DNA of 64,000 bases. It comes from Dehalococcoidia bacterium. Lineage in GTDB: Bacteria > Chloroflexota > Dehalococcoidia > Lucifugimonadales > QGNO01. Below the pieces are notes generated by a model. That model had not been told where the DNA came from. It was given only the letters and a program-made list of their open reading frames with translations, and did not search any database. Positions within the stretch are counted from its first letter, which is position 1, and each line of letters starts with the position of its first letter. The stretch is from NCBI GenBank assembly GCA_965261825.1, contig CBDHED010000002.1, forward strand, positions 18,103 to 82,102, in the 5' to 3' direction. Position numbers and translations under genes: made by a program. This document shows, piece by piece, positions 1 through 64,000 of the stretch.

Positions 1-645
1 GGCGCTGACCTCCAACCCGATCTGCCTCAGGGACGTTGGCGCGGGAGCAATCCGGTCGTTCTTGACTCCGCCGCTATCTGCAACGTTGGAGTTACAAGCT
101 TCTATGAACCCGGATAGACATCGCTGTAGGCGGGCAAGACCGAGCAGCTTCTCTAGGAACACACCGTGCAGCACAGAACCTGGGTCGTACTTGAATACGG
201 TCTCTGCGAGAGCACCGCGATTGAATTCACCGACTTCCTCCTTCTCCTTCCGGCCTGGCACCCCGGCCTCGGCCCGGAGTTTGTCCTTGAAACCTTCATC
301 TCGCATGATGTAGGGCGAGTTGAGCCTGTGAGCCTCCAGAATGGAATTCGTAGTGTCGCCGCTATCCCACAGAGCCACCGTCACGTACGGCATCCCCTCA
401 AGTGCGGAATGCGGCGACCCGCTTGCCTCATCCCAGCATACGGCTTCTAGTCTGTTCGCCATAGACTGTGCTGATTCGACGAGTACAGTCTCGACAGGAT
501 TGCCGTCTTCGCCTGGGGCCCGGTACACGGCTGCTCCCAGATCCGGGAACCCCGTGGGCTGAAACCGTGTCCCCTGAACGGGCTTAAGTTGAGCCTCCAT
601 AAGAAGCCGGGGCTCGTTGTCAAATTGCTGCCAATCAATCGTCAT
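1..645 (-). CDS. csb1: Cas7u / Csb1 (type I-G, formerly I-U), partial; 3' end lies beyond the window edge
   Basis: Absent from the ORF track because no stop falls in the window. ATG at 645 is in frame to position 1. My translation is MTIDWQQFDNEPRLLMEAQLKPVQGTRFQPTGFPDLGAAVYRAPGEDG..., which carries the RFQPTGFPDLG signature I associate with the Csb1/GSU0053 Cas7 family. It starts 27 nt downstream of csx17 on the same strand. Confidence 0.75.
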   Translation of the reverse strand, partial: MTIDWQQFDNEPRLLMEAQLKPVQGTRFQPTGFPDLGAAVYRAPGEDGNPVETVLVESAQSMANRLEAVCWDEASGSPHSALEGMPYVTVALWDSGDTTNSILEAHRLNSPYIMRDEGFKDKLRAEAGVPGRKEKEEVGEFNRGALAETVFKYDPGSVLHGVFLEKLLGLARLQRCLSGFIEACNSNVADSGGVKNDRIAPAPTSLRQIGLEVSA

Positions 646-672
646 GTCGAATCCTTCCTTGATTTGGAATTT

Positions 673-2895
673 CTACTCCGTTGGCTTGATACGGTCCGGC
701 TTGCGCAGCGCACATTCCGCCAGCGCAAAATAGGACCCCTCGTTCAGCGGAAAGAGCAATGCTGCCGCCAGCCGGCTGCCCTGTTCGGACCCGTCGCGTA
801 TGCCAGGGTCGTTGGACAGAGGCCGCAGTCCCGATGCCTTCAGACGCCGGCAGGCTACCTGATAAGCGTCCCTCACCCTCCCTGTCCGCAGCATTGCCAG
901 CATTGACGGCTCCATTGAGATGTCCACGTCCGCGTTATACTCTTGGCATACGAACTTGCTGGGCAACAACATGAGTTTCATCGCCGCATACGCAGCGGGT
1001 AAATCGAGCGGTGCCGGTTGTGGATAGTCGCTCGGCTCAGAATGATGCCGGTAGCGCACGGCCGACAGCGGCAGGACCAGATCGGCAACCCGTCGGTCTT
1101 CGAGTTCACTGTTCAAGAACGACACGATGTCACTCAGTTGGGCTGAGTACGTCGCCTTAAGGGGCGGGTGGTGATTCTCCAAACCTCGCATCCGCCCTTC
1201 GAGGCAGCGGCGCTCTAGGACGGCAAGCATGTTTGAGAGGGGGTCTCCCGCAGTCCAAACAAACGATGTGCTGTCCTTGTCCCACTCTGTCCGCTTATGC
1301 GAGTGTGTCTTAGCAGGCTCCAGATTTTCCCGAATTGGCCCGACCTTGTACTCTCTCTGCCCCGTTTCGGGAAGGATAGACGCCGTAGCGCGAGCCAGCC
1401 TAAACTCGGCGGACTCGTCATCGGCATGGTGTAGCCATTCCCACGAGAGGTTGTTGAGTGGCTGCACACCCCTGCCATTGTCGCCGTCCTTACTGAGACT
1501 AGACCTCGACAGCCACCGCTCAGCGCGCCCTACTGCAATCAGCACGTCCTGAAGGTCGCGTGGGCCCCCACGCTGGCAGAACTCGATAATTGCGCCCTCG
1601 ACTTGCCTCAAGACTGTGCCGATACCGGTCGGCACCCTGCTGCCGGACGCAGTGCGTCGGAGGCTCTGCATCCACGCGTCTAGGTCAAAAAGAACGTTCG
1701 CGCGTTCCGTAGTACCTTGGTCGCTTTGAACGTAAAACCGCCCCAGCGGAGTGGCTAGATCCGATTGCCCGTTCCGTTCTATAAACCCAAACCGCTGGAA
1801 CTGAGATATCCCTCGCTCAATTCCCAACCCGACCACCGCTCTTGCGAAATCTGTACCACTTGTACCTTGCCCACGACCCATCTGGACACGCCCCTCGGAC
1901 ATAAAATGAACTAACTCTGCCAAGTTGATGGGGCTGTCCCAAAGTGGTGCCCAGAACTCAGCTTTGAACTTAGTTCCGTATTCGGAATCCGCAGAGGTCC
2001 CATACCCGGCGGCGGAGCCGTCAACCGTAAATGGAAACACCGCTTTGGACGATGCCTGTGAAGACAATCTCCGTGCAGCTGCGCCAGCGAACAACAAGGC
2101 CCCTTCCATCATCAAGACGAAATCCCAAGGGTTGATTAAAGAGTCTGCTTTAAAGCCTACTGTAGCATTGGCACCGCCTACACCCCCAGGATGGAACTGG
2201 CCAACCGCGCTCCCAGCAAGCGGCGCATCGCCTTGACTGAAAACCGAGATGTTGACCCACCCCTCGCGGCGTTCATCAGGATCAAATCGTCTTGTAGGCT
2301 TCTTCCCAATTTCGACGCCGGTTAGAGCCAGATTCAGGTTCTTCATGAAGTTGACGCTAAACTCCATGTTGCCGTCGTTAGCGCCAGTTCCAAGCAAAGG
2401 CATGAATCTTCGATCTCCGGTTGTCAGCACATACACTGCGTCAAGCCATGCCAGAGACAAGTCAGGCAGAAGATTACGGCACCCCGCCAGAATCGTTAGC
2501 TTCTCGCTTTCAGACGGCTTGTTGACAATGCCCGCGCCGGTGAGTATCCGTTGGCACAATTCTATAGTCTGCCGGTACTCCTTCAGCCGCATGGAACCTT
2601 CGCCCTGGATCGCGTCAACCGCTTCTTTCGCCGCCGTGCTGCCCTTCGCATAGAACCCGCTTCCACCGTTCCACGGCGACACTATGGGCGTTGGCTTGTA
2701 CTCTTCCATGAAGAACTTCACCAGCGCGTCCTGGTCCAACACCGACCACAACATGAACGTATCGTTCTTCCACCAAGCGCGGGCGTCCTTGTCCTTCTGT
2801 TCTGCCACCAGGCGGAAGATGCCCAAGGCCTTCAGGTAGGCCATCAGCGGCTCTGGCGCGCAACCCGGCAGTTCCCGATGGTGGTCCTGGCTCAC
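673..2895 (-). CDS. csx17: Cas8u2 / Csx17 large subunit (type I-G)
   Basis: ORF 673..2985. The N-terminal ELPGCAPEPLMAYLKALGIFRLVAEQKD matches my memory of the Csx17 N-terminus. I prefer GTG at 2895 (GGGAGG about 7 nt upstream, GTGA overlap with the cas3 stop) over the ATG at 2985, which would overlap cas3 by 94 nt. Confidence 0.8.
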   Translation of the reverse strand: MSQDHHRELPGCAPEPLMAYLKALGIFRLVAEQKDKDARAWWKNDTFMLWSVLDQDALVKFFMEEYKPTPIVSPWNGGSGFYAKGSTAAKEAVDAIQGEGSMRLKEYRQTIELCQRILTGAGIVNKPSESEKLTILAGCRNLLPDLSLAWLDAVYVLTTGDRRFMPLLGTGANDGNMEFSVNFMKNLNLALTGVEIGKKPTRRFDPDERREGWVNISVFSQGDAPLAGSAVGQFHPGGVGGANATVGFKADSLINPWDFVLMMEGALLFAGAAARRLSSQASSKAVFPFTVDGSAAGYGTSADSEYGTKFKAEFWAPLWDSPINLAELVHFMSEGRVQMGRGQGTSGTDFARAVVGLGIERGISQFQRFGFIERNGQSDLATPLGRFYVQSDQGTTERANVLFDLDAWMQSLRRTASGSRVPTGIGTVLRQVEGAIIEFCQRGGPRDLQDVLIAVGRAERWLSRSSLSKDGDNGRGVQPLNNLSWEWLHHADDESAEFRLARATASILPETGQREYKVGPIRENLEPAKTHSHKRTEWDKDSTSFVWTAGDPLSNMLAVLERRCLEGRMRGLENHHPPLKATYSAQLSDIVSFLNSELEDRRVADLVLPLSAVRYRHHSEPSDYPQPAPLDLPAAYAAMKLMLLPSKFVCQEYNADVDISMEPSMLAMLRTGRVRDAYQVACRRLKASGLRPLSNDPGIRDGSEQGSRLAAALLFPLNEGSYFALAECALRKPDRIKPTE

Positions 2896-5315
2896 TTTGC
2901 CGCCTCCCGTTCTTTCGCGCTCGCCCGAAAATCCGCGGCCCGCACTATCGCCTCTAAGTACGCCAGCCTGAACGGGCCCAGCCATTCCAACAGCCCCAAG
3001 CTACGCTCAAGCCAGGAGCGTCGCCCGTTCTCACTCATCCCCATCTGAGCGATCGACATATCGAGCGTCGTTTCTGGGACGCGCAACTCCTTGCCCAAGT
3101 CCACCTCAGGCAGCGTCTCGGGCTCCGATATCGGATACCCCAGCAGCTTGGCAGCATCCGGGTTGCTGTCTCTATTGCTACTTCGCGCCCCCGGTAGCGA
3201 CCTTATGCCAAGCCTGACCAGGCCATGATGCGCTGCCGCTAGGTACGCCGTCAGGTCGCGTAACCTACCGTCGGGTACGTTGGCATGTTCGAGTAGCGCC
3301 AGCGCACTCCCGATCTCGTGTCGGAAGTGCCGGCGGTCCCCGCCGAACTTCCCGTAGCCAGGGCTTTTTGCCATCAGGTCATCTTCGCCAGGCGGGGTGG
3401 AGTCCTCCGGCAAGGATTTCCGCAGCATCTCCTGGAACGCAGAGTGGGCTTTGCCCGTATCGTGATAGAGAGCAGCCATCGCCACAGCTTCACGAATGCC
3501 CGGCTCAGTAAGCCATCTCGACAGCGCATCAAGTATCATACGCGCTTCGGCTTCGACATGGCGGGAGTGGTCGCTCAGAGTTACCCACTTCCTCTGGCAG
3601 GTGTTGGTAGTGTCGGATCCCCAGCCGTCCTCGGGCTGCGGGTCTTCGTCCAATAGAACAGGCTCCACCGGCTCTCTGCTGGAAGGTGCCCACCCGGTCT
3701 CCGGCGAGTACCCGCCCTGATTCGCGTCCAGCATCAACGTCATGCCGGGATGAATATCACGGAGTTGAATCCCCTGCCACTGGCTATCCAGGAAGTCCCA
3801 CCTCCACGCCCTGCGCTCGCTAGCCAAGTAGTCCTTAATGCCTTTGGGGCCGCCCTTTGAGCCGCCGATCGGCACATTCACCAACTCGTCATGGCGCGGC
3901 CGCGGCTCGGTTTCATTCGGGCCGCTCTCCGGAACGTCACGCCAGAACACCGAAACGCCCGTCTCCTCGGCCCCCCGGACATACTGTGACACGTCCAAGT
4001 AGCTTCCTGATAGGTCGGGCGTAGTATCGAACAGGCCCACCACGTCGCGCCTGCGGATGACGGCTAGGTGGTCGGCGTCCTTCATCTTATCGCCCAACTC
4101 TTCGAGAGCGGCAGGCCCAACGGACTTGCCTTCCAGGGACTCCATGATTCCGCGGGCGTGGTCAACGTCCTCCGCGTCATACGGGGCGGTATTCTTGCCC
4201 ACGTCGAACCATATGACGTCGCCACGCTCGCACTTGCCGGTGCGGTTGCACCGCCCGAAACGCTGGACCATCGACGCCCATGGCGCAAGCTCTGTTATCA
4301 GCGTCCGTGCCGAGATGTCCACCCCTGCCTCTATCGCCTGCGTCGCCACGACAATCCTGCCTTGACCATCGAGGGGTGCGGAGACGCCTTTCTGCTTGTC
4401 CTTGCGGTCCTTCTCTCGGAAGCGCGAGTGCACCAGCACCTTTTCGGTGTCCAGCGAGACCTTCTTCAAGGCTTCATAAACACCCTGCGCCCGCTCCACG
4501 GTATTCACTATCACCAATGTCAGCGTCCCGTGCTCGTGTTTTTCCGCAACGATACCGGCTATCTCTTTGGGCTTCGTGACGTCCACCGAGGCCTTGGCCG
4601 CGACCTTCTTGGCGTTGTGTCGCTCAGCGAGGCGGGCGTCCGCCAGATCGTCGTCGCCAAGTTTCACGATCTGATTCTCCGAGGGGGCAGGATGGTCGAT
4701 AGTCTCCAGCCAGTTGGGACGGACGGTCGCCGACATCCACATGCTTTGAGCGGGGCCGAAGGTCTCGAACTTGCCTCGCAGCCCGTCCATCTGCGTTGAC
4801 GTGGGCAGGCCGTTCGCCATGAGTTGCACCTCGTCCATCACCCAGAGGCAGTCGTTGTTCAGCAGGCCATACTCGACCGGCCACATGTTGTAGCCCATGC
4901 CGTAGCCGCGGTTCAGGGCGCGGGACAGCAGCATGTCCTGCGTACCGACGATGATGAAGGGCTTTTCAGGGTGTAGATACCACTGAGCGCGAGGCTCCCC
5001 TCCCATGAGTGTGACGAGGCCAACGTCGTCCGCTCTGCCCAGCTTTGTGAGCCAATCTCCAACCCGGGTCACAGTCTGCTCCACCAGCGTCCGCATTGGA
5101 AGGCAGTACGCCAGCCTTCGCGGAGTGGTGTCACGCATGGTAGGTTCCGGATGCTCGAAGCGCCTGTACATCCACCCCAGCACGGCCGCCTCCGTCTTCC
5201 CGGCACCTGTCGGAACCCGCACCAGACTGGGCAACTCCGGTCTCTCAGCAAGCTCAGCCTGGTACGGATATGGAGAAAACCCGGTTGCCTTATTGAAGAA
5301 ATCAGCGTAGGTCAT
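2892..5315 (-). CDS. cas3: Cas3 helicase with C-terminal HD nuclease domain
   Basis: Walker A PTGAGKTE and DEAH-like VMDEVQ are followed by a C-terminal HD signature (LYHDTGK, FRHEIGS, AAHHG). Helicase-then-HD order is typical of subtype I-U/I-G. Confidence 0.9.
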   Translation of the reverse strand: MTYADFFNKATGFSPYPYQAELAERPELPSLVRVPTGAGKTEAAVLGWMYRRFEHPEPTMRDTTPRRLAYCLPMRTLVEQTVTRVGDWLTKLGRADDVGLVTLMGGEPRAQWYLHPEKPFIIVGTQDMLLSRALNRGYGMGYNMWPVEYGLLNNDCLWVMDEVQLMANGLPTSTQMDGLRGKFETFGPAQSMWMSATVRPNWLETIDHPAPSENQIVKLGDDDLADARLAERHNAKKVAAKASVDVTKPKEIAGIVAEKHEHGTLTLVIVNTVERAQGVYEALKKVSLDTEKVLVHSRFREKDRKDKQKGVSAPLDGQGRIVVATQAIEAGVDISARTLITELAPWASMVQRFGRCNRTGKCERGDVIWFDVGKNTAPYDAEDVDHARGIMESLEGKSVGPAALEELGDKMKDADHLAVIRRRDVVGLFDTTPDLSGSYLDVSQYVRGAEETGVSVFWRDVPESGPNETEPRPRHDELVNVPIGGSKGGPKGIKDYLASERRAWRWDFLDSQWQGIQLRDIHPGMTLMLDANQGGYSPETGWAPSSREPVEPVLLDEDPQPEDGWGSDTTNTCQRKWVTLSDHSRHVEAEARMILDALSRWLTEPGIREAVAMAALYHDTGKAHSAFQEMLRKSLPEDSTPPGEDDLMAKSPGYGKFGGDRRHFRHEIGSALALLEHANVPDGRLRDLTAYLAAAHHGLVRLGIRSLPGARSSNRDSNPDAAKLLGYPISEPETLPEVDLGKELRVPETTLDMSIAQMGMSENGRRSWLERSLGLLEWLGPFRLAYLEAIVRAADFRASAKEREAAK

Positions 5316-5486
5316 CTACATCCTTTCATCATCTGCCTGGCTGCCAACCGCTGGGCTAACAGTGCTCACTGGACACGCCCTTGTATACCAGTCGCTTTTG
5401 TATTCGCACGCCAAGTTCAGCGTATCCATAATCTTCTGATCCTGGATGCCGGTTTCTCCCTGTATTATATTTAAGCTATAAGGTTC

Positions 5487-8400
5487 GTTTCAATGGGGCC
5501 ATGACCTTTCGGTCATGGATACACACTGCCATTATAGCACATTCGCTCGTGGTACCTTGCTTCAATGGGGCCATGACCTTTCGGTCATGGATACACTGAA
5601 GGCCGGGGAGCAGCGCATGACGATTACGGTGCTTCAATGGGGCCATGACCTTTCGGTCATGGATACAAGGAGATATGAAAATCACGGTTGTAAACCGTTG
5701 GCGTAGCTTCAACGGCCGTGTTCCTTCTCGGCTTCAACTGGGGCGGCATGTTCCTTCTCGCTTCAATGGGGCCATGACCTTTCGGTCATGGATATGAAAA
5801 TCACGGTTGTAAACAGTTGGCGTAGCTTCAATGGGGCCATGACCTTTCGGTCATGGATACTTCAGGACGCCAAGATGACGTGCTTCAATGGGGCCATGAC
5901 CTTTCGGTCATGGATACGCCCGGGATCTCTGTGGGCTTCAATGGGGCCATGACCTTTCGGTCATGGATACTATGCAGTGCCGAGCCGGGACCCTGGCGCT
6001 TCAATGGGGCCATGACCTTTCGGTCATGGATACATGGCGAGTGTCCGACTCACGACACGGGCCTCGTCCGGCTTCAATGGGGCCATGACCTTTCGGTCAT
6101 GGATACTCGTCTATGCCAGTGCTTCAATGGGGCCATGACCTTTCGGTCATGGATACCCGAACAAAAGCTGCTTCAATGGGGCCATGACCTTTCGGTCATG
6201 GATACCGTGCCCGCTTCAATGGGGCCAGTGTCCGACCGGACGCACACGGTGCGTCGCCCGGCTTCAATGGGGCCATGACCTTTCGGTCATGGATACAAGG
6301 ATTTACTGTCGGCCCGGAAGTCTGCTTCAATGGGGCCATGACCTTTCGGTCATGGATACCTACGAGGCGCGACTCAACACGGGGGGCTCGTCCTGCTTCA
6401 ATGGGGCCATGACCTTTCGGTCATGGATACTGCCCATTCTGCTTCAATGGGGCCATGACCTTTCGGTCATGGATACCATCAGTTAGGACGCCACGCCGCT
6501 TCAATGGGGCCATGACCTTTCGGTCATGGATACTCTGTAACTGAGCCACCCAACACGAAGAGCGTTACGGGCTTCAATGGGGCCATGACCTTTCGGTCAT
6601 CAACGCGGTCAAAGGAGGACGCGGCTGCGAGAACGGCTTCAATGGGGCCATGACCTTTCGGTCATGGATACAGAGGGCTTCTCCGCCCGCCGACCGAGCT
6701 TCAATGGGGCCATGACCTTTCGGTCATGGATACGGCAACTCAGAGCTTGCCCTGCCCCTGCTTCAATGGGGCCATGACCTTTCGGTCATGGATACACCGG
6801 AAGGGCTACGCGTGTTTGCTGGATGGGGCCATGACCCCATGGATACTAGGAAGCGTACGATCCTACCCCGCTTCAATGGGGCCATGACCTTTCGGTCATG
6901 GATACGACGGTCCCAGCAGGTCTCCGCCTCTACTCCGCTTCAATGGGGCCATGACCTTTCGGTCATGGATACTTCACAAGGCGGATCGGAAGCGCAGACG
7001 CCGGCTTCAATGGGGCCATGACCTTTCGGTCATGGATACCGGGGGAGCCCATACGCGCCGGTGGGCAAGGGACTCCCGGCTTCAATGGGGCCATGACCTT
7101 TCGGTCATGGATACGAAGCGTGGGCCAACCCATCATGGGGCCGCTTTCGGTCATGGCCAGAAAGGAGCAGAGCGTATGCTGAACTAGGCTTCAATGGGGC
7201 CATGACCTTTCGGTCATGGATACGCTCGAACGTTCGCGGCGCGTCAAGCTTCAATCCATGACCTTTCGGTCGATACGCCGACCTCCGGGCCGACGCCGCC
7301 AGGGGGATGCTTCAATGGGGCCATGACCTTTCGGTCATGGATACGGCTGGCGTCCACTAGGGCCTTCCGCACAGTTCCGGCTTCAATGGGGCCATGACCT
7401 TTCGGTCATGGATACGGGCAAGATGGCCACACGCGGAAGGGTGACGTGAAGGTGCTTCAATGGGGCCATGACCTTTCGGTCATGGATACCAGTATGGGGT
7501 GGTCGACCATGGCCAGGCGCTCGTGCTTCAATGGGGCCATGACCTTTCGGTCATGGATACCGGAACAGGGTCAAGGCCCTGGCGACGTCGCCGGCGCTTC
7601 AATGGGGCCATGACCTTTCGGTCATGGATACTGGAGGTGCCGCCCGCCGCCTTGCGGGTCGCTTCAATGGGGCCATGACCTTTCGGTCATGGATACGCTG
7701 GGAATGATGAGTCCGGTATGGGCGCGTTTTCCCATGGACGGGAGAATTACATACAATCCGCCGGCTGGCCGCTGCTTCAATGGGGCCATGACCTTTCGGT
7801 CATGGATACCTGGGAGAGCTGCTAGCGGTGCTTCGCCGACAACGGGGACCTAGAGGGACGTGCTTCAATGGGGCCATGACCTTTCGGTCATGGATACCTG
7901 GGGAATACTACGATCTTCAAGGGGTTGGTACGAGCGTGGGTGCTTCAATGGGGCCATGACCTTTCGGTCATGGATACCAGGCTGGGGGCCGACGATCCCT
8001 CCGGCCAGCGATGTGTGCTTCAATGGGGCCATGACCTTTCGGTCATGGATACCGGAACAGGGTCAAGGCCCTGGCGACGGACCTGGCAGCTTCCCACGCT
8101 TCAATGGGGCCATGACCTTTCGGTCATGGATACTGGACAACCCCACCACGCCTTGCAGGGTGCCGAGGACGCCCCAGGGCTTCAATGGGGCCATGACCTT
8201 TCGGTCATGGATACCAGCTGAGCGGTGCGCCGACAACCTCTGCAACAATCACGGGCTTCAATGGGGCCATGACCTTTCGGTCATGGATACTGGGGAGTTA
8301 TCTTGCGGCGCCCAACGACCTTTCGCAAGGGGTTGGTTCCTAGGGGAGCGCTTCAATGGGGCCATGACCTTTCGGTCATGGATACCAGGAACTCGACATG

Positions 8401-9618
8401 CCGACGATCCCTCCGGCATACCGACGATATTGCAAACCATCGTTTGGCGCTTCAATGGGGCCATGACCTTTCGGTCATGGATACAGCGGACCGCCAGGGT
8501 GCCGAGAGCCTGCTTCAATGGGGCCATGACCTTTCGGTCATGGATACAGGGTGGCCGACTACACCTCTGCAACAATGAGACCTGGGCTTCAATGGGGCCA
8601 TGACCTTTCGGTCATGGATACATCCCCAACAATGGTTTGACATGACGAACGAGCCTACCTTTTGGAGCTTCAATGGGGCCATGACCTTTCGGTCATGGAT
8701 ACTCCTACATGGTGGACCACCAAGGCAACTGGTGCGGGCTTCAATGGGGCCATGACCTTTCGGTCATGGATACTTGTCAAAGTTCGGCTCGATCCGGTAA
8801 CGACGCGCCCGCTTCAATGGGGCCATGACCTTTCGGTCATGGATACGGAACAATACTGGCCGGAGATCGGCGGGAGCCCGCGCTTCAATGGGGCCATGAC
8901 CTTTCGGTCATGGATACGATACTCGTTACCATCTAGGGTTCTCGTACGTCCTGAATTTGAGCTTCAATGGGGCCATGACCTTTCGGTCATGGATACAGGA
9001 GTTCCCCTCCCGATGTTGTCCTTGTAACCTTTGCTTCAATGGGGCCATGACCTTTCGGTCATGGATACACCTTTTCTGCAACCCGCTGCTGCTTCAATGG
9101 GGCCATGACCTTTCGGTCATGGATACGCCTTTCCGCCCACTGCCGTGAGCATACAGAACGACATGCCGCTTCAATGGGGCCATGACCTTTCGGTCATGGA
9201 TACTTCGTACTGCGCATCGCCTCCTCGAACTTGGCCCCTGCGCTTCAATGGGGCCATGACCTTTCGGTCATGGATACGCGTTCGGCGTTCCCTTGTTCTC
9301 TGTGCGCTTCAATGGGGCCATGACCTTTCGGTCATGGATACATGCTGTATGACGAGGAACCCTACGCTTCAATGGGGCCATGACCTTTCGGTCATGGATA
9401 CCGCCCACCTAGTAGCGAGAAGGGTGAAGCTTATACCCGCTTCAATGGGGCCATGACCTTTCGGTCATGGATACTAGCCCCCATAATGATTGCTGCCGTC
9501 TGATTCAGTGGCTTCAATGGGGCCATGACCTTTCGGTCATGGATACCACCTACCAATAGGTGTCCGGCGGCTCTACTTCGTAGCTTCAATGGGGCCATGA
9601 CCTTTCGGTCATGGATAC
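5487..9618 (-). CRISPR. CRISPR array, about 62 repeat units (about 55 intact), 36-nt repeat
   Basis: Repeat as written on the + strand: GCTTCAATGGGGCCATGACCTTTCGGTCATGGATAC. Its reverse complement GTATCCATGACCGAAAGGTCATGGCCCCATTGAAGC has an 8-bp stem (CCATGACC/GGTCATGG) with a GAAA loop and ends in ATTGAAGC. Mutated or truncated units cluster at the low-coordinate end (first unit 5487 has C2->T; half repeats at 5706 and 5731). Together these place the array on the - strand with the leader at the high-coordinate end next to cas2. Confidence 0.97.
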
Positions 9619-9842
9619 CGTATCTAGAGAACAGTTTTCGACATAGAGAGCCGCCCATATGATGGAATTGCACGAGTTTTGCCGGATTGCGCCACTTATT
9701 AGTTGGCCGGAACCTCCCATCTCCATGTTTTACGCTCAAATCATGCGAGCGCTCACTAGTACGACGAATACCACCGGAGCGCTCGCAATGGAGAGCCAAG
9801 CGCGTACTCTGCCCTTGCGTACATCATACTAGGCCATGCCCC
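9619..9842 (-). promoter_or_regulatory. Putative CRISPR leader
   Basis: A 224-nt non-coding, comparatively AT-rich segment between the last perfect repeat (ends 9618) and the cas2 stop (9843). It lies on the side opposite the degenerate repeats. Confidence 0.6.
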
Positions 9843-10133
9843 TCAAACCACCAAGACCTCCACAGGGCTCGGCTTGAACTGACGGCCCAAGGTCTTCACT
9901 ACCTCCGCGCCACGGCCATCGGCAGGGCCTATGTCTATGACCAGCACTCTGTCCTCTTTGAGGTTGATGATTTCGGTCAGGGCTTCCTCCATGATGACTC
10001 GTTCTTTCGTTGAGAGGTCACAAACGAAGACCGAGTATTGCAGCGGGTCGCCAAACCCATTCATTTTCTTGAAGGTCCTGCGCAGCCGCTTGGCATCGCT
10101 CACGTCGTAGGCCACAATATATCGGTTGCGCAT
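9843..10133 (-). CDS. cas2: Cas2
   Basis: 96 aa. MRNRYIVAYDVSD...YSVFVCDL is the classic Cas2 N-terminal beta-strand/Asp motif. The gene starts 4 nt after the cas4/cas1 stop. Confidence 0.9.
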   Translation of the reverse strand: MRNRYIVAYDVSDAKRLRRTFKKMNGFGDPLQYSVFVCDLSTKERVIMEEALTEIINLKEDRVLVIDIGPADGRGAEVVKTLGRQFKPSPVEVLVV

Positions 10134-10136
10134 GGC

Positions 10137-11834
10137 TCACCTCGTAGTAAAGGCGGGGTATTTCTTCAACTCGCCCAGCAGAAAGCGCCCCAACAGACGC
10201 GCCTGAACCTCCATGACCCGGCGGTAGCTTATGGAGTAGTTGAACAGAGGGTGCGTTATCAGGGTGTCCAGTCTGCGCTCGAATGCTCTGATAACGGCCT
10301 TGCGTCCGCCCTCAGTCAGGGCCACGGCCCCAGACCTGTGAATGAAGTCCCCCTCCTTCAACTCCGCGTTGTTGAAGAGGGTCAGCGTAGCGGAATCTGC
10401 AACTATTGAGCGGAACTCCTCGGCGAGATCAAGGGCCAGTGCGGGCCGTCCATACTTGGGCTGATGGTAAAAGCCCATGTACGGATCGAATCCCACCGCC
10501 ACCGCCGATATCAGGGCTTGTTTGATCAACATCGAGTAGAGGAAGGACAACACCGCGTTCACCGGGTCCCTGGGCGGGCGGCGGTTGCGCGTGCGGAAGT
10601 CGAATGTGGATCGATCAGATTTAATCAGAGAAGCAAAGTTGGCAAAGTAGACGCGGGCAGCGGCCCCTTCTATGCCGAGCAGTGTTTGGAGCGAATCCGC
10701 AGACATGGCGCTTTTGCAAAGCCGTTCAATCTCCTGTAGAGCAGCCTGGGGCGAGTCGGGATGGTTCCTGCGAAGCATGACTCTGCTGTTTCGTAGTTTG
10801 GCGACGACGATGTCCCTTGCTATGGAGAGGGACGTGAGGCTGTCGCCGGCCGCGCGGAACTGGGCTATCCGCAGTTCGACGTTCTTGTGGCCCATACTCC
10901 AAGTTATGCCCTTCAGCCAACCTCCGTAGGTGAAGTGGCAGACGGGTATTGCCCGGTCCAAGAGCTCGCGCGTGGCCTGTGAGGTGACCTGAGTATTGCC
11001 AAAGATGGAGAGGCTGGACACGTCAAGGAGCCTGGCGCGGGCGACGACCTCGCGTTTAACGCTGACGGTGAGATTGTCGCCGGATTTTCCCACGACCCCG
11101 CCCTGGGTGGTCACGTACATGGGCAGAGCATCATCCCGCGCTGGGGCCATGCGACGAACGTCATCCGGCTTTACCACATGCCGGCTGCCTTTGAGGAAGG
11201 TAACCTCGTCAGGGAGGCAAATGCCAACGAGGGAGCACCGGGGACACTTTGGGCTGTCCTCAAGCGGAGGCGGGATTTTGCCGCCAACGGCCATCGCACG
11301 GGCGGCGTCCAGCATCTCCAGCGTCAGCGCCACCAGCGCATCGTCGAAGGGAACCCGGACGCGGCGCTTTGAAGCAACGAAGTAGAGGATGCCCTCGTCG
11401 CATTGGTACCCGCTGGCGCGCAGGAGAAGACCCTGAACGCACAGTTGCACCCGCTCGGGATCGTAGGCGTTGCCAGGGACGTCGGGTACGGTTCCGCGCT
11501 TGTAGTCTATGGGCGTGGCAGCCGGTCCCTGGGCCTCGACCAAGTCGATGCGCGCAATGGCGCCCAGAGTCTCATCCGACAGGAGGACGGAGCGAGCATG
11601 GATCTTCTCATGTTCGTCATCCTCGTCGGATTCCGGTTCCCTGAGATCGCCGGATGGCTGATCGACGCGCCGGTGCTGAAATCGGCCGTCCAGCGTATCC
11701 TCGCTGTGGGCAAACTCGCCCTGCACCCACTCCATGTAGCTCAGTCTGGGACAGTAAACGAACTCGTTGAGCATCCTGGCAGGTATAAGCTCAGGAACTC
11801 CAACCCCCCGGCTCCCATCGTCTCGGTCATTCAA
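10137..11834 (-). CDS. cas4-cas1: Cas4-Cas1 fusion protein
   Basis: 565 aa. The N-terminal Cas4-like part has FVYCPRLSYMEW and the cysteine cluster CPRCSLVGIC. The C-terminal ~330 aa is Cas1-like. The fusion is characteristic of I-U/I-G. The TTG at 11834 is uncertain; the next ATG is 19 codons downstream. Confidence 0.9.
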   Translation of the reverse strand: MNDRDDGSRGVGVPELIPARMLNEFVYCPRLSYMEWVQGEFAHSEDTLDGRFQHRRVDQPSGDLREPESDEDDEHEKIHARSVLLSDETLGAIARIDLVEAQGPAATPIDYKRGTVPDVPGNAYDPERVQLCVQGLLLRASGYQCDEGILYFVASKRRVRVPFDDALVALTLEMLDAARAMAVGGKIPPPLEDSPKCPRCSLVGICLPDEVTFLKGSRHVVKPDDVRRMAPARDDALPMYVTTQGGVVGKSGDNLTVSVKREVVARARLLDVSSLSIFGNTQVTSQATRELLDRAIPVCHFTYGGWLKGITWSMGHKNVELRIAQFRAAGDSLTSLSIARDIVVAKLRNSRVMLRRNHPDSPQAALQEIERLCKSAMSADSLQTLLGIEGAAARVYFANFASLIKSDRSTFDFRTRNRRPPRDPVNAVLSFLYSMLIKQALISAVAVGFDPYMGFYHQPKYGRPALALDLAEEFRSIVADSATLTLFNNAELKEGDFIHRSGAVALTEGGRKAVIRAFERRLDTLITHPLFNYSISYRRVMEVQARLLGRFLLGELKKYPAFTTR

Positions 11835-14710
11835 GTCGGCAACTCCGGCTTCTTGGAACCGTGGATGGACGGGTCACTCGCCAGCAGTGTTCTCAGCCTA
11901 GCTACGGCGGCCACGGCGGCTTCGCCGAGACCGAGCAGGTCTCGAACGACGCGCTCATCCAGCTCAATTCGCACGGGATCTACGGCGCACTGATGGAAGG
12001 ACTGAAACTTACGGTCCCTGAAGTCTTGCCAGATTGCTAGGGCCTCGTCGAGTTGCCAGGCTTTCAGCTTTCGGACATCAAGCGTTGTGAGGTTCTCCAA
12101 CATTCCCTTGTTGCCTTGTCCTCTACCTTCCTGGGCACTGTTGGAATGATCAGCGTGGAGCAGCATTCCGAGCGTGGAGTTACACCAGAGGGCCAAAGCT
12201 ATCTCTAGCCGGGACCTGATGACAGGATCATCCTCGTGTATGGACAATGTGTGCCACGCTCTCACCCCCAATGTCTTTATACTGGTATATGTTGTCATTA
12301 TCCGTTGTGCGTTGTATCTGACGTCAACGGTGATGTGAAGCGTGCCAGCTTGCGACCATATGGGCATGTGGTCAATGCCAGGCTTAGGGACAAGCCTGGC
12401 ATTCGGCTCTGAGGACATGCTCTGATGAACTGATGAGTCCAGGCTCCATATGGCGGGGAACTGAGCGTCTCCGTTCCAGCCGTGGTATCCATGAAACACC
12501 CCAAGCGAGCCTCGAATTCTCCGGTGCTGCGGTCCCACGTTACAGACTTCATCCATAACGGCAACCGGAACGTGGCCTGCAACCTGAGCGCCGTCCTCCA
12601 TCCAAAGTTCACCGCGCTCAAGGGCGGATGCGACCTGGCCCGTCACGACTCGCCTCCACCGGGCGGCCGTCCAAGGTCCCTCCCCTACAGGGCCGTCCAC
12701 GACCTCACCCCATTGTTCGCCGCCAACCATCAGAGGACTGCCTCCAATCGGCGGCCCGTCCGACCGCAACACGGGTGATGAAGCCGCCGCGTTCACGGCC
12801 CGGACGAGAGCCAGCGCATCCGTTTCCTGGTAGGGCGCACGCCATAGGTTGACGAATCTCCCACGTCTGGGCGCATGTTCACCCTCCTGGAGTCGGCGGG
12901 CCACGAGCAGCGCCTCTGCGATGGCGGTGTCGTATGACATGGAGAGGAGCGCAGGGTCGTGGGACGACACCACGAACTCAATCTCGTACCTGGAGGCGAG
13001 CATTTGGCGGACCTCTCGCCAAGACTCGCCGAACACTGCCGTCACCGGCAGCACCAGTGCGATGCGCCCTCCGGGGCTGACCATTCGGTCCGCTAGGACC
13101 GTGAAGGACGAAGCATGTCCGGCCATCTGATTGGCCGACGTGCCCTTCAGCAGAGCAGATGTCCGCTTCGCTATGGCCTGCTGGGATTCCATGTCGCCCT
13201 CCGGTAGGGAGAACACACGGGACAGAGCTTCCTCTTTCCCGCCATCGCTGCCCCGCCGGGTGAACGGGGGATTGCTGATGACCAAGTTGGCCCTGGGAAG
13301 CTGTACGATGCTTCCAGCACCGGTGGTCGCTCCTATCTGCTCTTCGGTGGCGGAGAAGAAGGACTGGACTTCAGATGATTCCAACCAGTCCAGCGAGCCA
13401 AGATAGACAGCCCGGGATTCCTTCCCTTGAAGGTTCTCCTGCGTCTCCGTACCCAATCTGAGGGTGTGAAGCTGCATCTGCTCGAACCTCACCGATGGGG
13501 ACATTGCCGCAAGGGTTGCAGCTGTCAGGTGAATGGCAGCCTGCACCACGTCAGCCCCGACAATGACCTTCTCGACCAGGGCCTGGTGGAGAGACGAGTC
13601 ATCGGAATCGTCGGAAGCCACAGCTGCGTGGTTCTGGACTATCTGCCGGTAGGCGGCCATGAGGAGAGTCCCTGTCCCACACGCCGGGTCAACCACACGC
13701 AAGCTGGAAATTCCCTCTGAGTCGCTCCAAGCAACGTGGGACCATCTGGCTGGGTGCAGAGCTAGCCCCGCAAGGAGAGTGGATGCCGGGATGCTCGTAT
13801 AGAAGGCCGCCAGCAGCTTCCGCTCCGAGATCAGCCGGTTGAATATCCGCCCGGCCAGGTCGTGGCGTCCCACTGCTCCCATGCCCAGCAACGCAGCGGC
13901 AGTCCTGGCGCACTCGCCGAGCACCGACGCAGCTTCAACTTCGGAAAGCTCCTGAACCACGTCCCGCGCCATGCTGAATATGGGATAGTAGTCTATGCTC
14001 AGGATGTGCTCCCATACCTGCAACAGCGTCATGCGCGAGAAGCGCCCGTCTCGCATCGCCGCGCTCACCGGCTGGAACGCCACCTCGTTGCTGGCCAGCC
14101 GGTCCTGGAAGACCATGGCGTTGATGACGACCAGCGCGGCCATGTTGGCCGCCTCCTCGCTGGGATCGGCGTCAAAAATCTTCGAGACCCTCCCCAACGT
14201 CCCGGGGGAGGAGTAGAGCCGGGAACCGGCTCGCCTCGCTCCCTCATCGAGGACGTCAACTGCTTCGTCGAGGTCGCCAGCTGGCGGGGTTGTCCGGTGC
14301 ACCGTATCCCCAAGCTCTATTGCAGTCCCACTGAGCTTGGGGCCGGAAGTGCCGTCTATGCGCCATTCCTGCCACACCAGCGTCGCGCCTGCCATGCGCT
14401 CGTACAGGTGTTGCTGGCTCGTCGAGCGCAGCCTTCCCGGAACCGTGACGGCGAAGACGTTCTGAACCTTCTGACCGTCTATCTCCATACCAAGGCGGGA
14501 GAGGGCATCTGCTTCCACGGTCAAGGCAGGTTCAAGCTCGGTCTCGAGGATCACAGGACCTTCGGACAGACGAACGATGATGTCCGGACGCCTGCCGCCG
14601 TGCAGCGTCTCAGCAACTGCCGACAGGCCGCACCGCTCCCGGAGGAACCGGGCCAGCGCATCGTTGATGATGCTTTCGTGGCTGCGGTCTTTGCCATTGA
14701 CGGTTGTCAT
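11831..14710 (-). CDS. Restriction-modification-like N6-adenine DNA methyltransferase (type IIG/IIL-like single polypeptide)
   Basis: 959 aa. SAM motif I is VVDPACGTGTLL, catalytic motif IV is LVISNPPFTRRG, and an FYTS motif lies upstream. The N-terminal RRPDIIV...GPVILETELEP resembles a PD-(D/E)xK core but lacks the canonical Lys. A long C-terminal region is consistent with a target-recognition domain. Its stop overlaps the cas4/cas1 start region. Confidence 0.7.
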   Translation of the reverse strand: MTTVNGKDRSHESIINDALARFLRERCGLSAVAETLHGGRRPDIIVRLSEGPVILETELEPALTVEADALSRLGMEIDGQKVQNVFAVTVPGRLRSTSQQHLYERMAGATLVWQEWRIDGTSGPKLSGTAIELGDTVHRTTPPAGDLDEAVDVLDEGARRAGSRLYSSPGTLGRVSKIFDADPSEEAANMAALVVINAMVFQDRLASNEVAFQPVSAAMRDGRFSRMTLLQVWEHILSIDYYPIFSMARDVVQELSEVEAASVLGECARTAAALLGMGAVGRHDLAGRIFNRLISERKLLAAFYTSIPASTLLAGLALHPARWSHVAWSDSEGISSLRVVDPACGTGTLLMAAYRQIVQNHAAVASDDSDDSSLHQALVEKVIVGADVVQAAIHLTAATLAAMSPSVRFEQMQLHTLRLGTETQENLQGKESRAVYLGSLDWLESSEVQSFFSATEEQIGATTGAGSIVQLPRANLVISNPPFTRRGSDGGKEEALSRVFSLPEGDMESQQAIAKRTSALLKGTSANQMAGHASSFTVLADRMVSPGGRIALVLPVTAVFGESWREVRQMLASRYEIEFVVSSHDPALLSMSYDTAIAEALLVARRLQEGEHAPRRGRFVNLWRAPYQETDALALVRAVNAAASSPVLRSDGPPIGGSPLMVGGEQWGEVVDGPVGEGPWTAARWRRVVTGQVASALERGELWMEDGAQVAGHVPVAVMDEVCNVGPQHRRIRGSLGVFHGYHGWNGDAQFPAIWSLDSSVHQSMSSEPNARLVPKPGIDHMPIWSQAGTLHITVDVRYNAQRIMTTYTSIKTLGVRAWHTLSIHEDDPVIRSRLEIALALWCNSTLGMLLHADHSNSAQEGRGQGNKGMLENLTTLDVRKLKAWQLDEALAIWQDFRDRKFQSFHQCAVDPVRIELDERVVRDLLGLGEAAVAAVARLRTLLASDPSIHGSKKPELPT

Positions 14711-14886
14711 GCCAGGAGTGAATCCCCCTCCGCTTAATCTATGACTTCAATAGGGTCTACGTTCTCCATTGCTGCCTTTGCTAATTCGTCCTGCTCAACA
14801 GCTCATCGCATCGTCTGCGTACCCAGAGAACCGATATCGTCCCGTCCCCCGACCAATGGCACTCCGGGACGGATGACTTCGACTTC

Positions 14887-15183
14887 CTACGCCGTGGGCT
14901 GCGGCTGGTAGCGTTCGACCCGTATTCGGTCTTCACCCTTACGCGCTTGTGCTAGGTCGTAGGAAGTCTGCCGGCGCAGCCAGAAATCGGCACTGGACCA
15001 TCCAGCCTTCTCAAGGCGAATGGCCATGTCGGGCGAGATCGCGGCGTGGCAGTTCAATACCCGAGAAAGGGTGTGGCGGGCAACGCCCAGAACCTCCGCC
15101 GCCTCGGTTACACTTAGCCCAAGGGGTTCCAGGCAGTTTTCCCTGATGCCCCGGCCAGGATGGGGTGGATTCTTCATAGCCAT
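14887..15183 (-). CDS. higA: HigA-family antitoxin (XRE HTH)
   Basis: [37 protein letters not shown]...[26 protein letters not shown] matches the HigA antidote pattern. It lies directly downstream of higB. Confidence 0.8.
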
Positions 15184-15198
15184 CTCTCTTCCCTCTCG

Positions 15199-15477
15199 CT
15201 AGTGATAGTCGGCTAGATCGACGTCATACACGTCACCACCTTCAAATCGGAAGGTGATCCGCCAGTTACCCGAAATCGAAATGCTCCACGATCCTCTCCG
15301 GTCACCCCTGAGGGGATGCAGTCTGTACCCCGGCAAATCAAGTTCACTCGGCTTGCTGGCAACATCCAGGTCCGCCAGGGCGAGAGTAATCCGATCCAGT
15401 TGGTCGGCGCCTATCCTGCTGGGGTCGCCTCGCTCATAGAGCCGCCTCAGTCTTCGATGGCGAAACGACCTAATCAT
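15199..15477 (-). CDS. higB: HigB-family toxin (plasmid maintenance system killer, RelE/ParE fold)
   Basis: MIRSFRHRRLRRLYERGD...GYRLHPLRGDRRGSWSISISGNWRITFRFEGGDVYDVDLADYH is the typical HigB pattern. I use the internal ATG at 15477 (92 aa) rather than the 141-aa ORF-track start. Confidence 0.8.
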   Translation of the reverse strand: MIRSFRHRRLRRLYERGDPSRIGADQLDRITLALADLDVASKPSELDLPGYRLHPLRGDRRGSWSISISGNWRITFRFEGGDVYDVDLADYH

Positions 15478-15977
15478 AGAAGGATTATACCGTGTTCCGG
15501 TACACCTATCAATAACTTCACTGTCATTCCCAACTCTTCCACACCACTTTGTGTATCCTTCAGTGCCCCAGGCACCGCTCCAGTGCCTCGTTGCGACGCG
15601 GCTGACGTGCCGCCACCGAGCCAACCCTGAACCCTAACCCCTGCTTCAACGCCTCCCGCACACGCCAGGAACAGCCTCCCGTCTTCATGCACGAGGCTAC
15701 GGCCTTGAGATATATGCCGAGACCGTCGCCGCATCCCTGTTTCCCTTTCTCCCACACTAGTTCGTGCAGCATCGTCATGAGCCTCAGGTGGTGAACGTCC
15801 TCAACGCCTCCGCTCTCTCCGATGACCGGCTTCATCGTCTGCCACACCTTCCCGCCCATGAAAGGAACGAAACGAAAAGGGATATACAGGTTTTCTGCCC
15901 ACCACCTTCCCTATGCGCGTGGAAGGAACCCAGACCCCGAATTGCTTGCTCCGATGGTAGCAGTGCCGGGCCGGAGC

Positions 15978-16787
15978 CTACTTCCACCACAGGCCGAGGG
16001 TGAGTATGCGTCGCAGGAGGCGCACCCGCCTCGCCCCGGCCAGTTCCCCGCGGGCCTCCGTCAGAGCGTTTTGTCGCCACCGCAGGTGGTCCGTCCTTCC
16101 CGCTTCATCCAGCTGCTCCGTCTCCGGGGGCAATGTCAGGCGGAAATCATGGATCATCGCTATCTCCAACTCCCAACGGCGCACCCCGGCTCTAGCCTGG
16201 TCAACCCGGCTGCCCTTCGCGTCTCCGCCGGTTCGCACCTGCCGCCACCCGGCCACCAGAGCAGCGGCCGGGCCAAAGGCGTGGGCTTCGTCGGGCTGCT
16301 CTTCCAGGGTGACCACCCCGGCGGGCAGCCCGTGACCCCGCCGGGGTGGACGCCACACGGAGGGCTGGTCATCGCCCGCCACCGGTCCAGACTCGCCACG
16401 CTGCTGCGCCTCCCTCATCAGTTGGGAGACCCTTCGCCCCGACTCTTCCAGTTGCCCGGCCTGGGTCTCCACCACTTCCCGCAGTCCCCGGGCTTCCTCC
16501 TCCAACTCGGCTATCCTTTGCCGCAGAGTCTCTACCTCGTCCGCCACGCCGTCATTGCCAACTTCAACCCCGCCGTCATCGCCGGTACCCACTGAGTCCC
16601 GGAACTCCTCCAGCGCCCTTCGCATCCGCCGGGACACACACCGGGAATCGTAGCAGGCCATCATGGTGCGGTAGTTCACCCCCAGTGCCTCGGCTGCGGC
16701 AACCCGACCCCGCTGCTCGACCAGGGCGTCCAGCAGGTCCAATAGGGGGGCATCCGATAGAGGGATATCCCGCTCGCCGACACTCAT
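15978..16787 (-). CDS. Hypothetical coiled-coil protein
   Basis: ORF 15978..16835. ATG at 16787 is preceded by AAGGAGG at 8 nt. It contains a central heptad-like acidic stretch (LRQRIAELEEEARGLREVVETQAGQLEE). I recognise no family. Confidence 0.5.
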   Translation of the reverse strand: MSVGERDIPLSDAPLLDLLDALVEQRGRVAAAEALGVNYRTMMACYDSRCVSRRMRRALEEFRDSVGTGDDGGVEVGNDGVADEVETLRQRIAELEEEARGLREVVETQAGQLEESGRRVSQLMREAQQRGESGPVAGDDQPSVWRPPRRGHGLPAGVVTLEEQPDEAHAFGPAAALVAGWRQVRTGGDAKGSRVDQARAGVRRWELEIAMIHDFRLTLPPETEQLDEAGRTDHLRWRQNALTEARGELAGARRVRLLRRILTLGLWWK

Positions 16788-16931
16788 TTCCACGGCCTCC
16801 TTCGCTAAGAGAGTACAATTCCTACAGTACAACACCTACAATAAATCCGACACAGGCCGTCAACAAAATCCCGGCCCAACCCACCTTCCCCAACCCTCTA
16901 CCCTGCCTGATTCCCGTTGGAAACCAGCCCG

Positions 16932-16946
16932 ATTGCATTATGCAAT
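16932..16946. promoter_or_regulatory. Perfect 15-bp palindrome ATTGCATTATGCAAT in a divergent intergenic region
   Basis: Seen directly: 7-bp arms around a central T, between the divergently transcribed genes ending at 16787 (-) and starting at 17171 (+). It may be an operator or an oriT-type site. Confidence 0.3.
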
Positions 16947-17170
16947 GCAATCTAAATCTCCTTACAGGGCTGCCACTGCGAAAGTCGGCTCGGACCGATT
17001 GTAGTCTCAGCCATTCCCGGGTGGCCGGAAACTGACGTCCGAACCTTGCGCCACCCGCCTCCATCCGGTAGTATGAGAACTAATGTTCTTCCGACATCCC
17101 GAGCTGGGCAAATCACGAGGCCGCGGCCGCCCTGAATCCGGCGGCGGTCCGGCCCAAAGGAGGGAGCGAC

Positions 17171-19789
17171 GTGAAACAGAGTCTTATCAAGCGAATCTTC
17201 GGAGGCGAACCCCAACCGGCCACGCGGCTGCTGGCGGTCACGCCGCCCCGTACCGGGGAGCGCACCCTGCTGGGGGTGGAGAACCTGCTGGGGTCCATCG
17301 CCGTCCCCGAACCCTTCTCCCTGGAGATCGCCGGGGACGCCGCCGGCGTCACTCTGCTGGCCCGCTGCCGGGAGGGCTCCTTCGTGAAGCAGCAGCTGGG
17401 CGTCCACTATCCCCAGGCAAGGGTGGGCGACGTTTCCTCCGAGGACGATCCGTTGCGGCTGGCCGAGGGGGAGCAGGCCTGGTCCATGAACCTGCGGCTC
17501 CAGGGGCCGGAGTACCTGCCCCTGCGCACCTTCCGTGACGACGACCTGCTGGACCAGGGGTCCGACCCCCTCATCTCGGTCATCGGCTCCCTGTCCGACC
17601 TGGAGGAGGGGGAGCGGTTGGTGGCCCGGATGAAGCTGCTGTCCCTGGGGCCGGACTGGTCCCGCCAGCACCTGGAGAAGGCCGACCGGAGGCCCCAACC
17701 CAACCCGTCCAGTTCCCCTCACAACGCCGATGTCCAGATTCACCGCAACGACGGGGTGACCATGGCCATCCTGGGGTTGATCGCCCTGCCGAGCTTGATG
17801 GGCTACGTCTGGATTCAGCGCGGGGAGACCTGGAAGGCGGTCCTGTTGGGCCTGGGGATGGCGTCGCTGGCCTCCCTGGTGGGCTGGGCCTGGTGGCGCA
17901 TCAAGAAGGCCCGCTCCGGTGGCAAGCACCAGGACCCGCTGCTCATCAAGGAGAAGGTCTCCCGCATCGCCTACGAGGCCGAGCTAGAGGTCACCGCCGT
18001 CCTGTCGCAGCACGGGACCGAGAGCCGGGCCAGGGAGCTGCTGCGCAACGTGGCCTCGGCCTACCGGGGCTACGACAACCCCGCCGGGGCCAGCTTCAAG
18101 GCGGGGAAGGTGCGGCCCGCCGTTCCGGCAACCGAGCCGTGGCCACCCCGCCGGGGGATGTTCCAGAGCCGGAACGTCCTGGGGGGCAGGGAGGCGGCGG
18201 CCCTGTGGCACCCCCTGGGGGCCGGAGACGACCTGCCCATGGTGGCCCGCTCCGGGGCCAGGGTGCTGTTCCCCTCGGCCAAGGGCGTCGCCGGCGGCGC
18301 TCACGTGGGGGACACGGTGGCCAGCAGGCCGCGGAAGATTCACTTCCAGGACGACCTGCTGCGCCGACACCACCTCTACGTGGCCCGCACCCGCATGGGC
18401 AAGTCCACGCTGATGCACCACGTTGTCACCCACAAGCTGCGGGAGAAGGCTGCGGGCAGGGACGGCGACGCCATCGTGGTCATAGACCCCCACCGTGACC
18501 TGGTGGACGCCCTGTTGCGGCACGTGCCCGCAGAGATCGCCGATAAGGTGCGGCTGATAGACCTTGGCGACGAGGATCGGGTTCCGGGCATCAACCTTCT
18601 GGACACCAAGGTCTTCGCCGACCGGGACCGCACCGCCGACTCGGTGGTGAGGATTGCCAAGGGCGTATGGGAGCAGTGGGGACCCCGGATGCAGTCCGTC
18701 CTGGAGCACACCGTCAAGAGCCTCCACGAGTACAACGCCCACCCCGACACCAGGGAGGACGAGCAGCTCACCATCCTGGACGGGCAACGGCTGCTGGCGG
18801 AGCCGGAGTTCCGCAAGCAGGTGCAGCGGCGGGTGGGCGACCCCTACGTGCTGGGGTGGTGGGCGCGGGACTTCGCAAGCTGGACCCGCCAGTTCCGGTC
18901 CGAGGTCACCGCGCCGGTGCAGACCCGCCTGGCCTACTACGCATCGTCCAAGAAGGCCCGGGCTATCCTGGGGCAGCGCCGCTCCACCATTGACCTGCGG
19001 GAGGTCATCGCCGGCGGCGGCGTGCTGCTGGTGTCCACCTCTCAGGCCACGGCGGGACCGGAGGTCTCGGCCCTGGTGGGCGCGTCGTTGCTCAACTTGG
19101 TGGACTCGGTGATCAGGGAGCAGGGCAGGCTGCCGCTCGACCAAAGGCGCGGCGCGTTGGTGGTGGTGGACGAGATGCAGGCCATGCCCGGCGTCGATTA
19201 CGAGTCCATGCTCAGCGAGCTGGGCAAGTTCGGGGCCAGCTTCATCCTGGCCACCCAGAGCCTGGCCAAGCTGGCTGACCTCTCCCCCACCATGCAGGAC
19301 ACGCTCCTGGCCAACGTGGGGTGCCTGGCGGTGTTCCAGGTGGCGGCCTCCGACGCCCGGCAGCTCATCGGGGAGCTGGACCGGGAGCGGTTGACCGAGG
19401 AGGACCTGGTGTCCCTGCCCGTGCACCACTGCTACGTGCGGGCCACCGTGGACGGGGAGCGGCTGGCGACCTACTCCATGAGGGTGAGGAAGCCGGAGGA
19501 CGGAGACCCATTGGCGGCGGAGCGCGTCCGGGCCGGAACGGCGGCCTACGCCACCCCGGCGGAGACCATCGCCTCCCAGGACGCCGAGGCCCAGCGGCTG
19601 GTGCAGGAGTTCCGGGACAAGCTGGAGGAAATTGAAGGCGACGGGGCCTCCGAGCATCCGGCCCCCGGCTCTGCAAAGTCGTCCCCCAACGGCGTCGCCG
19701 GGGAAGCCGCTCCGGGGAAGAGGAAGCGGCCGAGGCGGCGGCGCGAGGGAACCCCGGAACCCGCCGAAGCCGGTGACGGGAGTGAATGA
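17171..19789 (+). CDS. Membrane-anchored FtsK/HerA/TraD-superfamily P-loop ATPase (putative coupling/DNA-translocation protein)
   Basis: 872 aa. GTG start follows AAAGGAGGGA. Two hydrophobic segments are present (AILGLIALPSLMGYVWI, AVLLGLGMASLASLVGWAWW). Walker A is ARTRMGKSTLM, Walker B is ALVVVDEMQ, and VVIDPHRDL is also present. The C-terminal tail is acidic/basic. Confidence 0.6.
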   Translation: MKQSLIKRIFGGEPQPATRLLAVTPPRTGERTLLGVENLLGSIAVPEPFSLEIAGDAAGVTLLARCREGSFVKQQLGVHYPQARVGDVSSEDDPLRLAEGEQAWSMNLRLQGPEYLPLRTFRDDDLLDQGSDPLISVIGSLSDLEEGERLVARMKLLSLGPDWSRQHLEKADRRPQPNPSSSPHNADVQIHRNDGVTMAILGLIALPSLMGYVWIQRGETWKAVLLGLGMASLASLVGWAWWRIKKARSGGKHQDPLLIKEKVSRIAYEAELEVTAVLSQHGTESRARELLRNVASAYRGYDNPAGASFKAGKVRPAVPATEPWPPRRGMFQSRNVLGGREAAALWHPLGAGDDLPMVARSGARVLFPSAKGVAGGAHVGDTVASRPRKIHFQDDLLRRHHLYVARTRMGKSTLMHHVVTHKLREKAAGRDGDAIVVIDPHRDLVDALLRHVPAEIADKVRLIDLGDEDRVPGINLLDTKVFADRDRTADSVVRIAKGVWEQWGPRMQSVLEHTVKSLHEYNAHPDTREDEQLTILDGQRLLAEPEFRKQVQRRVGDPYVLGWWARDFASWTRQFRSEVTAPVQTRLAYYASSKKARAILGQRRSTIDLREVIAGGGVLLVSTSQATAGPEVSALVGASLLNLVDSVIREQGRLPLDQRRGALVVVDEMQAMPGVDYESMLSELGKFGASFILATQSLAKLADLSPTMQDTLLANVGCLAVFQVAASDARQLIGELDRERLTEEDLVSLPVHHCYVRATVDGERLATYSMRVRKPEDGDPLAAERVRAGTAAYATPAETIASQDAEAQRLVQEFRDKLEEIEGDGASEHPAPGSAKSSPNGVAGEAAPGKRKRPRRRREGTPEPAEAGDGSE

Positions 19790-21447
19790 TCGCCGGGGAG
19801 TGGGACCGGCTGGCGCTGCGCGGCCTGGCGGCCATGCCCTTCCTGGACCGCCTGGAGTTGGCCGCCCTTATGGGTATGTACGAGGAAGCTGCCCATAACG
19901 CCCTGGGCAGGTTGCGGCGGGAGGGGCTGGCGGACTCCATCAGGCACGCCGCTCCCCTCACCCCATCCACTCGCCGCTGGTATCTGACTGCCGAGGGAGT
20001 GCGCCGTCTGGCCCTGGAGGACGACGGGGCCAGCGTGGAACGGCTTCTCCGCACCCTTCCGGTCTCCGCCAGATGGCAGCGCCTCCTGCTGGCACGGCTG
20101 GACGCCGTGGCCGTCGTCTACCGGCTGGCCTCGGCGGTGGCGGGCGCAGGCGGCTCACCGGCCTTCCGGTGGTACCGGGGGCTGGTCCTAGACGCTGCGA
20201 TGGCGCTGCCCGGCGGCAGGACCCTGGGCATAATCCGGCAGGGCGCCACCACTGACCGGACCGCCTTCTCCGACCGGGTGCGGTGGCTGCCGGACCCCAA
20301 CCAACCAATGCCCCGCGCTCTCCTGGGGTTGATGCCCGACGAGGCGCGGCTACGTCAGTCCCGCAGGTTGCTGGCCCGCTACCCCGGCCCGGTGTTCCTA
20401 GCCCTGGAAGAGCACGTCGCAAACGCCAGCGCCGACGACAGGGTATGGCGTCTCACGGCCACACAAGCCGTCCTGTCCCTGAGCGAGGCCCTGGCCCACA
20501 TGAAACCGGGCGGGCGGCTGCCCACTGAGCCGGCGCTGACCAGGCTGTCCCTGCCCGGGGGCCTCTTCGTCCCCGAAGAACCGGAGAAGATTCCGGGCCA
20601 CCTGCTTCCCGCCGCGCTCAAGCCCGCCGACAAGCGGCTGCTCGACCGGCTGTCCGAGTGGCCCTGGATCACGGCGGACGACCTGGGTGGCCTGCTGGAA
20701 CTCTCGCCTTCCGGCGTGTCCAAGCTGACCTCACGCCTGGGCCGGCTAGGTCTGGTCTCCCGCCTACACTTGGGCGGTCGCCGACGGCTGGCCCTGAGCC
20801 GCCGAGGGTTGGCGCTCCTGGCCCGTAGGGACCGGGCCTCCGTGTCCAGGGCCATCGCCCGATGGAGCGTCGAACCCGCTGAAGGACAGGCCTCCTCGGG
20901 TTGGCGGAGCGTGCCGGGGGCGCGCAGCCGTCCCTTGGCCCGGACCATCGAGCACACCGAGGGGGTACACCACTTCATGGCGGCGCTGACCCGACAGGCC
21001 AAGCGGCACTCCGGCTTCCGGGTCCTGCAAGTCAGCCCGCCCCACCACGCCGCCCGCTACTTCCGGCACCGGGGCAGGCTTCGCTCCATTCACCCCGACG
21101 GGTTCGGTGTGGCGCAGGCCGGGGAACGGACCTACCCCTTCTTCCTGGAGTGGGAGCGGCGGGCCGTGAATCCCTCCACCATGTCGGCTCGTCTCGCGCC
21201 CTACCTGCGCTACTACTCGTCCAAGCAGCCCCTGGACGACCACGGCGTTGTGCCCCTCGTTCTCGTCGTCTTCGACGATTCCCTGGCTCCGGCGCACTTC
21301 CTGAGGGTGGCCCGCAACGAGATGGAGCGCACCGGGGTCAACGTGCCTCTTTGGGTCTCCGATAGGGAGACGCTGGAACGGGTCGGCCCCCTGGGACAGG
21401 CATGGCGCAATACCGACACATGGGACCCAACGTTTGCCTTCGCGTGA
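19786..21447 (+). CDS. Replication-relaxation (Replic_Relax)-like protein with repeated winged-helix segments
   Basis: 553 aa with a 4-nt overlap with the ATPase gene. The C-terminal IEHTEGVHHFMAAL...IHPDGFGV...YPFFLEWERRAVNPSTM resembles the replication-relaxation family pattern (H..., PDG..., ffLEvDrgT). Confidence 0.55.
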   Translation: MIAGEWDRLALRGLAAMPFLDRLELAALMGMYEEAAHNALGRLRREGLADSIRHAAPLTPSTRRWYLTAEGVRRLALEDDGASVERLLRTLPVSARWQRLLLARLDAVAVVYRLASAVAGAGGSPAFRWYRGLVLDAAMALPGGRTLGIIRQGATTDRTAFSDRVRWLPDPNQPMPRALLGLMPDEARLRQSRRLLARYPGPVFLALEEHVANASADDRVWRLTATQAVLSLSEALAHMKPGGRLPTEPALTRLSLPGGLFVPEEPEKIPGHLLPAALKPADKRLLDRLSEWPWITADDLGGLLELSPSGVSKLTSRLGRLGLVSRLHLGGRRRLALSRRGLALLARRDRASVSRAIARWSVEPAEGQASSGWRSVPGARSRPLARTIEHTEGVHHFMAALTRQAKRHSGFRVLQVSPPHHAARYFRHRGRLRSIHPDGFGVAQAGERTYPFFLEWERRAVNPSTMSARLAPYLRYYSSKQPLDDHGVVPLVLVVFDDSLAPAHFLRVARNEMERTGVNVPLWVSDRETLERVGPLGQAWRNTDTWDPTFAFA

Positions 21448-21510
21448 CGCGCTCAAACACTCCTGTCACAACATGAGGCCGTTTGGCGATTAGCAGAAGA
21501 CGGAAGACGG

Positions 21511-21560
21511 TTGACAGGACCGCAGCCGATGCCGCAATATCTTGGTAAGACTCGATAACA
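21511..21560 (+). promoter_or_regulatory. Putative promoter/5'-UTR module, copy 1 (TTGACA ... GTAAGACTCGATAACA)
   Basis: TTGACA at 21511-21516, CAATAT 18 nt downstream, then GTAAGACTCGATAACA at 21545-21560. A paralogous module lies at 22262-22312. Confidence 0.35.
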
Positions 21561-21564
21561 AGAG

Positions 21565-21828
21565 GTGAATATGTCAAGAACGACCAAGACCATCACCTTC
21601 TCTTTGCCGCCGGAGATGGCAGATCGGGTGGACGAGGCGATGAAACAGCAGGGGCGGTCCAGGAGCGAGTTCCTTCGCGAGGCGGTGCTCCGCTACATCG
21701 AGGAGTGCGAATGGAGACAGCTGCTCCAGTACGGAGAGGAGAGGGCCAGGGAGAAGGGCATCGGCCCTGAGGACGTGGCCGGTCTGGTGGAAGAGTACCG
21801 GGCCGAGGTCAACTCCTCCCGTACATGA
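21565..21828 (+). CDS. Ribbon-helix-helix (CopG-like) antitoxin
   Basis: KTITFSLPPEMADRVDEAMKQQGRSRSEFLREAVLRYI is a typical RHH motif. It overlaps the downstream PIN gene by 4 nt. The start may be the ATG at 21571. Confidence 0.75.
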   Translation: MNMSRTTKTITFSLPPEMADRVDEAMKQQGRSRSEFLREAVLRYIEECEWRQLLQYGEERAREKGIGPEDVAGLVEEYRAEVNSSRT

Positions 21829-22229
21829 GAGTTGTCCTCGACACCAACGTCATCGTCTCCGGTCTGAACTTCCCCGGCAACGAGCGCCTCGTCCTCGAAC
21901 TGGCTCTCAGGGGACGGTTCGGGCTGTGCCTGTCACCCTTCATCCTGGAAGAGGTTGCCGGGGTGCTGGGGCGCAAGTTCGATTGGACTGAAGAACGCTC
22001 GTCCCAGGCTCTCAGGGCACTGAGAGGCGCCGCCACTGTCATCGACCCACGGCGGCTCCCGGAGATCATCGAGGGCGGCCACGCTGACAACCGCATCTTG
22101 GAGTGCGCTGTGGAGGCTTCCGCCGACTACGTGGTCACAGGCGACAGGCGGCATCTGCTTCCCCTTGGGGAGCATCGGGGCGCGAGAATCCTCAACGCCC
22201 CCCGGTTCCTGTTAGTGCTGGTGGGGTGA
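21825..22229 (+). CDS. PIN-domain toxin
   Basis: The N-terminus MRVVLDTNVIVSGL, then ...ADNRILECAVEASADYVVTGDRRHLL, shows acidic PIN residues in the expected spacing. Confidence 0.8.
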   Translation: MRVVLDTNVIVSGLNFPGNERLVLELALRGRFGLCLSPFILEEVAGVLGRKFDWTEERSSQALRALRGAATVIDPRRLPEIIEGGHADNRILECAVEASADYVVTGDRRHLLPLGEHRGARILNAPRFLLVLVG

Positions 22230-22261
22230 TGTTTGCTGCTGCGAGCACGCGCTCCGTTCCC

Positions 22262-22312
22262 TTGACAACGGCCTGCCGGATGCCTCAGAATACAGAGTAA
22301 GACTCGGTAACA
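22262..22312 (+). promoter_or_regulatory. Putative promoter/5'-UTR module, copy 2 (TTGACA ... GTAAGACTCGGTAACA)
   Basis: TTGACA at 22262-22267 and GTAAGACTCGGTAACA at 22297-22312, 14 nt before the recombinase ATG. It has the same layout as 21511-21560. Confidence 0.35.
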
Positions 22313-22325
22313 GAAAAAGGGCAGC

Positions 22326-22995
22326 ATGAAGAAGAACCTACAGCCACTCACACCGGCGGCTCTCTACGCCAGGGTGTCCAGCGAGCGGCAGGACGTGGAC
22401 CTGTCCGTGTCCGCCCAGTTGAGGGCGCTCAAGGACTACGCCAAGGCCAACGGCTACTCCGTAGCCCGCGAGTTCGTGGACGAGGCCGAGAGCGGCCGCG
22501 TCGCCGACCGGCCCCAGTTCAGGGAGATGATTGAGGAGGGCAGCCAGCCGAAGGCTCCCTTTCAGGTCATTCTCGTCTGGAAGTTCAGCCGCTTCACACG
22601 CAAGCGGGAGCACGCCGTCGCCTTCAAGTCCATGCTCCGGCGCAAGGGCGTCAGGGTAGTGTCCATCACCGAGCACGCCGACGACTCCCCCACCGGCAAG
22701 CTCATGGAGGCCATCATCGAGAGCGTGGACGAGTTCTACAGCGAAAATCTTGCCCAGGATGTCGTCCGGGGTATGAGGGAGGCCGCATCACGCGGCTTCT
22801 TCCTCGGCTCCAAGGCCCCCTTCGGCTACACCCGCGTCAAGGTCAGCGACGGGGTGAAGGAGCGTCCCACGCTGGAGGTTGACCCGGCCGCCGCTCCGGT
22901 GGTGAAGGAGTTGTTCCAGAGCTCGCTTCGGGGGAACGGCCTCATGGAGATATGCAAGGCCCTGAACGACCGGGGCGTCACCAACAGGGGCAACC
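22326..22995 (+). pseudogene. Large serine recombinase, 3'-truncated by the IS21 insertion
   Basis: The resolvase catalytic N-terminus is AALYARVSSERQ, followed by the recombinase domain (...FGYTRV..., ...ICKALNDRGVTNRG). The family-like sequence stops at about 22995, where the IS21 inverted repeat begins. The remaining ORF tail reads into the IS. Confidence 0.8.
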
Positions 22996-23124
22996 TGTCA
23001 AGGGCGGCGAGAAGGTGTACCGCTGCGGCGGAGCAAGTGTGTCCCACTGGCATGATGAGAAGGACCCAAATGGGGAGCCGGGCGGGGTTAGGTCAGGAGC
23101 AGGGGTCCCCAGGTCTGGAGTGAG

Positions 23125-23907
23125 TCAGGAGTCGTCCTGCTCGTCCGAGATCGGGGAGGCGGCGTTTCCCCGGCTGTGCCGGAGACGGTAGCTGTCGCCG
23201 TTCATCTCCAGGATGTGGACGTGATGGGTGAGCCGGTCCAGCAGGGCTCCGGTCAGGCGTTCCGAGCCGAAGACCTCGGTCCACTCGTCGAAGGGCAGGT
23301 TGGTGGTGACCATGACGGAGCCCCGCTCGTAGCGCTGGCTGAAGACCTCGAAGAGGAGTTCTGCGCCGGTGGGGGACAGGGGCACGAAGCCCTGTTCGTC
23401 GATGATCAGCAGGCTGAGGCGGGACAGCTGCCGCTGCAGGTTGAGCAGCCGTTTCTCGTCCCGGGCCTCCATCAGCTCGTGGACCAGGGCGGCGGCCGTG
23501 GTGAAGCCCACGGACATTCCCCGCTGGCAGGCGGCGAGGCCAAGGCCCAGGGCGACGTGGGTCTTGCCGGTGCCGCTGTTGCCGACGGCGATGACGTTCT
23601 CCCGGCGCTGGATGTATTCGCAGCGGGCCAACTCCATCACCAGTTGTTTGTTCACCGAGGGGATGGCCGTAAAGTCGAAGGTGTCCAGGCTCTTGACGGC
23701 GGGGAAGCGGGCGGCGCGGATCCGGCGCTGCACCATGCGCTGGTGACGGTCGATGAGTTCCAGCTCGGCCAGGCGCAGCAGGTACTGGGGGTGGTCCACG
23801 CCCTCGGCGGCGCACTGGGCAGCCATCTTCCCGTACTCCCTCAGGAAGCTGGGCAGCTTCAGTTCCTTCAGGTGGTGTTCCAGGAGCAGGGTGGACCGCT
23901 GGTTCAC
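23125..23907 (-). CDS. istB: IS21 helper ATPase IstB
   Basis: Walker A GNSGTGKTH, Walker B LLIIDE, and ...LLDRLTHHVHILEMNGDSYR. GTG at 23907 follows GGGAGGG and overlaps the istA stop (GTGA). In the ORF track this is the tail of an artificial 759-aa fusion. Confidence 0.85.
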   Translation of the reverse strand: MNQRSTLLLEHHLKELKLPSFLREYGKMAAQCAAEGVDHPQYLLRLAELELIDRHQRMVQRRIRAARFPAVKSLDTFDFTAIPSVNKQLVMELARCEYIQRRENVIAVGNSGTGKTHVALGLGLAACQRGMSVGFTTAAALVHELMEARDEKRLLNLQRQLSRLSLLIIDEQGFVPLSPTGAELLFEVFSQRYERGSVMVTTNLPFDEWTEVFGSERLTGALLDRLTHHVHILEMNGDSYRLRHSRGNAASPISDEQDDS

Positions 23908-25404
23908 GCCGCCCTCCCTGGCAGCAGGGCCATGTAGTCCCCGGCGGAGGTGGTGTTCACGCTCACCCTGGGCAGGTAGGGGTACAGATCCAGGTCGAGA
24001 CGGGGCGGCCGTCCCTCCAGCCGGCAGAGCACCAGGTGCTTCACGGCGTCGAAGCTCAGCGCCCCCAGACGGAGGGAGTCCTGCACTGCGGCGTGCACCT
24101 CTTCCTGCCTGAAGCTCTCTAGGAGCCGCAGCACCTGGACGAACTCCCGCTTGCCCCTTGGTCCCATCCTGGACTCCAGGAGGCGGCGCAGCGTGGCAAA
24201 CTCCCCGGGCAGGTCCCACCCCCGCAGGGGTGCCGCCTGGTCCAGGGCGCCCGTCTTCCGCTCCAAGAGCGGCAGGTAGTGGATGGGGTCGAAGACGAAG
24301 TCGTCCCGCTGGTAGGAGCGGGGGTGTCGGGCGATGACCTCCGACCCGCAACTGATGACCACCCGGTCCACGTAGCCTTTTATCAGAACGTCGCGGTGAC
24401 CGTAGGCCACCGGGGCCGAGTAGTCGGTGGTCCGGTACCGCACCAGGGATAGGGAACTGACCCGGCCCGCCCGCTGGTCGCAGGCGTCGTAAGGCGCGGC
24501 CGGCAGGGGCAGCAGGGCCTCCAGGTCCCGCTCCATCCGCTGGCCGATACTCTCCGTGTGGCCCCCGGAGCAGGGCGTCCATGCGCGCCAGGCAGCGCCG
24601 CTCCAGGTGGGCGTTCAGCGCCTCGAAGCTCTCGAAGGACGGGATGGGCACCAGAAAGTTGCGGCGCACGTAGCCCACCATGCCCTCCACCTTCCCCTTG
24701 TCGTTGCCCTTCCCGGGCCTGCCGAACCGGCCCTCGAACAGGTAGTGGGACTGGAGCTCGGTGAAGGCCCGGGTGCGCTTTCGCCGGCCGTCCCCCAGGA
24801 TCCTGGCCACCGCCAGCCTGGTGTTGTCGTAGAGGATGCTCTGGGGCACCCCGCCCAGGAATGAAAACGCCGAGACATGGCCGTCCAGGAAGGCCTCGGT
24901 GGTCTCCGCGGGGTAGGCCTTGATGAAGCAGCCGTCGCTGTGGGGCAGGTCCAGGACGAAGTAGTGGGCCTTCTGCTCCACCCCGCCGATGATCACCCGG
25001 GCCTCACCGAAGTCGCACTGGGCATGGCCCGGGGCATGGGACAGCGGCACGAACATCTCCTTGGCCCGGCGGCGGCGCTCCCTGACGTAGTCCTTGACGA
25101 TGGTGTACTGGCCCGCAAACCCGTGCTCGTCGCGCAGCCGCTCGAAGATGCGCTTGGCGGTGTGGCGCTGCTTCCGGGGAACACCGAGGTCGCCCTCGAG
25201 GATGCGGTCGATGACGCCGGTGTAGGGCTCAAGCTTGGGCCTTCGGGGAGGAGTCTGCCGCCGGTAGCCCGGCGGCATCGAATAGGCCAGCATCTTGCGC
25301 ACCGTATCCCGGTGCAGACCGAACACTCGGGCAGCCTCCCGCGTGCTCATCCCGTCCACCATGCAGGCCCGGCGCACTCGAACGTACAGTTCCACCTTGT
25401 ACAT
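23904..25404 (-). pseudogene. istA: IS21 transposase IstA with a +1 frameshift in a G5 run
   Basis: The N-terminal frame (HTH, then the DDE region to ...ARMDALLRG) and the C-terminal frame (MERDLEALLPLPAAPYD...) join cleanly as LRGHTESIGQRMERD if one G is removed from the run at 24562-24566 (C5 on the + strand). The cause could be a real mutation or an indel sequencing error. Confidence 0.8.
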
Positions 25405-25613
25405 CCTTCACACCTTCCATCGAGTTTCCTCCAACTCTATGGAAGGCGGCGGGTGGTACGGTTTTGCAGCGCCACTCTCGAACGCTCACCCCCGCCTCGC
25501 CGGTACAGTATTACTCCGCCCTTTACAACTCTCCCGAATCTGATAGCCTTCGTGTGACGACGCCAGCTCTCGAGTATTGGTGGGGACATCAGGCAGACCA
25601 CACAGCGAAGTAT

Positions 25614-26216
25614 ATGAAGGGTACTATCAGCGCCAGTATCATCGAGGATGCAATAGAGGATGCCGCCGAGGACTGGAATAATGAGATGGGAGTACTGAAC
25701 AAGGGACTGAAGATCTGCGATGATGTCGACATCAGTTGCGGCAGCTCCAACACTGACGGAGGAATCGTTACGATCCAGACTGCAGCCACGACAAAAACCA
25801 ACGACAGCGGCGGTTGCGGAAACAGCATGGCGTGCGTGAAACCGGGCACAGAGCGCAATTCTTCTGGCCCCGGCAAACACATGGTGGATATGACGATGGT
25901 CTTTGAGGAACCCGCCTACATTTGCTCCGGTTCCATGTGTTTAAACCCAACTCGGCTCGTTTGGACCGACGACGACACCAAAGATGGTGACGCGACACCA
26001 AGCAGCACGACGGCCGACCCGGAGCAGTACGCCTTCATTGACTGGGTTATGTTGCACGAATTTGGCCACGCTCTGGGGCTGCCGGACTTCTATGCCAATA
26101 CGTCAACACTTCAGGGCGAGCTCGCCATAATGAACGACCATTGGGTTGCCCAGGAAATAAAGGATGAAGACATAGAGCAGTTGAAAGCAATCTACATCCT
26201 TCATACGAAACACTAG
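25614..26216 (+). CDS. Zinc metalloprotease-like protein (HEFGHALGLPD motif), probably 5'-truncated by IS21
   Basis: HEFGHALGLPDFY is an HExxHxxGxxD zincin motif of the snapalysin/M7-like type. The ORF-track start at 25464 lies inside the IS. The first ATG outside the IS is 25614. No signal peptide or prodomain remains. Confidence 0.5.
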   Translation: MKGTISASIIEDAIEDAAEDWNNEMGVLNKGLKICDDVDISCGSSNTDGGIVTIQTAATTKTNDSGGCGNSMACVKPGTERNSSGPGKHMVDMTMVFEEPAYICSGSMCLNPTRLVWTDDDTKDGDATPSSTTADPEQYAFIDWVMLHEFGHALGLPDFYANTSTLQGELAIMNDHWVAQEIKDEDIEQLKAIYILHTKH

Positions 26217-26227
26217 GGAGAACCACG

Positions 26228-28393
26228 ATGCGAATAATCCTTGTCACACTACTGGCGGGAACGTTGCTAGCGTGCTCCCAGGGCATTGGAGGCAACGCGC
26301 CCGACGATTCACTCCCTGCTCAATCTCTGGCAAGAGACACGAGCGTTAGCTTTGCGGCAGTTCCTGTACGTGGTGAGACTTCCCTAGAAGAGAGGATCGC
26401 CAACTATCCCACCGTCGTCAGAGCGCGGATGACCTCCGAGTCCATTGAGGTTGTGGCCGGGGCGGGCAGGCTTCAGGGGAAATACTTCGCTGCCGTGAAA
26501 TTCGACCTCACGGTGAGTGAGTACCTGAACGGGACAGGCGCCAACAAAATCAGGGCGATATGGGTGGGCGATGACTTCGACAACCACCAGAAAGCTGAAG
26601 GCGCGTTGCCTGACATCCGCGCTAGTAGGGATACCCAGTGGGATAACAGGGAGGCGGTCTTCTTCCTGAAAGATGTACCGCTCGATCTCATACCAACATT
26701 GCAAGGTGACAACCATTACTTCCTGGCGAGTGGATTCTCCTACGAGGACAATTACAGCCTGTCCAGCGAGTACTCCAAACTGTGGCTGCCGGCGGCCGCG
26801 GAAGATACCGGTGCTACCGGCCAGAGCGGGACGGTGGGGGACAGCCAGGATTTCCTCCTAGCCATGCCGACCGCCCCAGTTGGCGCTACAGGCGCAAGCG
26901 GTGCCAGCGCACCTGCAGGTACAACTATAACGCTGGGTGACCTGAAGCAGCTGCTCTCAGCCGTCAATGCCGAGATGGACGCCGGCGACGGCTCGGCAGA
27001 GTACAAAGATTGCGTCAGGCTTAAGCATCAATATGAACGCGAGGATAGATACCTAATAGCCGAGGGTAAGGGTCGGAGAGTCTTCCGCATGTATCCCGCA
27101 CATGAGTTCGATTCTGGCCAGCCCGCCGGCACCACGATCTATGAAGACCAAGTCGCAGGCGCGGAATCAGATGAAGAGAGATCAAAGCTCTGGTTCGATG
27201 GACGAGACGCTGACCTGTTCAATGTCGTGACTGGCGACCTTGTGCCAGTACGCTCTGCATTCACATTCACCCAGACCGTGGTCTCTGCGCGTCCGATTCC
27301 CGCAGGAGAATACCGGGCCAATAACAACTTCCTTCGGTTCCCCTTCATCCCCTGCAATCACGTCTTCACCTACGAGATGGCGGTGACAGTGACAGCGCCC
27401 GAAGGCGCTGTTCACGAGGCGTTCTTCGACCCTGCGGTGATTGGCGCGGCGGTGGGTGCCGACAGTTCAAATGGCATTTTGAAACCAGCGTCTTTTGCGG
27501 TCGAGGGGGTGGGCACAACAAACATTAAGCGGCTCCAGTGGGAGTCAGGAAGGGTCGAGATGCAGATGGACCCGCCTGGCAGGCTTGCCGGCCATCACAT
27601 CGACTTCATCGCCTTGGACGGTTCGGTTGTGCTGCGGCTGGACTTCGACGACGCTAGGGAAGTTGCTGAGGAAGGCGGGACGCGCGCACTGACATGGGGC
27701 GTGTGCGAGCAGCCCTGGAGTGATGGCGACCTTCTGATGCTGCGCATCAGTGAAAGTCCTCCCGACCTGACCGGCGCGACCAACGATGATCTATGTCCGC
27801 CGCCAGCACCGCAGAACCTAACAGCCTCCTCCACGCAGGACTCGGTGACCCTGACGTGGGATGCGCCAGACGCCCCGACGGTAACGGGCTACCTGATGCT
27901 GAGGAGGATCGCAAGGCGGGACACGTTCGTCAAATTCGAGGTCGCCGAAGGCGCTGCTACGACGTACGTTGACACGACCGACATAGAACCCGGCACCAAG
28001 TACATCTACCGTGTCCACGCGGTCAACGCCGCCGGGACCAGTGAGGTTTCGCGCGTGACCGTCATAGCGGCGGCTAGCGCTCCTGTACCAGACGATGCTG
28101 GGATCCGTCCGCAGTCCCCGCAGAACCTGACGGCCGCGTCGACGCACGACTCGGTGACGCTGACTTGGGATACGACTGACGACCCGGCGGTATCAGGCTA
28201 CCTGATACTGAGGAGAGCGGTGGGGCAGGACACTTTCGTCAAATTCGAGGTCGCCGAAGGCGCTGCTACGACGTACGTCGACACGACCGACATTGAACCC
28301 GGCACCAAGTACATCTACCGTGTCCACGCGGTCGGCACTGAGGGGGTGAGTGATGTCTCACGGGTGCAGGTCAAGACAGGCGCGGCGCCGTAA
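26228..28393 (+). CDS. Lipoprotein with two C-terminal fibronectin type III domains
   Basis: The signal and lipobox are MRIILVTLLAGTLLAC. Two 103-aa FN3-like repeats are present (PQNLTA.ST.DSVTLTWD...GYL.LRR...YVDTTDIEPGTKYIYRVHAV). Confidence 0.7.
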   Translation: MRIILVTLLAGTLLACSQGIGGNAPDDSLPAQSLARDTSVSFAAVPVRGETSLEERIANYPTVVRARMTSESIEVVAGAGRLQGKYFAAVKFDLTVSEYLNGTGANKIRAIWVGDDFDNHQKAEGALPDIRASRDTQWDNREAVFFLKDVPLDLIPTLQGDNHYFLASGFSYEDNYSLSSEYSKLWLPAAAEDTGATGQSGTVGDSQDFLLAMPTAPVGATGASGASAPAGTTITLGDLKQLLSAVNAEMDAGDGSAEYKDCVRLKHQYEREDRYLIAEGKGRRVFRMYPAHEFDSGQPAGTTIYEDQVAGAESDEERSKLWFDGRDADLFNVVTGDLVPVRSAFTFTQTVVSARPIPAGEYRANNNFLRFPFIPCNHVFTYEMAVTVTAPEGAVHEAFFDPAVIGAAVGADSSNGILKPASFAVEGVGTTNIKRLQWESGRVEMQMDPPGRLAGHHIDFIALDGSVVLRLDFDDAREVAEEGGTRALTWGVCEQPWSDGDLLMLRISESPPDLTGATNDDLCPPPAPQNLTASSTQDSVTLTWDAPDAPTVTGYLMLRRIARRDTFVKFEVAEGAATTYVDTTDIEPGTKYIYRVHAVNAAGTSEVSRVTVIAAASAPVPDDAGIRPQSPQNLTAASTHDSVTLTWDTTDDPAVSGYLILRRAVGQDTFVKFEVAEGAATTYVDTTDIEPGTKYIYRVHAVGTEGVSDVSRVQVKTGAAP
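27809..28393 (+). repeat. Tandem 309-bp duplication encoding the two FN3 domains
   Basis: Units start at 27809 and 28118. A core of about 99 bp (27926-28024 vs 28235-28333) is almost identical (2-3 mismatches), while the rest is clearly diverged. Confidence 0.85.
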
Positions 28394-28733
28394 CGGGACG
28401 GTGATCCACGATGTATTCTGAGCACGGTCTCCCCGCCAGGAGCACCGACGAATCGCGCCTTTGCGCAGGCGCAGCGTCCGCGTACTAATTGGGCAAGTGC
28501 TCTGAGCCATTCTCGCTGCGTGGCTGAGGCGCGGCTCAAGTGGCGTAGCTGGAATAGTATCCCTGGATGGGTTTCCAGCGAAGAGACCTCATCGGCGGAA
28601 CCTATTAGCTGGGAGCGTTAGCCAGGCTTGTGCATTTCGTCGTGTGTTGATGGGCATTGTCTCGCCCCCAATCGTAACTATAGCGAGACCTCCCACCGAA
28701 AAGTTCGCAAATCGGTACGCCTTGGCCCACCAG

Positions 28734-28755
28734 ACTGGACAAAATCAAGAACCTT
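28734..28755 (+). repeat. Direct repeat copy 1: ACTGGACAAAATCAAGAACCTT
   Basis: A 22-nt exact match to 37568-37589. Similarity extends about 8 nt upstream (CCCACC-rich). Confidence 0.9.
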
Positions 28756-28868
28756 CGTGTTGAGGTTCACTCTAGCGGTGTAATAGGCCATACCCCCCGC
28801 CCCACCCGAAGCCCCGTTGGCGAAGTGGCTCGGTTTTGGATCTTAACAGAGGACCCTGCCATCAGCCA

Positions 28869-29165
28869 TCAGTCGTTCTCTTTGGAGCACGAAGGGCAGA
28901 GCGGCTTGGCAAATGATGTTTTACTCTTTTTGCCGCAGCGGTGGCAGTGTTTCTCCGGGAAGTAAGGGTGCTTGAATTTGTTCCAGTCTCGGAAGCACTT
29001 GGGGCACAGCGGATGATCCAGGTCGTAGGGGATACCCTCTTCTCTGCGGCGGATACAGAAGCCTTTTGCGGAGGCTTGTTTGGATTCTGCTTTGGGAGGG
29101 CGAGCAGCAGAAGTCTTGGGTTTGGCTACCTCACGTGGAGGTGCTAGCTGTTTGCTATAGGCCAT
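28869..29165 (-). CDS. Small zinc-ribbon protein, paralogous to the C-terminus of the adjacent PLD protein
   Basis: GFCIRRREEGIPYDLDHPLCPKCFRDWNKFKHPYFPEKHCHRCGKKSKTSFAKPLCPSC aligns with GFCIRCRDVVPAYPAQPYCRRHYATWKRYKDNSYEEKHCHTCGSEHTATLKKPLCRAC in the next gene. Confidence 0.5.
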   Translation of the reverse strand: MAYSKQLAPPREVAKPKTSAARPPKAESKQASAKGFCIRRREEGIPYDLDHPLCPKCFRDWNKFKHPYFPEKHCHRCGKKSKTSFAKPLCPSCSKEND

Positions 29166-29187
29166 TAGGTCACGGCTTTCGTCTTCG

Positions 29188-29943
29188 TCACTTCAGCCAT
29201 CGCCTTATCTCCGGCTCTGTCAGCCTAGCCGCGAACGTGAAGAGGTCTTTGTATTTCGTGTGGCAGGCACGACACAGAGGCTTCTTTAGAGTCGCCGTAT
29301 GCTCGCTTCCGCAGGTGTGGCAGTGTTTCTCTTCGTAAGAATTGTCCTTGTACCGTTTCCATGTCGCGTAGTGTCGCCTGCAATACGGCTGCGCAGGATA
29401 GGCAGGTACAACATCTCTGCACCGGATGCAGAAGCCGTCTCTAGGCTTCTGCAGTCGAGTCCTACTTGGATTCGTGCGGGCCTTTGTCGCCGCTGAGTTC
29501 ACCTTCCCTTTGCTGGCTGGCTCGATCTCACTGCTGGCGGTCTTCCAACTCATCGCCTGTCTGCGTATCGCTTTGTAGAGCTCCTCATCGTCCTGTCTGG
29601 AAACCAGTATGCCCATTTCATCGTTGTGCTCCTGGGAGAACTTGTACCAGTTCATGGACGTTATTAACGCTTCCTTTTCGTTCAGGTAGCACTTTGCGTG
29701 AAGATTCTTGAGAAAAGAGGTCTTGATGCCGAGTTCGTCGAAGTAGGATTTTTCGCTTGCCTTCAACTTCTTCTTTCCGTAGATCACGTGGATGGTCGTG
29801 CCGCGTTTCTGGTTCTTGAGGAGGTTCTTGGTCTCGTCGTCGGCCTCGATGTAGGGGCTGATGAGGACGAGTTCCCTGTCGGCTTCCTCGATGATCTTGC
29901 CGAGGTGATATACGATGCTTTTCCTGTTGAGGAATGTCGCCAT
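29188..29943 (-). CDS. Phospholipase D-family (Nuc-like) nuclease with C-terminal zinc ribbon
   Basis: The HKD-type motif is NLHAKCYLNEKEALITSMN (HxK-x4-E-x6-S-x-N). I prefer ATG at 29943 because the longer ORF-track start at 30045 runs into an IS3-like terminal repeat. Confidence 0.6.
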   Translation of the reverse strand: MATFLNRKSIVYHLGKIIEEADRELVLISPYIEADDETKNLLKNQKRGTTIHVIYGKKKLKASEKSYFDELGIKTSFLKNLHAKCYLNEKEALITSMNWYKFSQEHNDEMGILVSRQDDEELYKAIRRQAMSWKTASSEIEPASKGKVNSAATKARTNPSRTRLQKPRDGFCIRCRDVVPAYPAQPYCRRHYATWKRYKDNSYEEKHCHTCGSEHTATLKKPLCRACHTKYKDLFTFAARLTEPEIRRWLK

Positions 29944-29991
29944 AGCGAGAACTATGCCTCCTGATGCTCTCTGGTCGGTCATGCACGCTTG

Positions 29992-30316
29992 TGGATGATA
30001 CCACTTTTCGATGTCCTTCTTATATCGGCAAGATGGTGTTGGCAACCGGCAAGAGTGGGACAGTTCTTGACCCGAGAGAATCAGGGATTGGATTGAGGTC
30101 TTGTAAGCTCCCTGAGGGCCTTGTTGTGGCGTCTTCGCCGTTCGATTGTTTGAGCCAGCACCTCCTTCCGTCGTTGTAGAATCTCTTGTCGCCTACCCTT
30201 GAGTACGTCGGAGGCGTCACGTTTCCCAGGGCCTTGTGATAGCGCCGGTAGTTGTAGTAGCTGACGAATGAGTTGACTTGCCTAACTAGGTGGGTGATAA
30301 ATTGATTTGGGCACAC
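29992..30316 (-). pseudogene. IS3-family remnant: 3' end of orfB (integrase core C-terminus) plus a terminal repeat
   Basis: VSYYNYRRYHKALGNVTP is the conserved IS3/retroviral-integrase-like C-terminal motif, and the frame decays after it. TGGATGATACCACTTTTCGAT at 29992 resembles the TGGATGAGGTAAAGTACTTCAGAT end at 32234. Confidence 0.55.
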
Positions 30317-30342
30317 CGAACTTATGTTAGGAGCTTTGGTCT

Positions 30343-32133
30343 ATGGACGGAAGCCTTGTCAGTCTCAATGGGTTACTTACCGGGAACCAAATATTCGATA
30401 TCCCCGTTTATCAGAGGGGCTACGCCTGGGAAAGGAAGAATCTGGAGGACCTGTGGGAGGACCTCTATTACTTGGACTCCTCCAAGAAGCACTATTTCGG
30501 CACAGTGCTTCTCAAAGATTCGGAGAAGACCGCTCGAACCGCGCTAGCTACTTTGAAACGGTTCGACGTGATAGACGGCCAGCAGCGGCTTACTACTGTC
30601 CTGATACTGTTGCGAGAGATCATCTCGCAGTTGAAGGAGGTAAGTGCCAATGAGTTGCAGGGGGAGGTAGACGCTCTGGAGAGGAGCTATTTGAAAGATG
30701 GTGGTCATTACAAGCTGAACCCGCTAGGTGACGATGGTGAATTCTTCCACCATGTTGTCATTGACGGCAATGATTTTCTGGCCAGCGCCACTCGTACTCA
30801 CTCCCAGCGCCGTCTCACAGAGGCCAGAGCCTTCTTCAGAGAACGGCTCATCAGCGAGAAAGAACAACAGGCATCGGAATACCAGAACTTCCTAGTGCAA
30901 TTCAAGCGGAAGATCGACGAGCTTCAGCTCATACAGTACCAAGTCAACTCGGATGCGGATGCCATTCGCATTTTCGAAACCGTCAACGACAGAGGCCGTC
31001 CACTGAGCAATCTCGAGAAGACGAAGAGTTTCCTAATGCACACCTCATACCTTGGGATAGAAGACGATGACGTGGTGGCGGGCAGGCTCAAAGAGTTGAA
31101 CGGCCACTTTTCCAGAATATATCGGCACTTCGAAGACGTGAGCGGAACCAAACATATGGAACGCTTGCGCTTGGACGAGAATGATGTTCACCGTTACCAC
31201 TTCATAAATTACATATCACCCGGAGACGCTTCGTCGCGTCCTACCGACAGTCTCAAGGACCGCATCAGGGATAGGTTGCGACAAGACCCTGAAGAGTGTG
31301 TTGAGTATGCACTCACTTACGCCAAAGACCTAGAGAAGGCTTTCCTCGCAGTGAAGCACATTACCGAAGCCTACAGGGAGGATGAAGAGGGCAGGACACT
31401 GAGCAAGATTTTCATGATGGAGAGGATAGGGAACATCTTCCCGCTTTTGATAGCCTCCTGGCTGAGGTTCGGAGATGATGGCACACGCTTGGAGGAGGTC
31501 CTGAGACTTCTAGAAGCATTCGTCGTTCGCGTATACCTGGTGGGCGGATACCGGGGCCATACCGGGGCGTCCACATTAAGTGGAATAGCTCACAGAGTGC
31601 ATCAGAAGAGGCTGGACTACGACGGCCTGATTGGTGAATTGCAAGGGATGAATCGTTATTACCAGGACGACGGTCTGTTCAAGCGTTCCCTTGGTTGGGG
31701 CGACTTTTACGATCGCCTAGGCTCAAGAACCATTAGGTACTTGCTGAGCGAATATGAGATTCATCTCAGAACGAAGGTTGATGTGCCGTTGGCTGTCTCG
31801 ACACAGGAGAAAATCCTGTCGTCCGGCTACGAGGTGGAGCATATCTGGGCTCAGAATCCGTCTTATGAAATGGGCGTGGAGGAAGAATCGGAACACCGGC
31901 AGAATGTCCATCGGCTTGGTAACCTGACCATAGCTTCGCAGTCGTGGAACAAGAGCATGGGGAACAAGACATTCCAGGAAAAACGGTGGCAACCTGGAGA
32001 CATGCCTAGTTACTCGAATTCCAATTTGTTGGTACAGAAAGAGCTAGCTAAGCTTACCGCTTGGGATGTCGGAGCCATCAAGGATCGAGAGGCCGACATA
32101 GTGGAGTTCGCATTGCAAAGGTGGGCTGTATAG
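30343..32133 (+). CDS. GmrSD-like type IV restriction enzyme (DUF262 + DUF1524)
   Basis: The N-terminal DUF262 signatures are IPVYQRGYAWE and IDGQQRLTT. The C-terminal His-Me/HNH-like DUF1524 signatures are EVEHIWAQN and HRLGNLT...WNKSMGNK. Confidence 0.8.
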   Translation: MDGSLVSLNGLLTGNQIFDIPVYQRGYAWERKNLEDLWEDLYYLDSSKKHYFGTVLLKDSEKTARTALATLKRFDVIDGQQRLTTVLILLREIISQLKEVSANELQGEVDALERSYLKDGGHYKLNPLGDDGEFFHHVVIDGNDFLASATRTHSQRRLTEARAFFRERLISEKEQQASEYQNFLVQFKRKIDELQLIQYQVNSDADAIRIFETVNDRGRPLSNLEKTKSFLMHTSYLGIEDDDVVAGRLKELNGHFSRIYRHFEDVSGTKHMERLRLDENDVHRYHFINYISPGDASSRPTDSLKDRIRDRLRQDPEECVEYALTYAKDLEKAFLAVKHITEAYREDEEGRTLSKIFMMERIGNIFPLLIASWLRFGDDGTRLEEVLRLLEAFVVRVYLVGGYRGHTGASTLSGIAHRVHQKRLDYDGLIGELQGMNRYYQDDGLFKRSLGWGDFYDRLGSRTIRYLLSEYEIHLRTKVDVPLAVSTQEKILSSGYEVEHIWAQNPSYEMGVEEESEHRQNVHRLGNLTIASQSWNKSMGNKTFQEKRWQPGDMPSYSNSNLLVQKELAKLTAWDVGAIKDREADIVEFALQRWAV

Positions 32134-32233
32134 TTTCACCGCTCCTCGCCCTCGCCAATTGTAGGAAGTCAGCGAAAATGGGACACGCGAGGGGGTAGAG
32201 AGACCCGAGAGATTTGAGGCGGGGTCAGCTCTC

Positions 32234-32612
32234 TGGATGAGGTAAAGTACTTCAGATAGAGGAGTTCACATGTCCCAGACAGAAACAAGTAAAGCAGTGG
32301 CCGCTGACGAGCGCACAGAGGCGGCGAGGTCCTTCGTCCGCACGGTTAAGGCTGCTGCTCGGCGCAAGTACACCCCGGAAGAGAAGATTCGTATAGTGCT
32401 GGAGGGGTTCCGCCGCGAGGTTACCGTGAGTGACCTGTGCAGGCGGGAGGGAAATCAAGTCTCACTCATACTATGCATGGACCAAAGAGTTCATGGAGGC
32501 GGGCAAGGAAAGGCTTGCCCGCGACAGCATGCGAGATGCCACTAGGGAGGATGTCCACATCTCAAGCGGGAGAACGGGCACAATGTCTCGTCCGCAGTCA
32601 GCTATGTCCTAG
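32234..32612 (+). pseudogene. IS3-family remnant: terminal repeat plus frameshifted orfA
   Basis: RRKYTPEEKIRIVLEGFRREVTVSDLCRREG continues in another frame as IKSHSYYAWTKEFMEAGKERLARD. No orfB follows. Confidence 0.65.
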
Positions 32613-32827
32613 ACGGCAAGTGCATGATGACCGCAAAGATAGCGCATTGCAAAGACATTGAGCCCGCTAGTATGGGTATCGTGCTACGAGACGGAAGAGA
32701 GGCTCACCAGGAGCCTTGGAGCTGTGTTCCTGTAACACGGTTCTTGACTCTGTCCAGTCTGATGGAGAATTAGTTTGGTCGTTGTACCCACTTCCAGGAG
32801 TGGCGGAGGGTTGAAACAAGACGTGTT

Positions 32828-34165
32828 TCATGGAGTGCCCGATTCCGGACTAGACAGTGCACCACGTTCCTGTAGCTCCACTATCTGGCGTTCGGCGGCT
32901 GCCTTCGCTTCGGCCGCGACCGCGACTACCCTCTTGGCCGCGAATTGACTTATCTCAACTATGCTTACCCTCTTCGTCACCGCGTTGACGAGAATGCTGG
33001 CGGTGAGGCCGACCAACAGCGCTGCGCCCGCCGGGCCGCCAGCGACTCCAACAATTCCGACTGCTGTCAGCGTCGTCCCTGCGCCGATGCCCCCCTTGAG
33101 TAGACCATCGGCGAACTCGGCATACTCACCCGTCTGGCGGGCCTTCTGGAAGGCTCTGGCAAAGGCGACGACTGTGACTATCAGCAAAAGGGGGTTCGCG
33201 CTGATTGCGGCAGAGAGTCCCATGCCGCCGACGAGCTTGGCAAAGGTCTCGGTGTCTGCCCGGTTCCAGCTGAAAACCACGGCAATCGCGCCCACCGCGC
33301 TGCCGAGCAGTTCAGCGGCGTCGTAGGTGTTCAGATCGTAGAACCACACCTTGGGTATGTGGAAAGTCGATTCCAGCGCGCCCGCTACGCTGTCGAAGGT
33401 ACTCTTGTCCCAGTTCGCAAGTGGCAGCCCTCTGATGGTGGTTCCGTCTCTGAGAAGCCCCTGAAGGGTACCCAAGGCTTCCTGGATGATGTTGTCGTCG
33501 GGTTCCGCGTCCCGGGCGGCGCTGAAGGCCCCGCTGATCGTGTGCCCTCCGTCGAACAACCGGTGGTAGCTGCCTCCTAGATCAGGTCTCAGCAACGGGT
33601 TGAGATAGTTGGCGTCCATGGCCTTGTCATAGATCGTCGCACTTCCCTTGACCACGCCTTCGAGTAGGTTGTTCAGGTCCTGGGATAGGTTGCTTGCCAG
33701 GAGGGGCTGCGAGGCTGTCATGAGTTGGCTTGCAACCCAGGCCGTCGCCTCCAACGCACTCCTGGAGCCAGCCCGCGCTCGTTGCGCAGTCGCAGTCGTC
33801 ACTTTCGCTGCCTTGCCCGAAGCATCCCGTCCAACGGAAGCCGCGGCGTCCGCAGCCTTCTTTGATTCTTTCTTCATCCGGTCCTCTGTCGCAGCCGTGA
33901 CATCGACCGCCTTGCTGTAGGCATCGCGGATGACTGAAGCTGCGGTGCTAGCGACCTTCCTCGACCCGGCTTTCAATCGTTCTGCGGTCGCAACTCCTTC
34001 ATCGTGGGCCCCTGCCAATGGGGTACTTCCACCCTCTGTGGCGTCGCTTGTCCCGTCCTCGACCGCCTCCTCGGGGGATCCCGGTTGATGGGTGTTCGAG
34101 TCCATCCGGTCTCTGAGTTTCCTAGGGGTAGTGTGCTTCCTCATGTGCTGTCCTCGGGTCTTCAT
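32828..34165 (-). CDS. Hypothetical membrane protein
   Basis: 445-aa ORF with an N-terminal Ala/Lys-rich repeated segment and C-terminal Gly/Ala-rich hydrophobic helices. I recognise no family. Confidence 0.45.
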   Translation of the reverse strand: MKTRGQHMRKHTTPRKLRDRMDSNTHQPGSPEEAVEDGTSDATEGGSTPLAGAHDEGVATAERLKAGSRKVASTAASVIRDAYSKAVDVTAATEDRMKKESKKAADAAASVGRDASGKAAKVTTATAQRARAGSRSALEATAWVASQLMTASQPLLASNLSQDLNNLLEGVVKGSATIYDKAMDANYLNPLLRPDLGGSYHRLFDGGHTISGAFSAARDAEPDDNIIQEALGTLQGLLRDGTTIRGLPLANWDKSTFDSVAGALESTFHIPKVWFYDLNTYDAAELLGSAVGAIAVVFSWNRADTETFAKLVGGMGLSAAISANPLLLIVTVVAFARAFQKARQTGEYAEFADGLLKGGIGAGTTLTAVGIVGVAGGPAGAALLVGLTASILVNAVTKRVSIVEISQFAAKRVVAVAAEAKAAAERQIVELQERGALSSPESGTP

Positions 34166-36862
34166 CCGCCTGCCTTCCTATTCTTGCCAGATTTGCCAGG
34201 CTGCGCGGTGGCTGGGATCATACCGACGATGTAGCCAGCATATCGTCTCTTTAGCCGCTTGCAACTGTGTTGTCCCATCGGATGTGGACTTGGATCGAAT
34301 GATGCATGAACCACGGTTCGCTGACAATGGCTCCCCCTGCTGGCTCTATGGCTGGACTCGTCAAGGCTAGTCAATCCGGCTTGCCACCTTCTCACAGACA
34401 ACACACTCAGCAGGGTTCCGCCTTATCTTGGATATTCTGCTCGGCGACTCCTGGATCGCCGATAGGAGAATGTCCCTACACTGAGCTTTCTCCCGTTCGG
34501 CGCGCTGGGCAGGCCGTTCCTTGCTCCGTTCGGCGTACCGGGCAGCCACGGCCTTGGCCTCCTCGATATGCGTCGTACAGGATTGCCGGCAAGGAACCAT
34601 CAAGTCACGCCTCTGCCAACCATTGAGCTAGACCCGGGTCCCAAGCTGGTTGAGCCTGTAGCCGAGCCTGAACCCTGGTTGCCTTCATAGCTGAGACGAC
34701 GCCCGGTGGTGGTGTAGTCGCCCAGGGACTGATCGTGATTGTCGTCTACTTCATGCACATGCTGACGCCTATGCCTGACGGCCCATGGCGTCTCTTCGGA
34801 GGACTGTTGGTGATGCTGCTGGCCAACTGGGGCCCGGTGGTGCTGGGCTTCGGTGAGCCAATCGCCGCGGCCGTCATGCTGGGGAACGTGGCGCTAGGTG
34901 GGTTCGCCTATAAGACCTGGATGGAAAGGCAAGCCGAGAGCTAAGACCATGGACATGACCGGGGCATGACCCAATTGGCACCCCGTAGCACGTAGAGAGC
35001 CGTTTAAGTTGGTGCTAACCTTCAGTTTCCTTATATAGATTTAGCGCGCGAGGGGTTTTTGCCCCTCACACAACACGTTTGCAGCCAGTGTTCATGCCTG
35101 TGGGTGTGCACGATTGGTGCATCTTCCGTGCAGGTGAAGAACACGTCCGCACGCAGGATGTGCACTTGAGGGACAGGCGGGTTGTGCAGTAGGTGCGGTT
35201 AAGGTGTGCCCTAGCACAGCCCCCATGATAAGGGTGCTGACCACTCTCTTTCCCATTAGACGGGCCAGGCCGTGCACTCGACCACCCTGTACCAGCCGTC
35301 AGCCGTCCGTGCTTCACGAGTCACGATCGCCCATGCCTCACGGTACTTCTGCGCCGTCCCCAGGTACTCGGCCGACGTGCCGGCAGGCCCCCTGGCGCTG
35401 GCGCTGAGCGTGATAGTGCTTCTTGTTCGGCCCCTTCGACATGGCTACCAGGATACCAGATCCACTTAGCCGTCAGAAATCTGCTCCGTCCGCGGCGCCG
35501 GAATGCGCCCGGCTTGACGGCCCCGCTTTTCGCTGGTCCGTTTTAGCGCCCAGGAGGGTCCCCAGCAGGGCAACAGGGCTTTCAGGGGGGCTACGGCGAT
35601 CCTAGCGCGCCGCTTTTCGCAATTTCCACTCGCTCAGGCACGGATGGCGGTTTTCCCCGTCCAGGACTGGGGCGTCAGCTGACACTATCCGTTAAGAGTT
35701 TAGTGTCATTTCCCCGGATCTCGACGGTCTACTCCACGCCTACAATCGCGGGCTGGGGCGCTGCTCCTGACACAGTTCTACTCAAAGAGTGCCACTGTTC
35801 TATCAGAACAACCGCTAACCAAAGAGCGGCTGCTCAAAGTCCCTGAACTCCGCCGCAACTTTAGACATTTCGGAAAGATTTCCAAATTGCTTAAAATCCT
35901 CTATCCACCTACCGGCCGTTCTCTGTTCCACATTGATGCTGCCCATCACCTTGTAGACGACGGGAGCGGCGTGGCGGTGATAGTGCATCCGCTGTTCCCG
36001 TGACTGCCAGGGCGCCCAGCGGCGCATCAGGGGACCAAGGTCTACCAATGCCGGGGCATCGATATCCCTGGCCAGAATGGGAAAGAAAGCACACGCATCG
36101 CGCCACCCCTTTATCTCATGGGGCCCCGACCCTCAGGTCCCGTTCCGCCCAGGGAAGCCGATTATGCCCGGACTACTGGACCTGCGGGCGCACTTCGTCG
36201 TCCACCGTCACGCCCATCGCGCCGTGCAGCTCCCAGGGCCGAAAGCCCTCCACGAACCCCTTGGCCTCCTCCATGGACGCCATGCCCTTTTGGGCCCGCC
36301 CGGGGTTGTAGCCGAAGGTCTGGGCGAAGGCGTCGAAGCCCCTCTTGGTCGCCCTCACCCCGCCTACCTCCTGCTCCTCGCCGTCATCCATCGTCAGGAT
36401 GAGCCTCTGTCCCTTCCTCACTTCACGCCAATACACCTGCATGAGCAATAGTCCTCCAGCACTGCGTGTCCGCCTGGCATATCCCTACACAACCTCTATC
36501 TGCGGGCTCTTGTCCGTTCCTTTGCACAACCGTCACTGCTAACAAAATGAACCGCACGCCCCCAACTCCGTCGTTCCCACGCAGAGCCTGCCCCGTACTC
36601 GATACGGGGGGAACCCATCCCCGGTCCCTGCCTCCGATCATGTGGCAACGGAGATTCCCGCACCTATCCAGAAGGCGGGGGGCCAGCCTGTTTGCGTCGT
36701 CTCCGCCCCTGACGAATCCGCTCAGTGCCTGTCTCCAGCCTCCGTCGCGTAATCTACCGACATCCACTCTACCGCGCAAGGCCGACCTCGTTTCTCCTAG
36801 GTACAATATGTAGTGATGGTACAATTATCGGAAGCAGGTGATAAATTTCGAAAGGTTGTGAG

Positions 36863-37513
36863 ATGGTGCAGAGTAATTTCCCATACGAAGAGGGGGATAC
36901 GTTCTCCATTGCAAGCTGGGGCCACCTCTCGAAGCGGGATATAGCTCAGCATGGCATTGATATTCTAGCGGGGATGATCATGACCTACCATGGGGAATGC
37001 CCGTCGCCCAATCACTTTTGGTGCGCCCCACCGGAGATGCAGGTATTTCTCATGGCCGAACTGTATCAAGCCAACGGTGATCAAGGTGAGCATTATATAG
37101 GTTGCTACTTGCGTGGCGCCGAATTTGACGACAATGGCATCCTTAGTATTCATGAAAGACCATCGCTGAAGGCGCTTATCCAGTGCTTAGAAGATGGCCG
37201 CGTCCTCGTCAACCTTGGCAGGCTGGCAAATGACGAACCGGGCAAATCGTTTGGCGGTCTCGGATTGCTTGACCAGAGGACGGCAGAGTTCATCGTGGTG
37301 ACGCCTGAGTCAGTGGCGAACGTCCCCAAGGATGCAGACAATCAGGCTTCGTTTGTACTCAGAAGGCTGGACAACGTTTGGAGCCTAGCGCACTTCTCGC
37401 TGGATCAAGAGCCTTCAACCACTACCCAAGCGCGGGTGTTTGCTGCGCTCCCAGTAGCCCCAAGTCCGAGCCCCTTAACTGTGTTGCAGATTGAGGACTT
37501 CCCACTCGGATAG
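36863..37513 (+). CDS. Hypothetical protein
   Basis: 216-aa ORF with normal amino-acid composition in a region otherwise lacking clean ORFs. I recognise no motif. Confidence 0.4.
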   Translation: MVQSNFPYEEGDTFSIASWGHLSKRDIAQHGIDILAGMIMTYHGECPSPNHFWCAPPEMQVFLMAELYQANGDQGEHYIGCYLRGAEFDDNGILSIHERPSLKALIQCLEDGRVLVNLGRLANDEPGKSFGGLGLLDQRTAEFIVVTPESVANVPKDADNQASFVLRRLDNVWSLAHFSLDQEPSTTTQARVFAALPVAPSPSPLTVLQIEDFPLG

Positions 37514-37567
37514 AATAGAATGAGGCCTTGCCACGAATGCCTATCTTGATTTGACCTGCCCCACCCA

Positions 37568-37589
37568 ACTGGACAAAATCAAGAACCTT
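37568..37589 (+). repeat. Direct repeat copy 2: ACTGGACAAAATCAAGAACCTT
   Basis: A 22-nt exact match to 28734-28755. It lies 186 nt upstream of the IS110-type transposase start. Confidence 0.9.
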
Positions 37590-37775
37590 GTATCTTTGAC
37601 TATATGAGAGAATTCCCATACAGGGCTGTTCCGAGTGCGGCAGACCGACCGAACTTTGGTCATGGTAGACCGCCGAAAAGCGAGGGTCGCCGCACTCATC
37701 CCTGATAGAGCTCGAACGGTTGCCCGGGCTGATCAAGCCCGCATCTTGCAAGGCTGAGCCAACACAGCAGGGGAG

Positions 37776-38013
37776 GTGAACATGAAACGAGAACCCACAT
37801 ACGTAGGCATCGACGTCGCTAAAGACCGAGTGGATATCGCCGTACGTCCAACAGGTCAGAGCTGGAGCGCGTCCTACGAGGAAGAGGAGGTGGAAATATT
37901 GGTTGCCAGGCTGCAGGTACTGGAGCCGGCCGGGGTGATACTGGAAGCTACCGGTGGTCTGGAGCTTACATTGGTAGCGGCCCTGGCTGCGGCATCACTA
38001 CCAGTGGCAGTGG
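37776..38013 (+). pseudogene. IS110-family transposase, N-terminal fragment only
   Basis: YVGIDVAKDRVDIAV...VILEATGGLELTLVAALAAASLPVAVV is the DEDD N-terminal pattern of IS110 transposases. Homology ends at about 38013. Confidence 0.65.
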
Positions 38014-38241
38014 TGTCTTCCTCTGGCCAACCGATGAGTCATCGCTGAGCAACCCTGTGCTTCTGTTGGCCTTCACAATGCTGTCGCAGTCCAGGAGAAC
38101 CAGATCAACGGCTGAGTGGTCGCCGTAGGGTAGGAGGCCGAGTGCCCACGCGTATGCCTGCCCGAGGTGGCCAAGACCTATGAGCCAGAGCCGCTTAGGC
38201 AGATAGAGACACGGTTCGCCAAAGGCGGGTTCATCCCTCAA
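38014..38241 (-). pseudogene. ThiF/E1-like (Rossmann) protein fragment
   Basis: RLWLIGLGHLGQAYAWALGLL...DLVLLDCDSIVKANRSTGLL resembles the GxGxxG nucleotide-binding loop and D.D.v..sN..R motif of ThiF/MoeB/E1 adenylyltransferases. It is cut off at the IS110 fragment junction. Confidence 0.4.
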
Positions 38242-38866
38242 CCACCAGGTAGTTCATGGGGGTGCAGTCTACAGTATGGCGAGCTGGAGGGTGAGAGGTA
38301 GAAAGTCAGACGAATTCCACCCACTTATCGGTCGATAGCATGACTCTTTCATGGCGTTATGCGTCGTTTCCATAACGCAAACACCCCTATAGTAAGGCGT
38401 TACAGGCACAAAGGCGGGGTTTGGGGAGGGCGACATGCGGGGCACCTATATAATATTTTAGAGAAACGAAGTTGACACCCTCCGTCCTCTTCACCCCCGC
38501 CCCGGGGCCAGCGCCGGAACCGGCCGCCCGCATATCGAGGACGAGATCGCGGTCGAGTGCAGTCATGGCCTCCATTGTGACAGCTGAAATCCGCACCCCA
38601 AGGGACTTATAAATATATATTTTAGAGAGTAGTAACTCAACATCCAAAAACCTCTTACTAGGGCGTGAGGGGTTTTCTATTTAGTCGTTCGTGTGTAGCC
38701 TGGGCATGGCCACCAGCTAACCCGCACCGTCCTATGTTCCGGCGTAGCCCTACGGAAGCATCCACGCCCTATGTGCCGCGTAGCCTTCAACATTCCCCGG
38801 CATCACTACCAGCATATGACGGCATGGCCTTGTTCAACTTGAGGCGGCCTCTGTAGAATAGACAGC

Positions 38867-40063
38867 ATGACGACGAGATCCAGACCGCGCCTCAAACAAG
38901 TGCTTATCCAGTGCGCCGATCCGAAGTGCGGCCTGCCCAAGATTGGCTACTACCCCAGTCGACAGAGCGTCGCCAATAAGCTCTCCCCTTATAGGTACTG
39001 CCAGCCGTCGCACCAGCAAAGGCACTGGCGCCAGCGCAACCGCGCGGTCCGCCTGGCCGCAAAGCCCATCATCCATTGCCATCATTGCGGGACTGCCATT
39101 AGGCCGACCCTCCGGCCAGGGCGTCCACGTCGCTACTGTTCTCCGGAGCATCAGCAGGCCGCAGCCAATAAGAGGCGGCCTCCCACCAGCCCGCAGATCG
39201 CTTTCCTCGAGGACCAGCGCTCCGCTCTAGAGGTTGAGTCTCAGGCGGCTTGGGCGGAGCTGGCCAAACACCCAGGGCCTGAGACGGCCGCCGAATACCA
39301 GGCGCGCGAGCAGCCACTCCAGACAGCACTTCACCAGGCCGAGGCCGCCCAACGGGAGCTTTACGCCTCTGACCCTACCCTCCCTCCGGCGCTGGAGGCG
39401 CTGAGGGAGGCTGAGGTCGAGCAACGGGCGGCCTGGGCGGAGTTCAATGCCATCAACGATGCCGTTGGGGAGTTCAAGACGAAGGCGGCTCAATTGGCTG
39501 CGCGCCCGAAGAACGGCGACAGGCGGCGATCGGCAGAACGCCGATTAGAAGCCCGCCGCACCATACTCCAGGCCGGCGAGCTGGTGGGCGTCCAGGAGGC
39601 CAGGGACGCCCTCAACTCCTTACAGCGCCGGTCCGTAGAGGCTGAGGAAAAGGCGTTGGTGTCCGCCAAGGCGTCCCTGGACAACATCCAGCGGGATGCG
39701 GAGCTGGCCAGGCCCCGGGCGGCGGTGGCGGCGGATGCTCGATACGCAGCCCAGCGCCGAGCTGATGAGCTGGCCGGCAGGGTTGAGGGGGTAACAGAGC
39801 TCATCAACCGCGCCAAGCGTCGGCTAGCACGACGTGCGAGGGATGCCCGCCGTCGCCGTGCGACCGCGCCCGCCGGGATCCGGAGTACGCCGCCTGGCTG
39901 CGCCGTCAAGGCCTGCTCTAAAGGTCAAGTGCTACCCAGCCATACACTTGTCCCTATGCAATGCTCAGCGCTGGACTGCAACGAGACTATCCACGAGAAA
40001 CGTCTGGAGGCTATCCCCCTGGGCCAGGACGTGCTCGCCGACTTGTTCCAGGACGCGCCATAA
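38867..40063 (+). CDS. Hypothetical protein: two N-terminal Cys/His ribbon-like motifs plus a long coiled coil
   Basis: CADPKCG...RYCQPSHQQRHWRQRN and CHHCG...RYCSPEHQQAAANKRR resemble degenerate YCS..C(R/Q)..A.R.R zinc-ribbon tails. The rest is Ala/Glu/Arg-rich helical sequence. Confidence 0.45.
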   Translation: MTTRSRPRLKQVLIQCADPKCGLPKIGYYPSRQSVANKLSPYRYCQPSHQQRHWRQRNRAVRLAAKPIIHCHHCGTAIRPTLRPGRPRRYCSPEHQQAAANKRRPPTSPQIAFLEDQRSALEVESQAAWAELAKHPGPETAAEYQAREQPLQTALHQAEAAQRELYASDPTLPPALEALREAEVEQRAAWAEFNAINDAVGEFKTKAAQLAARPKNGDRRRSAERRLEARRTILQAGELVGVQEARDALNSLQRRSVEAEEKALVSAKASLDNIQRDAELARPRAAVAADARYAAQRRADELAGRVEGVTELINRAKRRLARRARDARRRRATAPAGIRSTPPGCAVKACSKGQVLPSHTLVPMQCSALDCNETIHEKRLEAIPLGQDVLADLFQDAP

Positions 40064-40252
40064 GGAGCAGAACAGGCTTTCAGCAGCTCGGCATAGGGAA
40101 CGGGTCAAAGAGGCCACCGCTGGCCTCAAACCGCCAGTCGGCGCACAGACTACCCGGGGCCCTCTCGGCGGGGGTACTAAGCCACCAGTAAGCTGAAGGC
40201 CCCTCGGATCGGGTTAATAATCCAGCGGCCGCGGCGCAAGAGGAGTTGACTC

Positions 40253-40678
40253 TTGACGAACAGAAAGGTGTTTGTCTCATACGACCACGAAGGAGACATG
40301 CTTGAGGTTCTCTGGGCGTTCCGGGAAGGGTACTTCACTCCCACCAACGATGAGCGCATCCTCAAACGGCTGAACGACGACGGAGAGGTTATCGGGTTCC
40401 TGATCCACGAGATGAGCTCGCTCAAGCAGCCGAGCCCCGTCGAGTTCGAGCTGGCTTCCGAGGGCCCCGACGAAGATGTCTCCAACGTCACGGTGCGGGA
40501 GGCGGCTGTCAGGTTGGGCGTGTCAGAGCGCAGGGTGCGCAAGCTGGCACGGGACGGCCGGATGCGGGGAGCAGTGAAGGCCGGTGCCGAGTGGCTGATT
40601 CTAACGCCGGTCGAGGTGATACCGGGCAGGCGCGGTCCAGTGGGTGTTGCCGGGCGCGTGAGCGCTACAGGAAACTAG
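40253..40678 (+). CDS. DUF2283-like N-terminus fused to an excisionase/MerR-type HTH
   Basis: VFVSYDHEGDMLEVLW is a DUF2283-like start. VTVREAAVRLGVSERRVRKLARDGRMRGAVKAGAEWLI is an HTH_17/excisionase-like segment. Confidence 0.5.
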   Translation: MTNRKVFVSYDHEGDMLEVLWAFREGYFTPTNDERILKRLNDDGEVIGFLIHEMSSLKQPSPVEFELASEGPDEDVSNVTVREAAVRLGVSERRVRKLARDGRMRGAVKAGAEWLILTPVEVIPGRRGPVGVAGRVSATGN

Positions 40679-41233
40679 AATGGTCGCCCAACGTCATACC
40701 CACGACATGCCTGAAGGGTCCTCGCGCGGCAGGAAGGGGTCTTGGCTATTTCGCCACAATGGCAGATAGGCAAGCGCGAACGCCAAAATCAGAGGAAAGA
40801 TAAAGCCCATGGCAAGACAAAATGATATTGATCTCTTTCTCAGTGGCGTCGATTCTTGGAACCGCGTCTTCGACCCATCCGACCAGAATAGAGCCGAAAA
40901 GTCTCGTTCGAGACCGAGCCTACGGTATAAGGCGGACTTGAGCGAGACGCACATACCCCGACGAAGAAGACTATGACTTGCGGTTTCCAGACGGCAGCAT
41001 ATTGACGGTACCTGAGATGTGGCCGGCGACCCTAAGTAGGCCCGAAGAATCGGTTCGATCCTTACCAAGTGGGCCTAAGTGGATGGTAGGTGGTACCGTC
41101 TTCGAGATGTGGCTGGGGGCTTTGTGAACCTCCTTTGGCTCAATTGCGCCCTCCTGCTCCTCCTGGATTGCACTTACGTGTCCCGACTGGCGTTTGGCTC
41201 TCCGAGTCTACGCAAGCCTCAAAGGTGTGCCTC

Positions 41234-42526
41234 CTACCCCGAGGCCGACTCATGGAGTGCGACTAGGGGTCCGAGTTCCCAGTCCCCCCGATCCGCCCCG
41301 TCGAGCACATCCGCCAGTTGATTAATATCCCTGGCATGCATTCCTAGGCGCCCGTGTCGCCACAAGCGACACCCAAGCCCATCGATTTCTATGTCTTCAT
41401 CACGCCATCTTCTTTGATCGTCACCATAGAAGAGGAGTCTACTTCCGCCATGCGACCAACTGATTTGGAGACCCGGAGGGTGACTGCCGGTGAAGTTAGA
41501 GAAGATTTCCGTCTCTTGCCCTGCGGAGTCCAGTGCCACACTTTGGGGAGTAGCGACAACAACCAGTCCCAAAGAAGTGGGGACTAAACCCCAGTCGCCG
41601 TGACTCCCCGTGCCTTCGTCCCGGATGTTGCCTTGGATGTCTGCCCCTCGTCGGCGTAAGCGCTCTACCCCAGAAGTAATCCTGTAGGCCTCCAGCAACG
41701 CCTCAACTATTGCAGGCAGGAATACCGGGTAGGGAGTTAATCCTTTCACCAGGTTGCTACCGTGAAGATTACTCGACTGCGGAAGCATGGTAGTGGGTTC
41801 TGCGAAATACCTGACGTCCACATACACTCCATCTCGTTGACCGTATGTATTGGAGTAGAGCGACAAGATTTGTTCGATTGTGGGTGCCTCGTGCCCATGT
41901 TCCAGAATTGCAGCGACTATTTCTGACTGGCGGAACAAACGCTCTGTTTCAATCTTGTACTCGTTGTTGAGATCGTCGTACAGGTCCTTGAGAGAGTGCA
42001 CATGAGCAGGATTCTCCGAGCGAATCCCAAAGGACTTCAACGCTTGCTCTGCCGACGTTACTAGCAATAGAATCGCCGGCATGGCCTCCTTGAGGCTGTT
42101 CGGAAACCGGCCCCTGGGCAAGAGAGTCCAGAACTGACGAAGGTACTCTCGTGCCATTTCTGCCATGAGGTCAGGATCACCGTACTGGTCAACAACGCTA
42201 CCGTCTTGGATACGGCCTTCTGAGGTCGGTATGAACACGCGATCTTGAAGCCGGGTCACGCCGTGCATACCTAGAAACGGTCTGCCGAACCAATTCAAAT
42301 ATGTAAGTTCTACTGTCTCGCTCTTGCCGCTACTCCGGAGCGAAGCCCTGGGCGAATAATTGTCAAAGTTCTGGATTTCGGTTTTTACCTCGCTACCGCA
42401 ATTTTGGCAAACGTACGGAGTCTCGGCTTGGACAAGGGAGTTAAGCCACGGCAGGCCGAGTCGAAAGACTCTTGTTGGCTGCGGCACCAGCTCCTGCTCA
42501 CGACATCTCGGACAATTTCCCTTCAT
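41234..42526 (-). CDS. Hypothetical protein with an N-terminal zinc ribbon and a HEPN-like helix motif
   Basis: 430 aa. CPRC...CQNC forms the zinc ribbon. TSAEQALKSFGIRSENPAHVHSLKDLYDDL (about residues 157-187) fits the classical HEPN helix pattern (a.e.aLKa....R.....H.L..L). It is the third gene of a tight - strand operon, with a 24-nt gap. Confidence 0.5.
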   Translation of the reverse strand: MKGNCPRCREQELVPQPTRVFRLGLPWLNSLVQAETPYVCQNCGSEVKTEIQNFDNYSPRASLRSSGKSETVELTYLNWFGRPFLGMHGVTRLQDRVFIPTSEGRIQDGSVVDQYGDPDLMAEMAREYLRQFWTLLPRGRFPNSLKEAMPAILLLVTSAEQALKSFGIRSENPAHVHSLKDLYDDLNNEYKIETERLFRQSEIVAAILEHGHEAPTIEQILSLYSNTYGQRDGVYVDVRYFAEPTTMLPQSSNLHGSNLVKGLTPYPVFLPAIVEALLEAYRITSGVERLRRRGADIQGNIRDEGTGSHGDWGLVPTSLGLVVVATPQSVALDSAGQETEIFSNFTGSHPPGLQISWSHGGSRLLFYGDDQRRWRDEDIEIDGLGCRLWRHGRLGMHARDINQLADVLDGADRGDWELGPLVALHESASG

Positions 42527-42550
42527 CTATACTCCCTACTAGTCAGACAA

Positions 42551-43657
42551 TCAGAAGTACTTACGGCTAACCAGTTCGTTTATTGTTCGCTGGAGGTCTG
42601 CCAAGAAGTTCTCATCAATGGTGTCCGTCCACCAATGAGCGATATCATCCCTGTAATCAGTTAGCTCCTGCAGAGTCTTCTTGCCTGCCACAACTACCTT
42701 GTCATGCTTGATACTCTTCCCCTGGTAGTTGAGGTATTTCCTTCCCGCGTCTTGCAACGATTGCCATAACTGCAAATACTGGAGGCGCTGGTAGGCATCG
42801 TCCTTATACTCATCTCTGTACATCGAGTTAACTAGCAGCGCCATGTGGGGGGCACCAATGTCCTGTTCCATAGCAGCAATGGCCCTACGTATATCAGATG
42901 CCCTGCCTCTGTACGCGGTGGTATCCATCGGCGTCACTTTGCTCAACCTCACCGACGCCGTAGGGCGCATCATCACTACGAACCGGCCGTCGTCTGTCAC
43001 CAGACAGTTCTGGTCTACGTATTTGCCTATCGGATCCGGAGTCTTCTGGCCGACACGGACGCCAGCTAGTATCATGTTTACCAACTGTTGGTTGTTGGGC
43101 AGTTCGGGCCACGCTCCGTCAATGGTAGGACTAGCGATTATGAACTCCTCTCCCTCCCTACCGCCGACCAACATGGGTACTTGTTCGCCATCTTCCACGA
43201 CTATCTCGTCCGACATACTGCATTCACCCTTGACCATCTCTACTGGCGTCAACTGGTTAGACTCCTCGATCACCAGGAACACTGGTACTCGACCCTTCTG
43301 TTGCAGTTTGGTCTTCTCATCGGTCTCACCGACCAAATGCCGCAAGCTAGGGCTGATGGCGTAATGCTTACTACACGTCGAGTTCACGAAGTAGTCCACT
43401 AGATTTGAAGCGACACACGCCTGAACCGAGGGAGACGCGTAAATCTCGTAGTGAGGTTCGTCGCCGTCCGCATGGAAAGCGATCCCCGGAAACTCGAAAA
43501 TCTGTGTGCGACAATACTCACTGATTGTGCAACAGAAGTCCTTACCCCCTAGGCCCGCGTGCATTCTCCGTGCTCCGGCTAACGTAAAGTGCGCTTCCGG
43601 AGGAGTCGGTTGCAGAGACTGTTGACGATCCGCTACTGTTCGATCCGTTCTGGTCAT
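42551..43657 (-). CDS. Hypothetical protein with a C-terminal Rx4H (HEPN-like) motif
   Basis: 368 aa. The C-terminal helical region is ...RLQYLQLWQSLQDAGRKYL...LQELTDYRDDIAHWWTDTIDENFLADLQRTINELV, with RDDIAH (Rx4H, acidic residue after R). It lies 78 nt downstream of the methyltransferase gene. Confidence 0.5.
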   Translation of the reverse strand: MTRTDRTVADRQQSLQPTPPEAHFTLAGARRMHAGLGGKDFCCTISEYCRTQIFEFPGIAFHADGDEPHYEIYASPSVQACVASNLVDYFVNSTCSKHYAISPSLRHLVGETDEKTKLQQKGRVPVFLVIEESNQLTPVEMVKGECSMSDEIVVEDGEQVPMLVGGREGEEFIIASPTIDGAWPELPNNQQLVNMILAGVRVGQKTPDPIGKYVDQNCLVTDDGRFVVMMRPTASVRLSKVTPMDTTAYRGRASDIRRAIAAMEQDIGAPHMALLVNSMYRDEYKDDAYQRLQYLQLWQSLQDAGRKYLNYQGKSIKHDKVVVAGKKTLQELTDYRDDIAHWWTDTIDENFLADLQRTINELVSRKYF

Positions 43658-43735
43658 TGTTCATATACTCCTCTTGAAGTTGGCACTCTGACTTCTGGCT
43701 TCTCCTACGGTGCAATGCAGACACTAGACGCCGTT

Positions 43736-46700
43736 TCAACCTGCCTTGTTTGCCAACAATGCCCCGACTGCCTCCTCCACGGCGTTGCCCTCCACCTTCT
43801 CTCGCAGCCATTTCCGGATCTCCCGCCGGGCGATAGTGACGGTCACCTCGCCCCGGTCCTCGCGCAGCCGGGCCAATCGCTCAGCCGCTCCCTCCGCCGC
43901 CACTCTGCCAGCCTCGGATACGACGGCGTGTAACGAATCCTCGGGGTCGAACTCCGGGATGGGCAGCTTCCACAACTGCTTTTGCAAATCACGAGCACCG
44001 AATTGGCCTTTTGACATCAATGGTGTCACCATCTCATACAAGGCATCACTATTGATGATAGCCAGCAGGTAATAGGCTTCCTGTGCATCCCTACAGGTAA
44101 CCCAAAACAGCTTATAGTCAACGATAGCGTCGTCTTCGTGAAGCAGTGCGGCCGTTGGTGCTCCCCATCCACCGTACACTATCCGGATTTGCCTATCACC
44201 GGGTTCATGCCTCCATTCCAACTGCGACGAGAGCTTGCCGTAATAGTCCAACTGCCCCAACAGGTTCATTTTGGTAGCTGCCGCCCTGTTTGCCTCCCAC
44301 AGGTTGCTGACGACCCGCCAGCGGTCGCGCATCCTCTGGCTCAATCCGCCCAAGCGAATGCCGCCCACACCGTTCTTGCCGGTCGGTACTTCGTGTTCAC
44401 CACGTTTTAGAGGCAAGACCGCCCGTAATGGGTCGAGCGTCGCGTAAGGAACAATCGTCTCGCCCAGGTGAACGTCGAACACATGGGCAACTTCAACCGT
44501 CTGCTCGGATACAGTGGCCAAGTCGAGGCTCTTCCAAGGCTCTTTGTCCTGAGAGCCCCGTCGTGGGTTTACGGTGATGGTCTGACCAGCCTGAACGATT
44601 GCCGGATTCCTGGTCTCCTCCACGAAGAATAGAGGACGGGGATAGATGGTCGCACCATTTCTTGAGAAATGACCATAGGGAGAGATGCTAGCTGTTGATG
44701 TGTCAACTATGGCTACGCGTTTACGCCTATCAGAGTCCTCTCCTGGCTCACCCAACCAACGCTCTACCTGACCTGCCAGAGGCGTCGCCTTGCCGTCTTC
44801 ACCGCTGCGTCTGGCGAACACAACCGACGCCGGGACGGGAAAGAAGGTGTTGGGTTCCAGCCCCTCAAGGTCCCAAGCCATCTTGTGATCAAAGTCGACC
44901 GACAGTACACGATCCGCAGTGCGGTTCCTTCCTCTACCAACCGACTTCGTCTGCCATGCGCCCGTGCGCCATTTGGAATGTTGGCCCGTCTGAAGGGCGC
45001 TGTGGGGCATCACCATACCAATAACACCACTGTCTTTCAGGTATAGGTCGACGCACCGGGCAAAGAATAGGCTAGATATGTCTTGGTGGTTGGCGTGTCT
45101 GCCACCGACCCAAATGCCGTACAAATCCTTGCTCTGTCGTTCCAGCTCAGTCCGCAGCGTGCTGGCGGTGTTCCGATAGATCAGCCACGGCGGGTTGCCG
45201 ACGACCACGTCCACCTTGCTGCGGGATAGGGCCACGGGGCGCACCAGATTACGAGTGTAGTAGGCCCAGATGTGGTTGCGCCCCTCTGTGTGCAGCCGCT
45301 GCATGGCGGAGATGGTCTCCTGCAAGGTCTGCCGCTCCCCAGGTTCCGTGATCTGGTGGTCGTCGAGTGCGAGGTTGGGGTCGTCGCCCCTCTCAATGGC
45401 CTCTGCAATGTCGCTCATCAGCGCGTCGAAGGTCTCGGCCCGCTCCACCAGACTCACGGGAAAGACCAACTCCGTGTTCTCCTCATCCTCCACCTGAACG
45501 GTTACGTTGTGCTCGGCGAACATGTCACCGGTGCGAAACCGGAGTTTGAGGGCGTCTCCTAGGTAGACGGGAACGGTGACATTGGCTGCGAAGCCGTCCT
45601 CGACCGCCGCCTGTATCGCAGGCTGCGCCGCCAGCACCCATGCGGCCCTGGCCAAGTGCACGGCAACCGGGTGAACGTCGATGCCGGCGACGGAAAAGCG
45701 CAGCCACTCCAACACCTCTTTCGGGTCTAGGGAGGTCTCGTTGGCGGCCTCGATGAAGTGGTTGACCGCCTCGGCGACGAAGGTTCCAGACCCGCAGGCC
45801 GGATCGAGGACGTACTGGTCGAGGGGATCGGTCACCACTTCCCGCACGATGGCGCGCGCCAGCCAGTCCGGGGTGTAGTACTCTCCCAACTGGCGCCGCT
45901 CGTGGGGCGGTATGACGGTCTCGTAGAGGATGGCGGCAACATCGTTGGGAGCCTTCTGCCAGTCGAACCTAGCTATACGACGAGCCAGAGGTCTCAACAG
46001 GGGCAGCCCGCCTACCTCGGTGGGCCACGCAAAGAAGTCCGACTCCACGACTCCCTGAAGACCGGTCTTGCTTCGGAAGTCGCGGCCAAGCAGCAGGTCC
46101 GCCGGGTCGTTCTCCCCCAGTCGCTTGATGTCGCCGCCGAAGGAGGCTTGGACCACCATGCCGATGACGGCGCTCAGGTAGGTGTGTCGGACGAATAGGT
46201 CGTCCAGTTGAGCGCTTGACCTAGCGATCTCACCCAGGGCCGCCGTGAGCAGGTTCTCCCATAGCTGTCTCTTGACTCTGATGGTGCTGGAGTCGGTATG
46301 CTGGTCGTAGAGGACTTTGAGGGCTGCTATGTCCCGCTCATAGGATGGTGCCGTTGGGCCGAAGTGCTGTGCGATGGTAGAGCGGGACGGCTGCTTGTCT
46401 ACCTCTGCGGAGAGAGCATGGTCACGGAGCCATTCGAAGAGAGTAATCCAGCGGTCTGCGTCCTCCAACGTGAAGGCGTAGGGCATGGCCGTCCTGACCG
46501 GACCCGCGTTGGGCCAGCGCAGCAGCCATCGCTTGCCGTCCGTGAGGATACCCATGCGCATCCGGCCCTGCTCCCCTGACTGCTCCAGGTAGTCGTCGAG
46601 TTGCTGGACATACTCGGGATTGGGGTTGAAGCCTCCGGCGGTCCCGATCCGGCGCTTGAACTCTATGAATGTATCGAGAGCAGCGAGGTCCACGGCGCGG

Positions 46701-46885
46701 CGCGAGCCCTGTGCAGGCGGGTTCTCCTCAACGATGTCATCGGCCTTTACCAGTCCCGTGAGGATGAGGAAATCGCGCACAGCGCTGGTGATGTTCGCCT
46801 CGGGCTCGCCATTTTCATGCCGCCGCAGAATCTCAGCGGCAGCCTGGGCGTACCGGGCATCGTTGTAGTCAATCTGAATGGACAC
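43736..46885 (-). CDS. Type IIG/IIL-like restriction-modification enzyme (N-terminal PD-ExK nuclease-like domain + gamma-class N6-adenine methyltransferase + TRD)
   Basis: 1049 aa. AVDLAALDTFIEFKRR is a D-x8-E-x-K nuclease-like core. GEYYTPDWLA is present, motif I is VLDPACGSGTF, and motif IV is VVGNPPWLIYRN. The long C-terminal part ends in the ...LLAIINSDAL...LWKLPIPEFD pattern common in this enzyme class. Confidence 0.75.
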   Translation of the reverse strand: MSIQIDYNDARYAQAAAEILRRHENGEPEANITSAVRDFLILTGLVKADDIVEENPPAQGSRRAVDLAALDTFIEFKRRIGTAGGFNPNPEYVQQLDDYLEQSGEQGRMRMGILTDGKRWLLRWPNAGPVRTAMPYAFTLEDADRWITLFEWLRDHALSAEVDKQPSRSTIAQHFGPTAPSYERDIAALKVLYDQHTDSSTIRVKRQLWENLLTAALGEIARSSAQLDDLFVRHTYLSAVIGMVVQASFGGDIKRLGENDPADLLLGRDFRSKTGLQGVVESDFFAWPTEVGGLPLLRPLARRIARFDWQKAPNDVAAILYETVIPPHERRQLGEYYTPDWLARAIVREVVTDPLDQYVLDPACGSGTFVAEAVNHFIEAANETSLDPKEVLEWLRFSVAGIDVHPVAVHLARAAWVLAAQPAIQAAVEDGFAANVTVPVYLGDALKLRFRTGDMFAEHNVTVQVEDEENTELVFPVSLVERAETFDALMSDIAEAIERGDDPNLALDDHQITEPGERQTLQETISAMQRLHTEGRNHIWAYYTRNLVRPVALSRSKVDVVVGNPPWLIYRNTASTLRTELERQSKDLYGIWVGGRHANHQDISSLFFARCVDLYLKDSGVIGMVMPHSALQTGQHSKWRTGAWQTKSVGRGRNRTADRVLSVDFDHKMAWDLEGLEPNTFFPVPASVVFARRSGEDGKATPLAGQVERWLGEPGEDSDRRKRVAIVDTSTASISPYGHFSRNGATIYPRPLFFVEETRNPAIVQAGQTITVNPRRGSQDKEPWKSLDLATVSEQTVEVAHVFDVHLGETIVPYATLDPLRAVLPLKRGEHEVPTGKNGVGGIRLGGLSQRMRDRWRVVSNLWEANRAAATKMNLLGQLDYYGKLSSQLEWRHEPGDRQIRIVYGGWGAPTAALLHEDDAIVDYKLFWVTCRDAQEAYYLLAIINSDALYEMVTPLMSKGQFGARDLQKQLWKLPIPEFDPEDSLHAVVSEAGRVAAEGAAERLARLREDRGEVTVTIARREIRKWLREKVEGNAVEEAVGALLANKAG

Positions 46886-46981
46886 TTACGCCCTCGGTTT
46901 AGTTGGGTCTCCCCAGAATAGGGCAGTCCAGAGGACCAGAGAGCATTTCAGCGCGTCAACCATACGGAATCGCCCCTACCG

Positions 46982-47431
46982 CTACTCCGGCGCAACGAAC
47001 TCTCCTATCCAGTGTACGTTGTCAATGCTTGGGCTTGCGGCCCGGTAGAACCTCTCATCGGCAGTCCACAGCTCGCAACCGAAACTCTCCGCCAGCGCCA
47101 GGTAGTGGGCGTCGTAGGCGGCACCCTGCTTGAGTTGACTTGCGAGTTGCAGCGCTCTGACGTGGAGGCCCGGCGGCTGGTGTAGTTCGAGCCGGGACTC
47201 AAGCAGCCGTGAAATCATGCGGGTACTGTCGCCGACGTTCAGTTCCCCGCGCAACACCCGCCGGTGGAGAGCGTTGGCGACCTCAAAGGGCATGAGGTGC
47301 GGGGCGATGCGGGCTATGTCCTGGGCAACCCAGGATTGGAGGACTGCGTGGGCTTTGTCAGAGTCATCCTCTTCAACCAACCACTTGACCGCCAGGCTCG
47401 CATCGACGACGACGGACCCGCTCACGCCCAC
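46982..47431 (-). CDS. vapC: VapC-family PIN toxin
   Basis: VVVDASLAVKWLVEE...YDAHYLALAE...LWTADERF shows the typical PIN acidic residues. Confidence 0.8.
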   Translation of the reverse strand: MGVSGSVVVDASLAVKWLVEEDDSDKAHAVLQSWVAQDIARIAPHLMPFEVANALHRRVLRGELNVGDSTRMISRLLESRLELHQPPGLHVRALQLASQLKQGAAYDAHYLALAESFGCELWTADERFYRAASPSIDNVHWIGEFVAPE

Positions 47432-47724
47432 CCCACGGTTTCGGCATCCCTGATCTCACGGGCCTCCCGGATCAAGTCGGCGGAACTCCCAGGCAGAGGC
47501 TTGCCCCCGAATATCTCCTGCCGGAGCTCTGCAAACAGCTCATGGTCTGGCTTGTCGGACAACAGTCCGGCCATCCCGTTGGCTTCGTCCCTTGTCAACT
47601 CCCGGTCAATTGCAGCTTGGCAGTACCCACGCATGCTCACTCCTTTGAGTGCGGCGATGGCTTTGAGCCGTCGCTGAAAGGTGGGGTCCAAGTCCAGAGT
47701 GAGTCTCTTCTTCTTGGTTTCCAT
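47422..47724 (-). CDS. RHH-type antitoxin (VapB-like)
   Basis: KKRLTLDLDPTFQRRLKAIAALKGVSMRGYCQAAIDREL is an RHH motif. It overlaps vapC by 10 nt. Confidence 0.6.
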   Translation of the reverse strand: METKKKRLTLDLDPTFQRRLKAIAALKGVSMRGYCQAAIDRELTRDEANGMAGLLSDKPDHELFAELRQEIFGGKPLPGSSADLIREAREIRDAETVGWA

Positions 47725-47899
47725 CGCCTACGCCTCGCTAAGTTGATACTCTAGGGTAAGGATATGACAAATACGGAAAGATAATCAATACACTGGGAAA
47801 AGCTGAGCAACAAGAGAGCGCCCGCATACACGGTATTGGCACGATTGGCCGTGACTGCAATGCGTCGGCCTCTCCTGTATCTTGCGCATACTGCCCCGC

Positions 47900-48514
47900 T
47901 CACGCCTCCCCTTGTCCCGGCTCCTCAGCCTTTGGCATCCGGTAGCCGACGCGCGGCTCGGTGAAGATGTAGATGGGGTTGTCCGCGTCATCGCCCAGCT
48001 TGCGGCGGAGCTTGCTTACGATGGTGCGGATGGGCCGCACGTCGCCGCTGCTCTTCTCGCCCCAGACCCGTTCCAGCAGATGCTCGTAGGTCAACAGCCG
48101 CCCGGCATTGGCCGATAGCTCGGCGAGCAGCCGGTACTCCATCGCTATCAACGGGAGCGGACGACCGGCAAGGGTCACCCGGCGTTCGGCATAGTCGATT
48201 GTCAGGTCTCCCAGCACGTAGGGTTCTGACGGCTCGGACGCCGCCCGCTTGCGCAGGGCCGCCCTGATCCTCGCCGCCAGCTCCGTCGGCGAGAAGGGCT
48301 TGACGACGTAATCGACGGCTCCCATGTCAAAGGCCCTGGCGATGAGCTCGTCCCGGCCGTAGGCCGACAGGAAGATGACCGGCACGTCGCCCGCCCCCAG
48401 GATGTCCTTCATCAGCTCGATCCCGTCGGTCCCCGGCAGCATGAGGTCGAGCAGGACCAGATCGGGCTTCTCCTCCTCCACGAGTCGGAGCGCCTCCTCC
48501 GGGTCCCCGGTCAC
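47900..48514 (-). pseudogene. OmpR-family response regulator lacking the first ~30 codons
   Basis: The receiver domain starts mid-way (..GDPEEALRLVEEEKPDLVLLDLMLPGTDG..). The N-terminal acidic pocket (DD) is absent. The winged-helix output domain (..RVGYRM) is intact. There is no plausible ATG and no sensor kinase partner. Confidence 0.7.
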
Positions 48515-48519
48515 AACTG

Positions 48520-50273
48520 GCCCTAGCGCCTTACCAGCTCGAGACCTATAAGAAGGCCGACGTGGAACGGGACGAGTTCGAGCAGGGCCGAGAGGAAGCG
48601 CTGGCGGGCATCTTCAGAAGCCGCTACTTGAAGCGCTTCGAGTCCAGCGTGGACGCCTTCCGCATCAGCGTGCGGCGCGCCCTGGAGTTCACCAAGACCT
48701 TCGAGAGCTACCTGCTGGACGGCAAGCTCCTCGACAGCACGTCCTTTCAGAAGGCCATGCGGTACCTCGCCCGCGAAGACGAGGACGACGGCGGCGCCCC
48801 AGCGAGCCGGGCCGACGAGATGGACGCTAGCGATGAGGCGAGAGAGGTGCTAGAGAGCCTTGAGTCGTTGGATACCAGCCAGTATGAGCTCAGAAGGCTG
48901 CACGAGGCCCTCCAGCACGATGTGGACTCCCTGACCGAGCTATGGCGGCTGGTCGGCGGCATCACCCCCGGCCAGGACTCCAAGCTTCAGACCCTCAAAC
49001 AGATGCTGTCGAAAGACCTGAAGGGGCAGAAGGTCATCGTGTTCACCTACTACCGGGACACGGCTCGTTATCTGTACAGAGAGCTGGGCGGCGACAGTGG
49101 CGCAAACTTCCGCAAGGATGCGGGGGAGCCGACGATTCGTCGCATGGACGGCGGCGCTTCGCCTACGGAGCGGTCCCGGCTCATACAGGCTTTTGCCCCG
49201 CAGTCCAACAACAGGCCAGACTTGGTCGGCTCCGATACGGAATTGGACATCCTTGTCTCAACGGACGTGCTGTCCGAGGGCCAGAATCTCCAAGACTGCG
49301 GAGTCCTAGTCAACTACGATCTGCACTGGAACCCCACTCGCATGGTTCAGAGGGCGGGACGTATCGACCGTATCGGGTCGAGGCACCCCCTGCTGTGGGT
49401 GCACAACATGTTCCCGGAAGAGGGGCTGGAGCGGCTCCTTGGCCTCGTGGAGAGCCTGAATCGCAAGATCACCGACATCGACCGCACCGGATTCCTCGAC
49501 GCGTCGGTGCTAGGTGAAACGGTTCACCCCAGGAATTTCAACACCCTGCGCCGCATCATGGACGAGGACGGCACGGTGATAGAGGAGCAGGAGCAGTTCA
49601 CCGAGTTGGCCAGCAACGAGTTCTTGCTTCACCAGTTGCAAAACCTACTGGACACGGGGGCGCGTGAGATGCTCGAAGAACTGCCGGACGGAATCCACTC
49701 CGGGTTGGCGCGAGTTGGCGAGACGGGAATGTTCTTCTACTTCACCGCGCCCGGACCGAGGGGTGGGGGGCTGCGGCACTTTTGGCGCTACTACGACATC
49801 AAGGGGGACCGAGTGCTCGACAACAGGTTCCTCATCGCCAATCTGATCGCCTGACACGCCGCGAGTGGTGGGCGACTGCGATGTCTTCGCCATCCAAGAC
49901 AGGGTGATCGACGACATACTCAGTTCCGTGCGTGAACAGCAGGCGGTGGAAGCAGCGCCCAAGAATCCTAGACCCGCTGCAACAGACGGTGATAACGCTG
50001 CTGCGGGGGTACCTTGATAGCCCGACAGTCAAGCGAACTGAGGTCAGGGAGGCAATGCAGCGCCTGCAGTTCCCGATGACCCACGCGGCCATCCGAGATC
50101 TGCGACGGGCTTGCGAGCGATTCCAACGGAATCAGGATATCGGCCCAATCATTAGCCACGTGGTTTCCATGGATGCTGTTGAACCCGACGGTGCGTCATC
50201 CGGCTCTGGCGCCCAACCTCCGCTAGCGCAAGAGGACCTGCACTTAGTCTGCTTCGACTATATCTGGAGCTAG
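48520..50273 (+). pseudogene. SNF2-family helicase, C-terminal half only, with further frameshifts near the 3' end
   Basis: Helicase-C motifs are present (KVIVFTYYRDTARYL, STDVLSEGQNLQDCGVLVNYDLHWNPTRMVQRAGRIDRIG), but there is no SNF2_N/DEAH half. After 49854 the sequence continues sensibly only by switching frame twice (DTPRVVGDCDVFAIQDRVIDDILSSVREQQAVEAAPK, then ILDPLQQTVITLLRGYLDS...). Confidence 0.65.
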
Positions 50274-50543
50274 TGCAGGAACTCAATCGGCCCGCTGCGG
50301 GAATCTTGTCGTGAACAAGCTCTGCCAAAGACGCTTCCCCCCGGTTACCTGACAACTCGCCCTACCTTTTCCCACATGAGGGAGTACCTGACACTGCCAC
50401 CGTCGCTTGATCGCCGAGTACCTCCAGCGACATTGGGGTGATGTGGAGATCGTTCATTTAGGCTAAGATGTTGAAACGATTCAGGAGACAGACAAGAGAT
50501 TTGGATAGGCTGGCATTTAGCCACCGAATCATGAATTACTATC

Positions 50544-50759
50544 ATGAGCTATAAATCTGGCATCGAGTGGACTGATACAACCTGGAATCCCGTAACCGGT
50601 TGCACTAAGATTACACGTGGGTGTGACAACTGCTACGCCGAGCGTCTAGCTGAGAGATTTCGGGGCACTCCAGGACATGTTTTCGAAAGAGGGTTCGATC
50701 TTACGCTTCGCCCAGAGCGGCTACCCCAGCCTCTGTCATGGAAACGCCCACGAATGATT
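50544..50759 (+). pseudogene. Phage Gp37/Gp68-family (DUF5131) protein, N-terminal fragment
   Basis: SGIEWTDTTWNPVTGCTKITRGCDNCYAERLAERF is the conserved DUF5131 N-terminus. Family-like sequence stops after about 72 codons. Confidence 0.6.
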
Positions 50760-50799
50760 GACTGCTTTGGGTGGCGCCTCCGTGGCAGTGGGCGAATCT

Positions 50800-51221
50800 C
50801 CCTCCCCTCGGCTGCCGGCACTCGCTGGTGGGTCCGTCCGTGACAGATGTTTGCCACCACGTTCGGATGGAGATCGAAGGCCTCGGCCAACTCCGAGATG
50901 CGCCGCCCCTTCTGATAGTGTGCCCGGATCTGCGCAACCTGCTTCACGGCAAGGCGGGCGACGGCGGCCTTCTTTCTCCGGAGACCTCTCCGTGACTCCC
51001 ATGCGCCTTGCCACATCCTCCAGGCTGATACCATCAGAGGGGTCGGCGGCTACGACGCGACGGTGAGTGCGGCCGTGACAGATGTTCGCGGCAACGGACG
51101 GATGCACTCTGTAGACCCTGGCCAGCTCCTTGATCGAGTGGCCCTGCTGGTAGTGCAGACGCATGAGAGCTATCAGACTGCTGGCCAGCCAGTTCTTTCT
51201 ACGTGCCATAGGGGCCTCCAT
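50800..51221 (-). CDS. Tandemly duplicated HTH-like units (two ~55-aa copies in different frames)
   Basis: Unit 1 is RRKNWLASSLIALMRLHYQQGHSIKELARVYRVHPSVAANICHGRTHRRV. Unit 2 is RRKKAAVARLAVKQVAQIRAHYQKGRRISELAEAFDLHPNVVANICHGRTHQRV. The DNA period is about 243 bp (CCGTGACAGATGTT at about 50838 and 51073). Confidence 0.35.
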
Positions 51222-51284
51222 ACAACAAAACTTGTACTCATCTCAACAAATGTTGAATACACTACTCACTCCTTTCCTACCACC

Positions 51285-51554
51285 TTATGAACAAGCGCCC
51301 CAGCGCTGTGCATCTTCCCACACTGGCAGCCTCCCTTCAGATAGTGAGATAAAGGTGTCGGATTTCCCATTCCGTTCAGGGTGACCTGCGTACTCATCCC
51401 GTGTGCAGTGGGCATAGTACCCATCGGCTGATAGGAAACCGTAGCAGCGGCGACCCTCTCCCTGGGCTAGGTCCGCGTGCCGCCACACACGGGGTACGGG
51501 TGGTTGGCTCTGAACTGTTGCCAGGACTCTCGACCATCTTTCTTTATCTGCCAT
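51285..51554 (-). pseudogene. Possible N-terminal fragment of a phage/plasmid primase-type protein
   Basis: CYGFLSADGYYAHCTRDEYAG...TFISLSEG loosely resembles the Cys/His N-terminus of P4-type primase genes that follow alpA. The ORF ends prematurely. Confidence 0.25.
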
Positions 51555-51759
51555 CCGATGGGTCCCACTTCCTATCCGGAGACTGGAGCCAGGCAACTAT
51601 GTCTGGCTTACGCCAGCCTACAGCGCGGGCACCCAAGCGGATCGGCGGAGGGAAACTGCCGTCAGCCACCTTCTTGTAGATCGTTGCCCTCGCCAAGCCG
51701 GTCACTTGGGAGACTTTATCTCTGCGTATTATTTGATTTTCCTCTAGTGCGTCATCCAT
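51544..51759 (-). CDS. alpA: AlpA-family phage regulatory / excisionase-like HTH protein
   Basis: IIRRDKVSQVTGLARATIYKKVADGSFPPPIRLGARAVGWRKPDIVAWL is the canonical AlpA pattern. I use the ATG at 51759. Confidence 0.7.
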   Translation of the reverse strand: MDDALEENQIIRRDKVSQVTGLARATIYKKVADGSFPPPIRLGARAVGWRKPDIVAWLQSPDRKWDPSDGR

Positions 51760-52333
51760 TGGACTCTCTCCGTTTATTGAATTGGCAATAACTCTAGAGA
51801 GCTCCACATCTGATGTGTGCCAATTAAGTGGGTGCAAAATCGGGGACTTAATTGTCCATTGGGTGTGTCGTACCATGTCTGCGTCCACCCGCGCCTCTGT
51901 TGCTTCCACCATTGCGACTCGGTTTTTGCCTGAAGTGGAGGCGGTGGAGGAAGTGAAAGGAAACCTTACTGCACGTGAGAGTTGGTGGCTTTGTGGCACC
52001 GATCACCACCGTTGCAATAGCCCAATTGCGCCCTCTCCGCTCTTCCGTTATAGTGAATTAAGAGTTCCCTAGTTCAAACGTCTTCTCTCTCGTAGGGAAA
52101 CCCAAGCAGATCAAGATTGTGGGACGGAGTGTGGGATTAGAGACTGTGCCGCTTCGTATCCGTGGCTAAACAGACCTCAGTACGTAGGACGCTCCCTCCG
52201 CCATCTACGCTTGTCCTACGCCGTCCACACTGTAGGCTCTTTATTGCCTTGTTGCCGGGTTGCGTTGCTCCCACAAGGACTGGTGGAACACCATAATTCG
52301 TAGTTCTATGACTGCGTCTGTGACGCATCGTCG

Positions 52334-52936
52334 CTATGATTCCGTTTGCTGCCTCCTGACCATCAGGGCGGCAAAGTTCGCAACCAGGGCGCCGAACAGC
52401 CCTACGCCACCCACCATCAGCACAACGCCGGCAACTCTGCCTGCCGGTGTGCTGGGGACCATGTCCCCGTATCCTACGGTGGTGACGGTTGCGACTGCCC
52501 ACTATATTGAATTCGGAAAGAAGCCGAGGGGGGAGCCACTGCCTTCTTCCACTGTCGTCACGATAGTGGCAACTATCAGGACAAGTCCAACCGCATAGAC
52601 CAGCAGGAAGTCCACGTTGAATATGCGGACGACACCTCTGAATGCTCTGGTTCCGTAGACTGCTATGCGAAGAAGGCGGAAGGGTCGTGCAAATGGAACC
52701 ACGACAATCAGTACATCTAGCCAGTGCTGCATTAGGAAGCCACGACGATCAGGTGATATGGCTGTCTTCACTCCCAGATCGGTGGCAAACAGTGCCCAAA
52801 CAACGACATCAGCAATGAATACCAACCTCTCGCCGCTGGCGATTTCGGCCACCCTGTCCAACGAGATCGCCTGAGGCTGTTGAATATCGCCTTCGATGGC
52901 CTGCACGTTCTCAGAGTTCCTGTGATCGATATCCAT
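52334..52936 (-). pseudogene. Ion-transport (K+ channel) protein interrupted by one in-frame TAG
   Basis: An S4-like RPFRLLRIAVYGTRAFRG lies upstream. The reading frame runs ...FFPNSI-TAG-WAVATVTTVGYGDMVP..., with the stop at 52502-52504. The TVGYGD selectivity filter and the last TM helix therefore lie in the same frame after the stop. A Tyr codon (TAY) would be expected there. Confidence 0.75.
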
Positions 52937-53141
52937 TTGCCAGCTCCGTATGGCCGGATTCTCGTCCCGATCTTGAAAGACCAGCCCGGTCCGACTTTGT
53001 CGGATGCGCCATTATCGTTTTCTGGCCCTTACAGCCATTTGATTCAGCTGTTCCGCTATCCAGGCTAATACCTTAGCCACATCCGACTTAGGCCAGCAAT
53101 TTAACTCTTTAGGCGCCCCTCCATTGTGTATATCTTGGAGA

Positions 53142-54062
53142 CTACCTAAGACCTTGGGAAAGCGTTGTTGGCCGAAGCTCTCCAGCCATCCTGGCTAGGG
53201 CTGCTCCATACAGGAATATCAGACTCGCAATGTAGCTCCACATCATCAGAACGACTACGGAGGCAACCGGACCATAAATAGCGTGCCGCTGACTGGAGAG
53301 ATTCGTAAACCAAAAGAAGAGGTGTTTTCCCATCTCGAACAGGACAACAGCGACCGTTGCCCCGAATGTGGCGTCCCTCCACTTGACGTCAACATTTGGC
53401 AGCCGATGGTATACGATGGCGAACGCGGTCGCTGTAAGGACGACGGGTAGCAGTGCAGAAACGACTCCCAGCACGACGACGGCCAAGGTGGAGACGCCTC
53501 CTGTGACCTCTGAAATCCCTCTACCAAAGCTGACAGCAATCTGCAAGAGCGCCGTGAGCCCAAGGGACAACAGGAAGAGAAGCAGGATCAGTGTAGCGAC
53601 TGATACCTGTGTAACCGTTATCTGTACGATCCTTCTCGCTGCAATTCCGAAGATTCTGTTCACCGACCTATTCGCGGCCATGAAGAGGCCGTTTGCGCCC
53701 AGCACCATGCCTACCAAGGCCACTACACCGAAGGCCAGCGATCCGTTGAGCAGGTTTTGCACCGCCTCGTCTATCAAGTGGTCGGAAGCCGGGAGATAGT
53801 AGGCGAGTATCTCAGTGAGTCTGCTACCAATTACTTCGGCATCGCCAAATGTAGCTACCGCCATGATTACTAATGCGACGAGAGGAAAGAAGGACAGCAT
53901 CGTGAAATAAGCGAGGGATGCTGCGAGGTCAATTCCCCCCGCGTCGATGAGAACCCGCACCGCCCTGATCAAAGCCCTTCCACACCACGCTGTCCGGCCC
54001 AAGGGCAATTCACTCGACATTTTCTCAGAGATTCCCGAAAGTCGCCGTTTCAAGTCGGCCAA
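53142..54062 (-). CDS. YihY/BrkB-family membrane protein
   Basis: DLAASLAYFTMLSFFPLVALVI plus six hydrophobic helices is the typical YihY pattern. Confidence 0.75.
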   Translation of the reverse strand: MADLKRRLSGISEKMSSELPLGRTAWCGRALIRAVRVLIDAGGIDLAASLAYFTMLSFFPLVALVIMAVATFGDAEVIGSRLTEILAYYLPASDHLIDEAVQNLLNGSLAFGVVALVGMVLGANGLFMAANRSVNRIFGIAARRIVQITVTQVSVATLILLLFLLSLGLTALLQIAVSFGRGISEVTGGVSTLAVVVLGVVSALLPVVLTATAFAIVYHRLPNVDVKWRDATFGATVAVVLFEMGKHLFFWFTNLSSQRHAIYGPVASVVVLMMWSYIASLIFLYGAALARMAGELRPTTLSQGLR

Positions 54063-54369
54063 CTATGGCTCCCTCCACCGCCTCACGGCCAACGTCTGCT
54101 GCGTCGACCCCAACCTTATTGGTACCCCTAACTGCACTCACTACAACCTCCCTGACTACCGACACGGAGAGAGTTACCACCTGTCCTGTACCTTCCATTA
54201 CGCCGATGACGGTGTTGCTGACAAATGAGCCTGTCTCGCCAACTATCTCGCCCACGGCCCGGATCGCGCCTCCTACGGTCTCCCGTGCCAGATGTCTCGC
54301 TCCCTGGCCGACAACGTGCGTGCTCATTGTCGCTCTCAGGACGGCAGAACGTACGGTGGTTCCTGTCAC
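54025..54369 (-). CDS. Hypothetical protein, paralog of 54513..54785
   Basis: It shares ...G..G.....VIGVMEGTGQVV.. with the neighbouring ORF (..AIGVIEGTGQVA..). Confidence 0.4.
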   Translation of the reverse strand: MTGTTVRSAVLRATMSTHVVGQGARHLARETVGGAIRAVGEIVGETGSFVSNTVIGVMEGTGQVVTLSVSVVREVVVSAVRGTNKVGVDAADVGREAVEGAIVGRLETATFGNL

Positions 54370-54512
54370 TGTGCGCCGATTCCTCTTCTCATGCCCAAGA
54401 ATCTCTTTGATCTCAAGAGCTACATCTTATGAGGAAAGATTTGACCGTTTCATGTGTGACCTCTGTTGTAGGTAGGAGTTCCTGAGGCACTGGCAAATTG
54501 AAGGCAGACCAG

Positions 54513-54785
54513 CTAGTCCTGCGGATTCCTACAGTCACCCAGCATGTCGCGGAACTTGCCTGAGTGGGTGAGCATTGTCGTGGTGGCTGTGGCAACCTGG
54601 CCTGTGCCTTCTATCACTCCAATGGCAGAATCTCTGATTACCGCACCTGCCTGGGCTCCGATCTTCCCCGTAGCCTGTAGGGCGCCTAAGACTGCATCCT
54701 GGGCCAGATGGCCGGCCTCTCCGGTTATGGTGCGGGCACCCTTCAGCGCGTTGACAGTTGTGTCTCGAACCACATCGATGGCCAC
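54513..54785 (-). CDS. Hypothetical protein, paralog of 54025..54369
   Basis: See the paralog. It has the same Gly/Ala/Val-rich repeat architecture. Confidence 0.4.
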   Translation of the reverse strand: MAIDVVRDTTVNALKGARTITGEAGHLAQDAVLGALQATGKIGAQAGAVIRDSAIGVIEGTGQVATATTTMLTHSGKFRDMLGDCRNPQD

Positions 54786-55108
54786 CTCCAGTTATCTGGC
54801 CTGTGCCCCGCAACGTACCCGATACGAATCCCTAACAGCTGTTCCTACCTTCCCGAGTATCAACATCGTATCCTCCATTCTTAGTTCGGTATCGGTCTGA
54901 TTTGCAGACCCAGATTGTACCATCGATTTGTACCATCGATTGGACGGCATTGCATTTGAGTCTCTAGGATGGCCAACCATTAGTCTCCATGCCTCTCTGT
55001 AGTGCTGATGACGCTCTAGTGTCGTTGTCAATGCTGCTATAGATCGGCCATTGTACGGCCTAAGGGTTCAACCCCTGCAACGCCACTAGCCTTCAAGGAT
55101 AAGGTATC

Positions 55109-56371
55109 ATGACCATTGTGAGAGCACGGATTGTCCAACGGACTCCTTTTTTCTACGGCTGGATTATCGTGGCGGGCGCCTTCTTCGGCGCGTTCGCAAG
55201 CGGGGGTATCCAGGGGTTCACCTTCAGCGTTTTTCTCAAGCCAATGTCAGAGGACTTGGGTTGGGATAGGGCGGCTCTGACCGCGGGAGTCGCGGTCAAT
55301 ACGCTCGTTGCATCCTTCATTGCTCCACTATTTGGATACATTGTGGATAGGCACGGGCCAAGGCCTTTAATGGCCGCCGCCGCCGTAGTGGGAGGAGTCG
55401 CTGCGTTCCTCCTTAGCCAGGTGACGCAGCTCTGGCAGTTCTACCTCATATTTGCCGTTGCCGGCATATTCGGTGGAGCGGCTCTGGGCGAAGTAGTTAC
55501 GCAATCCACCGTAGTCAAGTGGTTCGTGAGACGTCGTGGGCGGGCGGTTGCCTTTGGCAGCATGGGAGGAGCCGCCTCCGGAGCTTTATTAGCGCCAATC
55601 ATCAGCTTCATCGTGGTCAACTCCGGTTGGAGAGGTGGTTGGGTGCTGATGGCGGCTTTGTTCTTCCTCATACTGTTGCCTGTTTCGTTCTTGATGATAC
55701 GCCGTCCTGAGGACGTTGGTCTCAAACCTGACGGGGACGGGTCGCTGGACCCCAGTCAGTCCGGGGGCGGCGCTGACACTGAAAGGTCGTGGACTCTGCC
55801 ACAGGCGCTCCGCGACAAGTCTTTGTGGATTCTAACCGGCTCACTAACGGTAGCCGGTCTATGCGTTTCCTCAGTGGTCATCCACGAGTTCAGCTACATA
55901 ACTGATCGCGGCTTTTCCACCGCCATAGCGGCAGCCGTGCTCAGTACACATGCCGCTATGGCCTCGGTGGGCCGGCTTCTCTGGGGCTTCATAGTAGAAA
56001 GGGTAGCTGTCAGATATGCAATGGCTGCAGTTTTTCTGCTGTGCGGGATGGCGCTTGTGCTCTTGGTAACAGCGGAGTTTGCCGTCTTGCTTCTTGTGTT
56101 TGCCGTTGTCTATGGGCTGAGCATTGGCGGCTACTCCGTGACCACTGCCATAGCCTTTGCCAACTACTACGGTAGAGACCACGTGGGGTCTATTAGAGGA
56201 GCGATCAGCCCTCTGGTTACCGGGTCTGTGGCGCTGGGGCCGGTGCTGATTGCCATGGGATACGACTTCCAGGGAACATACACCAGCGGTTTCCTGGCGA
56301 TGGTGTATGTTCGGTGCGGCAGGCGCACTGGCCTTACTGGCCAAGCCGCCAAGAGAGGCAGAGGACGTTAG
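55109..56371 (+). CDS. MFS transporter
   Basis: 420 aa with about 12 hydrophobic helices. The loop 2-3 motif is GYIVDRHGPRP (MFS D-R-x-G-R-like). Confidence 0.8.
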   Translation: MTIVRARIVQRTPFFYGWIIVAGAFFGAFASGGIQGFTFSVFLKPMSEDLGWDRAALTAGVAVNTLVASFIAPLFGYIVDRHGPRPLMAAAAVVGGVAAFLLSQVTQLWQFYLIFAVAGIFGGAALGEVVTQSTVVKWFVRRRGRAVAFGSMGGAASGALLAPIISFIVVNSGWRGGWVLMAALFFLILLPVSFLMIRRPEDVGLKPDGDGSLDPSQSGGGADTERSWTLPQALRDKSLWILTGSLTVAGLCVSSVVIHEFSYITDRGFSTAIAAAVLSTHAAMASVGRLLWGFIVERVAVRYAMAAVFLLCGMALVLLVTAEFAVLLLVFAVVYGLSIGGYSVTTAIAFANYYGRDHVGSIRGAISPLVTGSVALGPVLIAMGYDFQGTYTSGFLAMVYVRCGRRTGLTGQAAKRGRGR

Positions 56372-56380
56372 GTAGGGTTG

Positions 56381-57340
56381 CTACTGTATGTTCAACGCCT
56401 TGGCCGGATTTGTGACCGTCATCTTCTGGATGTCCAAGTCGCTTATACCCAGGTCCCTCAGCCTGGGTAAGAAATCCTCAAAGATGTAGCAATAACCGGA
56501 GTGGCCACCGCTCCTGAGCCATCTCTTGCGGCTCGTGTCTTGAGAAAGGAGCAGGTTATCCGCGTAGCCCCTTTGGACTAAGGCATGCACTAGCTCAGCC
56601 CGCGTCTGATCTAGCAAGAAGTGCTCCTTCCCAATAACGTCAAACTGGACAAAGCACCCTTCACCGGCCAGCCTGGATAGAACGTCTATGTCCGGCCGTT
56701 CGTCCACATGGCCCACTATAAGCCGAGAAGGACTGACTCCTTCTGATTTGAGGATCTCCAGCTGTTGTACGCCTGCCACTCCGCCAGGCACCTCCATGCG
56801 TCGATTTCCTGTGGTATGTGTCGTGATCACCGCGCCTGTGCGCTTCTGGGCAATGGCGACGGCCTTCAGCACCTTCAACTCCACGCCCTCTACTCTGGCA
56901 CGGTGTATCGCCGACTTGAAAAGACCGCAGCGGCGTTTGCTGGCGCCTACCCCCTCTTCAATCTCTGCTGTTATGTGATCGGCAAGGCGCTCTATTGGCC
57001 ACTCGTAGACGAATTTTGGAATATGGGGCTCGATATAAAATCCGGATGTGGACACTATGTGCACCTCGCTAGCCTCCGACAGCCTTGCCAGCATATCCAG
57101 GTCTCTGCCCCATCCGTTGCAGGTTACTTCCACGATTGCCTTGCCCCCGGCTTCACGATAGGCCCTAAGTTCGGCCACCATTACATCAAAGTCATCCAGC
57201 CGCATGTAGGTGCTCTCAGAACGGGTAGTGCCCAGCAGGTCTACCCTTGGCCCAAAGCGCTGGTCGCACCAGATGTGCTCGTGGGGCAGGCAAAATCCCA
57301 GTTGATCGGGGTCTATTTGGCCTAATACGGTTTGGATCAT
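56381..57340 (-). CDS. Phosphotriesterase-related (PTE/amidohydrolase) protein
   Basis: The N-terminus TVLGQIDPDQLGFCLPHEHIW has the HxH metal site typical of the PTE family, and the length is right (319 aa). Confidence 0.7.
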   Translation of the reverse strand: MIQTVLGQIDPDQLGFCLPHEHIWCDQRFGPRVDLLGTTRSESTYMRLDDFDVMVAELRAYREAGGKAIVEVTCNGWGRDLDMLARLSEASEVHIVSTSGFYIEPHIPKFVYEWPIERLADHITAEIEEGVGASKRRCGLFKSAIHRARVEGVELKVLKAVAIAQKRTGAVITTHTTGNRRMEVPGGVAGVQQLEILKSEGVSPSRLIVGHVDERPDIDVLSRLAGEGCFVQFDVIGKEHFLLDQTRAELVHALVQRGYADNLLLSQDTSRKRWLRSGGHSGYCYIFEDFLPRLRDLGISDLDIQKMTVTNPAKALNIQ

Positions 57341-57358
57341 CTGTGCATCCTACGTTAC

Positions 57359-58048
57359 CTAGATGAGAACGGAGCCTTCCTTCTCCACCACTTGCAGCAG
57401 GTCGATCACTTCACTCGTTGTGCGCAGCTTTATCAAACCGTGGGCAATGTTGCCGCTTGCGTAGTCTTGACTGGCTCTGGTCAGTGCGGCCACCGCGTCC
57501 GAAACGATCAAACTGCTGACGCCGCGGTCGCTGAGGTCAAGGCATGTCTGGCTTATGCCAAAGTCCAGCATAGTGCCCATAACCGCTACGTTGGCGACAT
57601 TGTTCTCTTGTAAATATCCTGCGAAGTCGGGATTGGATAGCGCGCTCCATCCCGGTTTGGCAAGGACAAACTCCCGCTTACCAGGCTCCCAGGCTCTTGG
57701 ATAACTGCCGTTTTCGCCGTTCAAGTCCCATAGCCAGCCGGTAGCCTGTTGGAAATCTGAAACGTTGTTATCATCGTGGCCCAGGCTGCTAAAGGCCACG
57801 GGCATGCCCAGGTCACGCGCTGCTCTGAGCACTTTAGGAATGTTCTGAGAAATGATGGCGAGCAGCTCGAAGTACTCGTCGAACTCCCTGCTTAGCACCT
57901 TCTCTTTGACGCGACGCGCCAGCCATCCATGCTCCGGGTCAGCAAACGGCGCGTGGAGGTCCTGCAACAGCAAGCATGTGTTGCTCGCAGTCAGAGTGAT
58001 AGGTCTCGACTCCTTGGTGACTAGAGTCAATGGATGACGCAGCACCAT
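57359..58048 (-). CDS. Isochorismatase-like cysteine hydrolase (tentative)
   Basis: It resembles the family in size and in ..LLLQDLHAPF.. / ..VAVMGTMLDFGISQTCLDLSDRG.. patterns. ATG at 58048 overlaps the SDR stop (TGATG). Confidence 0.45.
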   Translation of the reverse strand: MVLRHPLTLVTKESRPITLTASNTCLLLQDLHAPFADPEHGWLARRVKEKVLSREFDEYFELLAIISQNIPKVLRAARDLGMPVAFSSLGHDDNNVSDFQQATGWLWDLNGENGSYPRAWEPGKREFVLAKPGWSALSNPDFAGYLQENNVANVAVMGTMLDFGISQTCLDLSDRGVSSLIVSDAVAALTRASQDYASGNIAHGLIKLRTTSEVIDLLQVVEKEGSVLI

Positions 58049-58890
58049 CAGGGTTCTCCTACTTGCAGCGCTTGCCATTCCAATCGCGACTTCATCTCTT
58101 CCGGATTGGGCGTGACTTTCTCAGGGGCAAATTCGAAATCCCATCCCTCAGCTGCGATTGTATCTACCACCCTCCCCGCATCAAAGCTTAGCCCAGTAAA
58201 ACTGCTTGGTGGCTGGCTAGCCAGCCAGACAAACGCATTGCCCAGTTCGGCTGGGTCTGTCCAGCTTGACGTCACCTCTTCAGGCATCAGTTCTGCCGCT
58301 GCTATCGTCACCCCGGTTGGCTTAATTCGCTTTCCGGGGCTCATGGTGTTGATGGCTATCTTATGAGACGTCGCTTCTAAGGCTAGGGCCTTGGCAAACC
58401 CCTCCAGGCCGTGTTTTCCGGCACAGTATGCAACTTCCCTGGCAAAACCACGAAAGCTGGCACCGCTTGCCACAGCCATGATGTGTCCACCGCCTTGCGC
58501 CTTCATTATGTTCCATGCCGCCTTGGTGCCGTTAAACAGACCGCCTATATGGATGTTTAACTCACGCCACCAAGCATGGTGACTTGTTTCCTCAAAGCTG
58601 AGCAGGGGCATTACGGCAGCGGTATGTATCAGCGCGTCCAACCTGCCCCATTCGTCGACTACCTTTTGGATAACACTGTTGAACATCTCGGGGTCGGCTA
58701 CATCCAAAGGCAGATTGAGGAGTTGGGTGCCATCTACCTCAATCCCCTTGAAAGAGGCTTCCATCTCCGCTTGATCGACATCGGTCGCGCAGACCCTGGC
58801 ACCGGCCAGTGCAGAGGCCTTTGCAATTCCCCGGCCGAGGCCTCTACCTGCGCCTGTTACCAGTACTACCTTCCCCTCCAACATGGTCAC
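58048..58890 (-). CDS. Short-chain dehydrogenase/reductase
   Basis: GKVVLVTGAGRGLGRGIA is the TGxxxGxG motif, and YCAGK is the catalytic YxxxK. Confidence 0.85.
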   Translation of the reverse strand: MTMLEGKVVLVTGAGRGLGRGIAKASALAGARVCATDVDQAEMEASFKGIEVDGTQLLNLPLDVADPEMFNSVIQKVVDEWGRLDALIHTAAVMPLLSFEETSHHAWWRELNIHIGGLFNGTKAAWNIMKAQGGGHIMAVASGASFRGFAREVAYCAGKHGLEGFAKALALEATSHKIAINTMSPGKRIKPTGVTIAAAELMPEEVTSSWTDPAELGNAFVWLASQPPSSFTGLSFDAGRVVDTIAAEGWDFEFAPEKVTPNPEEMKSRLEWQALQVGEP

Positions 58891-58911
58891 TATGCAAGCT
58901 CCTTCAATGGC

Positions 58912-59514
58912 CTAGCCGGCTGCAAGGCCCAGTGTACCCGCCACCGGTTTCAGCGCATCTATGACGAACGTGATATGTTCGTCAAGGCCCACGCCCAACT
59001 CTTCTGCGCCTTGGATTATGTCTTCCCGACTCACCGACTTCGCGAAAGCTTTGTCCTTCATCTTTTTCCTAACGGAGCGGACGTCTGTATCGCCGAGACT
59101 TTTTGTGGGGCGGACCAGCGCCACTGCTGTGACAAAGCCCGATAGTTCATCCAGTGAGAACAGCGCCTTCTCCATCATCGTTTCTCGGGGTACACCTGTG
59201 TGATTACCGTGTGACAGCACCGCTTTCACAATTGAGTCCGGGTAGCCACGGGCCTTGAGGATCTCGGCGCCAAACTGGGGGTGTTCTTCCGGTGTCGGGC
59301 AGGCGTCCCAGTCGAAGTCATGCAACATTCCAGTAACACCCCAAAGTTCCTCGTCTTCCCCAAGTTGGCGGGCATAGGCGCGCATGCAAGCCTCTACGGC
59401 AGTGGCATGCCTGAAAAGGGCGTCACTCTTGCCGAATTCCTGAAGCAGCGTCCAAGCTTCGTCGCGAGTAACCATTTGACCCCCTTGGATTCGCCTGAAA
59501 GCGGTCTCGACCAC
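58912..59514 (-). CDS. HD-domain (HDIG-type) phosphohydrolase
   Basis: H...HD pattern (RHATAVE..., GMLHDFDW, SHGNHTG). Confidence 0.7.
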   Translation of the reverse strand: MVETAFRRIQGGQMVTRDEAWTLLQEFGKSDALFRHATAVEACMRAYARQLGEDEELWGVTGMLHDFDWDACPTPEEHPQFGAEILKARGYPDSIVKAVLSHGNHTGVPRETMMEKALFSLDELSGFVTAVALVRPTKSLGDTDVRSVRKKMKDKAFAKSVSREDIIQGAEELGVGLDEHITFVIDALKPVAGTLGLAAG

Positions 59515-59773
59515 TGTTATAATCGCATTCTAGCCGGTTACTAAGCGACCTTAGCACAACAGAGGTCTGTACAGCCACAATGACAAGGTAGCGTAGAGCA
59601 CATGGATGGTACTTGGCAGCCCATATCTGGAGTTACGGCCTAACGTAGGATATCCCTGCTCCAAGCGGCGAACCTTGACACGCCACATGACAGGTCTATA
59701 ATCCCGTCGTCTGCAATAGGGTGTTGTCGAGTAACTCGTCAGAGCCTATATGAATGCTCTAAGGATCTGAGGT

Positions 59774-61219
59774 GTGGTTCGGACATCTTTCAAACCTGCT
59801 AGAAGGGGAGGCGACAGAGTGGTTACAGCAGAGCCGATCTCACTAACACTTGCGGAAGCAGCCTGCAAGATCAAGTCTCGCGAAATCTCACCCGTCGAGT
59901 TAACACAAGAGAGCTTAGACCGTATCGATGAGTTGCAGCCCAAGCTTAACGCGTTCATAACGATCTGCCCCGATCAGGCCCTTTCCGCTGCGCGAAAGGC
60001 CGAGAGGGATATCGCCGGAGGTAAATACCGTGGCCCTCTGCATGGTATTCCTTACGCGGTCAAGGACATCTATGCCAGCAAGGGAATCCGCTCCACAAGC
60101 GGGTCGAGAGTCTTTGCTGATCACTTCCCTGATCACGATAGCACGGCAGTTAGGAAGCTGAACTCCGCGGGAGCTGTGATGGTGGGAAAGAACAACACCA
60201 ACGAATTTGCCAGCGGCGGTGACGACAGCAGCTTTTACGGCCCCGTGCAGAATCCCTGGAAGCTGGGCTATACGCCGGGAGGTTCCTCTAGCGGTTCGGC
60301 AGCCTCGGTTGCTGCTGGGATGATTTTCGCATCCATGGGATCTTGTACCGGTGGCTCCGTTCGTGTACCTGGCTCTAACTGCAGCTTAGTGGGGCTGAAG
60401 CCCAGCTATGGACTGGTCAGCAGATATGGCATATTCCCATTGAGTTGGTCGTTGGATCATCCTGGTCTCCTCACCAGAACCGTTGAAGACTGTGCACTTC
60501 TACTCCAGACGGTAGCGGGTTACGACTCAAAGGACTCATCCTCCACCAGGGTGTCAATCCCGGATTATGCTTCCGCTCTCACCAACGATATCCGCGGGAT
60601 CAGAGTGGGGGTTCCAAGGGAACTCCGTGAAGGCACATCAGCAGAGGTGGACCTCTTAGTAGAGAAGGCATTATCAGTGCTGAGGGAACTGGGCGCTTCA
60701 GTTGAAGAGGTTTCGGTGCCTATAACCGACAACTACGCCACGACTGCAGGCAACGTGATCACGTGGAGTGAGGCCGGCCAGATTCATACACCGTATCTCC
60801 AACACCTGCATGAATACTCCATTGGTGTTAGAGAAAAGGTTCAGGTGGGCCTTGTCATCCCCTCTAACGACTACCACAAGGCCCAAAAGATGCGGCGTAA
60901 GGTTCAAGAGGAGCTGACTCAGATGCTGAATCGAGTAGATGTACTGGTCGGCCCAATCCAGAGGACTCCACCTGGAACCCTCCAGCTCAGCGTGGCGACC
61001 GGTGCTGCTACAGGGATGGCTACTCAACGGAGCTTCACCCGGCCGTTTAACTTGACAGGCATGCCCGCGGTCAGCGTGCCTTGCGGCTTTTCTCCAGAGG
61101 GCCTGCCGGTAGGATTGCAGATAGCTGGCAGACTTTTTGACGATTCCACTGTGCTCCGCGTGGCCCACGCTTATGAGCAGGCGACCCCGTGGCACGATAT
61201 GCATCCATCGATATCCTGA
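59774..61219 (+). CDS. Amidase (amidase-signature family, GatA-like)
   Basis: GGSSSGSAASVAAG is the amidase signature, with upstream LHGIPYAVKD. The exact start is uncertain. Confidence 0.85.
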   Translation: MVRTSFKPARRGGDRVVTAEPISLTLAEAACKIKSREISPVELTQESLDRIDELQPKLNAFITICPDQALSAARKAERDIAGGKYRGPLHGIPYAVKDIYASKGIRSTSGSRVFADHFPDHDSTAVRKLNSAGAVMVGKNNTNEFASGGDDSSFYGPVQNPWKLGYTPGGSSSGSAASVAAGMIFASMGSCTGGSVRVPGSNCSLVGLKPSYGLVSRYGIFPLSWSLDHPGLLTRTVEDCALLLQTVAGYDSKDSSSTRVSIPDYASALTNDIRGIRVGVPRELREGTSAEVDLLVEKALSVLRELGASVEEVSVPITDNYATTAGNVITWSEAGQIHTPYLQHLHEYSIGVREKVQVGLVIPSNDYHKAQKMRRKVQEELTQMLNRVDVLVGPIQRTPPGTLQLSVATGAATGMATQRSFTRPFNLTGMPAVSVPCGFSPEGLPVGLQIAGRLFDDSTVLRVAHAYEQATPWHDMHPSIS

Positions 61220-61229
61220 GGAGGCGCAC

Positions 61230-61427
61230 ATGCCCAAAATGTCGAAAGAAACCGTTAGTGCCCTGATAACGCTTGGCGGCGCCGATGCCACACCTCAAGA
61301 GATTGAGGCAACTACAAAGCTTTATAACACTCTCGCCGAGCAACTAGAGGAAGTCCCGTCCGACTCACTGGAAGAGGTCGAACCTCACTTCATCCAGCCC
61401 ACAAGGAGAGGACGCAGCAGCTCGTAG
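61230..61427 (+). CDS. Small hypothetical protein downstream of the amidase
   Basis: ATG at 61230 follows GAGGAGG. The 65-aa acidic product is unrecognised. Confidence 0.35.
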   Translation: MPKMSKETVSALITLGGADATPQEIEATTKLYNTLAEQLEEVPSDSLEEVEPHFIQPTRRGRSSS

Positions 61428-61584
61428 CGTAATAATCCCAGGTGGCGGCATCTAGGCTCAGAGAGCTTTACAAGAAGCATGGTCAGGATACATAAGATAA
61501 GGTGATTATCCCTTAACGTCACGTAATGAGTGACTGCTATGGCTATCGCCATACTCTCAGTGTATCAGCTAGGAGGCATGGAAA

Positions 61585-62019
61585 TTAAAATGGTAGGTCT
61601 CCGGTGCCAAGTGGCAAGGCATCGTTTTCAGGTACTCTCTTCGCCAAGTCCCACATGCCACGACCAACATTCACAAAGCGATCATCTATGCTTAGGTATG
61701 ACCCCACACTATTCACCGGATTCTTGCCACCAACATGGATGCCCTGCTGCTGGATGCGACCATGAATTTCCGAGCGGTGAAGTGGTCCCCCCTCGCCATG
61801 TAGGATGTCATATATAGCAGTGCCAATCCTTTCAGCGAAGGAATCTTTGTTGAGAGTATCTTGGGATTGACCATTACGCTCAATGACCCTTATCACAACG
61901 TGTAGGCTTTCAACCTCTTTGTCGATCTCGCGTTTCTTTGTTTCTAAGTCTTTGACCAAGGCGCGTAGGCCACGCAATATGGATTCATTGCCCATTGTCG
62001 TTCTCCATTGTGTTGCCAA
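61585..62019 (-). CDS. HARE-HTH (winged-helix) domain protein with an N-terminal coiled coil
   Basis: AIYDILHGEGGPLHRSEIHGRI...GKNPVNSVGSYLSIDDRFVNVGRGMWDL matches the HARE-HTH pattern (..P...eI...i......tP..t....l....rF.rvgrG.w.L). Confidence 0.45.
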   Translation of the reverse strand: MATQWRTTMGNESILRGLRALVKDLETKKREIDKEVESLHVVIRVIERNGQSQDTLNKDSFAERIGTAIYDILHGEGGPLHRSEIHGRIQQQGIHVGGKNPVNSVGSYLSIDDRFVNVGRGMWDLAKRVPENDALPLGTGDLPF

Positions 62020-62089
62020 AAGCCACTGTACTGTTTCCTCACCGTATTTGTAGACGCTAGTGTCCCAGTGTTCATACTGTGAAATCAGA

Positions 62090-62172
62090 TGGGGATGGTG
62101 GGATTCGAACCCACATGCCGCTGGCGGCGCTAGTTTTCAAGACTAGTGTGTCTACCGTTCCACCACATCCCC
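62090..62172 (-). tRNA. Class II tRNA, anticodon UGA (Ser by anticodon) with tRNA-Leu-like body
   Basis: The reverse complement is GGGGATGTGGTGGAACGGTAGACACACTAGTCTTGAAAACTAGCGCCGCCAGCGGCATGTGGGTTCGAATCCCACCATCCCCA. It folds into a cloverleaf with a 7-bp acceptor stem, a 3-bp D stem, anticodon stem CTAGT/ACTAG, and loop CTTGAAA. The extra arm is 15 nt, the T arm is GTGGG-TTCGAAT-CCCAC, and the discriminator is A. No CCA is encoded. Confidence 0.8.
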
Positions 62173-62175
62173 AAT

Positions 62176-62267
62176 GTTGAGGGGCGCGTCACACGCTAGC
62201 CCAGTCAAACGGTTACAACGTTTGGTTGGATTTAGGCTACTGCCCAGTCAAGGCCGCGCCCCTCAAC
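62176..62267. repeat. 13-bp perfect inverted repeat (GTTGAGGGGCGCG ... CGCGCCCCTCAAC) between the transposase and the tRNA
   Basis: The arms are at 62176-62188 and 62255-62267, and the 66-nt spacer contains GCCCAGTCAA twice. It lies immediately 5' of the tRNA on the - strand. Confidence 0.8.
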
Positions 62268-62344
62268 CGCATTATAAATGCGTGTATTTGGATAAGCAAG
62301 ATGGCAAACGGCAAAGAACAGCGTGGTTTAACTAAAGAGGCGTT

Positions 62345-63232
62345 TCAGAAGTTACTTCGTAAGGCCGCGCAACCTATACGGAAGCCACCCGGCCCAGAAG
62401 TTGAACGAACATCGGAGTCTCTGTCGCTCCGGTGATTGAACCTATAGACGTAGGAGTCCAAGTAGCCCTGTAGATGCTTTGGACTCACGGCATGGTGAAC
62501 GCCGTCGATGCCCCGCTTGACGTTGCTCCACATCCCTTCCACGTTGTTAGTGTGAGCCCTACCCACTACGTATTCCTTCGCGCTGTGCTGGACGGTTTCA
62601 TGGGCATATCCCAGGCTGGTCAATCGGTTGTAGCTAAGCATCTCATCAGTGTAGACCGTCTGGCCTTGTGGGATGTGCGCTTGAATCATGGGTAGAAGGG
62701 TGCGAGCCTTCACATCTGGCACAACCTTGACGACAGCCGACCCTCCGCGTTCCACCATACCGGCAACGATAGTCTTGCCTTCTGCCCCACGCCCGCGCTT
62801 CCCTGGTCGCTTCCCGCCCACGTAGGTTTCATCGACCTCAATCTCCCCGAACAGGACAATATCGTCCTGCGCCATGATGGATCGGATTTGCTTGAACATG
62901 CGCCATGCGGTCTTGTAAGTGACTCCAACCTCACGCTCAAGCTGCTTGGCGGATATGCCCGTTCTGGTGGATGCCATGAGGAACATGGCATGGAACCAAG
63001 ACCGGAGGGAAGTGGAAGACTTGTGGAAGATAGTGTCGGCTGTGGGGGAGACGTGAGAAGCACAGAATTCACAGCTATAGACCTTCCGGCCTGTGATTCG
63101 AAAGTGCTTGGTGATACGCTGACACTGAGAGCAGGTTATCCCTTCAGGCCATCGGGCGTTCTTCAGGAACTCAAGGCAAGAGTCTTCATCGGGGAACTGG
63201 GCATTGAACTGTTTGATTGTGTACTTGTCCAT
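62345..63232 (-). CDS. IS1595-family transposase
   Basis: The N-terminal zinc ribbon is CSQCQ...CEFC. The DDE region has ...VEVDETYVGG...VYTDEMLSYN...HTNNVEGMWSNVKR.., the typical IS1595 pattern. Confidence 0.85.
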   Translation of the reverse strand: MDKYTIKQFNAQFPDEDSCLEFLKNARWPEGITCSQCQRITKHFRITGRKVYSCEFCASHVSPTADTIFHKSSTSLRSWFHAMFLMASTRTGISAKQLEREVGVTYKTAWRMFKQIRSIMAQDDIVLFGEIEVDETYVGGKRPGKRGRGAEGKTIVAGMVERGGSAVVKVVPDVKARTLLPMIQAHIPQGQTVYTDEMLSYNRLTSLGYAHETVQHSAKEYVVGRAHTNNVEGMWSNVKRGIDGVHHAVSPKHLQGYLDSYVYRFNHRSDRDSDVRSTSGPGGFRIGCAALRSNF

Positions 63233-63298
63233 GCCCCAATACTACCAGATAAAGTACGTGCTGTCAAGGGATAATCACCTAAGATAAAAGCTGAGATC

Positions 63299-63808
63299 AT
63301 GACCCCGGCTTCGTTTTCACCGTTCGGGGAGGTCATCGACGCGTCGGACATCCCTGATGAGATTTCTCCGGTTGATTTTCAAGGAGGCGGATTGCGGTTC
63401 AACGCAACTCTTTTGCCCTATCTCGGCCTGGAGTTTAGCCAGATGGAGCAACACTTCCACGTTACTCAGGCTTTCTTGCCGCTCAGCGGGCCGCCAGCGG
63501 TCGTTGCAGTTGCCGCTCCCACAGACCAAAACGACCCTGATGCGATTCCAGGACCCGAACAATGCCACGCTTTTCTTATAGACGGGACCATGGGTTATAT
63601 TCTGAAGAAGGGGACATGGCACTCTGACCGGTTGCCACTCTATCCGCCAAGCACCAAAATGGTAATCCTCACCGATAACGAGACAAACTTAGACCTCAGC
63701 AGGTATGGCTCTATACGGACTCCCGAGAGCGAACGTGGAGGGTGGAAGATCAACCGCATAGTCGATTACCGGACAAAGCTTGGGGTTACCTTCGAGATAG
63801 TTCTTTAG
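63299..63808 (+). CDS. Ureidoglycolate lyase-like cupin protein (tentative)
   Basis: SFSPFGEVID...HFHVTQAFLPLSG...KGTWH resembles the ureidoglycolate lyase/hydrolase family. Confidence 0.4.
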   Translation: MTPASFSPFGEVIDASDIPDEISPVDFQGGGLRFNATLLPYLGLEFSQMEQHFHVTQAFLPLSGPPAVVAVAAPTDQNDPDAIPGPEQCHAFLIDGTMGYILKKGTWHSDRLPLYPPSTKMVILTDNETNLDLSRYGSIRTPESERGGWKINRIVDYRTKLGVTFEIVL

Positions 63809-64000
63809 CGGCTCCCACACTTGTGACGGCGTAGCCTTGTGGCCTAAGCGGGCCAGCAGCTATAAAGTCTGCAATGCTAATCTAGACGTGGATTGTGGCC
63901 TTCGTGCCTATCCTAGGCTCCGACAATTTCCTCCATTACCCGAAGCAGGTTCTCCCCAAGCACCTTTCTTACTGTGTCCTCCGATTGGCCTCGGCGTAGC

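What the first reader, a model, noticed from the sequence alone, without database searches (positions are those of the whole stretch)
5487..9618. CRISPR array with extreme spacer-length heterogeneity (7 to 77 bp) and many internally damaged repeats
**What the sequence shows**
- I parsed every unit by hand. Spacer lengths from trailer to leader are approximately: 36, 36, 39, (two half repeats), 29, 21, 17, 27, 37, 14, 13, 7 (then a 15-nt partial repeat) 33, 27, 35, 10, 21, 37, 35, 26, 26, 22, 23, 31, 31, 39, 17, 30, 24, 32, 35, 38, 35, 35, 29, 77, 52, 44, 39, 45, 45, 40, 59, 63, 27, 38, 45, 35, 37, 35, 43, 36, 22, 41, 38, 28, 24, 37, 36, 36.
- Unambiguous short cases flanked by perfect repeats are 6107-6120 (14 bp), 6157-6169 (13 bp), 6431-6440 (10 bp), 5918-5934 (17 bp) and 9069-9090 (22 bp).
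- The long 'spacers' (7697-7773, 7810-7861, 8291-8349, 8386-8448) contain eroded repeat remnants, for example TTTTCCCATGGAC and GACCTTTCGCAAGGGG.
- Repeats with internal deletions occur mid-array: 6571 lacks GGATAC, and 6818, 7132 and 7248 are also damaged.

**Why it matters**
- Cas4-Cas1 systems normally give tightly sized spacers (mid-30s), and spacers under about 20 nt cannot guide interference.
- Three explanations are possible: a relaxed or defective ruler, post-acquisition slippage at the strong 8-bp repeat hairpin, or indel/collapse errors in assembly.
- The istA G5 frameshift shows that such errors are plausible in this contig.
Basis: seen in the sequence. Interest (0 to 1): 0.6.

Follow-up and report, generated by a model that had tools for sequence, protein, structure and literature searches.

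The report
Garbled assembly of a CRISPR array
The wildly uneven spacer lengths are really in this sequence, but an independent assembly of the same locus shows clean 35-40-base versions of the same spacers, so the irregularity is almost certainly an assembly error and not new CRISPR biology.

Summary
Window 5487-9618 holds 55 intact copies of a 36-nt repeat, 53 of them perfect. The stretches between them are 10 to 102 nt long, and several contain damaged repeats.

The locus is an ordinary type I-G CRISPR-Cas system: Cas4g/Cas1g, Cas2, Cas3g, Cas8g1/Csx17 and Csb1.

The irregularity is not biological, for these reasons:
- An independent metagenome contig (ERZ26694896 ctg88936, named 29.79x) carries the same locus. 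Outside one variable patch its flanks are about 99.85% identical to the window.
- That contig's array has 32 perfect repeats and 31 spacers, all 35-40 nt.
- About 20 of the window's first 30 spacers are indel-riddled versions of those clean spacers.
- One block of five clean spacers appears twice in the window, both copies garbled.
- One window spacer is a chimera of two clean ones. One 37-nt clean spacer is an exact subsequence of a 52-nt window 'spacer'.
- Matched spacers differ at 26% of positions. The repeats between them differ at none, and the flanks at about 0.15%.
- Every related array examined is regular, including a second array in the same genome.

The likely cause is consensus building over mixed strain arrays, which is inferred. 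No clean counterpart was found for the trailer half (5487-7308).

The parts
5487..9618 (-). CRISPR array as assembled. It has 55 intact 36-nt repeats. On the transcribed strand the repeat reads GTATCCATGACCGAAAGGTCATGGCCCCATTGAAGC, with an 8-bp stem, a GAAA loop and an ATTGAAGC 3' end. The stretches between repeats are 10-102 nt. The spacer content is judged corrupted.
   Evidence: parse. (comparison with the clean array in L017).
9619..9842 (-). Leader, lying between cas2 and the first repeat. It is conserved in the second locus (C4) and in contigs L016 and L017.
9843..10133 (-). cas2 (96 aa).
   Evidence: NCBIfam TIGR01573, 32.4 bits against a cut-off of 24.5. PF09827 on the identical product in L016 and L017.
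10137..11834 (-). cas4g/cas1g fusion (565 aa), intact.
   Evidence: Pfam Cas_Cas4 plus Cas_Cas1. NF049935, 776 bits against a cut-off of 560. 97% identical to the C4 copy.
2892..5315 (-). cas3g (807 aa): helicase at the N-terminus and HD domain at the C-terminus. Intact.
   Evidence: TIGR02621, 789 bits against a cut-off of 400.
673..2895 (-). cas8g1/csx17 (740 aa from the GTG at 2895).
   Evidence: TIGR04113, 656 bits against a cut-off of 150. The start was set by analogy with L018.
1..645 (-). First 215 codons of csb1/cas7g. The full gene is 335 aa and runs off the left end of the window.
   Evidence: PF09617. TIGR02570. Full protein read from contig C3.
8053..8448 (-). First garbled copy of the block that occurs once in L017 as spacers 14-18. 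Window spacers are 63, 59, 40, 45 and 45 nt against clean ones of 39, 39, 37, 37 and 35 nt. The spacer at 8215-8254 is a chimera of L017 spacers 12 and 16.
7561..8016 (-). Second copy of the same block. Spacers of 39, 44 and 52 nt correspond to L017 spacers 14-16. A 77-nt and a 29-nt unit follow, and then 7561-7595, which is identical to L017 spacer 18.
   Evidence: L017 spacer 16 is an exact subsequence of 7810-7861.
6034..6394 (-). Three mutually garbled versions of one spacer (6034-6070, 6226-6260 and 6360-6394). Short units of 14, 13, 7 and 27 nt and a 15-nt partial repeat lie between them.
5667..5824 (-). Duplicated spacer (39 nt and 29 nt versions, with one mismatch). The two copies are separated by two indel-laden half-repeats.

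Best explanation
The locus is a standard type I-G CRISPR-Cas system, and its true array has spacers of about 35-40 nt. The 4.1-kb array sequence in this contig is not the array of any one cell. It is a corrupted consensus or assembly path through a hypervariable array in a mixed population.

**Shown**
- At least three array versions of this locus exist in one metagenome sample.
- A higher-coverage contig holds clean, regular versions of the window's odd spacers.
- The window holds garbled duplicates and chimeras of those spacers.
- The damage is confined to the spacers.

**Inferred**
- Reads from different strains were recruited by the shared perfect repeats and aligned in different registers.
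- Where reads disagreed, the consensus dropped letters, giving spacers of 10-29 nt and repeats with internal deletions.
- Elsewhere it interleaved letters from two sequences, giving 'spacers' of 44-77 nt that contain the true spacer as a subsequence.
- The assembly path also went through one block twice.
For: **Independent contig of the same locus**
- Contig L017 (ENA ERZ26694896 ctg88936_29.79x_l) encodes the identical Cas2 and has the same gene order.
- Over 10.5 kb of flank it differs from the window at 167 positions. 153 of these lie in one patch of about 0.9 kb in the methyltransferase gene.
- The remaining roughly 9.5 kb has 11 substitutions and one 3-nt indel.

**L017's array is clean**
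- It has 32 of 32 perfect repeats and 31 spacers of 35-40 nt.

**Correspondence between the two arrays**
- The spacer-by-spacer score matrix gives a clear diagonal. Window spacers 1-3, 6-7, 10, 13-18, 20-21 and 27-29 match L017 spacers 1-3, 5-6, 8, 10-15, 17-18 and 18-20.
- Window spacers 22-24 match L017 spacers 14-16 a second time.
- These matches score 15-36. The maximum with reversed sequences as a control is 14.

**Size and location of the damage**
- In 19 matched pairs the window has 28 mismatches, 127 extra letters and 31 missing letters over 703 nt, which is 26%.
- All intervening repeats are identical.

**Chimeras and interleaving**
- Window 8215-8254 is the 5' part of L017 spacer 12 joined to the 3' part of spacer 16.
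- L017 spacer 16 (37 nt) is an exact subsequence of window 7810-7861 (52 nt). The longest common subsequence is 37, against a maximum of 33 in 2000 shuffles.

**Internal duplications**
- All 8 same-strand spacer pairs scoring 13 or more lie 4-6 units apart.
- L017 has a single internal pair reaching 13, against nine in the window.

**Related arrays are regular**
- C4 in the same genome: 36, 37, 40, 37 and 38 nt.
- L016: 14 spacers of 35-41 nt.
- L018 and L019: 34-39 nt.

**The population is mixed**
- L016, L017 and the window share an identical Cas2 but have different arrays.

**The adaptation genes are intact**
- Published I-U/I-G adaptation gives mainly 36-bp spacers (PMC6547450).
Against: - The evidence is therefore contig against contig, not read-level.
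- L017 ends inside the array. The trailer half of the window array (5487-7308) holds the most extreme units of 10-17 nt and has no clean counterpart on record. The verdict for that half rests on internal garbled duplicates and on analogy.
- Six window spacers (9342-9365, 9278-9305, 9069-9090, 8997-9032, 8847-8881 and 8774-8810) have no L017 counterpart, and L017 spacers 4, 7 and 9 have none in the window. The window strain may therefore truly differ from L017 in part.
- The rest of the assembly is accurate even in tandem repeats. A 6340-aa frame stays open through 19 kb of repeats and the LRR genes are in frame. The error must be specific to the array and cannot be general noise.
- The exact software step that caused the error is inferred.
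Confidence: 0.9

Rival explanations
1. The array is real but decaying. After normal acquisition, slippage at the hairpin repeat, microhomology deletions and unequal recombination shortened, fused and duplicated units in this strain.
For: - One junction looks like a deletion through GATA microhomology (5667/5796).
- Block duplications in arrays can arise by unequal recombination.
- The locus sits among mobile-element genes.
Against: - Matched spacers differ from L017 at 26% of positions, mostly by scattered 1-5-nt insertions.
- The 36-nt repeats between them have no change, and 9.5 kb of flank has 0.15% difference with a single 3-nt indel.
- Random deletions should hit repeats as often as spacers.
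- Duplicated blocks should start out identical, yet they differ from each other by many indels.
- The cas genes are intact.
Confidence: 0.06
2. The Cas4/Cas1-Cas2 integrase of this locus has a relaxed or defective ruler and inserts spacers of 10-77 nt.
For: - Perfect repeats flanking odd-length spacers are what acquisition-level variation would give.
- The Cas4/Cas1 of this locus differs from the C4 copy at 17 of 578 aligned positions.
Against: - The odd spacers are garbled versions of regular spacers in L017, with the same ends. They are not independent acquisitions.
- L017 encodes a Cas4/Cas1 of the same length and an identical Cas2, yet has 35-40-nt spacers.
- The C4 array, with the same repeat and a similar leader, is regular.
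- A ruler defect explains neither the damaged repeats nor the duplicated blocks.
- In G. sulfurreducens I-U, spacer length stayed at 36 bp even with the Cas4 domain inactivated (PMC6547450).
Confidence: 0.02
3. It is an artefact, but one caused by plain low coverage or raw-read noise in this contig and not by mixing of strain arrays.
For: - Low-coverage contigs of related loci show errors. L018 (named 5x) has two imperfect repeats and a split cas4/cas1.
- A single-base frame break occurs in istA at about 24560.
Against: - The 10.5 kb next to the array is clean against L017, with no single-base indels.
- 53 of 55 repeats are perfect.
- Long repetitive genes elsewhere are in frame.
- Uniform noise would not spare repeats and flanks.
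Confidence: 0.05

Closest known systems
Type I-G (formerly I-U) CRISPR-Cas, as in Geobacter sulfurreducens (Cas3g, Cas8g1/Csx17, Csb1/Cas7g, Csb2, Cas4g/Cas1g fusion, Cas2)
   Same: - All five proteins tested score above the NCBIfam type I-G cut-offs.
- Cas3 has its HD domain at the C-terminus.
- The repeat is 36 nt, has a hairpin and ends in ATTGAAGC.
- The clean related arrays have spacers of 35-41 nt with a mode of 36. This matches the 36-bp peak reported for G. sulfurreducens (PMC6547450).
   Different: - The array lies between the adaptation genes and the interference genes, and not at the end of the operon.
- A type IIG-like methyltransferase gene abuts cas4/cas1.
- Csb2 lies outside the window and was not tested by family model.
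Chimeric or blended CRISPR arrays produced by assembly or consensus of mixed populations
   Same: - Repeats are perfect while spacers are garbled.
- Spacers are chimeras or interleavings of spacers that exist cleanly in another contig of the same sample.
- There are spurious block duplications.
   Different: - Here the damage is dominated by scattered insertions and deletions, with lengths from 10 to 77 nt, and is not a base-by-base blend of equal-length spacers.
- The software step responsible is inferred and was not observed.

Membership tests
Type I-G CRISPR-Cas | Cas4-Cas1 fusion protein | tested here: met
   Pfam Cas_Cas4 (residues 21-207) plus Cas_Cas1 (239-519) in one 565-aa product. 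NF049935 cas4g_cas1g scores 776 bits against a cut-off of 560.
Type I-G CRISPR-Cas | Cas3 with the helicase at the N-terminus and the HD nuclease at the C-terminus (Cas3g) | tested here: met
   DEAD at residues 31-201, Helicase_C at 252-360 and Cas3_HD at 574-699. TIGR02621 scores 789 bits against a cut-off of 400.
Type I-G CRISPR-Cas | Cas8g1/Csx17 large subunit | tested here: met
   TIGR04113 scores 656 bits against a cut-off of 150. Pfam gave no hit.
Type I-G CRISPR-Cas | Csb1/Cas7g (GSU0053 family) | tested here: met
   PF09617, E-value 1.6e-37. TIGR02570 scores 83 bits against a cut-off of 38.
Type I-G CRISPR-Cas | Csb2 (Cas5/Cas6-like fusion that processes the crRNA) | not tested
   A 495-aa product of the C4 locus matches C3 just left of the window at 90% identity. 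It was not scanned against family models.
Type I-G CRISPR-Cas | Spacers of tightly defined length, about 36 bp | tested here: inconclusive
   The window's letters do not meet this (10-77 nt). The feature is met in the clean copy of the same array (L017, 35-40 nt) and in the C4, L016, L018 and L019 arrays. The failure is attributed to assembly.
Assembly or consensus artefact | An independent assembly of the same locus lacks the anomaly and holds clean versions of the same units | tested here: met
   L017.
Assembly or consensus artefact | No single read supports the anomalous units | not testable with these tools

The most novel reading that the evidence does not exclude
The window's array is real. 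In that case one strain carries an array whose spacers, but not its repeats or flanks, have undergone massive indel mutagenesis and local block duplication. That would imply a spacer-targeted diversification or decay process not known for CRISPR arrays.
Probability: 0.03. Interest if true: 0.75.

Novelty: not a real feature. Interest (0 to 1): 0.08.

Why it matters
- If the heterogeneity were real, it would challenge the ruler model of Cas1-Cas2 integration in Cas4-fusion systems. It is not real, so nothing changes for CRISPR biology.
- The practical lesson concerns data quality. In metagenome-assembled genomes a CRISPR array can be badly corrupted while the surrounding genes are near-perfect, because strains share the repeats and differ in the spacers.
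- Spacers taken from such arrays for host-virus linking, spacer-length statistics or PAM inference would be wrong.
- Useful warning signs are perfect repeats with odd-length spacers, partial repeats, and collinear look-alike spacers a few units apart.

Tried and rejected
- **Same repeat elsewhere.** It was not found in 60 relatives at up to 3 mismatches. There was no exact match in metagenome contigs or genome contigs.
- **Targets of the spacers.**
  - No match longer than 20 nt in the organism's own genome.
  - No match in the phage or plasmid collections.
  - The 21-mer core of the 7561/8053 spacer pair is absent from viral contigs.
  - The 18-mer shared by 7978 and 8386 gave 7 viral hits whose flanks do not match, so these are chance hits.
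- **General poor assembly quality.** Rejected as the cause. A 6340-aa frame stays open through 19 kb of tandem repeats in C5, and the LRR genes in C1-C4 are in frame. Only two CRISPR arrays exist in the genome.
- **Clean counterpart for the trailer half.**
  - The window's Cas3 and Cas7g have no other record.
  - The nearest Cas3 (P0002, 98% identical) led to contigs of the other, C4-like locus type with a variant repeat.
  - A small neighbouring gene led back to the same two contigs.
- **Haplotig idea.** I considered whether C3 is an alternate-strain copy of the end of C4. The two align over about 20 kb at only 81-90% identity, with Cas8g 60% identical. They are therefore distinct loci and not two versions of one.
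Full report
**1. The observation**

The repeat GCTTCAATGGGGCCATGACCTTTCGGTCATGGATAC (36 nt) occurs 55 times between 5487 and 9618. 53 copies are perfect.

The stretches between repeats measure 10 to 102 nt. The long stretches of 73 nt or more contain damaged repeats near 5706-5759, 6571, 6818, 7132 and 7248, and the 55-nt stretch holds a partial repeat at 6213.

**2. What the locus is**

The order on the minus strand is as follows:

| Feature | Window coordinates |
|---|---|
| Type IIG-like methyltransferase gene | 14710-11831 |
| cas4/cas1 fusion | 11834-10137 |
| cas2 | 10133-9843 |
| Leader | 9842-9619 |
| Array | 9618-5487 |
| cas3 | 5315-2892 |
| cas8g/csx17 | 2895-673 |
| csb1/cas7g | 645 onward, running off the window |

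- NCBIfam places all five tested proteins in type I-G above the curated cut-offs.
- Read on the minus strand, the repeat is GTATCCATGACCGAAAGGTCATGGCCCCATTGAAGC. It has an 8-bp stem and a GAAA loop.
- Its ATTGAAGC end resembles the ATTGAAAC-type 3' end recalled for related type I repeats. This recollection is the basis for taking the minus strand as transcribed, with the leader next to cas2.

**3. The genome**

- The window is part of a 108-kb contig (C3) of a 2.51-Mb, five-contig genome.
- Only one other CRISPR array exists in the genome. It lies on C4 at 586090-586493, has the identical repeat, and its five spacers are 36, 37, 40, 37 and 38 nt.
- That second locus is a diverged paralogue:

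| Protein | Identity between the C3 and C4 loci |
|---|---|
| Cas3 | 94.5% |
| Cas4/Cas1 | 97% |
| Cas2 | 97% |
| Cas8g | 60% |

- All cas genes of the window locus are in frame.
- A generally relaxed ruler would be expected to affect both arrays, and it does not.

**4. Internal structure of the window array**

- An all-against-all comparison of spacers shows same-strand partial similarities but no comparable opposite-strand ones.
- All eight best same-strand pairs lie 4-6 units apart. Examples are 7561/8053, 7810/8215, 7810/8291, 7898/8291, 7978/8386, 8134/8485, 8215/8548 and 6034/6360.
- The array therefore contains collinear, heavily garbled block duplications whose repeats are nevertheless perfect.
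- At 5706-5759 two half-repeats sit in tandem. They differ from each other by several indels within 29 nt.
- The repeat at 7248 carries two separate small deletions.
- Neutral decay cannot easily produce this pattern next to 53 flawless repeats.

**5. The decisive comparison**

An exact look-up of the Cas2 protein found two other contigs from one ENA metagenome assembly, ERZ26694896.

*L017 (ctg88936_29.79x_l, 16.4 kb)*
- It has the same gene order as the window.
- Over 10.5 kb of flank it differs from the window at 167 positions. 153 of these lie in one patch of about 0.9 kb in the methyltransferase gene.
- The other roughly 9.5 kb shows 11 substitutions and one 3-nt indel.
- Its array runs to the contig end. 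It has 32 perfect repeats and 31 spacers of 35-40 nt.

*Correspondence with the window*
- The first two spacers are identical to the window's leader-proximal spacers.
- The third differs by one inserted letter in the window.
- The score matrix shows a clean diagonal, with matches scoring 15-36 against a control maximum of 14.
- L017 spacers 14-18 occur once. The window has them twice, at 8448-8053 and at 8016-7561.
- The window's odd lengths correspond to regular ones as follows:

| Window spacer length (nt) | L017 spacer length (nt) |
|---|---|
| 63 | 39 |
| 59 | 39 |
| 52 | 37 |
| 45 | 38 |
| 45 | 37 |
| 45 | 35 |
| 44 | 39 |
| 43 | 39 |
| 41 | 38 |
| 27 | 36 |

*Size and nature of the differences*
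- Across 19 matched pairs the window has 28 mismatches, 127 extra letters and 31 missing letters over 703 nt. The repeats between them do not differ at all.
- Window 8215-8254 joins the front of L017 spacer 12 to the back of spacer 16.
- L017 spacer 16 is an exact subsequence of the 52-nt unit at 7810-7861. Spacers 14 and 15 are subsequences of the 63-nt and 59-nt units apart from one letter each, far beyond shuffled controls.
- Some inserted letters resemble the repeat loop.

**6. Other related arrays**

- L016 (ctg102961_10.14x_l, same sample, identical Cas2) has a different set of 14 spacers of 35-41 nt. An insertion sequence sits inside one repeat.
- Two low-coverage contigs from other samples, found through the nearest Cas3 (98% identical), carry a one-letter variant of the repeat and spacers of 34-39 nt.
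- The sample therefore holds at least three array versions behind identical Cas2 genes. Every array except the window's is regular.

**7. Mechanism**

*Shown*
- The damage is confined to spacers.
- It is dominated by scattered insertions and deletions.
- It includes chimeras, interleavings and a duplicated block.
- It occurs in a population with several array versions.

*Inferred*
- During consensus building or polishing, reads from different strains were anchored by the shared repeats in different registers.
- Disagreement led to dropped letters (short spacers, repeats with internal gaps) or to merged letters (long spacers).
- The contig path passed one block twice.

General sequencing noise is not the cause. 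The flanks are clean, and long tandem-repeat genes elsewhere are in frame, including a 6340-aa frame through 19 kb of repeats.

**8. Limits**

- L017 ends in the array, so the trailer half (5487-7308), which has the shortest units, has no clean counterpart. It shows the same pathology internally: three garbled copies of one spacer at 6034, 6226 and 6360, and a duplicated spacer at 5667/5796.
- Six window spacers lack an L017 counterpart, and three L017 spacers lack a window counterpart. This could reflect a truly different strain array or a path that weaves between array versions.
- No protospacers were found anywhere.

**9. Comparison with what is known**

- Type I-U/I-G Cas4/1-Cas2 of G. sulfurreducens inserts mainly 36-bp spacers. 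This does not change when the Cas4 domain is inactivated (PMC6547450). It fits the clean arrays here.
I did not check that case.

**10. Verdict**

- The biological readings (relaxed ruler, in vivo slippage) are not supported.
- The assembly reading is strongly supported, with confidence of about 0.9.
- The feature is not real. The underlying locus is an ordinary type I-G system.
- Interest is low, apart from the caution it gives for using spacers from metagenome-assembled genomes.

Noticed in passing
window 1-11834, and contig C4 578422-588747 of the same genome: The genome carries two type I-G loci with the identical repeat. Cas3, Cas4/Cas1 and Cas2 are 94-97% identical between them, but the large subunit Cas8g/Csx17 is only 60% identical. 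This suggests diversification of the target-recognition subunit.
   Followed up: partly
window about 11830-12745 (L017 7386-8300): Between the window and contig L017, 153 of 167 flank differences fall in one patch of about 0.9 kb at the 3' part of the methyltransferase gene next to cas4/cas1. The rest is about 99.85% identical. This looks like a swapped specificity domain. The C4 copy of this gene has an in-frame stop.
   Followed up: partly
L016 10625-12735: In a third version of the locus, an insertion sequence with a DDE transposase (DUF772/DDE_Tnp_1) sits inside a CRISPR repeat and splits the array.
   Followed up: no
window about 24560 (minus strand), inside the IS21 at about 22996-25527: The istA reading frame changes once, from frame 0 to frame 1, near 24560, while istB is intact. 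It could be a real pseudogene or a single-base error.
   Followed up: partly
contig C5 850-19869 of the same genome (outside the window): A single 6340-aa open frame runs through about 19 kb of tandem repeats with a period of about 367 nt and about 93% identity between units. The start of C4 is the reverse complement of the start of C5. This is a giant repetitive protein gene lying at a contig break.
   Followed up: no
L018 6630-8326: In the contig named 5x from another sample, cas4/cas1 is split into products of 387 and 189 aa, and two of eight repeats carry substitutions. This is probably low-coverage error.
   Followed up: no
window 14887-15624: Relative to a 174-aa product of the C4 locus, the C3 homologue is split across two frames near 15186-15252. 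L017 calls the same 98-aa HTH gene there, so the split is shared by both contigs.
   Followed up: no

Follow-up and report, generated by a model that had tools for sequence, protein, structure and literature searches.

A probably accidental junction between a mobile type IIG-like restriction-modification gene and the type I-G cas4/cas1 gene of a Dehalococcoidia bacterium

In a Dehalococcoidia bacterium, a gene for a 959-amino acid (aa) protein resembling restriction-modification (RM) enzymes is directly followed by the CRISPR adaptation genes cas4/cas1 and cas2, and its stop codon overlaps the start codon of cas4/cas1. This arrangement raises the question whether the protein has a role in spacer acquisition or whether its gene came to lie beside the cas genes by accident; the original prediction for this locus had allowed for both. 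We analysed the whole stretch of 64,000 nucleotides surrounding the junction (the window, to which all coordinates refer) together with the neighbourhoods of relatives of the 959-aa gene, and the results point to accidental adjacency as the probable answer.

Layout of the locus and the stop/start junction

The genes flanking the junction are encoded on the minus strand. The cas4/cas1 fusion gene of type I-G (10137..11834, 565 aa, TTG start) was identified by the model NF049935 (776 bits; cut-off 560). It is followed by the type I-G cas2 gene (9843..10133, 96 aa), which was recognized by profile matches, the best PADLOC match being the Cas2g model with an E-value of 1e-28. Both genes adjoin a CRISPR leader (9619..9842) and an array with 56 copies of a 36-nt repeat (5487..9618), and together they form a type I-G adaptation module. 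The effector genes, whose identities as cas3g and cas8g/csx17 were confirmed by profile matches, are located downstream of the array (673..5315); like the leader and the array, they are on the minus strand. None of the spacers of the window matches elsewhere in the window, and an exact look-up of the Cas4/Cas1 cluster P0121 (98% identical) retrieved nothing on record.

Upstream of cas4/cas1 lies the 959-aa gene, here also called MT959 (11831..14710, ATG start), which is preceded by a HigBA toxin-antitoxin pair consisting of a RelE-like HigB followed by an HTH antitoxin, HigA. HigB (15199..15477, 92 aa) matches the Pfam family HigB-like_toxin (PF05015; 52.5 bits, cut-off 27), and HigA (14887..15183, 98 aa) matches TIGR02607 with 100 bits against a cut-off of 47.7. 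Between the stop of higA (14887) and the ATG of the 959-aa gene (14710) lies a spacer of 176 nt (14711..14886), which is conserved in a subset of related loci and in which neither a promoter nor an RNA family was detected. The 959-aa reading frame ends with CCG ACT TGA, and the TTG start codon of cas4/cas1 (11834-11832) shares four nucleotides with this end, TTGA at 11834-11831; a GGAG motif is found 8 nt upstream of the TTG. The next in-frame ATG of cas4/cas1, at 11774, would leave a gap of 56 nt. Homologues retain the residues PELIPAR in front of the methionine encoded at 11774, and the stretch up to this methionine offers no start codon besides the TTG at 11834, which is therefore the real start of cas4/cas1.

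The overlap is shared by the four strain variants seen, and no terminator-like or promoter-like site was detected on the minus strand at the boundary between the two genes. An Rfam scan of 5000-16000 returned only sub-threshold matches to the CRISPR-DR16 repeat, none of which was located at the junction or in the gap between higA and the 959-aa gene. The sole strong promoter-like site is a sigma-70-like sequence upstream of higB (15484..15512, minus strand), TTGATA-17-TATAAT, with 11 of 12 consensus matches. The genes higB, higA, the 959-aa gene, cas4/cas1 and cas2 thus have a physically operon-like layout and probably form one transcription unit, which is likely driven by the higB promoter. 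The original prediction had described the overlap, a gap of about 57 nt to the next ATG with neither terminator nor promoter, and the distance of 176 nt to higA, and all of this was confirmed, with the gap being 56 nt. Its proposed unit of RM gene, cas4/cas1 and cas2 is consistent with the layout as well; the probable unit, however, extends further upstream and includes higB and higA.

The higBA cassette and the 5' end of cas4/cas1

If the 959-aa protein were dedicated to CRISPR adaptation, its relatives should recurrently be found beside cas genes, and a count of such linkage among homologues had been proposed as a check. We collected 138 loci of relatives with 28-98% identity, which derive from 52 species-level genomes, 80 metagenome contigs, four viral contigs and two contigs of closest relatives; 88 of the 138 loci comprise at least 2 kb of downstream sequence, and the census is limited by the short length of many metagenome contigs. 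A single one of these loci, L025, has genes for Cas4/Cas1 or Cas2 or an array. It is the counterpart of the window's locus in a sister strain, with 100% identity over most of the flank; its leader is about 95% identical to that of the window. A cas or CRISPR neighbourhood does not recur across lineages. A k-mer screen additionally flagged arrays at L002, L020 and L048, which Tandem Repeats Finder resolved as plain tandem repeats without variable spacers, and at L014, L042 and L052, which contain only three to four repeat copies. The CRISPRicity preprint names an N6-methylase solely in the legend of a figure, where the term labels a neighbour. Also the closest relatives of the window's Cas4/Cas1 (around 80% identity; L053, L054 and L055) are encoded in ordinary I-G loci without the 959-aa gene, which agrees with the original prediction that canonical I-G loci lack such a gene. 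Two of them, L053 and L055, have the gene order cas3-cas8-cas7-cas5/6-cas4/1-cas2-array, and in L054 the effector genes are transcribed divergently.

The recurrent partner of the 959-aa gene is higBA, which is found directly 5' of it in 18 of the 52 genome loci. Genes for HigB with 84-95% identity lie directly upstream in 16 genome loci besides L025, and genes for HigA with 86-98% identity in 17 other genome loci; L026 and L034 carry a different higBA or higA, about 30% identical, in the same position. In nine other genome loci, a gene for a serine recombinase or a replication-relaxation protein is present further upstream, and both precede higBA and the 959-aa gene in L001, L002, L007, L011, L012 and L036. 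The serine recombinase of the window (22326-23123), which is cut by an IS21 element at 23125-25404, shares 70-89% identity over its N-terminal domain with its counterparts in six loci, and a 70-aa fragment is found in L036. The rest of the putative mobile element (15978..23123) further includes orf285, a gene for a PIN protein, and the genes for a TrwB/HerA-like coupling ATPase (17171-19789) and a replication-relaxation protein (19786-21447). Some genomes contain several paralogues of the 959-aa gene, and some copies are truncated or interrupted by insertion sequences.

DNA homology to the other loci begins either at the higB promoter (around 15514) or at the ATG of the 959-aa gene (around 14690-14727), and it ends between 11815 and 11880, in most loci between 11831 and 11852 and hence close to the stop codon of the 959-aa gene. 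The farthest reaching blastn matches are those to L006 (11820) and L033 (11815). Since no att sites of the element were found, its boundary is deduced from these homology ends only. The comparison suggests that a cassette, made up of the RM gene and higBA with the higB promoter, is spreading among genomes of Dehalococcoidia/Chloroflexota. The window as a whole is an island of defence and mobile-element genes, which also contains GmrSD, a PLD nuclease, the IS21 element and a second, Eco57I-like methylase of 1049 aa (43736-46885); kinship between the latter and the 959-aa protein was considered and rejected, as only motif I is common to both.

The homology boundary also bears on the beginning of cas4/cas1. 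The N-terminal 13 residues of the window's Cas4/Cas1 are unlike the N-termini of its homologues, and about 16 nt past the stop codon of the 959-aa gene resemble the 3' flank of the gene in L006, L009 and L033, a likeness that is short and alone no proof of a chimeric 5' end. The DNA homology ends no more than about 20 nt away from the stop codon, so that the beginning of the cas4/cas1 reading frame seems to derive from the tail of the element. The ending ACTTGA is also present in the alleles of L014 and L046, which have no cas neighbour. Based on sequence comparison and blastn, the junction with its TTGA overlap and the first approximately 13 codons of cas4/cas1 (11795..11834) looks like a rearrangement scar with a chimeric cas4/cas1 5' end.

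We therefore consider it probable that a mobile type IIG-like RM gene was set beside the cas genes by a rearrangement, and that it is their accidental neighbour rather than a CRISPR accessory gene. The 959-aa gene would be the last gene of the small cassette described above, in front of which genes for a large serine recombinase and a replication-relaxation protein are often found. Integration, or else a rearrangement or deletion, would have brought the end of the cassette against the 5' end of cas4/cas1 in one lineage, at the cost of the original start codon of cas4/cas1 and the sequence in front of it. The gene would now begin at the TTG overlapping the TGA of the RM gene, with its first few codons derived from the cassette tail, and cas4/cas1 and cas2 would most likely be read through from the cassette promoter as a by-product of their position. 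This order of events is deduced from the sequence, as is co-transcription, which is likely but incidental; given that the tight overlap has been kept in four strain variants, co-expression may bring some benefit. The neighbourhood census and the homology boundaries thereby remove a tempting false lead, the operon-like junction being best read as a scar. Simple adjacency within a defence island, one of the options of the original prediction, is the one that survives; more exactly, a mobile element adjoins cas4/cas1, and the 959-aa gene is its terminal gene.

Domains and predicted fold of the 959-aa protein

The 959-aa protein was assigned by weak methylase matches in Pfam, NCBIfam and PADLOC, an AF2 model, Foldseek searches and an alignment of 47 family members (A1, 27-66% identity). 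It begins with a nuclease-like N-terminus, which a helical linker connects to a gamma-class N6-adenine methylase, and ends with a target-recognition region. The N-terminal PD-(D/E)xK-like domain (aa 1-140, 14291..14710) was delimited by conservation and a domain model and contains E12 and the motif PD43...E56-T-E58, and the methyltransferase domain (about aa 335-625, 12836..13708), delimited by alignment and profile matches, carries motif I, VVDPACGTGT (339-348), before motif IV, NPPF (480-483). These motifs are invariant or nearly so in the alignment and are thus not chance matches; DPACGTG (341-347) and NPPF are invariant, and an FxGxG-type motif I placed before motif IV (NPPY/F) is characteristic of gamma-class N6-adenine methylases, which bears out the methyltransferase motifs of the original prediction. 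In profile searches, Pfam N6_Mtase matches with 25.9 bits against a cut-off of 20.4, MmeI_Mtase stays below its threshold (25.5 vs 27), Pfam Eco57I gives no match, the curated IIG family models are not passed, and the PADLOC IIG models reach only an E-value of 4.5e-8 over about 100 residues. The profile matches to BrxX/PglX, DrdV, BseCI, BsaXI and MmeI fall at the methylase motifs.

The AF2 model of the whole protein (pLDDT 88.5, pTM 0.91) has as its top Foldseek match the type IIG enzyme BpuSI (PDB 3s1s; E-value 4e-18, 1063 alignment columns including gaps), followed by BrxX/PglX, DrdV, CamA, BseCI, BsaXI and LlaBIII. The matches to BpuSI, DrdV and BsaXI reveal the C-terminal target-recognition region and overall architecture of type IIG enzymes, and no neighbour family except higBA recurs (135 loci), as expected for a stand-alone enzyme. 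The 959-aa protein is therefore predicted from its sequence and model to be a type IIG-like single-chain RM enzyme. About 950 clusters at 50% identity score with E-values below 1e-30, and no family name was attached to the 10 cluster members checked. The family thus represents a large, unnamed and divergent group of type IIG-like proteins with an ExE nuclease motif, which in Dehalococcoidia is found together with higBA on a recombinase-bearing element.

The adjacency could also be accidental with the protein acting as a methylase only, namely as an orphan or anti-restriction methyltransferase of mobile elements, whose N-terminal domain no longer cuts; we consider this unlikely. The canonical catalytic lysine is indeed absent from the N-terminus and replaced by a glutamate (D...ExE), and matches of the N-terminal fold are weak: modelled alone (pLDDT 93), the domain has an order of secondary structure elements that fits PD-(D/E)xK, and nearly all of its Foldseek matches have a restriction-endonuclease fold, but none reaches an E-value below 1e-3, the best one being an R2 RLE domain (E-value 0.008, probability 0.98) and BpuSI occupying rank 28. 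Between species, the target-recognition region shows unusually high conservation (70-90% identity), several paralogues can occur per genome, and distant relatives on mobilizable plasmids adjoin ArdC-like and PRTRC genes, their annotation going no further than 'N-6 DNA methylase' or 'hypothetical'. However, although the 47 members are only around 30% identical, E12, D43, E56 and E58 are each retained in at least 90% or all of them, which speaks for selection on an active site, and the overall fold matches that of an active type IIG enzyme. ExE active sites are known in working enzymes, for example BamHI. Furthermore, a C-terminal, target-recognition patch (11850..12790) is only 78-89% identical to the sister strains, although identity is 100% on either side of it. 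This points to an exchange by recombination, as typically occurs when restriction enzymes shuffle their specificity. The suggestion that the nuclease may be inactive, which the original prediction had derived from the missing lysine, is thus weakened by the family-wide conservation of D43, E56 and E58, and the absence of the lysine itself holds.

Links to CRISPR adaptation and comparison with known systems

It is tempting to speculate that the junction reflects a recent, lineage-specific exaptation, in which the adaptation genes were captured by the mobile higBA-RM operon, brought under its toxin-antitoxin-regulated promoter and translationally coupled to the type IIG-like enzyme, such that acquisition is switched on together with restriction and possibly fed by its cleavage products; we regard this as quite improbable. 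Very improbable is a dedicated adaptation accessory, that is, an RM-like protein that makes or marks prespacers or protects self DNA during acquisition. In its favour are the 4-nt overlap without terminator and its retention in the four strain variants, and in type II-A systems, cleavage by restriction enzymes reportedly promotes the acquisition of spacers. Against it stand the occurrence of cas linkage at only the orthologous locus among the 138, the TTGA ending that pre-exists at non-cas loci, and the nearest Cas4/Cas1 relatives, which lack the gene. The Cas4/1 fusion of the Geobacter I-U/I-G system introduces spacers, and the abstract of that study mentions no such methylase (PMC6547450). 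Natural truncations provide a further, indirect argument: the sister strains L025 and L144 share a 1-nt insertion in the 959-aa gene, which creates a premature stop, TAG, at codon 708 as counted in the frame of L025, and their arrays have the old spacers in common but differ at the leader ends (spacers 1-6 of L025 vs spacers 1-3 of L144). L145, like the window, has the intact allele. Both sequences are metagenome assemblies, in which single-base indels need caution; however, the insertion is not located in a homopolymer and is present in two assemblies. As each strain combines a truncated gene with different leader-end spacers, adaptation probably proceeds without the protein, and the 959-aa gene is probably dispensable for spacer acquisition. 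The functional role in adaptation envisaged by the original prediction is not borne out, since homologues are almost never linked to cas genes, which the prediction itself had named as grounds for refutation. Our understanding of CRISPR adaptation is left unchanged. That the protein is a component of an overlooked multi-gene defence system, BREX (as a PglX-like protein) or type I/ISP, has a practically negligible probability, as it scores only 15-24 bits with the NCBIfam PglX models (cut-offs 400-900), lacks helicase and ATPase domains and has higBA as its only recurrent neighbour, although BrxX/PglX and LlaBIII are among its best sequence and structure matches.

The accidental neighbour proposed here can be compared with several known systems. 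Like the type IIG enzymes (BpuSI and the MmeI/DrdV type IIL group), the 959-aa protein combines the same order of domains in one chain of about 900-1000 aa without a partner gene; it differs from them by a sequence identity of only about 12%, by its D...ExE instead of a D...ExK site, by the unusual conservation of the family including the C-terminal region and by travelling with higBA. BREX PglX/BrxX proteins have a similar methylase core and similar large scaffolds, both helical and for target recognition, but the 959-aa protein has a nuclease-like N-terminus, no brx or pgl neighbours and PglX scores far below the cut-offs. The CRISPR locus resembles the canonical I-G system (formerly I-U) of Geobacter sulfurreducens (PMC6547450) in its cas4/cas1 fusion, cas2, leader, array, cas3g and cas8g/csx17. 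Unlike in canonical I-G loci, the adaptation genes and the array are located upstream of cas3, cas4/cas1 is preceded by an RM gene and not by cas5/6, and the first codons and the start codon of cas4/cas1 do not appear to be ancestral. The locus may be a small natural example of cas genes for which an adjoining mobile element has supplied a different start codon and, probably, also a different promoter. In the libraries searched, no name was found for the pairing of higBA with a type IIG-like enzyme. The arrangement is similar to toxin-antitoxin-linked RM cassettes, as higBA with a strong promoter lies directly upstream of the RM gene, recombinase and relaxase genes are found nearby, and the cassette occurs in many genomic contexts and in several copies, some of which are decayed.

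Layout of the locus and the cas4/cas1 junction

On the minus strand of the window, higB (15477..15199) and higA (15183..14887) precede the restriction-modification-like (RM) gene (14710..11831) for a protein of 959 amino acids, and the predicted gap of 176 nt between higA and the RM gene is present. The RM gene abuts a 565-aa ORF, the cas4/cas1 fusion (11834..10137; NCBIfam Cas4g/Cas1g, 776 bits versus a cut-off of 560), which is followed by cas2 (96-aa ORF, 10133..9843; confirmed as Cas2, best PADLOC match Cas2g), a leader of 224 nt between cas2 and the array, a CRISPR array of 56 repeats (9618..5487), cas3 (5315..2892; NCBIfam Cas3g, 789 bits) and cas8 (2985..673; NCBIfam Cas8g1/Csx17, 656 bits). 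NCBIfam thus assigns the cas genes to type I-G. The order between 673 and 11834 is odd for this type, as the adaptation genes and the array lie upstream of cas3-cas8. Two of the three type I-G loci with the closest Cas4/Cas1 relatives (L053 and L055) are arranged as cas3-cas8-cas7-cas5/6-cas4/1-cas2-array, and in the third, L054, the effector operon is divergent; compared with these loci, the adaptation genes of the window are not placed behind cas5/6 as the last part of the effector operon. Nearly all repeats of the window array (5487-9618) are perfect, yet spacer lengths are uneven (10-93 nt); in the sister-strain contig L145, which has the same leading spacers, they are regular (35-40 nt), and the irregularity is probably the noisy consensus of a mixed population rather than a real structure.

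The junction reads ...CCGGAGTTGCCGACTTGAATGACC... on the minus strand, and the proposed overlap exists: the TGA of the RM gene (11833-11831) shares bases with a TTG at 11834-11832. Homologous Cas4/Cas1 proteins retain a 'PELIPAR' stretch upstream of the first internal Met, and no alternative start codon lies between the TTG and this stretch; the TTG is thus the real cas4/cas1 start and the 4-nt overlap is real. Neither terminator-like nor promoter-like sites were found on the minus strand from the RM gene to cas4/cas1, and the sole strong promoter-like site is located before higB. The first 13 residues of the window Cas4/Cas1 (MNDRDDGSRGVGV) show no relation to the N-termini of homologous proteins, and nucleotide similarity to these homologues starts only at around 11793. 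The 16 nt past the TGA (ATGACCGAGACGATGG) resemble the post-stop sequence of three loci encoding relatives of the 959-aa protein (L006, L009 and L033), in two of which blastn carries the homology to 11820 and 11815. The ending 'CCGACTTGA', source of the TTG, is also found in L014 and L046, both without a cas neighbour, and the GGAG that precedes the TTG by 8 nt belongs to the coding sequence for the K-K-P-E-L stretch conserved in the family. Taken together, these features suggest that cas4/cas1 has lost its native 5' end and that the ORF now opens in the last nucleotides of a putative mobile cassette, comprising the higB promoter, higB, higA and the RM gene; start codon and ribosome-binding site may already have been there by chance before the junction formed. 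Since the post-stop stretch is short, we regard this reading as suggestive.

Linkage to CRISPR and mobile genes

The original prediction named adaptation-linked roles of the RM gene as possibilities, next to simple defence-island adjacency. The census comprised 138 loci encoding relatives of the 959-aa protein, 88 of them with at least 2 kb of downstream sequence: 52 on one-genome-per-species GTDB contigs, all from Dehalococcoidia or Chloroflexota, 80 on metagenome contigs and 4 on viral contigs, both located with the family alignment, and 2 on contigs with the closest non-orthologous relatives (90-91% identity). Using tblastn and phmmer, Cas4/Cas1 and Cas2 were found only in L025, which is the same locus in a sister strain (100% identical to the window across most of 17.5-12.8 kb and 94-100% through cas4/cas1-cas2). 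Homologs are thus almost never cas-linked, the outcome that the original prediction had named as refuting it: the sole case among 138 loci is orthologous and the closest Cas4/Cas1 relatives (around 80% identity, L053-L055) have no RM gene, as had been predicted for canonical I-G loci. The identity as a cas accessory gene was rejected, as the gene does not pass the neighbourhood test. A type-independent repeat screen flagged six further loci as possible arrays; those in L002, L020 and L048 were rejected, being simple tandem repeats (72, 27 and 95 nt) that lack variable spacers, and the other three have only 3-4 repeat copies.

In 18 of the 52 genome loci, higB-higA (84-98% identity) immediately precede the RM gene. 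Homology of the window DNA to other loci starts at the higB promoter (around 15514) or at most 20 nt from the ATG, and in almost every locus ends near the stop codon (11815-11880; 11831-11852 in most). A serine recombinase is encoded a few kb upstream in seven loci of the Dehalococcoidia set (L002, L007, L011, L012, L015, L035 and L036); in six it is 70-89% identical to the truncated copy of the window, and in L036 the match is limited to a 70-aa fragment (94%). A replication-relaxation gene lies immediately upstream of higB in L002, L007, L011, L012, L036 and L051. The window holds this recombinase and replication-relaxation set and a TrwB/HerA-like ATPase; its recombinase gene is cut by an IS21 element (23125-25404) and stops at 23123. 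Clustering of all flanking ORFs revealed no other widely shared neighbours. Based on the co-travelling higBA, recombinase and relaxation genes and on the homology ends, the RM gene is cargo at the edge of a mobile cassette. Several genomes contain two or three copies of the RM gene, and some copies are split by 1.2-1.4 kb insertions (L030, L035, L038) or truncated (L044, L047, L050, L051). Distant relatives (28-31% identity) are plasmid-borne in Nitrosospira, Sulfuricystis, Aminobacter and a haloarchaeon; two of these plasmids were typed as mobilizable, and there the gene adjoins ArdC-like and PRTRC genes. Regions with such plasmid genes often contain genes expressed early after conjugative transfer. 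The relatives on Aminobacter pUSP4 (L140) and Sulfuricystis pSTJ1 (L141), with around 28% identity, adjoin zincin-like (ArdC-type), DUF5710 and DUF3560 genes or a PRTRC cluster. A different higBA pair (L026:9212-9791) and a different higA (L034:9462-9812), each around 30% identical to those of the window, occupy the same position directly upstream of the RM gene, which hints at a recurring, possibly regulatory, toxin-antitoxin link to this enzyme family.

Within the recombinase-to-IS21 stretch (22326-25404), the IS21-type element contains a 759-aa ORF with a C-terminal IstB and an odd low-complexity middle, overlapped by a separate 210-aa ORF, which suggests frameshifts or assembly errors. The G+C content rises to 0.64-0.70 between 16000 and 26000, compared with 0.53-0.60 elsewhere in the window; the rise falls on the stretch that encodes the coupling ATPase, relaxase and recombinase and contains the IS21, and is consistent with a foreign origin. 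Further defence genes of the window encode a PLD-like nuclease (29188-30045), a GmrSD type IV restriction enzyme (30343-32133) and, at 43736-46885, another large methylase of 1049 aa, which is Eco57I-like and has only motif I in common with the 959-aa protein.

Sister strains and spacer acquisition

An exact Cas2 sequence look-up found this junction in two further contigs, L144 and L145. L145 matches the window, with spacers 1-3 and several later ones in common, and L144 matches L025, with a series of older spacers that occurs in both arrays in identical order. The same single T is inserted, outside a homopolymer, in L025 and L144 (GGACGGA-AGC to GGACGGATAGC) and introduces a TAG at RM codon 708 in two independent assemblies (L025:12120-12150, same position in L144), yet their arrays differ at the leader end, where six unique spacers in L025 and three in L144 stand ahead of the shared block. 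If the truncation is older than the split of L025 and L144, as parsimony suggests, spacer acquisition took place in the absence of an intact RM protein, which argues against a need for the RM gene in adaptation. That an RM operon under toxin-antitoxin control recently captured the adaptation genes in this lineage alone, and that the two are truly coupled in function, is, in our view, very improbable. No spacer is common to the window/L145 and L025/L144 arrays, though their flanks are almost identical; spacer turnover has therefore been fast since the junction formed. For the Geobacter I-U/I-G system, the Cas4/1 fusion was reported to bring in functional spacers, in a study whose abstract does not mention such a methylase (PMC6547450). 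In L144, a DDE transposase gene (L144:2806-4131) marks an IS that separates higA from the RM gene, and the array contains a further IS; in L025, an IS21 and a CD-NTase-like gene follow the array instead of cas3.

The C-terminal ~900 nt of the window RM gene (11850-12790) are 78-89% identical to L145, L025 and L144, whereas the surroundings are 97-100% identical. Divergence between identical flanks points to a recombinational swap, which looks like an exchange of the target-recognition region, an ordinary behaviour of restriction enzymes. No donor was found among the collected loci, the best match being L030 (85%).

Nature of the 959-aa protein and expression of the cassette

Matches of the 959-aa protein to curated libraries are weak and motif-level: Pfam N6_Mtase scores 25.9 bits, MmeI_Mtase 25.5 bits (slightly below its cut-off), the NCBIfam PglX models 15-24 bits (cut-offs 400-900), and the PADLOC models for type I, IIG and PglX give no E-value better than 1e-8. 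PglX identity was rejected, as scores are far under the cut-offs and brx/pgl neighbours are missing. A word-indexed search gave more than 2000 matches, the best 120 being 74-91% identical, and 953 clusters fell below E 1e-30 in a library of 50% representatives, most of them full-length (930-1020 aa) with around 30-35% identity. In two genomes, a distant paralogue (30-32% identity; L031:1135-4020, L050:694-2292) lies 6-8 kb from the close homologue on the opposite strand. The predicted methyltransferase and PD..E.E motifs are all present; in a 47-member family alignment (A1), E12, D43, D341, C344, G345, G347 and N480-P-P are invariant and E56 and E58 at least 90% conserved, thus both the nuclease-like PD...ExE and the methylase motifs are under selection. 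The missing Lys had been taken as a possible sign of an inactive or atypical nuclease; however, D43, E56 and E58 are conserved across the family, and since working enzymes such as BamHI carry ExE instead of ExK, the absence of the Lys is no evidence of inactivity.

An AlphaFold2 model built on A1 (pLDDT 88.5, pTM 0.91) aligns over its whole length with the type IIG enzyme BpuSI (3s1s, E 4e-18) as best solved-structure match, followed by BrxX/PglX, DrdV, CamA, BseCI, BsaXI and LlaBIII. The N-terminal 150 residues modelled alone (pLDDT 93) match almost only restriction-endonuclease-fold proteins, none better than E 0.008: the R2 RLE domain, the Cas4 protein SSO0001, AF1548, RecB nuclease, EndoMS, McrC, Hjc, HincII and BpuSI. 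In our reading, the 959-aa protein is a divergent restriction-modification enzyme of type IIG-like, single-chain architecture, with predicted cleavage activity.

The higB promoter would drive expression of higBA and the RM enzyme from the cassette, and higBA may stabilise or regulate it. Type IIG enzymes methylate host sites and cut unmodified incoming DNA, and by analogy the RM enzyme presumably does the same. In this lineage, cas4/cas1-cas2 have no room for an upstream promoter of their own; transcription from the cassette probably extends into them, with translation re-initiating at the TTG that overlaps the RM stop codon. Their co-expression with the RM gene would be a positional by-product. 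The protein would work like a type IIG enzyme and matches one in fold but falls short of the curated family models for type IIG, hence the name "type IIG-like". Mobile RM genes in defence islands are a known kind of arrangement, of which this locus is an instance, and its junction is unusually neat.

Follow-up and report, generated by a model that had tools for sequence, protein, structure and literature searches.

On balance, we are inclined to regard the three minus-strand genes g1, g2 and g3 of the window (the whole 64,000-nucleotide stretch of DNA that was analysed) as a composite, put together from defence-type modules that move separately, rather than as one three-component machine. The domain content of the genes, the boundaries of the modules, their distribution and a recombination mosaic are observed; that the proteins are RNases, that they serve in defence and that the genes are co-transcribed is inferred. 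In this composite, g1 would be self-sufficient, its single chain joining an N-terminal PD-(D/E)xK nuclease to a gamma-class N6-adenine methyltransferase and to a specificity region at the C-terminus, and would mark the host DNA and cut unmarked DNA; g2 would be a probable HEPN (Rx4H) metal-independent RNase that works on its own as an Abi- or toxin-like effector; and g3, which would normally be carried alone, as cargo of integration sites next to tRNA genes, would here have lost its own leader, been fused 24 nt behind g2 and, probably, become co-transcribed with it. The features of the locus are listed in Table 1. Three genes on the same strand, separated by 78 nt (g1-g2) and 24 nt (g2-g3), had been described in the initial annotation, and both coordinates and gaps were confirmed, as was the presence of the quoted g1, g2 and g3 motifs at the places claimed; vapC is 96 nt away from g1. 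The lower GC content reported there for g2 and g3 was measured at 0.528 and 0.542, as compared to 0.604 for g1 (0.59 for the window), and the modular origin deduced from it finds support in the module boundaries and in the recombination mosaic.

Table 1. Features of the g1-g2-g3 locus and of the adjoining genes (positions in the window)
Feature	Position	Strand	Description
Response-regulator gene fragment	47900..48514	-	left edge of the 7.46-kb block common to L006
Cassette left end, conserved leader	47725..47795	-	possible promoter/operator upstream of vapB; conserved TTGATTATCTTTCCGTnTTTnTCATAT
vapB-like antitoxin	47422..47724	-	100 aa; opens the conserved cassette
vapC PIN-domain toxin	46982..47431	-	149 aa; Pfam PIN 39.2 bits (cut-off 23.6)
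g1	43736..46885	-	1049 aa, GTG start; type IIG-like single-chain nuclease-methyltransferase, nuclease putative
g1 putative PD-(D/E)xK motif	46655..46690	-	D66-x8-E75-x-K77; invariant in relatives
g1 methyltransferase core	45185..45805	-	motif I DPACGSGT (361-368) to motif IV NPPW (564-567)
g1 variable region	44035..45233	-	taken as specificity-determining (TRD); nucleotide mosaic when compared with L006 and L041
g1-g2 spacer	43658..43735	-	contains the conserved ~40-nt leader and RBS of g2
g2	42551..43657	-	368 aa; N-terminal ~240 aa without described domain; C-terminal helical domain, probably HEPN
g2 Rx4H motif	42635..42652	-	R336-D-D-I-A-H341; conserved to 22% identity
g2 3′ tail, fusion junction	42527..42550	-	gives g3 its RBS-like GGAGTA and ATG
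g3	41234..42526	-	430 aa; zinc-ribbon/beta 1-107, HEPN ~118-292, alpha/beta 296-412
g3 four-cysteine zinc ribbon	42398..42514	-	C5, C8, C40, C43; CPRC 5-8, CQNC 40-43
g3 HEPN signature	41996..42049	-	E160-x3-K164 ... R169-x7-H177; residues invariant in relatives
g3-module conserved 3′ flank	41069..41233	-	ends in a tRNA-3′-end-like remnant CCACTTAGGCCCAC

Judging from its profile matches, the g1 product is a type IIG-like nuclease-methyltransferase, the nuclease being putative, which bears out the earlier proposal: it is recognized in two stretches by the PADLOC model PDLC03630 REase_MTase_IIG (2.1e-65, 219 bits) and passes the Pfam cut-offs for N6_Mtase (45.4 bits, cut-off 20.4) and Eco57I (40.2 bits, cut-off 25.3). 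Motif I precedes motif IV, the order found in gamma-class N6-adenine methyltransferases. With the type IIG/IIL enzymes (Eco57I- and MmeI-like) g1 shares an N-terminal D-x8-ExK, invariant in three relatives (93, 92 and 66% N-terminal identity), a gamma-class methyltransferase and a long C-terminal region. It differs from them in that the Pfam MmeI_Mtase match is under the cut-off (21 bits, i.e. below 27) and in that neither the nuclease region (residues 1-260, searched against profiles, PDB sequences and folds without a match) nor the specificity region (no profile or solved-structure match) is recognized. The variable region is only 64-84% identical at the nucleotide level (mostly 64-76%) to that of the related locus L006, between flanks at 84-100%, and 96-98% identical to that of L041; such a mosaic fits the way in which type IIG/IIL enzymes diversify. 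That the partners of BREX and DISARM are missing, as noted initially for BREX PglZ/BrxC and for DISARM, was also found here: the NCBIfam PglX models give 18-41 bits with g1 (cut-offs 400-900), the neighbours of which are vapBC, g2 and g3, and the match to DrmMI of DISARM covers a short stretch (3.9e-09), the only other DISARM-like element nearby being the C-terminal half of a truncated DrmD-like SNF2 protein on the other strand (48562-49854; 132 bits, cut-off 610).

The vapB-like gene overlaps vapC by 10 nt, and the identity of its product to the counterparts of L006, L011 and L041-L043 is 95-98%. In VapBC toxin-antitoxin pairs, the gene of the PIN toxin follows a small antitoxin gene that overlaps it, a layout which the present pair fits by its gene order; the vapBC reported upstream of g1 on the same strand is retained, with vapC above the Pfam cut-off and the 100-aa ParD/RHH-like protein below it (ParD, 23.2 bits, cut-off 27.3). 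Together with g1 and g2, vapBC forms a recurrent 5.3-kb cassette, the ends of which are the same in at least three contexts. The nucleotide sequence becomes homologous to those of L011, L041 and L042 at 47791-47830 of the window, and homology to L011 and L041 stops 16 nt past the g2 stop codon. The leader TTGATTATCTTTCCGTnTTTnTCATAT upstream of vapB, conserved in four contexts, is a possible promoter/operator; no convincing inverted or direct repeats were found at the cassette ends. As compared to L041, g1 is 95% identical and g2 75%, and as compared to L006 the figures are 85% and 97%, with a recombination breakpoint inside the g1-g2 spacer. Recombination, as read from these alignments, swaps both g1 specificity regions and g2 alleles inside the cassette. 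With its swappable specificity and effector alleles, vapBC-g1-g2 is a small model of how restriction-linked defence cassettes diversify. Each gene is also found in decay with the other still in place: g1 is truncated by an IS in L012 and frameshifted in L006, and g2 is truncated in L042 and L043.

The g1 family of the window retains g2 beside it in every locus found, the eight of them (64-97% identity) carrying either an adjacent g2 or a g2 remnant. This counts against the composite reading, since hitch-hiking alone is not a full explanation. One possibility, which we hold as a tentative alternative, is that g1 and g2 are a functional pair, i.e. a restriction-modification (R-M) enzyme with a latent back-up HEPN RNase that would fire when the restriction enzyme is blocked, by a logic analogous to that of PrrC-EcoprrI, g3 being an unrelated later addition. 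The identical cassette ends speak for such a pair, as do its survival where g1 is no more than 64% identical, and in L025 even through an inversion, the two genes being arranged head-to-head there, and the constant position of g2 while alleles are swapped. Moreover, R-M-linked HEPN genes are a documented theme: at least 16 HEPN clades were found linked to R-M systems and a multi-pronged defence was proposed, PrrC-EcoprrI being the paradigm (Anantharaman et al. 2013, PMC3710099), so that the initial statement that the present combination is not a recognized one was exaggerated. The likeness with PrrC-EcoprrI and RloC is that g2, with its HEPN motif, recurrently adjoins an R-M gene. However, the N-terminal ABC-ATPase sensor domain of the PrrC kind was not found in g2 (family scans revealed no ATPase family in either g2 or g3), the g1 partner is type IIG-like and not type I, and PrrC and RloC are obligatorily embedded in R-M operons whereas g2 and g3 lie mostly away from R-M genes. 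The co-occurrence with methyltransferase genes that the initial annotation implied fails for most g2 loci, 20 of 29 having no N6-methyltransferase-like ORF within 10 kb; in the g2 tree the g1-linked copies are interspersed among unlinked ones, and either gene may decay while the other remains intact. The g1 sample is itself biased, because the relatives are only those at 64% identity or more and were mostly reached through g2. A further variant, to which we give slightly less credit, makes of vapBC-g1-g2 a conserved mobile immune cassette with g1 and g2 coupled, g2 being a latent RNase freed when restriction is blocked. PrrC-like logic would then have arisen anew, around a type IIG partner and in the absence of an ATPase; both the DNA-specificity region and the g2 allele would be shuffled through recombination, and in the lineage of the window g3 would contribute one more layer of HEPN.

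The C-terminal domain of g2 is probably HEPN, as its motif suggests. Among 34 full-length relatives, the most distant at 22% identity, H341 is the sole invariant residue besides Met1; R336 is conserved in at least 90% and is followed mostly by N or D, and upstream of the Rx4H a D287-x3-R291 is analogous to Ex3[KR]. The family is composed of 507 clusters at 90% identity (231 representatives at 50%). g2 has no significant family in Pfam, NCBIfam, PADLOC or PHROGs, and its matches to the named HEPN families all stay below threshold. Weak, sub-threshold HEPN matches of the g2 family centre on the motif helix only: HEPN_RiboL-PSP in 7 of 34 members (best 0.0054), HEPN_Cthe2314 in two (0.0017) and HEPN_MAE_28990 in two (0.02), all below cut-off, to which are added marginal, sub-threshold matches of g2 to the PADLOC CARF_HEPN and RTasHEPN models. 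The motif, h-R-[ND]-x-I-A-H near the C-terminus, is similar to that of AbiD/AbiF-like and RiboL-PSP-HEPN proteins, but the matches to these are below cut-offs and limited to the motif helix, and the first 240 residues of g2 are without kinship to any described domain. Of the HEPN-like character initially attributed to g2, the invariant Rx4H and the convergence of weak HEPN matches stand, whereas the fold was not recovered: AF2 gave a poor model (pLDDT 58, with C-terminal helices 246-364 at low confidence) and Foldseek found no meaningful match with it. Searches of PDB sequences with the g2 and g3 profiles brought only chance-level matches (designed proteins, ribosomal protein L20, FAF1), and profile-profile comparison found no relation between g2 and g3 (probability 0.4%).

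The central domain of g3, as predicted from motif and model, is a classical HEPN domain with a four-helix fold, in agreement with the first assignment. E160, K164, R169 and H177 are invariant in 84 of 84 relatives, the motif helix being AEQALKSFGIRSENPAHVHSLKDL at residues 159-182, and E160/K164 constitute the Ex3[KR] element as defined in PMC3710099. With the AF2 model (pLDDT 88.7, pTM 0.84), the best Foldseek match in the PDB is 1ufb (prob 1.0, target TM 0.63), then 1wol and 4nqf, all HEPN, and the best in BFVD is a phage HEPN-domain protein (E 2.3e-3, target TM 0.65); these TM-scores of 0.63-0.65, at probability 1.0, are normalised to the target. Pfam PF05168 matches 44 of the 84 relatives at E up to 1 (best 3.4e-05) over the equivalent HEPN stretch, residues 167-202; for a gathering cut-off of 22 bits, relative P0233 reaches 23.9 bits and P0198 21.1 bits. 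For g3 of the window itself, the Pfam scan reported no PF05168 match, and nothing significant was found in Pfam, NCBIfam, PADLOC or PHROGs; the family has ~130 clusters at 90% identity, and a scan of metagenome contigs for g3 brought two short contigs only. The claim that the g3 helix fits the classical HEPN pattern is upheld for Ex3K and for the position of the motif, but not for the spacing: the conserved histidine is H177 and not H175, and the spacing is therefore R-x7-H, or 8 residues in one subfamily, outside the canonical Rx4-6H. R169 closes helix 145-169 and H177 is in the next loop, i.e. the position is right and the spacing atypical, which also counts against the composite reading.

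As compared to classical HEPN proteins (PF05168, HEPN-T; 1ufb, 1wol, 4nqf), g3 has E-x3-K and H-x-L on matching helices, but differs by the 7-8 residues, instead of 4-6, from R to H, by the setting of the domain between a zinc-ribbon/beta and an alpha/beta domain, and by the absence of an adjacent minimal nucleotidyltransferase, so that the pairing of HEPN-MNT toxin-antitoxin systems is not found; none of the called neighbours in six g3 contexts or in the window is a nucleotidyltransferase partner. In the zinc ribbon, the second cysteine pair (C40, C43) is invariant among the 84 relatives and the first (C5, C8) is conserved in at least 90% of them, with many weak matches to zinc-ribbon families of Pfam. 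A primase-polymerase-like nature was considered for part of g3 on account of weak fold matches recurring in two libraries, and was rejected, the family being without an obvious conserved DxD/H catalytic set.

The initial annotation took the locus for one integrated system, in which marking by the nuclease-methyltransferase would be coupled to abortive infection through both HEPN proteins. The tight same-strand spacing would suit it, and so would the absence of terminator-like sites between the genes (in a sigma-70 and terminator scan that found fewer sites than in shuffled controls and is uninformative for the present organism), the lack of an own leader for g3, which probably depends on upstream transcription, and the g3-type gene found 2 kb downstream of the vapBC-g1-g2 cassette in L011, an observation that also counts against the composite reading. 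However, the trio is confined to the window and one close relative, L006, within a single common block of 7.46 kb (48516 to 41069, where homology ends) at 87% nucleotide identity; in L006 the counterpart of the response-regulator fragment is an intact 831-aa hybrid kinase/regulator. The cassette is present without g3 in L041, and g3 is absent from L042 and L012 too. The second, distant g3-type gene of L011 is from another subfamily (43%) and is parted from g2 by two unrelated genes, YaaC-like and of 176 aa, that do not recur with g3 elsewhere. Among 27 g2 loci, a g1-type gene is present in 5 and a g3 relative in 2, without any other conserved neighbour; in most loci g2 stands alone, and a g2 relative at 82% identity is solo. 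Nor does co-occurrence hold for g3, the close homologs of which are solo and without methyltransferase genes: neither g1 nor g2 lies near the relatives at 82, 77, 71 and 40% identity, and those at 71-82% are solo cargo adjoining tRNA genes. Thus, a true three-gene system is largely refuted by the distribution of its members, and we consider it very improbable.

The module boundaries tell where the junction was made. A ~40-nt leader with a GGAGTA RBS accompanies g2 into unrelated contexts (L009, L022, L015, L007, L014, L013), and the 3′ tail of g2 is kept in loci without g3 (L008, L009, L022, L011, L041); a conserved small ORF, sought downstream of g2 at the conserved ATG, was dismissed, the downstream reading frames differing between loci. 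Homology of the solo g3 modules to the window starts at 42521, at about codon 3 of g3, and the 3′ flank of g3 is homologous to those of the solo modules in L034 and L035. The g2-g3 junction, found only in the window and L006, is by these comparisons derived, a recent fusion; for screening purposes, tight same-strand spacing is here no evidence of a system.

Another possibility, an unlikely one in our opinion, is that g2 and/or g3 are not immune genes at all but selfish toxin-like/addiction genes, or accessory genes belonging to small mobile elements, which would accumulate in variable regions. Each is a discrete module flanked by conserved sequence and is encountered both among housekeeping genes and in islands; at least five phyla have g2 relatives at 54-78% identity, g3 relatives adjoin tRNA genes, with duplicated tRNA ends, or an integrase, and scans of viral contigs for g1, g2 and g3 found no relatives. 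But no conserved antitoxin or recombinase partner was found for g2 or g3, and many of their contexts are defence islands with SIR2, SMC, a ubiquitin-like system, GmrSD, STAND-SMODS and R-M genes. Furthermore, a single-protein anti-phage gene with DUF3644-type HEPN and zinc-ribbon-like domains, HEC-08, has been validated, which stands beside other immune systems and requires the HEPN histidine for defence (bioRxiv 10.1101/2024.01.29.577857). The logic proposed for g3 and g2 would be like that of HEC-08, one protein combining HEPN with zinc-binding or other domains; the domain order differs, the zinc ribbon being N-terminal in g3, and no PADLOC model recognizes g3, g2 being marginal and its DUF3644 match at E = 0.16.

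In the composite that we favour, g2 and g3 would represent two new HEPN families, that of g2 being a probable one, within a known kind of defence mosaic. Both families, absent from Pfam, NCBIfam, PADLOC and PHROGs, have HEPN signatures combined with new domain partners; if they are single-gene anti-phage RNases, they enlarge the defence catalogue of uncultured Chloroflexota and neighbours. Both seem to pass freely among at least five phyla of bacteria, seemingly within one habitat, for which a single source name suggests a sponge-associated community.

According to the initial annotation, g1 (a type IIG-like nuclease-methyltransferase gene) would form a candidate three-gene defence operon with g2 and g3, two genes lying 3′ of it that encode unknown proteins with HEPN-like motifs. 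The layout behind this proposal is correct: the three minus-strand ORFs were found with exactly matching coordinates and with gaps of 78 nt (g1-g2) and 24 nt (g2-g3), every motif quoted for their products is present at a defined position, vapBC does lie immediately upstream on the same strand, as a PIN toxin gene and an overlapping antitoxin-like gene, and the GC content of g2 and g3 (0.528 and 0.542) is indeed lower than that of g1 (0.604; window, 0.59).

Position and nature of the genes and gene fragments discussed (window coordinates)
Feature	Position	Strand	Remarks
GmrSD-type (type IV) restriction endonuclease gene	30343-32133	+	intact; Pfam GmrSD_N, GmrSD_C above cut-offs
g3	41234-42526	-	ORF, 430 aa
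g2	42551-43657	-	ORF, 368 aa
g1	43736-46885	-	ORF, 1049 aa
PIN toxin gene (vapC)	46982-47431	-	directly upstream of g1
Small antitoxin-like gene (vapB)	47422-47724	-	overlaps PIN toxin gene
Response-regulator fragment	47900-48514	-	3′ piece of hybrid kinase/regulator gene intact in L006
DrmD-like SNF2 helicase	48562-49854	+	C-terminal half only; profile positions 372-702 of 1021

The idea of one conserved operon fared less well. With one genome scanned per species, 27 g2 loci emerged, in MAGs of Dehalococcoidia, Caldilineaceae, Alphaproteobacteria, Binatia, Longimicrobiales, Latescibacterota and Acidobacteriota-type lineages; a g1-type gene was present at five of them and a g3 relative at two, and clustering of all the neighbouring ORFs of g2 loci revealed no other conserved neighbour. 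The genes upstream of g2 varied (STAND-SMODS protein, heparinase, luciferase-like oxidoreductase, sugar transporters), an ORF with the N6-methyltransferase motif pair was absent within 10 kb at 20 of 29 g2 loci, and the nearest non-identical relative of g2 (82%) is solo. Also solo, in unrelated contexts, are the g3 relatives at 82, 77 and 71% identity, while one at 40% identity lies behind an integrase in a defence island. What stands of the proposal is the association of g1 with g2, which was found beside every g1-family locus sampled in other genomes (L006, L011, L012, L025, L027, L041 and L042/L043); the trio is confined to the window and to L006, the locus of a close relative, and most g2 and close g3 copies are solo. 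With the trio so restricted, a true three-gene machine made of g1, g2 and g3 is highly improbable. As to individual contexts, a 1016-aa protein with a STAND-type ATPase, TPR repeats and a SMODS nucleotide-cyclase domain is encoded 27 nt before g2 in one locus (L013 6923-9973), and one Dehalococcoidia genome (OZ240229.1) has two divergent g2 paralogues at distant sites (L011 and L016), sharing 74% and 68% identity with the copy in the window. The g3 relative P0177 (L002-L004) adjoins an integrase, in an island where a SIR2-SMC set is accompanied by a ubiquitin-like conjugation operon (ThiF, E2, Multi_ubiq, BubE).

Nucleotide homology of the window with L011 and with L041 covers vapB-vapC-g1-g2 only and has identical ends in both, from ~47795 to 42534, 16 nt beyond the g2 stop. 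Homology to the solo g3 modules begins at window position 42521, around codon 3 of g3, and runs 135-165 nt beyond the g3 stop, to 41069; the ~130-nt leader of these modules is missing from the window. Whether g3 is present or not, g2 has a conserved leader of ~40 nt and a tail of ~30 nt ending GGAGTA..CAGATG (window 42527-42550), which is kept just after g2 in L008, L009, L022, L011 and L041, even where nothing conserved lies beyond. In the window, g3 starts at the ATG of this tail, GGAGTA being RBS-like. Since the start codon of g3 thus belongs to g2's own conserved tail, the g2-g3 junction arose by a derived fusion. Only the window and L006 have the entire arrangement in common, as one 7.46-kb block (48516 to 41069, 87% nt identity) whose flanks differ between the two.

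Solo g3 modules sit just 3′ of tRNA genes in L034 (tRNA-Val) and L037 (tRNA-Ala), another tRNA-like copy being present beyond the module in L037, and in L035 between direct repeats ending GGCCCACCA (6840-6858 and 8388-8406); the g3 flank of the window terminates in a similar tRNA-end-like remnant (41069-41085). In L034, L035 and L037, tRNA-like or tRNA-3′-end-like direct repeats are found on either side, with no integrase inside the module. The tRNA-linked sites are at 6701-6860 in L034 (Arg/Val) and at 6104-6177, 6784-6857 and 8843-8919 in L037 (Ala). Within the conserved g3 3′ flank, CCACATCTCGAAGA (L035 7012-7026 vs 8361-8375; window 41104-41116, g3 5′ end at ~42500) is complementary, over 13/15 nt in L035, to the first zinc-ribbon CxxC codons at the 5′ end of g3; this may be due to chance or to long-range RNA pairing.

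Sampling from the g1 side yielded vapBC-g1-g2 in L041 and vapBC-g1 with a truncated g2 in L042/L043; g1 is inverted relative to g2 in L025 and reduced to a remnant in L027. Between the window and L041, identity is 96-99% over g1, falls sharply to 60% at the g1/g2 boundary and is 72-88% over g2; relative to L006, the central and C-terminal parts of g1 are down to 64-76%, with g2 and g3 at 96-100%. Judged by such profiles, the vapBC-g1-g2 block is a recombination mosaic. In the g2 tree, g1-linked copies are interleaved with unlinked ones, and g1 and g2 are each seen decaying beside an intact partner. The comparisons fit a cassette that keeps its position while its parts are exchanged. That g1 and g2 are functionally coupled is no more than possible; a g1-g2 pair obeying a PrrC-like back-up logic (PMC3710099) would rank second among the readings, as a rather doubtful one. 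Inserted DNA splits g2 copies in L023, L025 and L027 (the L025 insert includes an HNH-helicase gene), and an IS630-type (DDE_3) transposase truncates g1 in L012 (7010-7693).

The PADLOC type IIG restriction-methyltransferase model matches g1 at 2.1e-65 and both the N6_Mtase and Eco57I cut-offs of Pfam are exceeded, whereas similarity to BREX PglX, MADS MAD2 and DISARM DrmMI is far under the model cut-offs. At the N-terminus, VD-x8-EFK is invariant across three relatives; because this region had no match among the profiles or structures searched, the putative nuclease assignment is only plausible. Residues ~550-950 (window 44035-45233) show 64-84% nucleotide identity to L006 and 96-98% to L041, a pattern that looks like a specificity-domain swap between otherwise similar enzymes.

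For g3, the predicted model is confident (pLDDT 88.7) and has three parts, a helical domain (~118-292) being set between a zinc-ribbon/beta domain and an alpha/beta domain. In the PDB, its fold comes closest to that of the HEPN protein TT1696 (1ufb), with 1wol and 4nqf next; among viral models, too, a HEPN-domain protein matches best. Pfam HEPN (PF05168) is hit by 44 of the 84 family members, in one case above the Pfam cut-off, on the stretch with E160-x3-K164 and H177; E160, K164, R169 and H177 are invariant in the family. The HEPN motif is defined as Rx4-6H (PMC3710099), and the R-to-H spacing in g3, 7-8 residues, falls outside this definition. Weak primase-polymerase-like fold matches to the g3 model (83-216 aligned columns) were seen in the PDB (phage NrS-1 N300) and in BFVD (several viral primase-polymerases).

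The g2 protein had no match in any of the family libraries searched and its predicted structure model is poor. An exhaustive profile search gave 231 representatives; in all, the g2 family numbers ~500 clusters and the g3 family ~130. Apart from Met1, only H341 never varies in 34 full-length g2 relatives whose identity goes as low as 22%; R336 and A340 hardly vary, and upstream of them lies a [DE]-x3-R helix. Distant members weakly match RiboL-PSP-HEPN, Cthe_2314, MAE_28990, CARF_HEPN and RTasHEPN, always on the motif helix. Since motif-residue conservation and weak matches converge on HEPN models, g2 is probably a HEPN protein, with an N-terminal region of no described kind. A [DH]-G-x-W-x(2,3)-P ... 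V-x-V-x-Q stretch of family-conserved residues is common to g2 (179-207) and g3 (308-331), a resemblance that is insignificant by profile comparison (probability 0.4%).

The reading we favour, with slightly better than even confidence, is that of independent layers. The g1 product would be a self-sufficient type IIG-like enzyme, vapBC a toxin-antitoxin pair, each a layer of its own, and g2 and g3 would encode HEPN proteins that act on their own, their additional domains sensing or restraining the RNase, as in single-protein HEPN defence genes of the HEC-08 type, where activity needs the motif histidine (10.1101/2024.01.29.577857). RNase activity, a role in defence and co-transcription are what we infer; RNA cut by a HEPN enzyme would be expected to carry 2′,3′-cyclic phosphate ends. 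The two HEPN families are new, with architectures not described before, as is the finding that both behave as small, widely transferred modules. A non-immune, selfish role of g2 or g3 is possible but improbable.

The wider window is rich in defence genes, since it also carries an intact GmrSD gene. Where the block in common with L006 ends on the left, the DrmD-like half gene abuts the response-regulator fragment, which points to a rearrangement there. Short stretches at 22355-22885, 23279-23549 and 25289-25530 are 77-88% identical to cassette-flanking DNA in L011, L042/L043 and L012, and are probably shared mobile or repeated sequence. Mobile-element traces around the block comprise an IS110-like transposase N-terminal fragment (37776-38048; ORF judged by eye), an HTH_17-type small DNA-binding gene (40253-40678), an AlpA-family regulator (51544-51999) and an IS1595 transposase adjoining tRNA-Ser (62088-63232).
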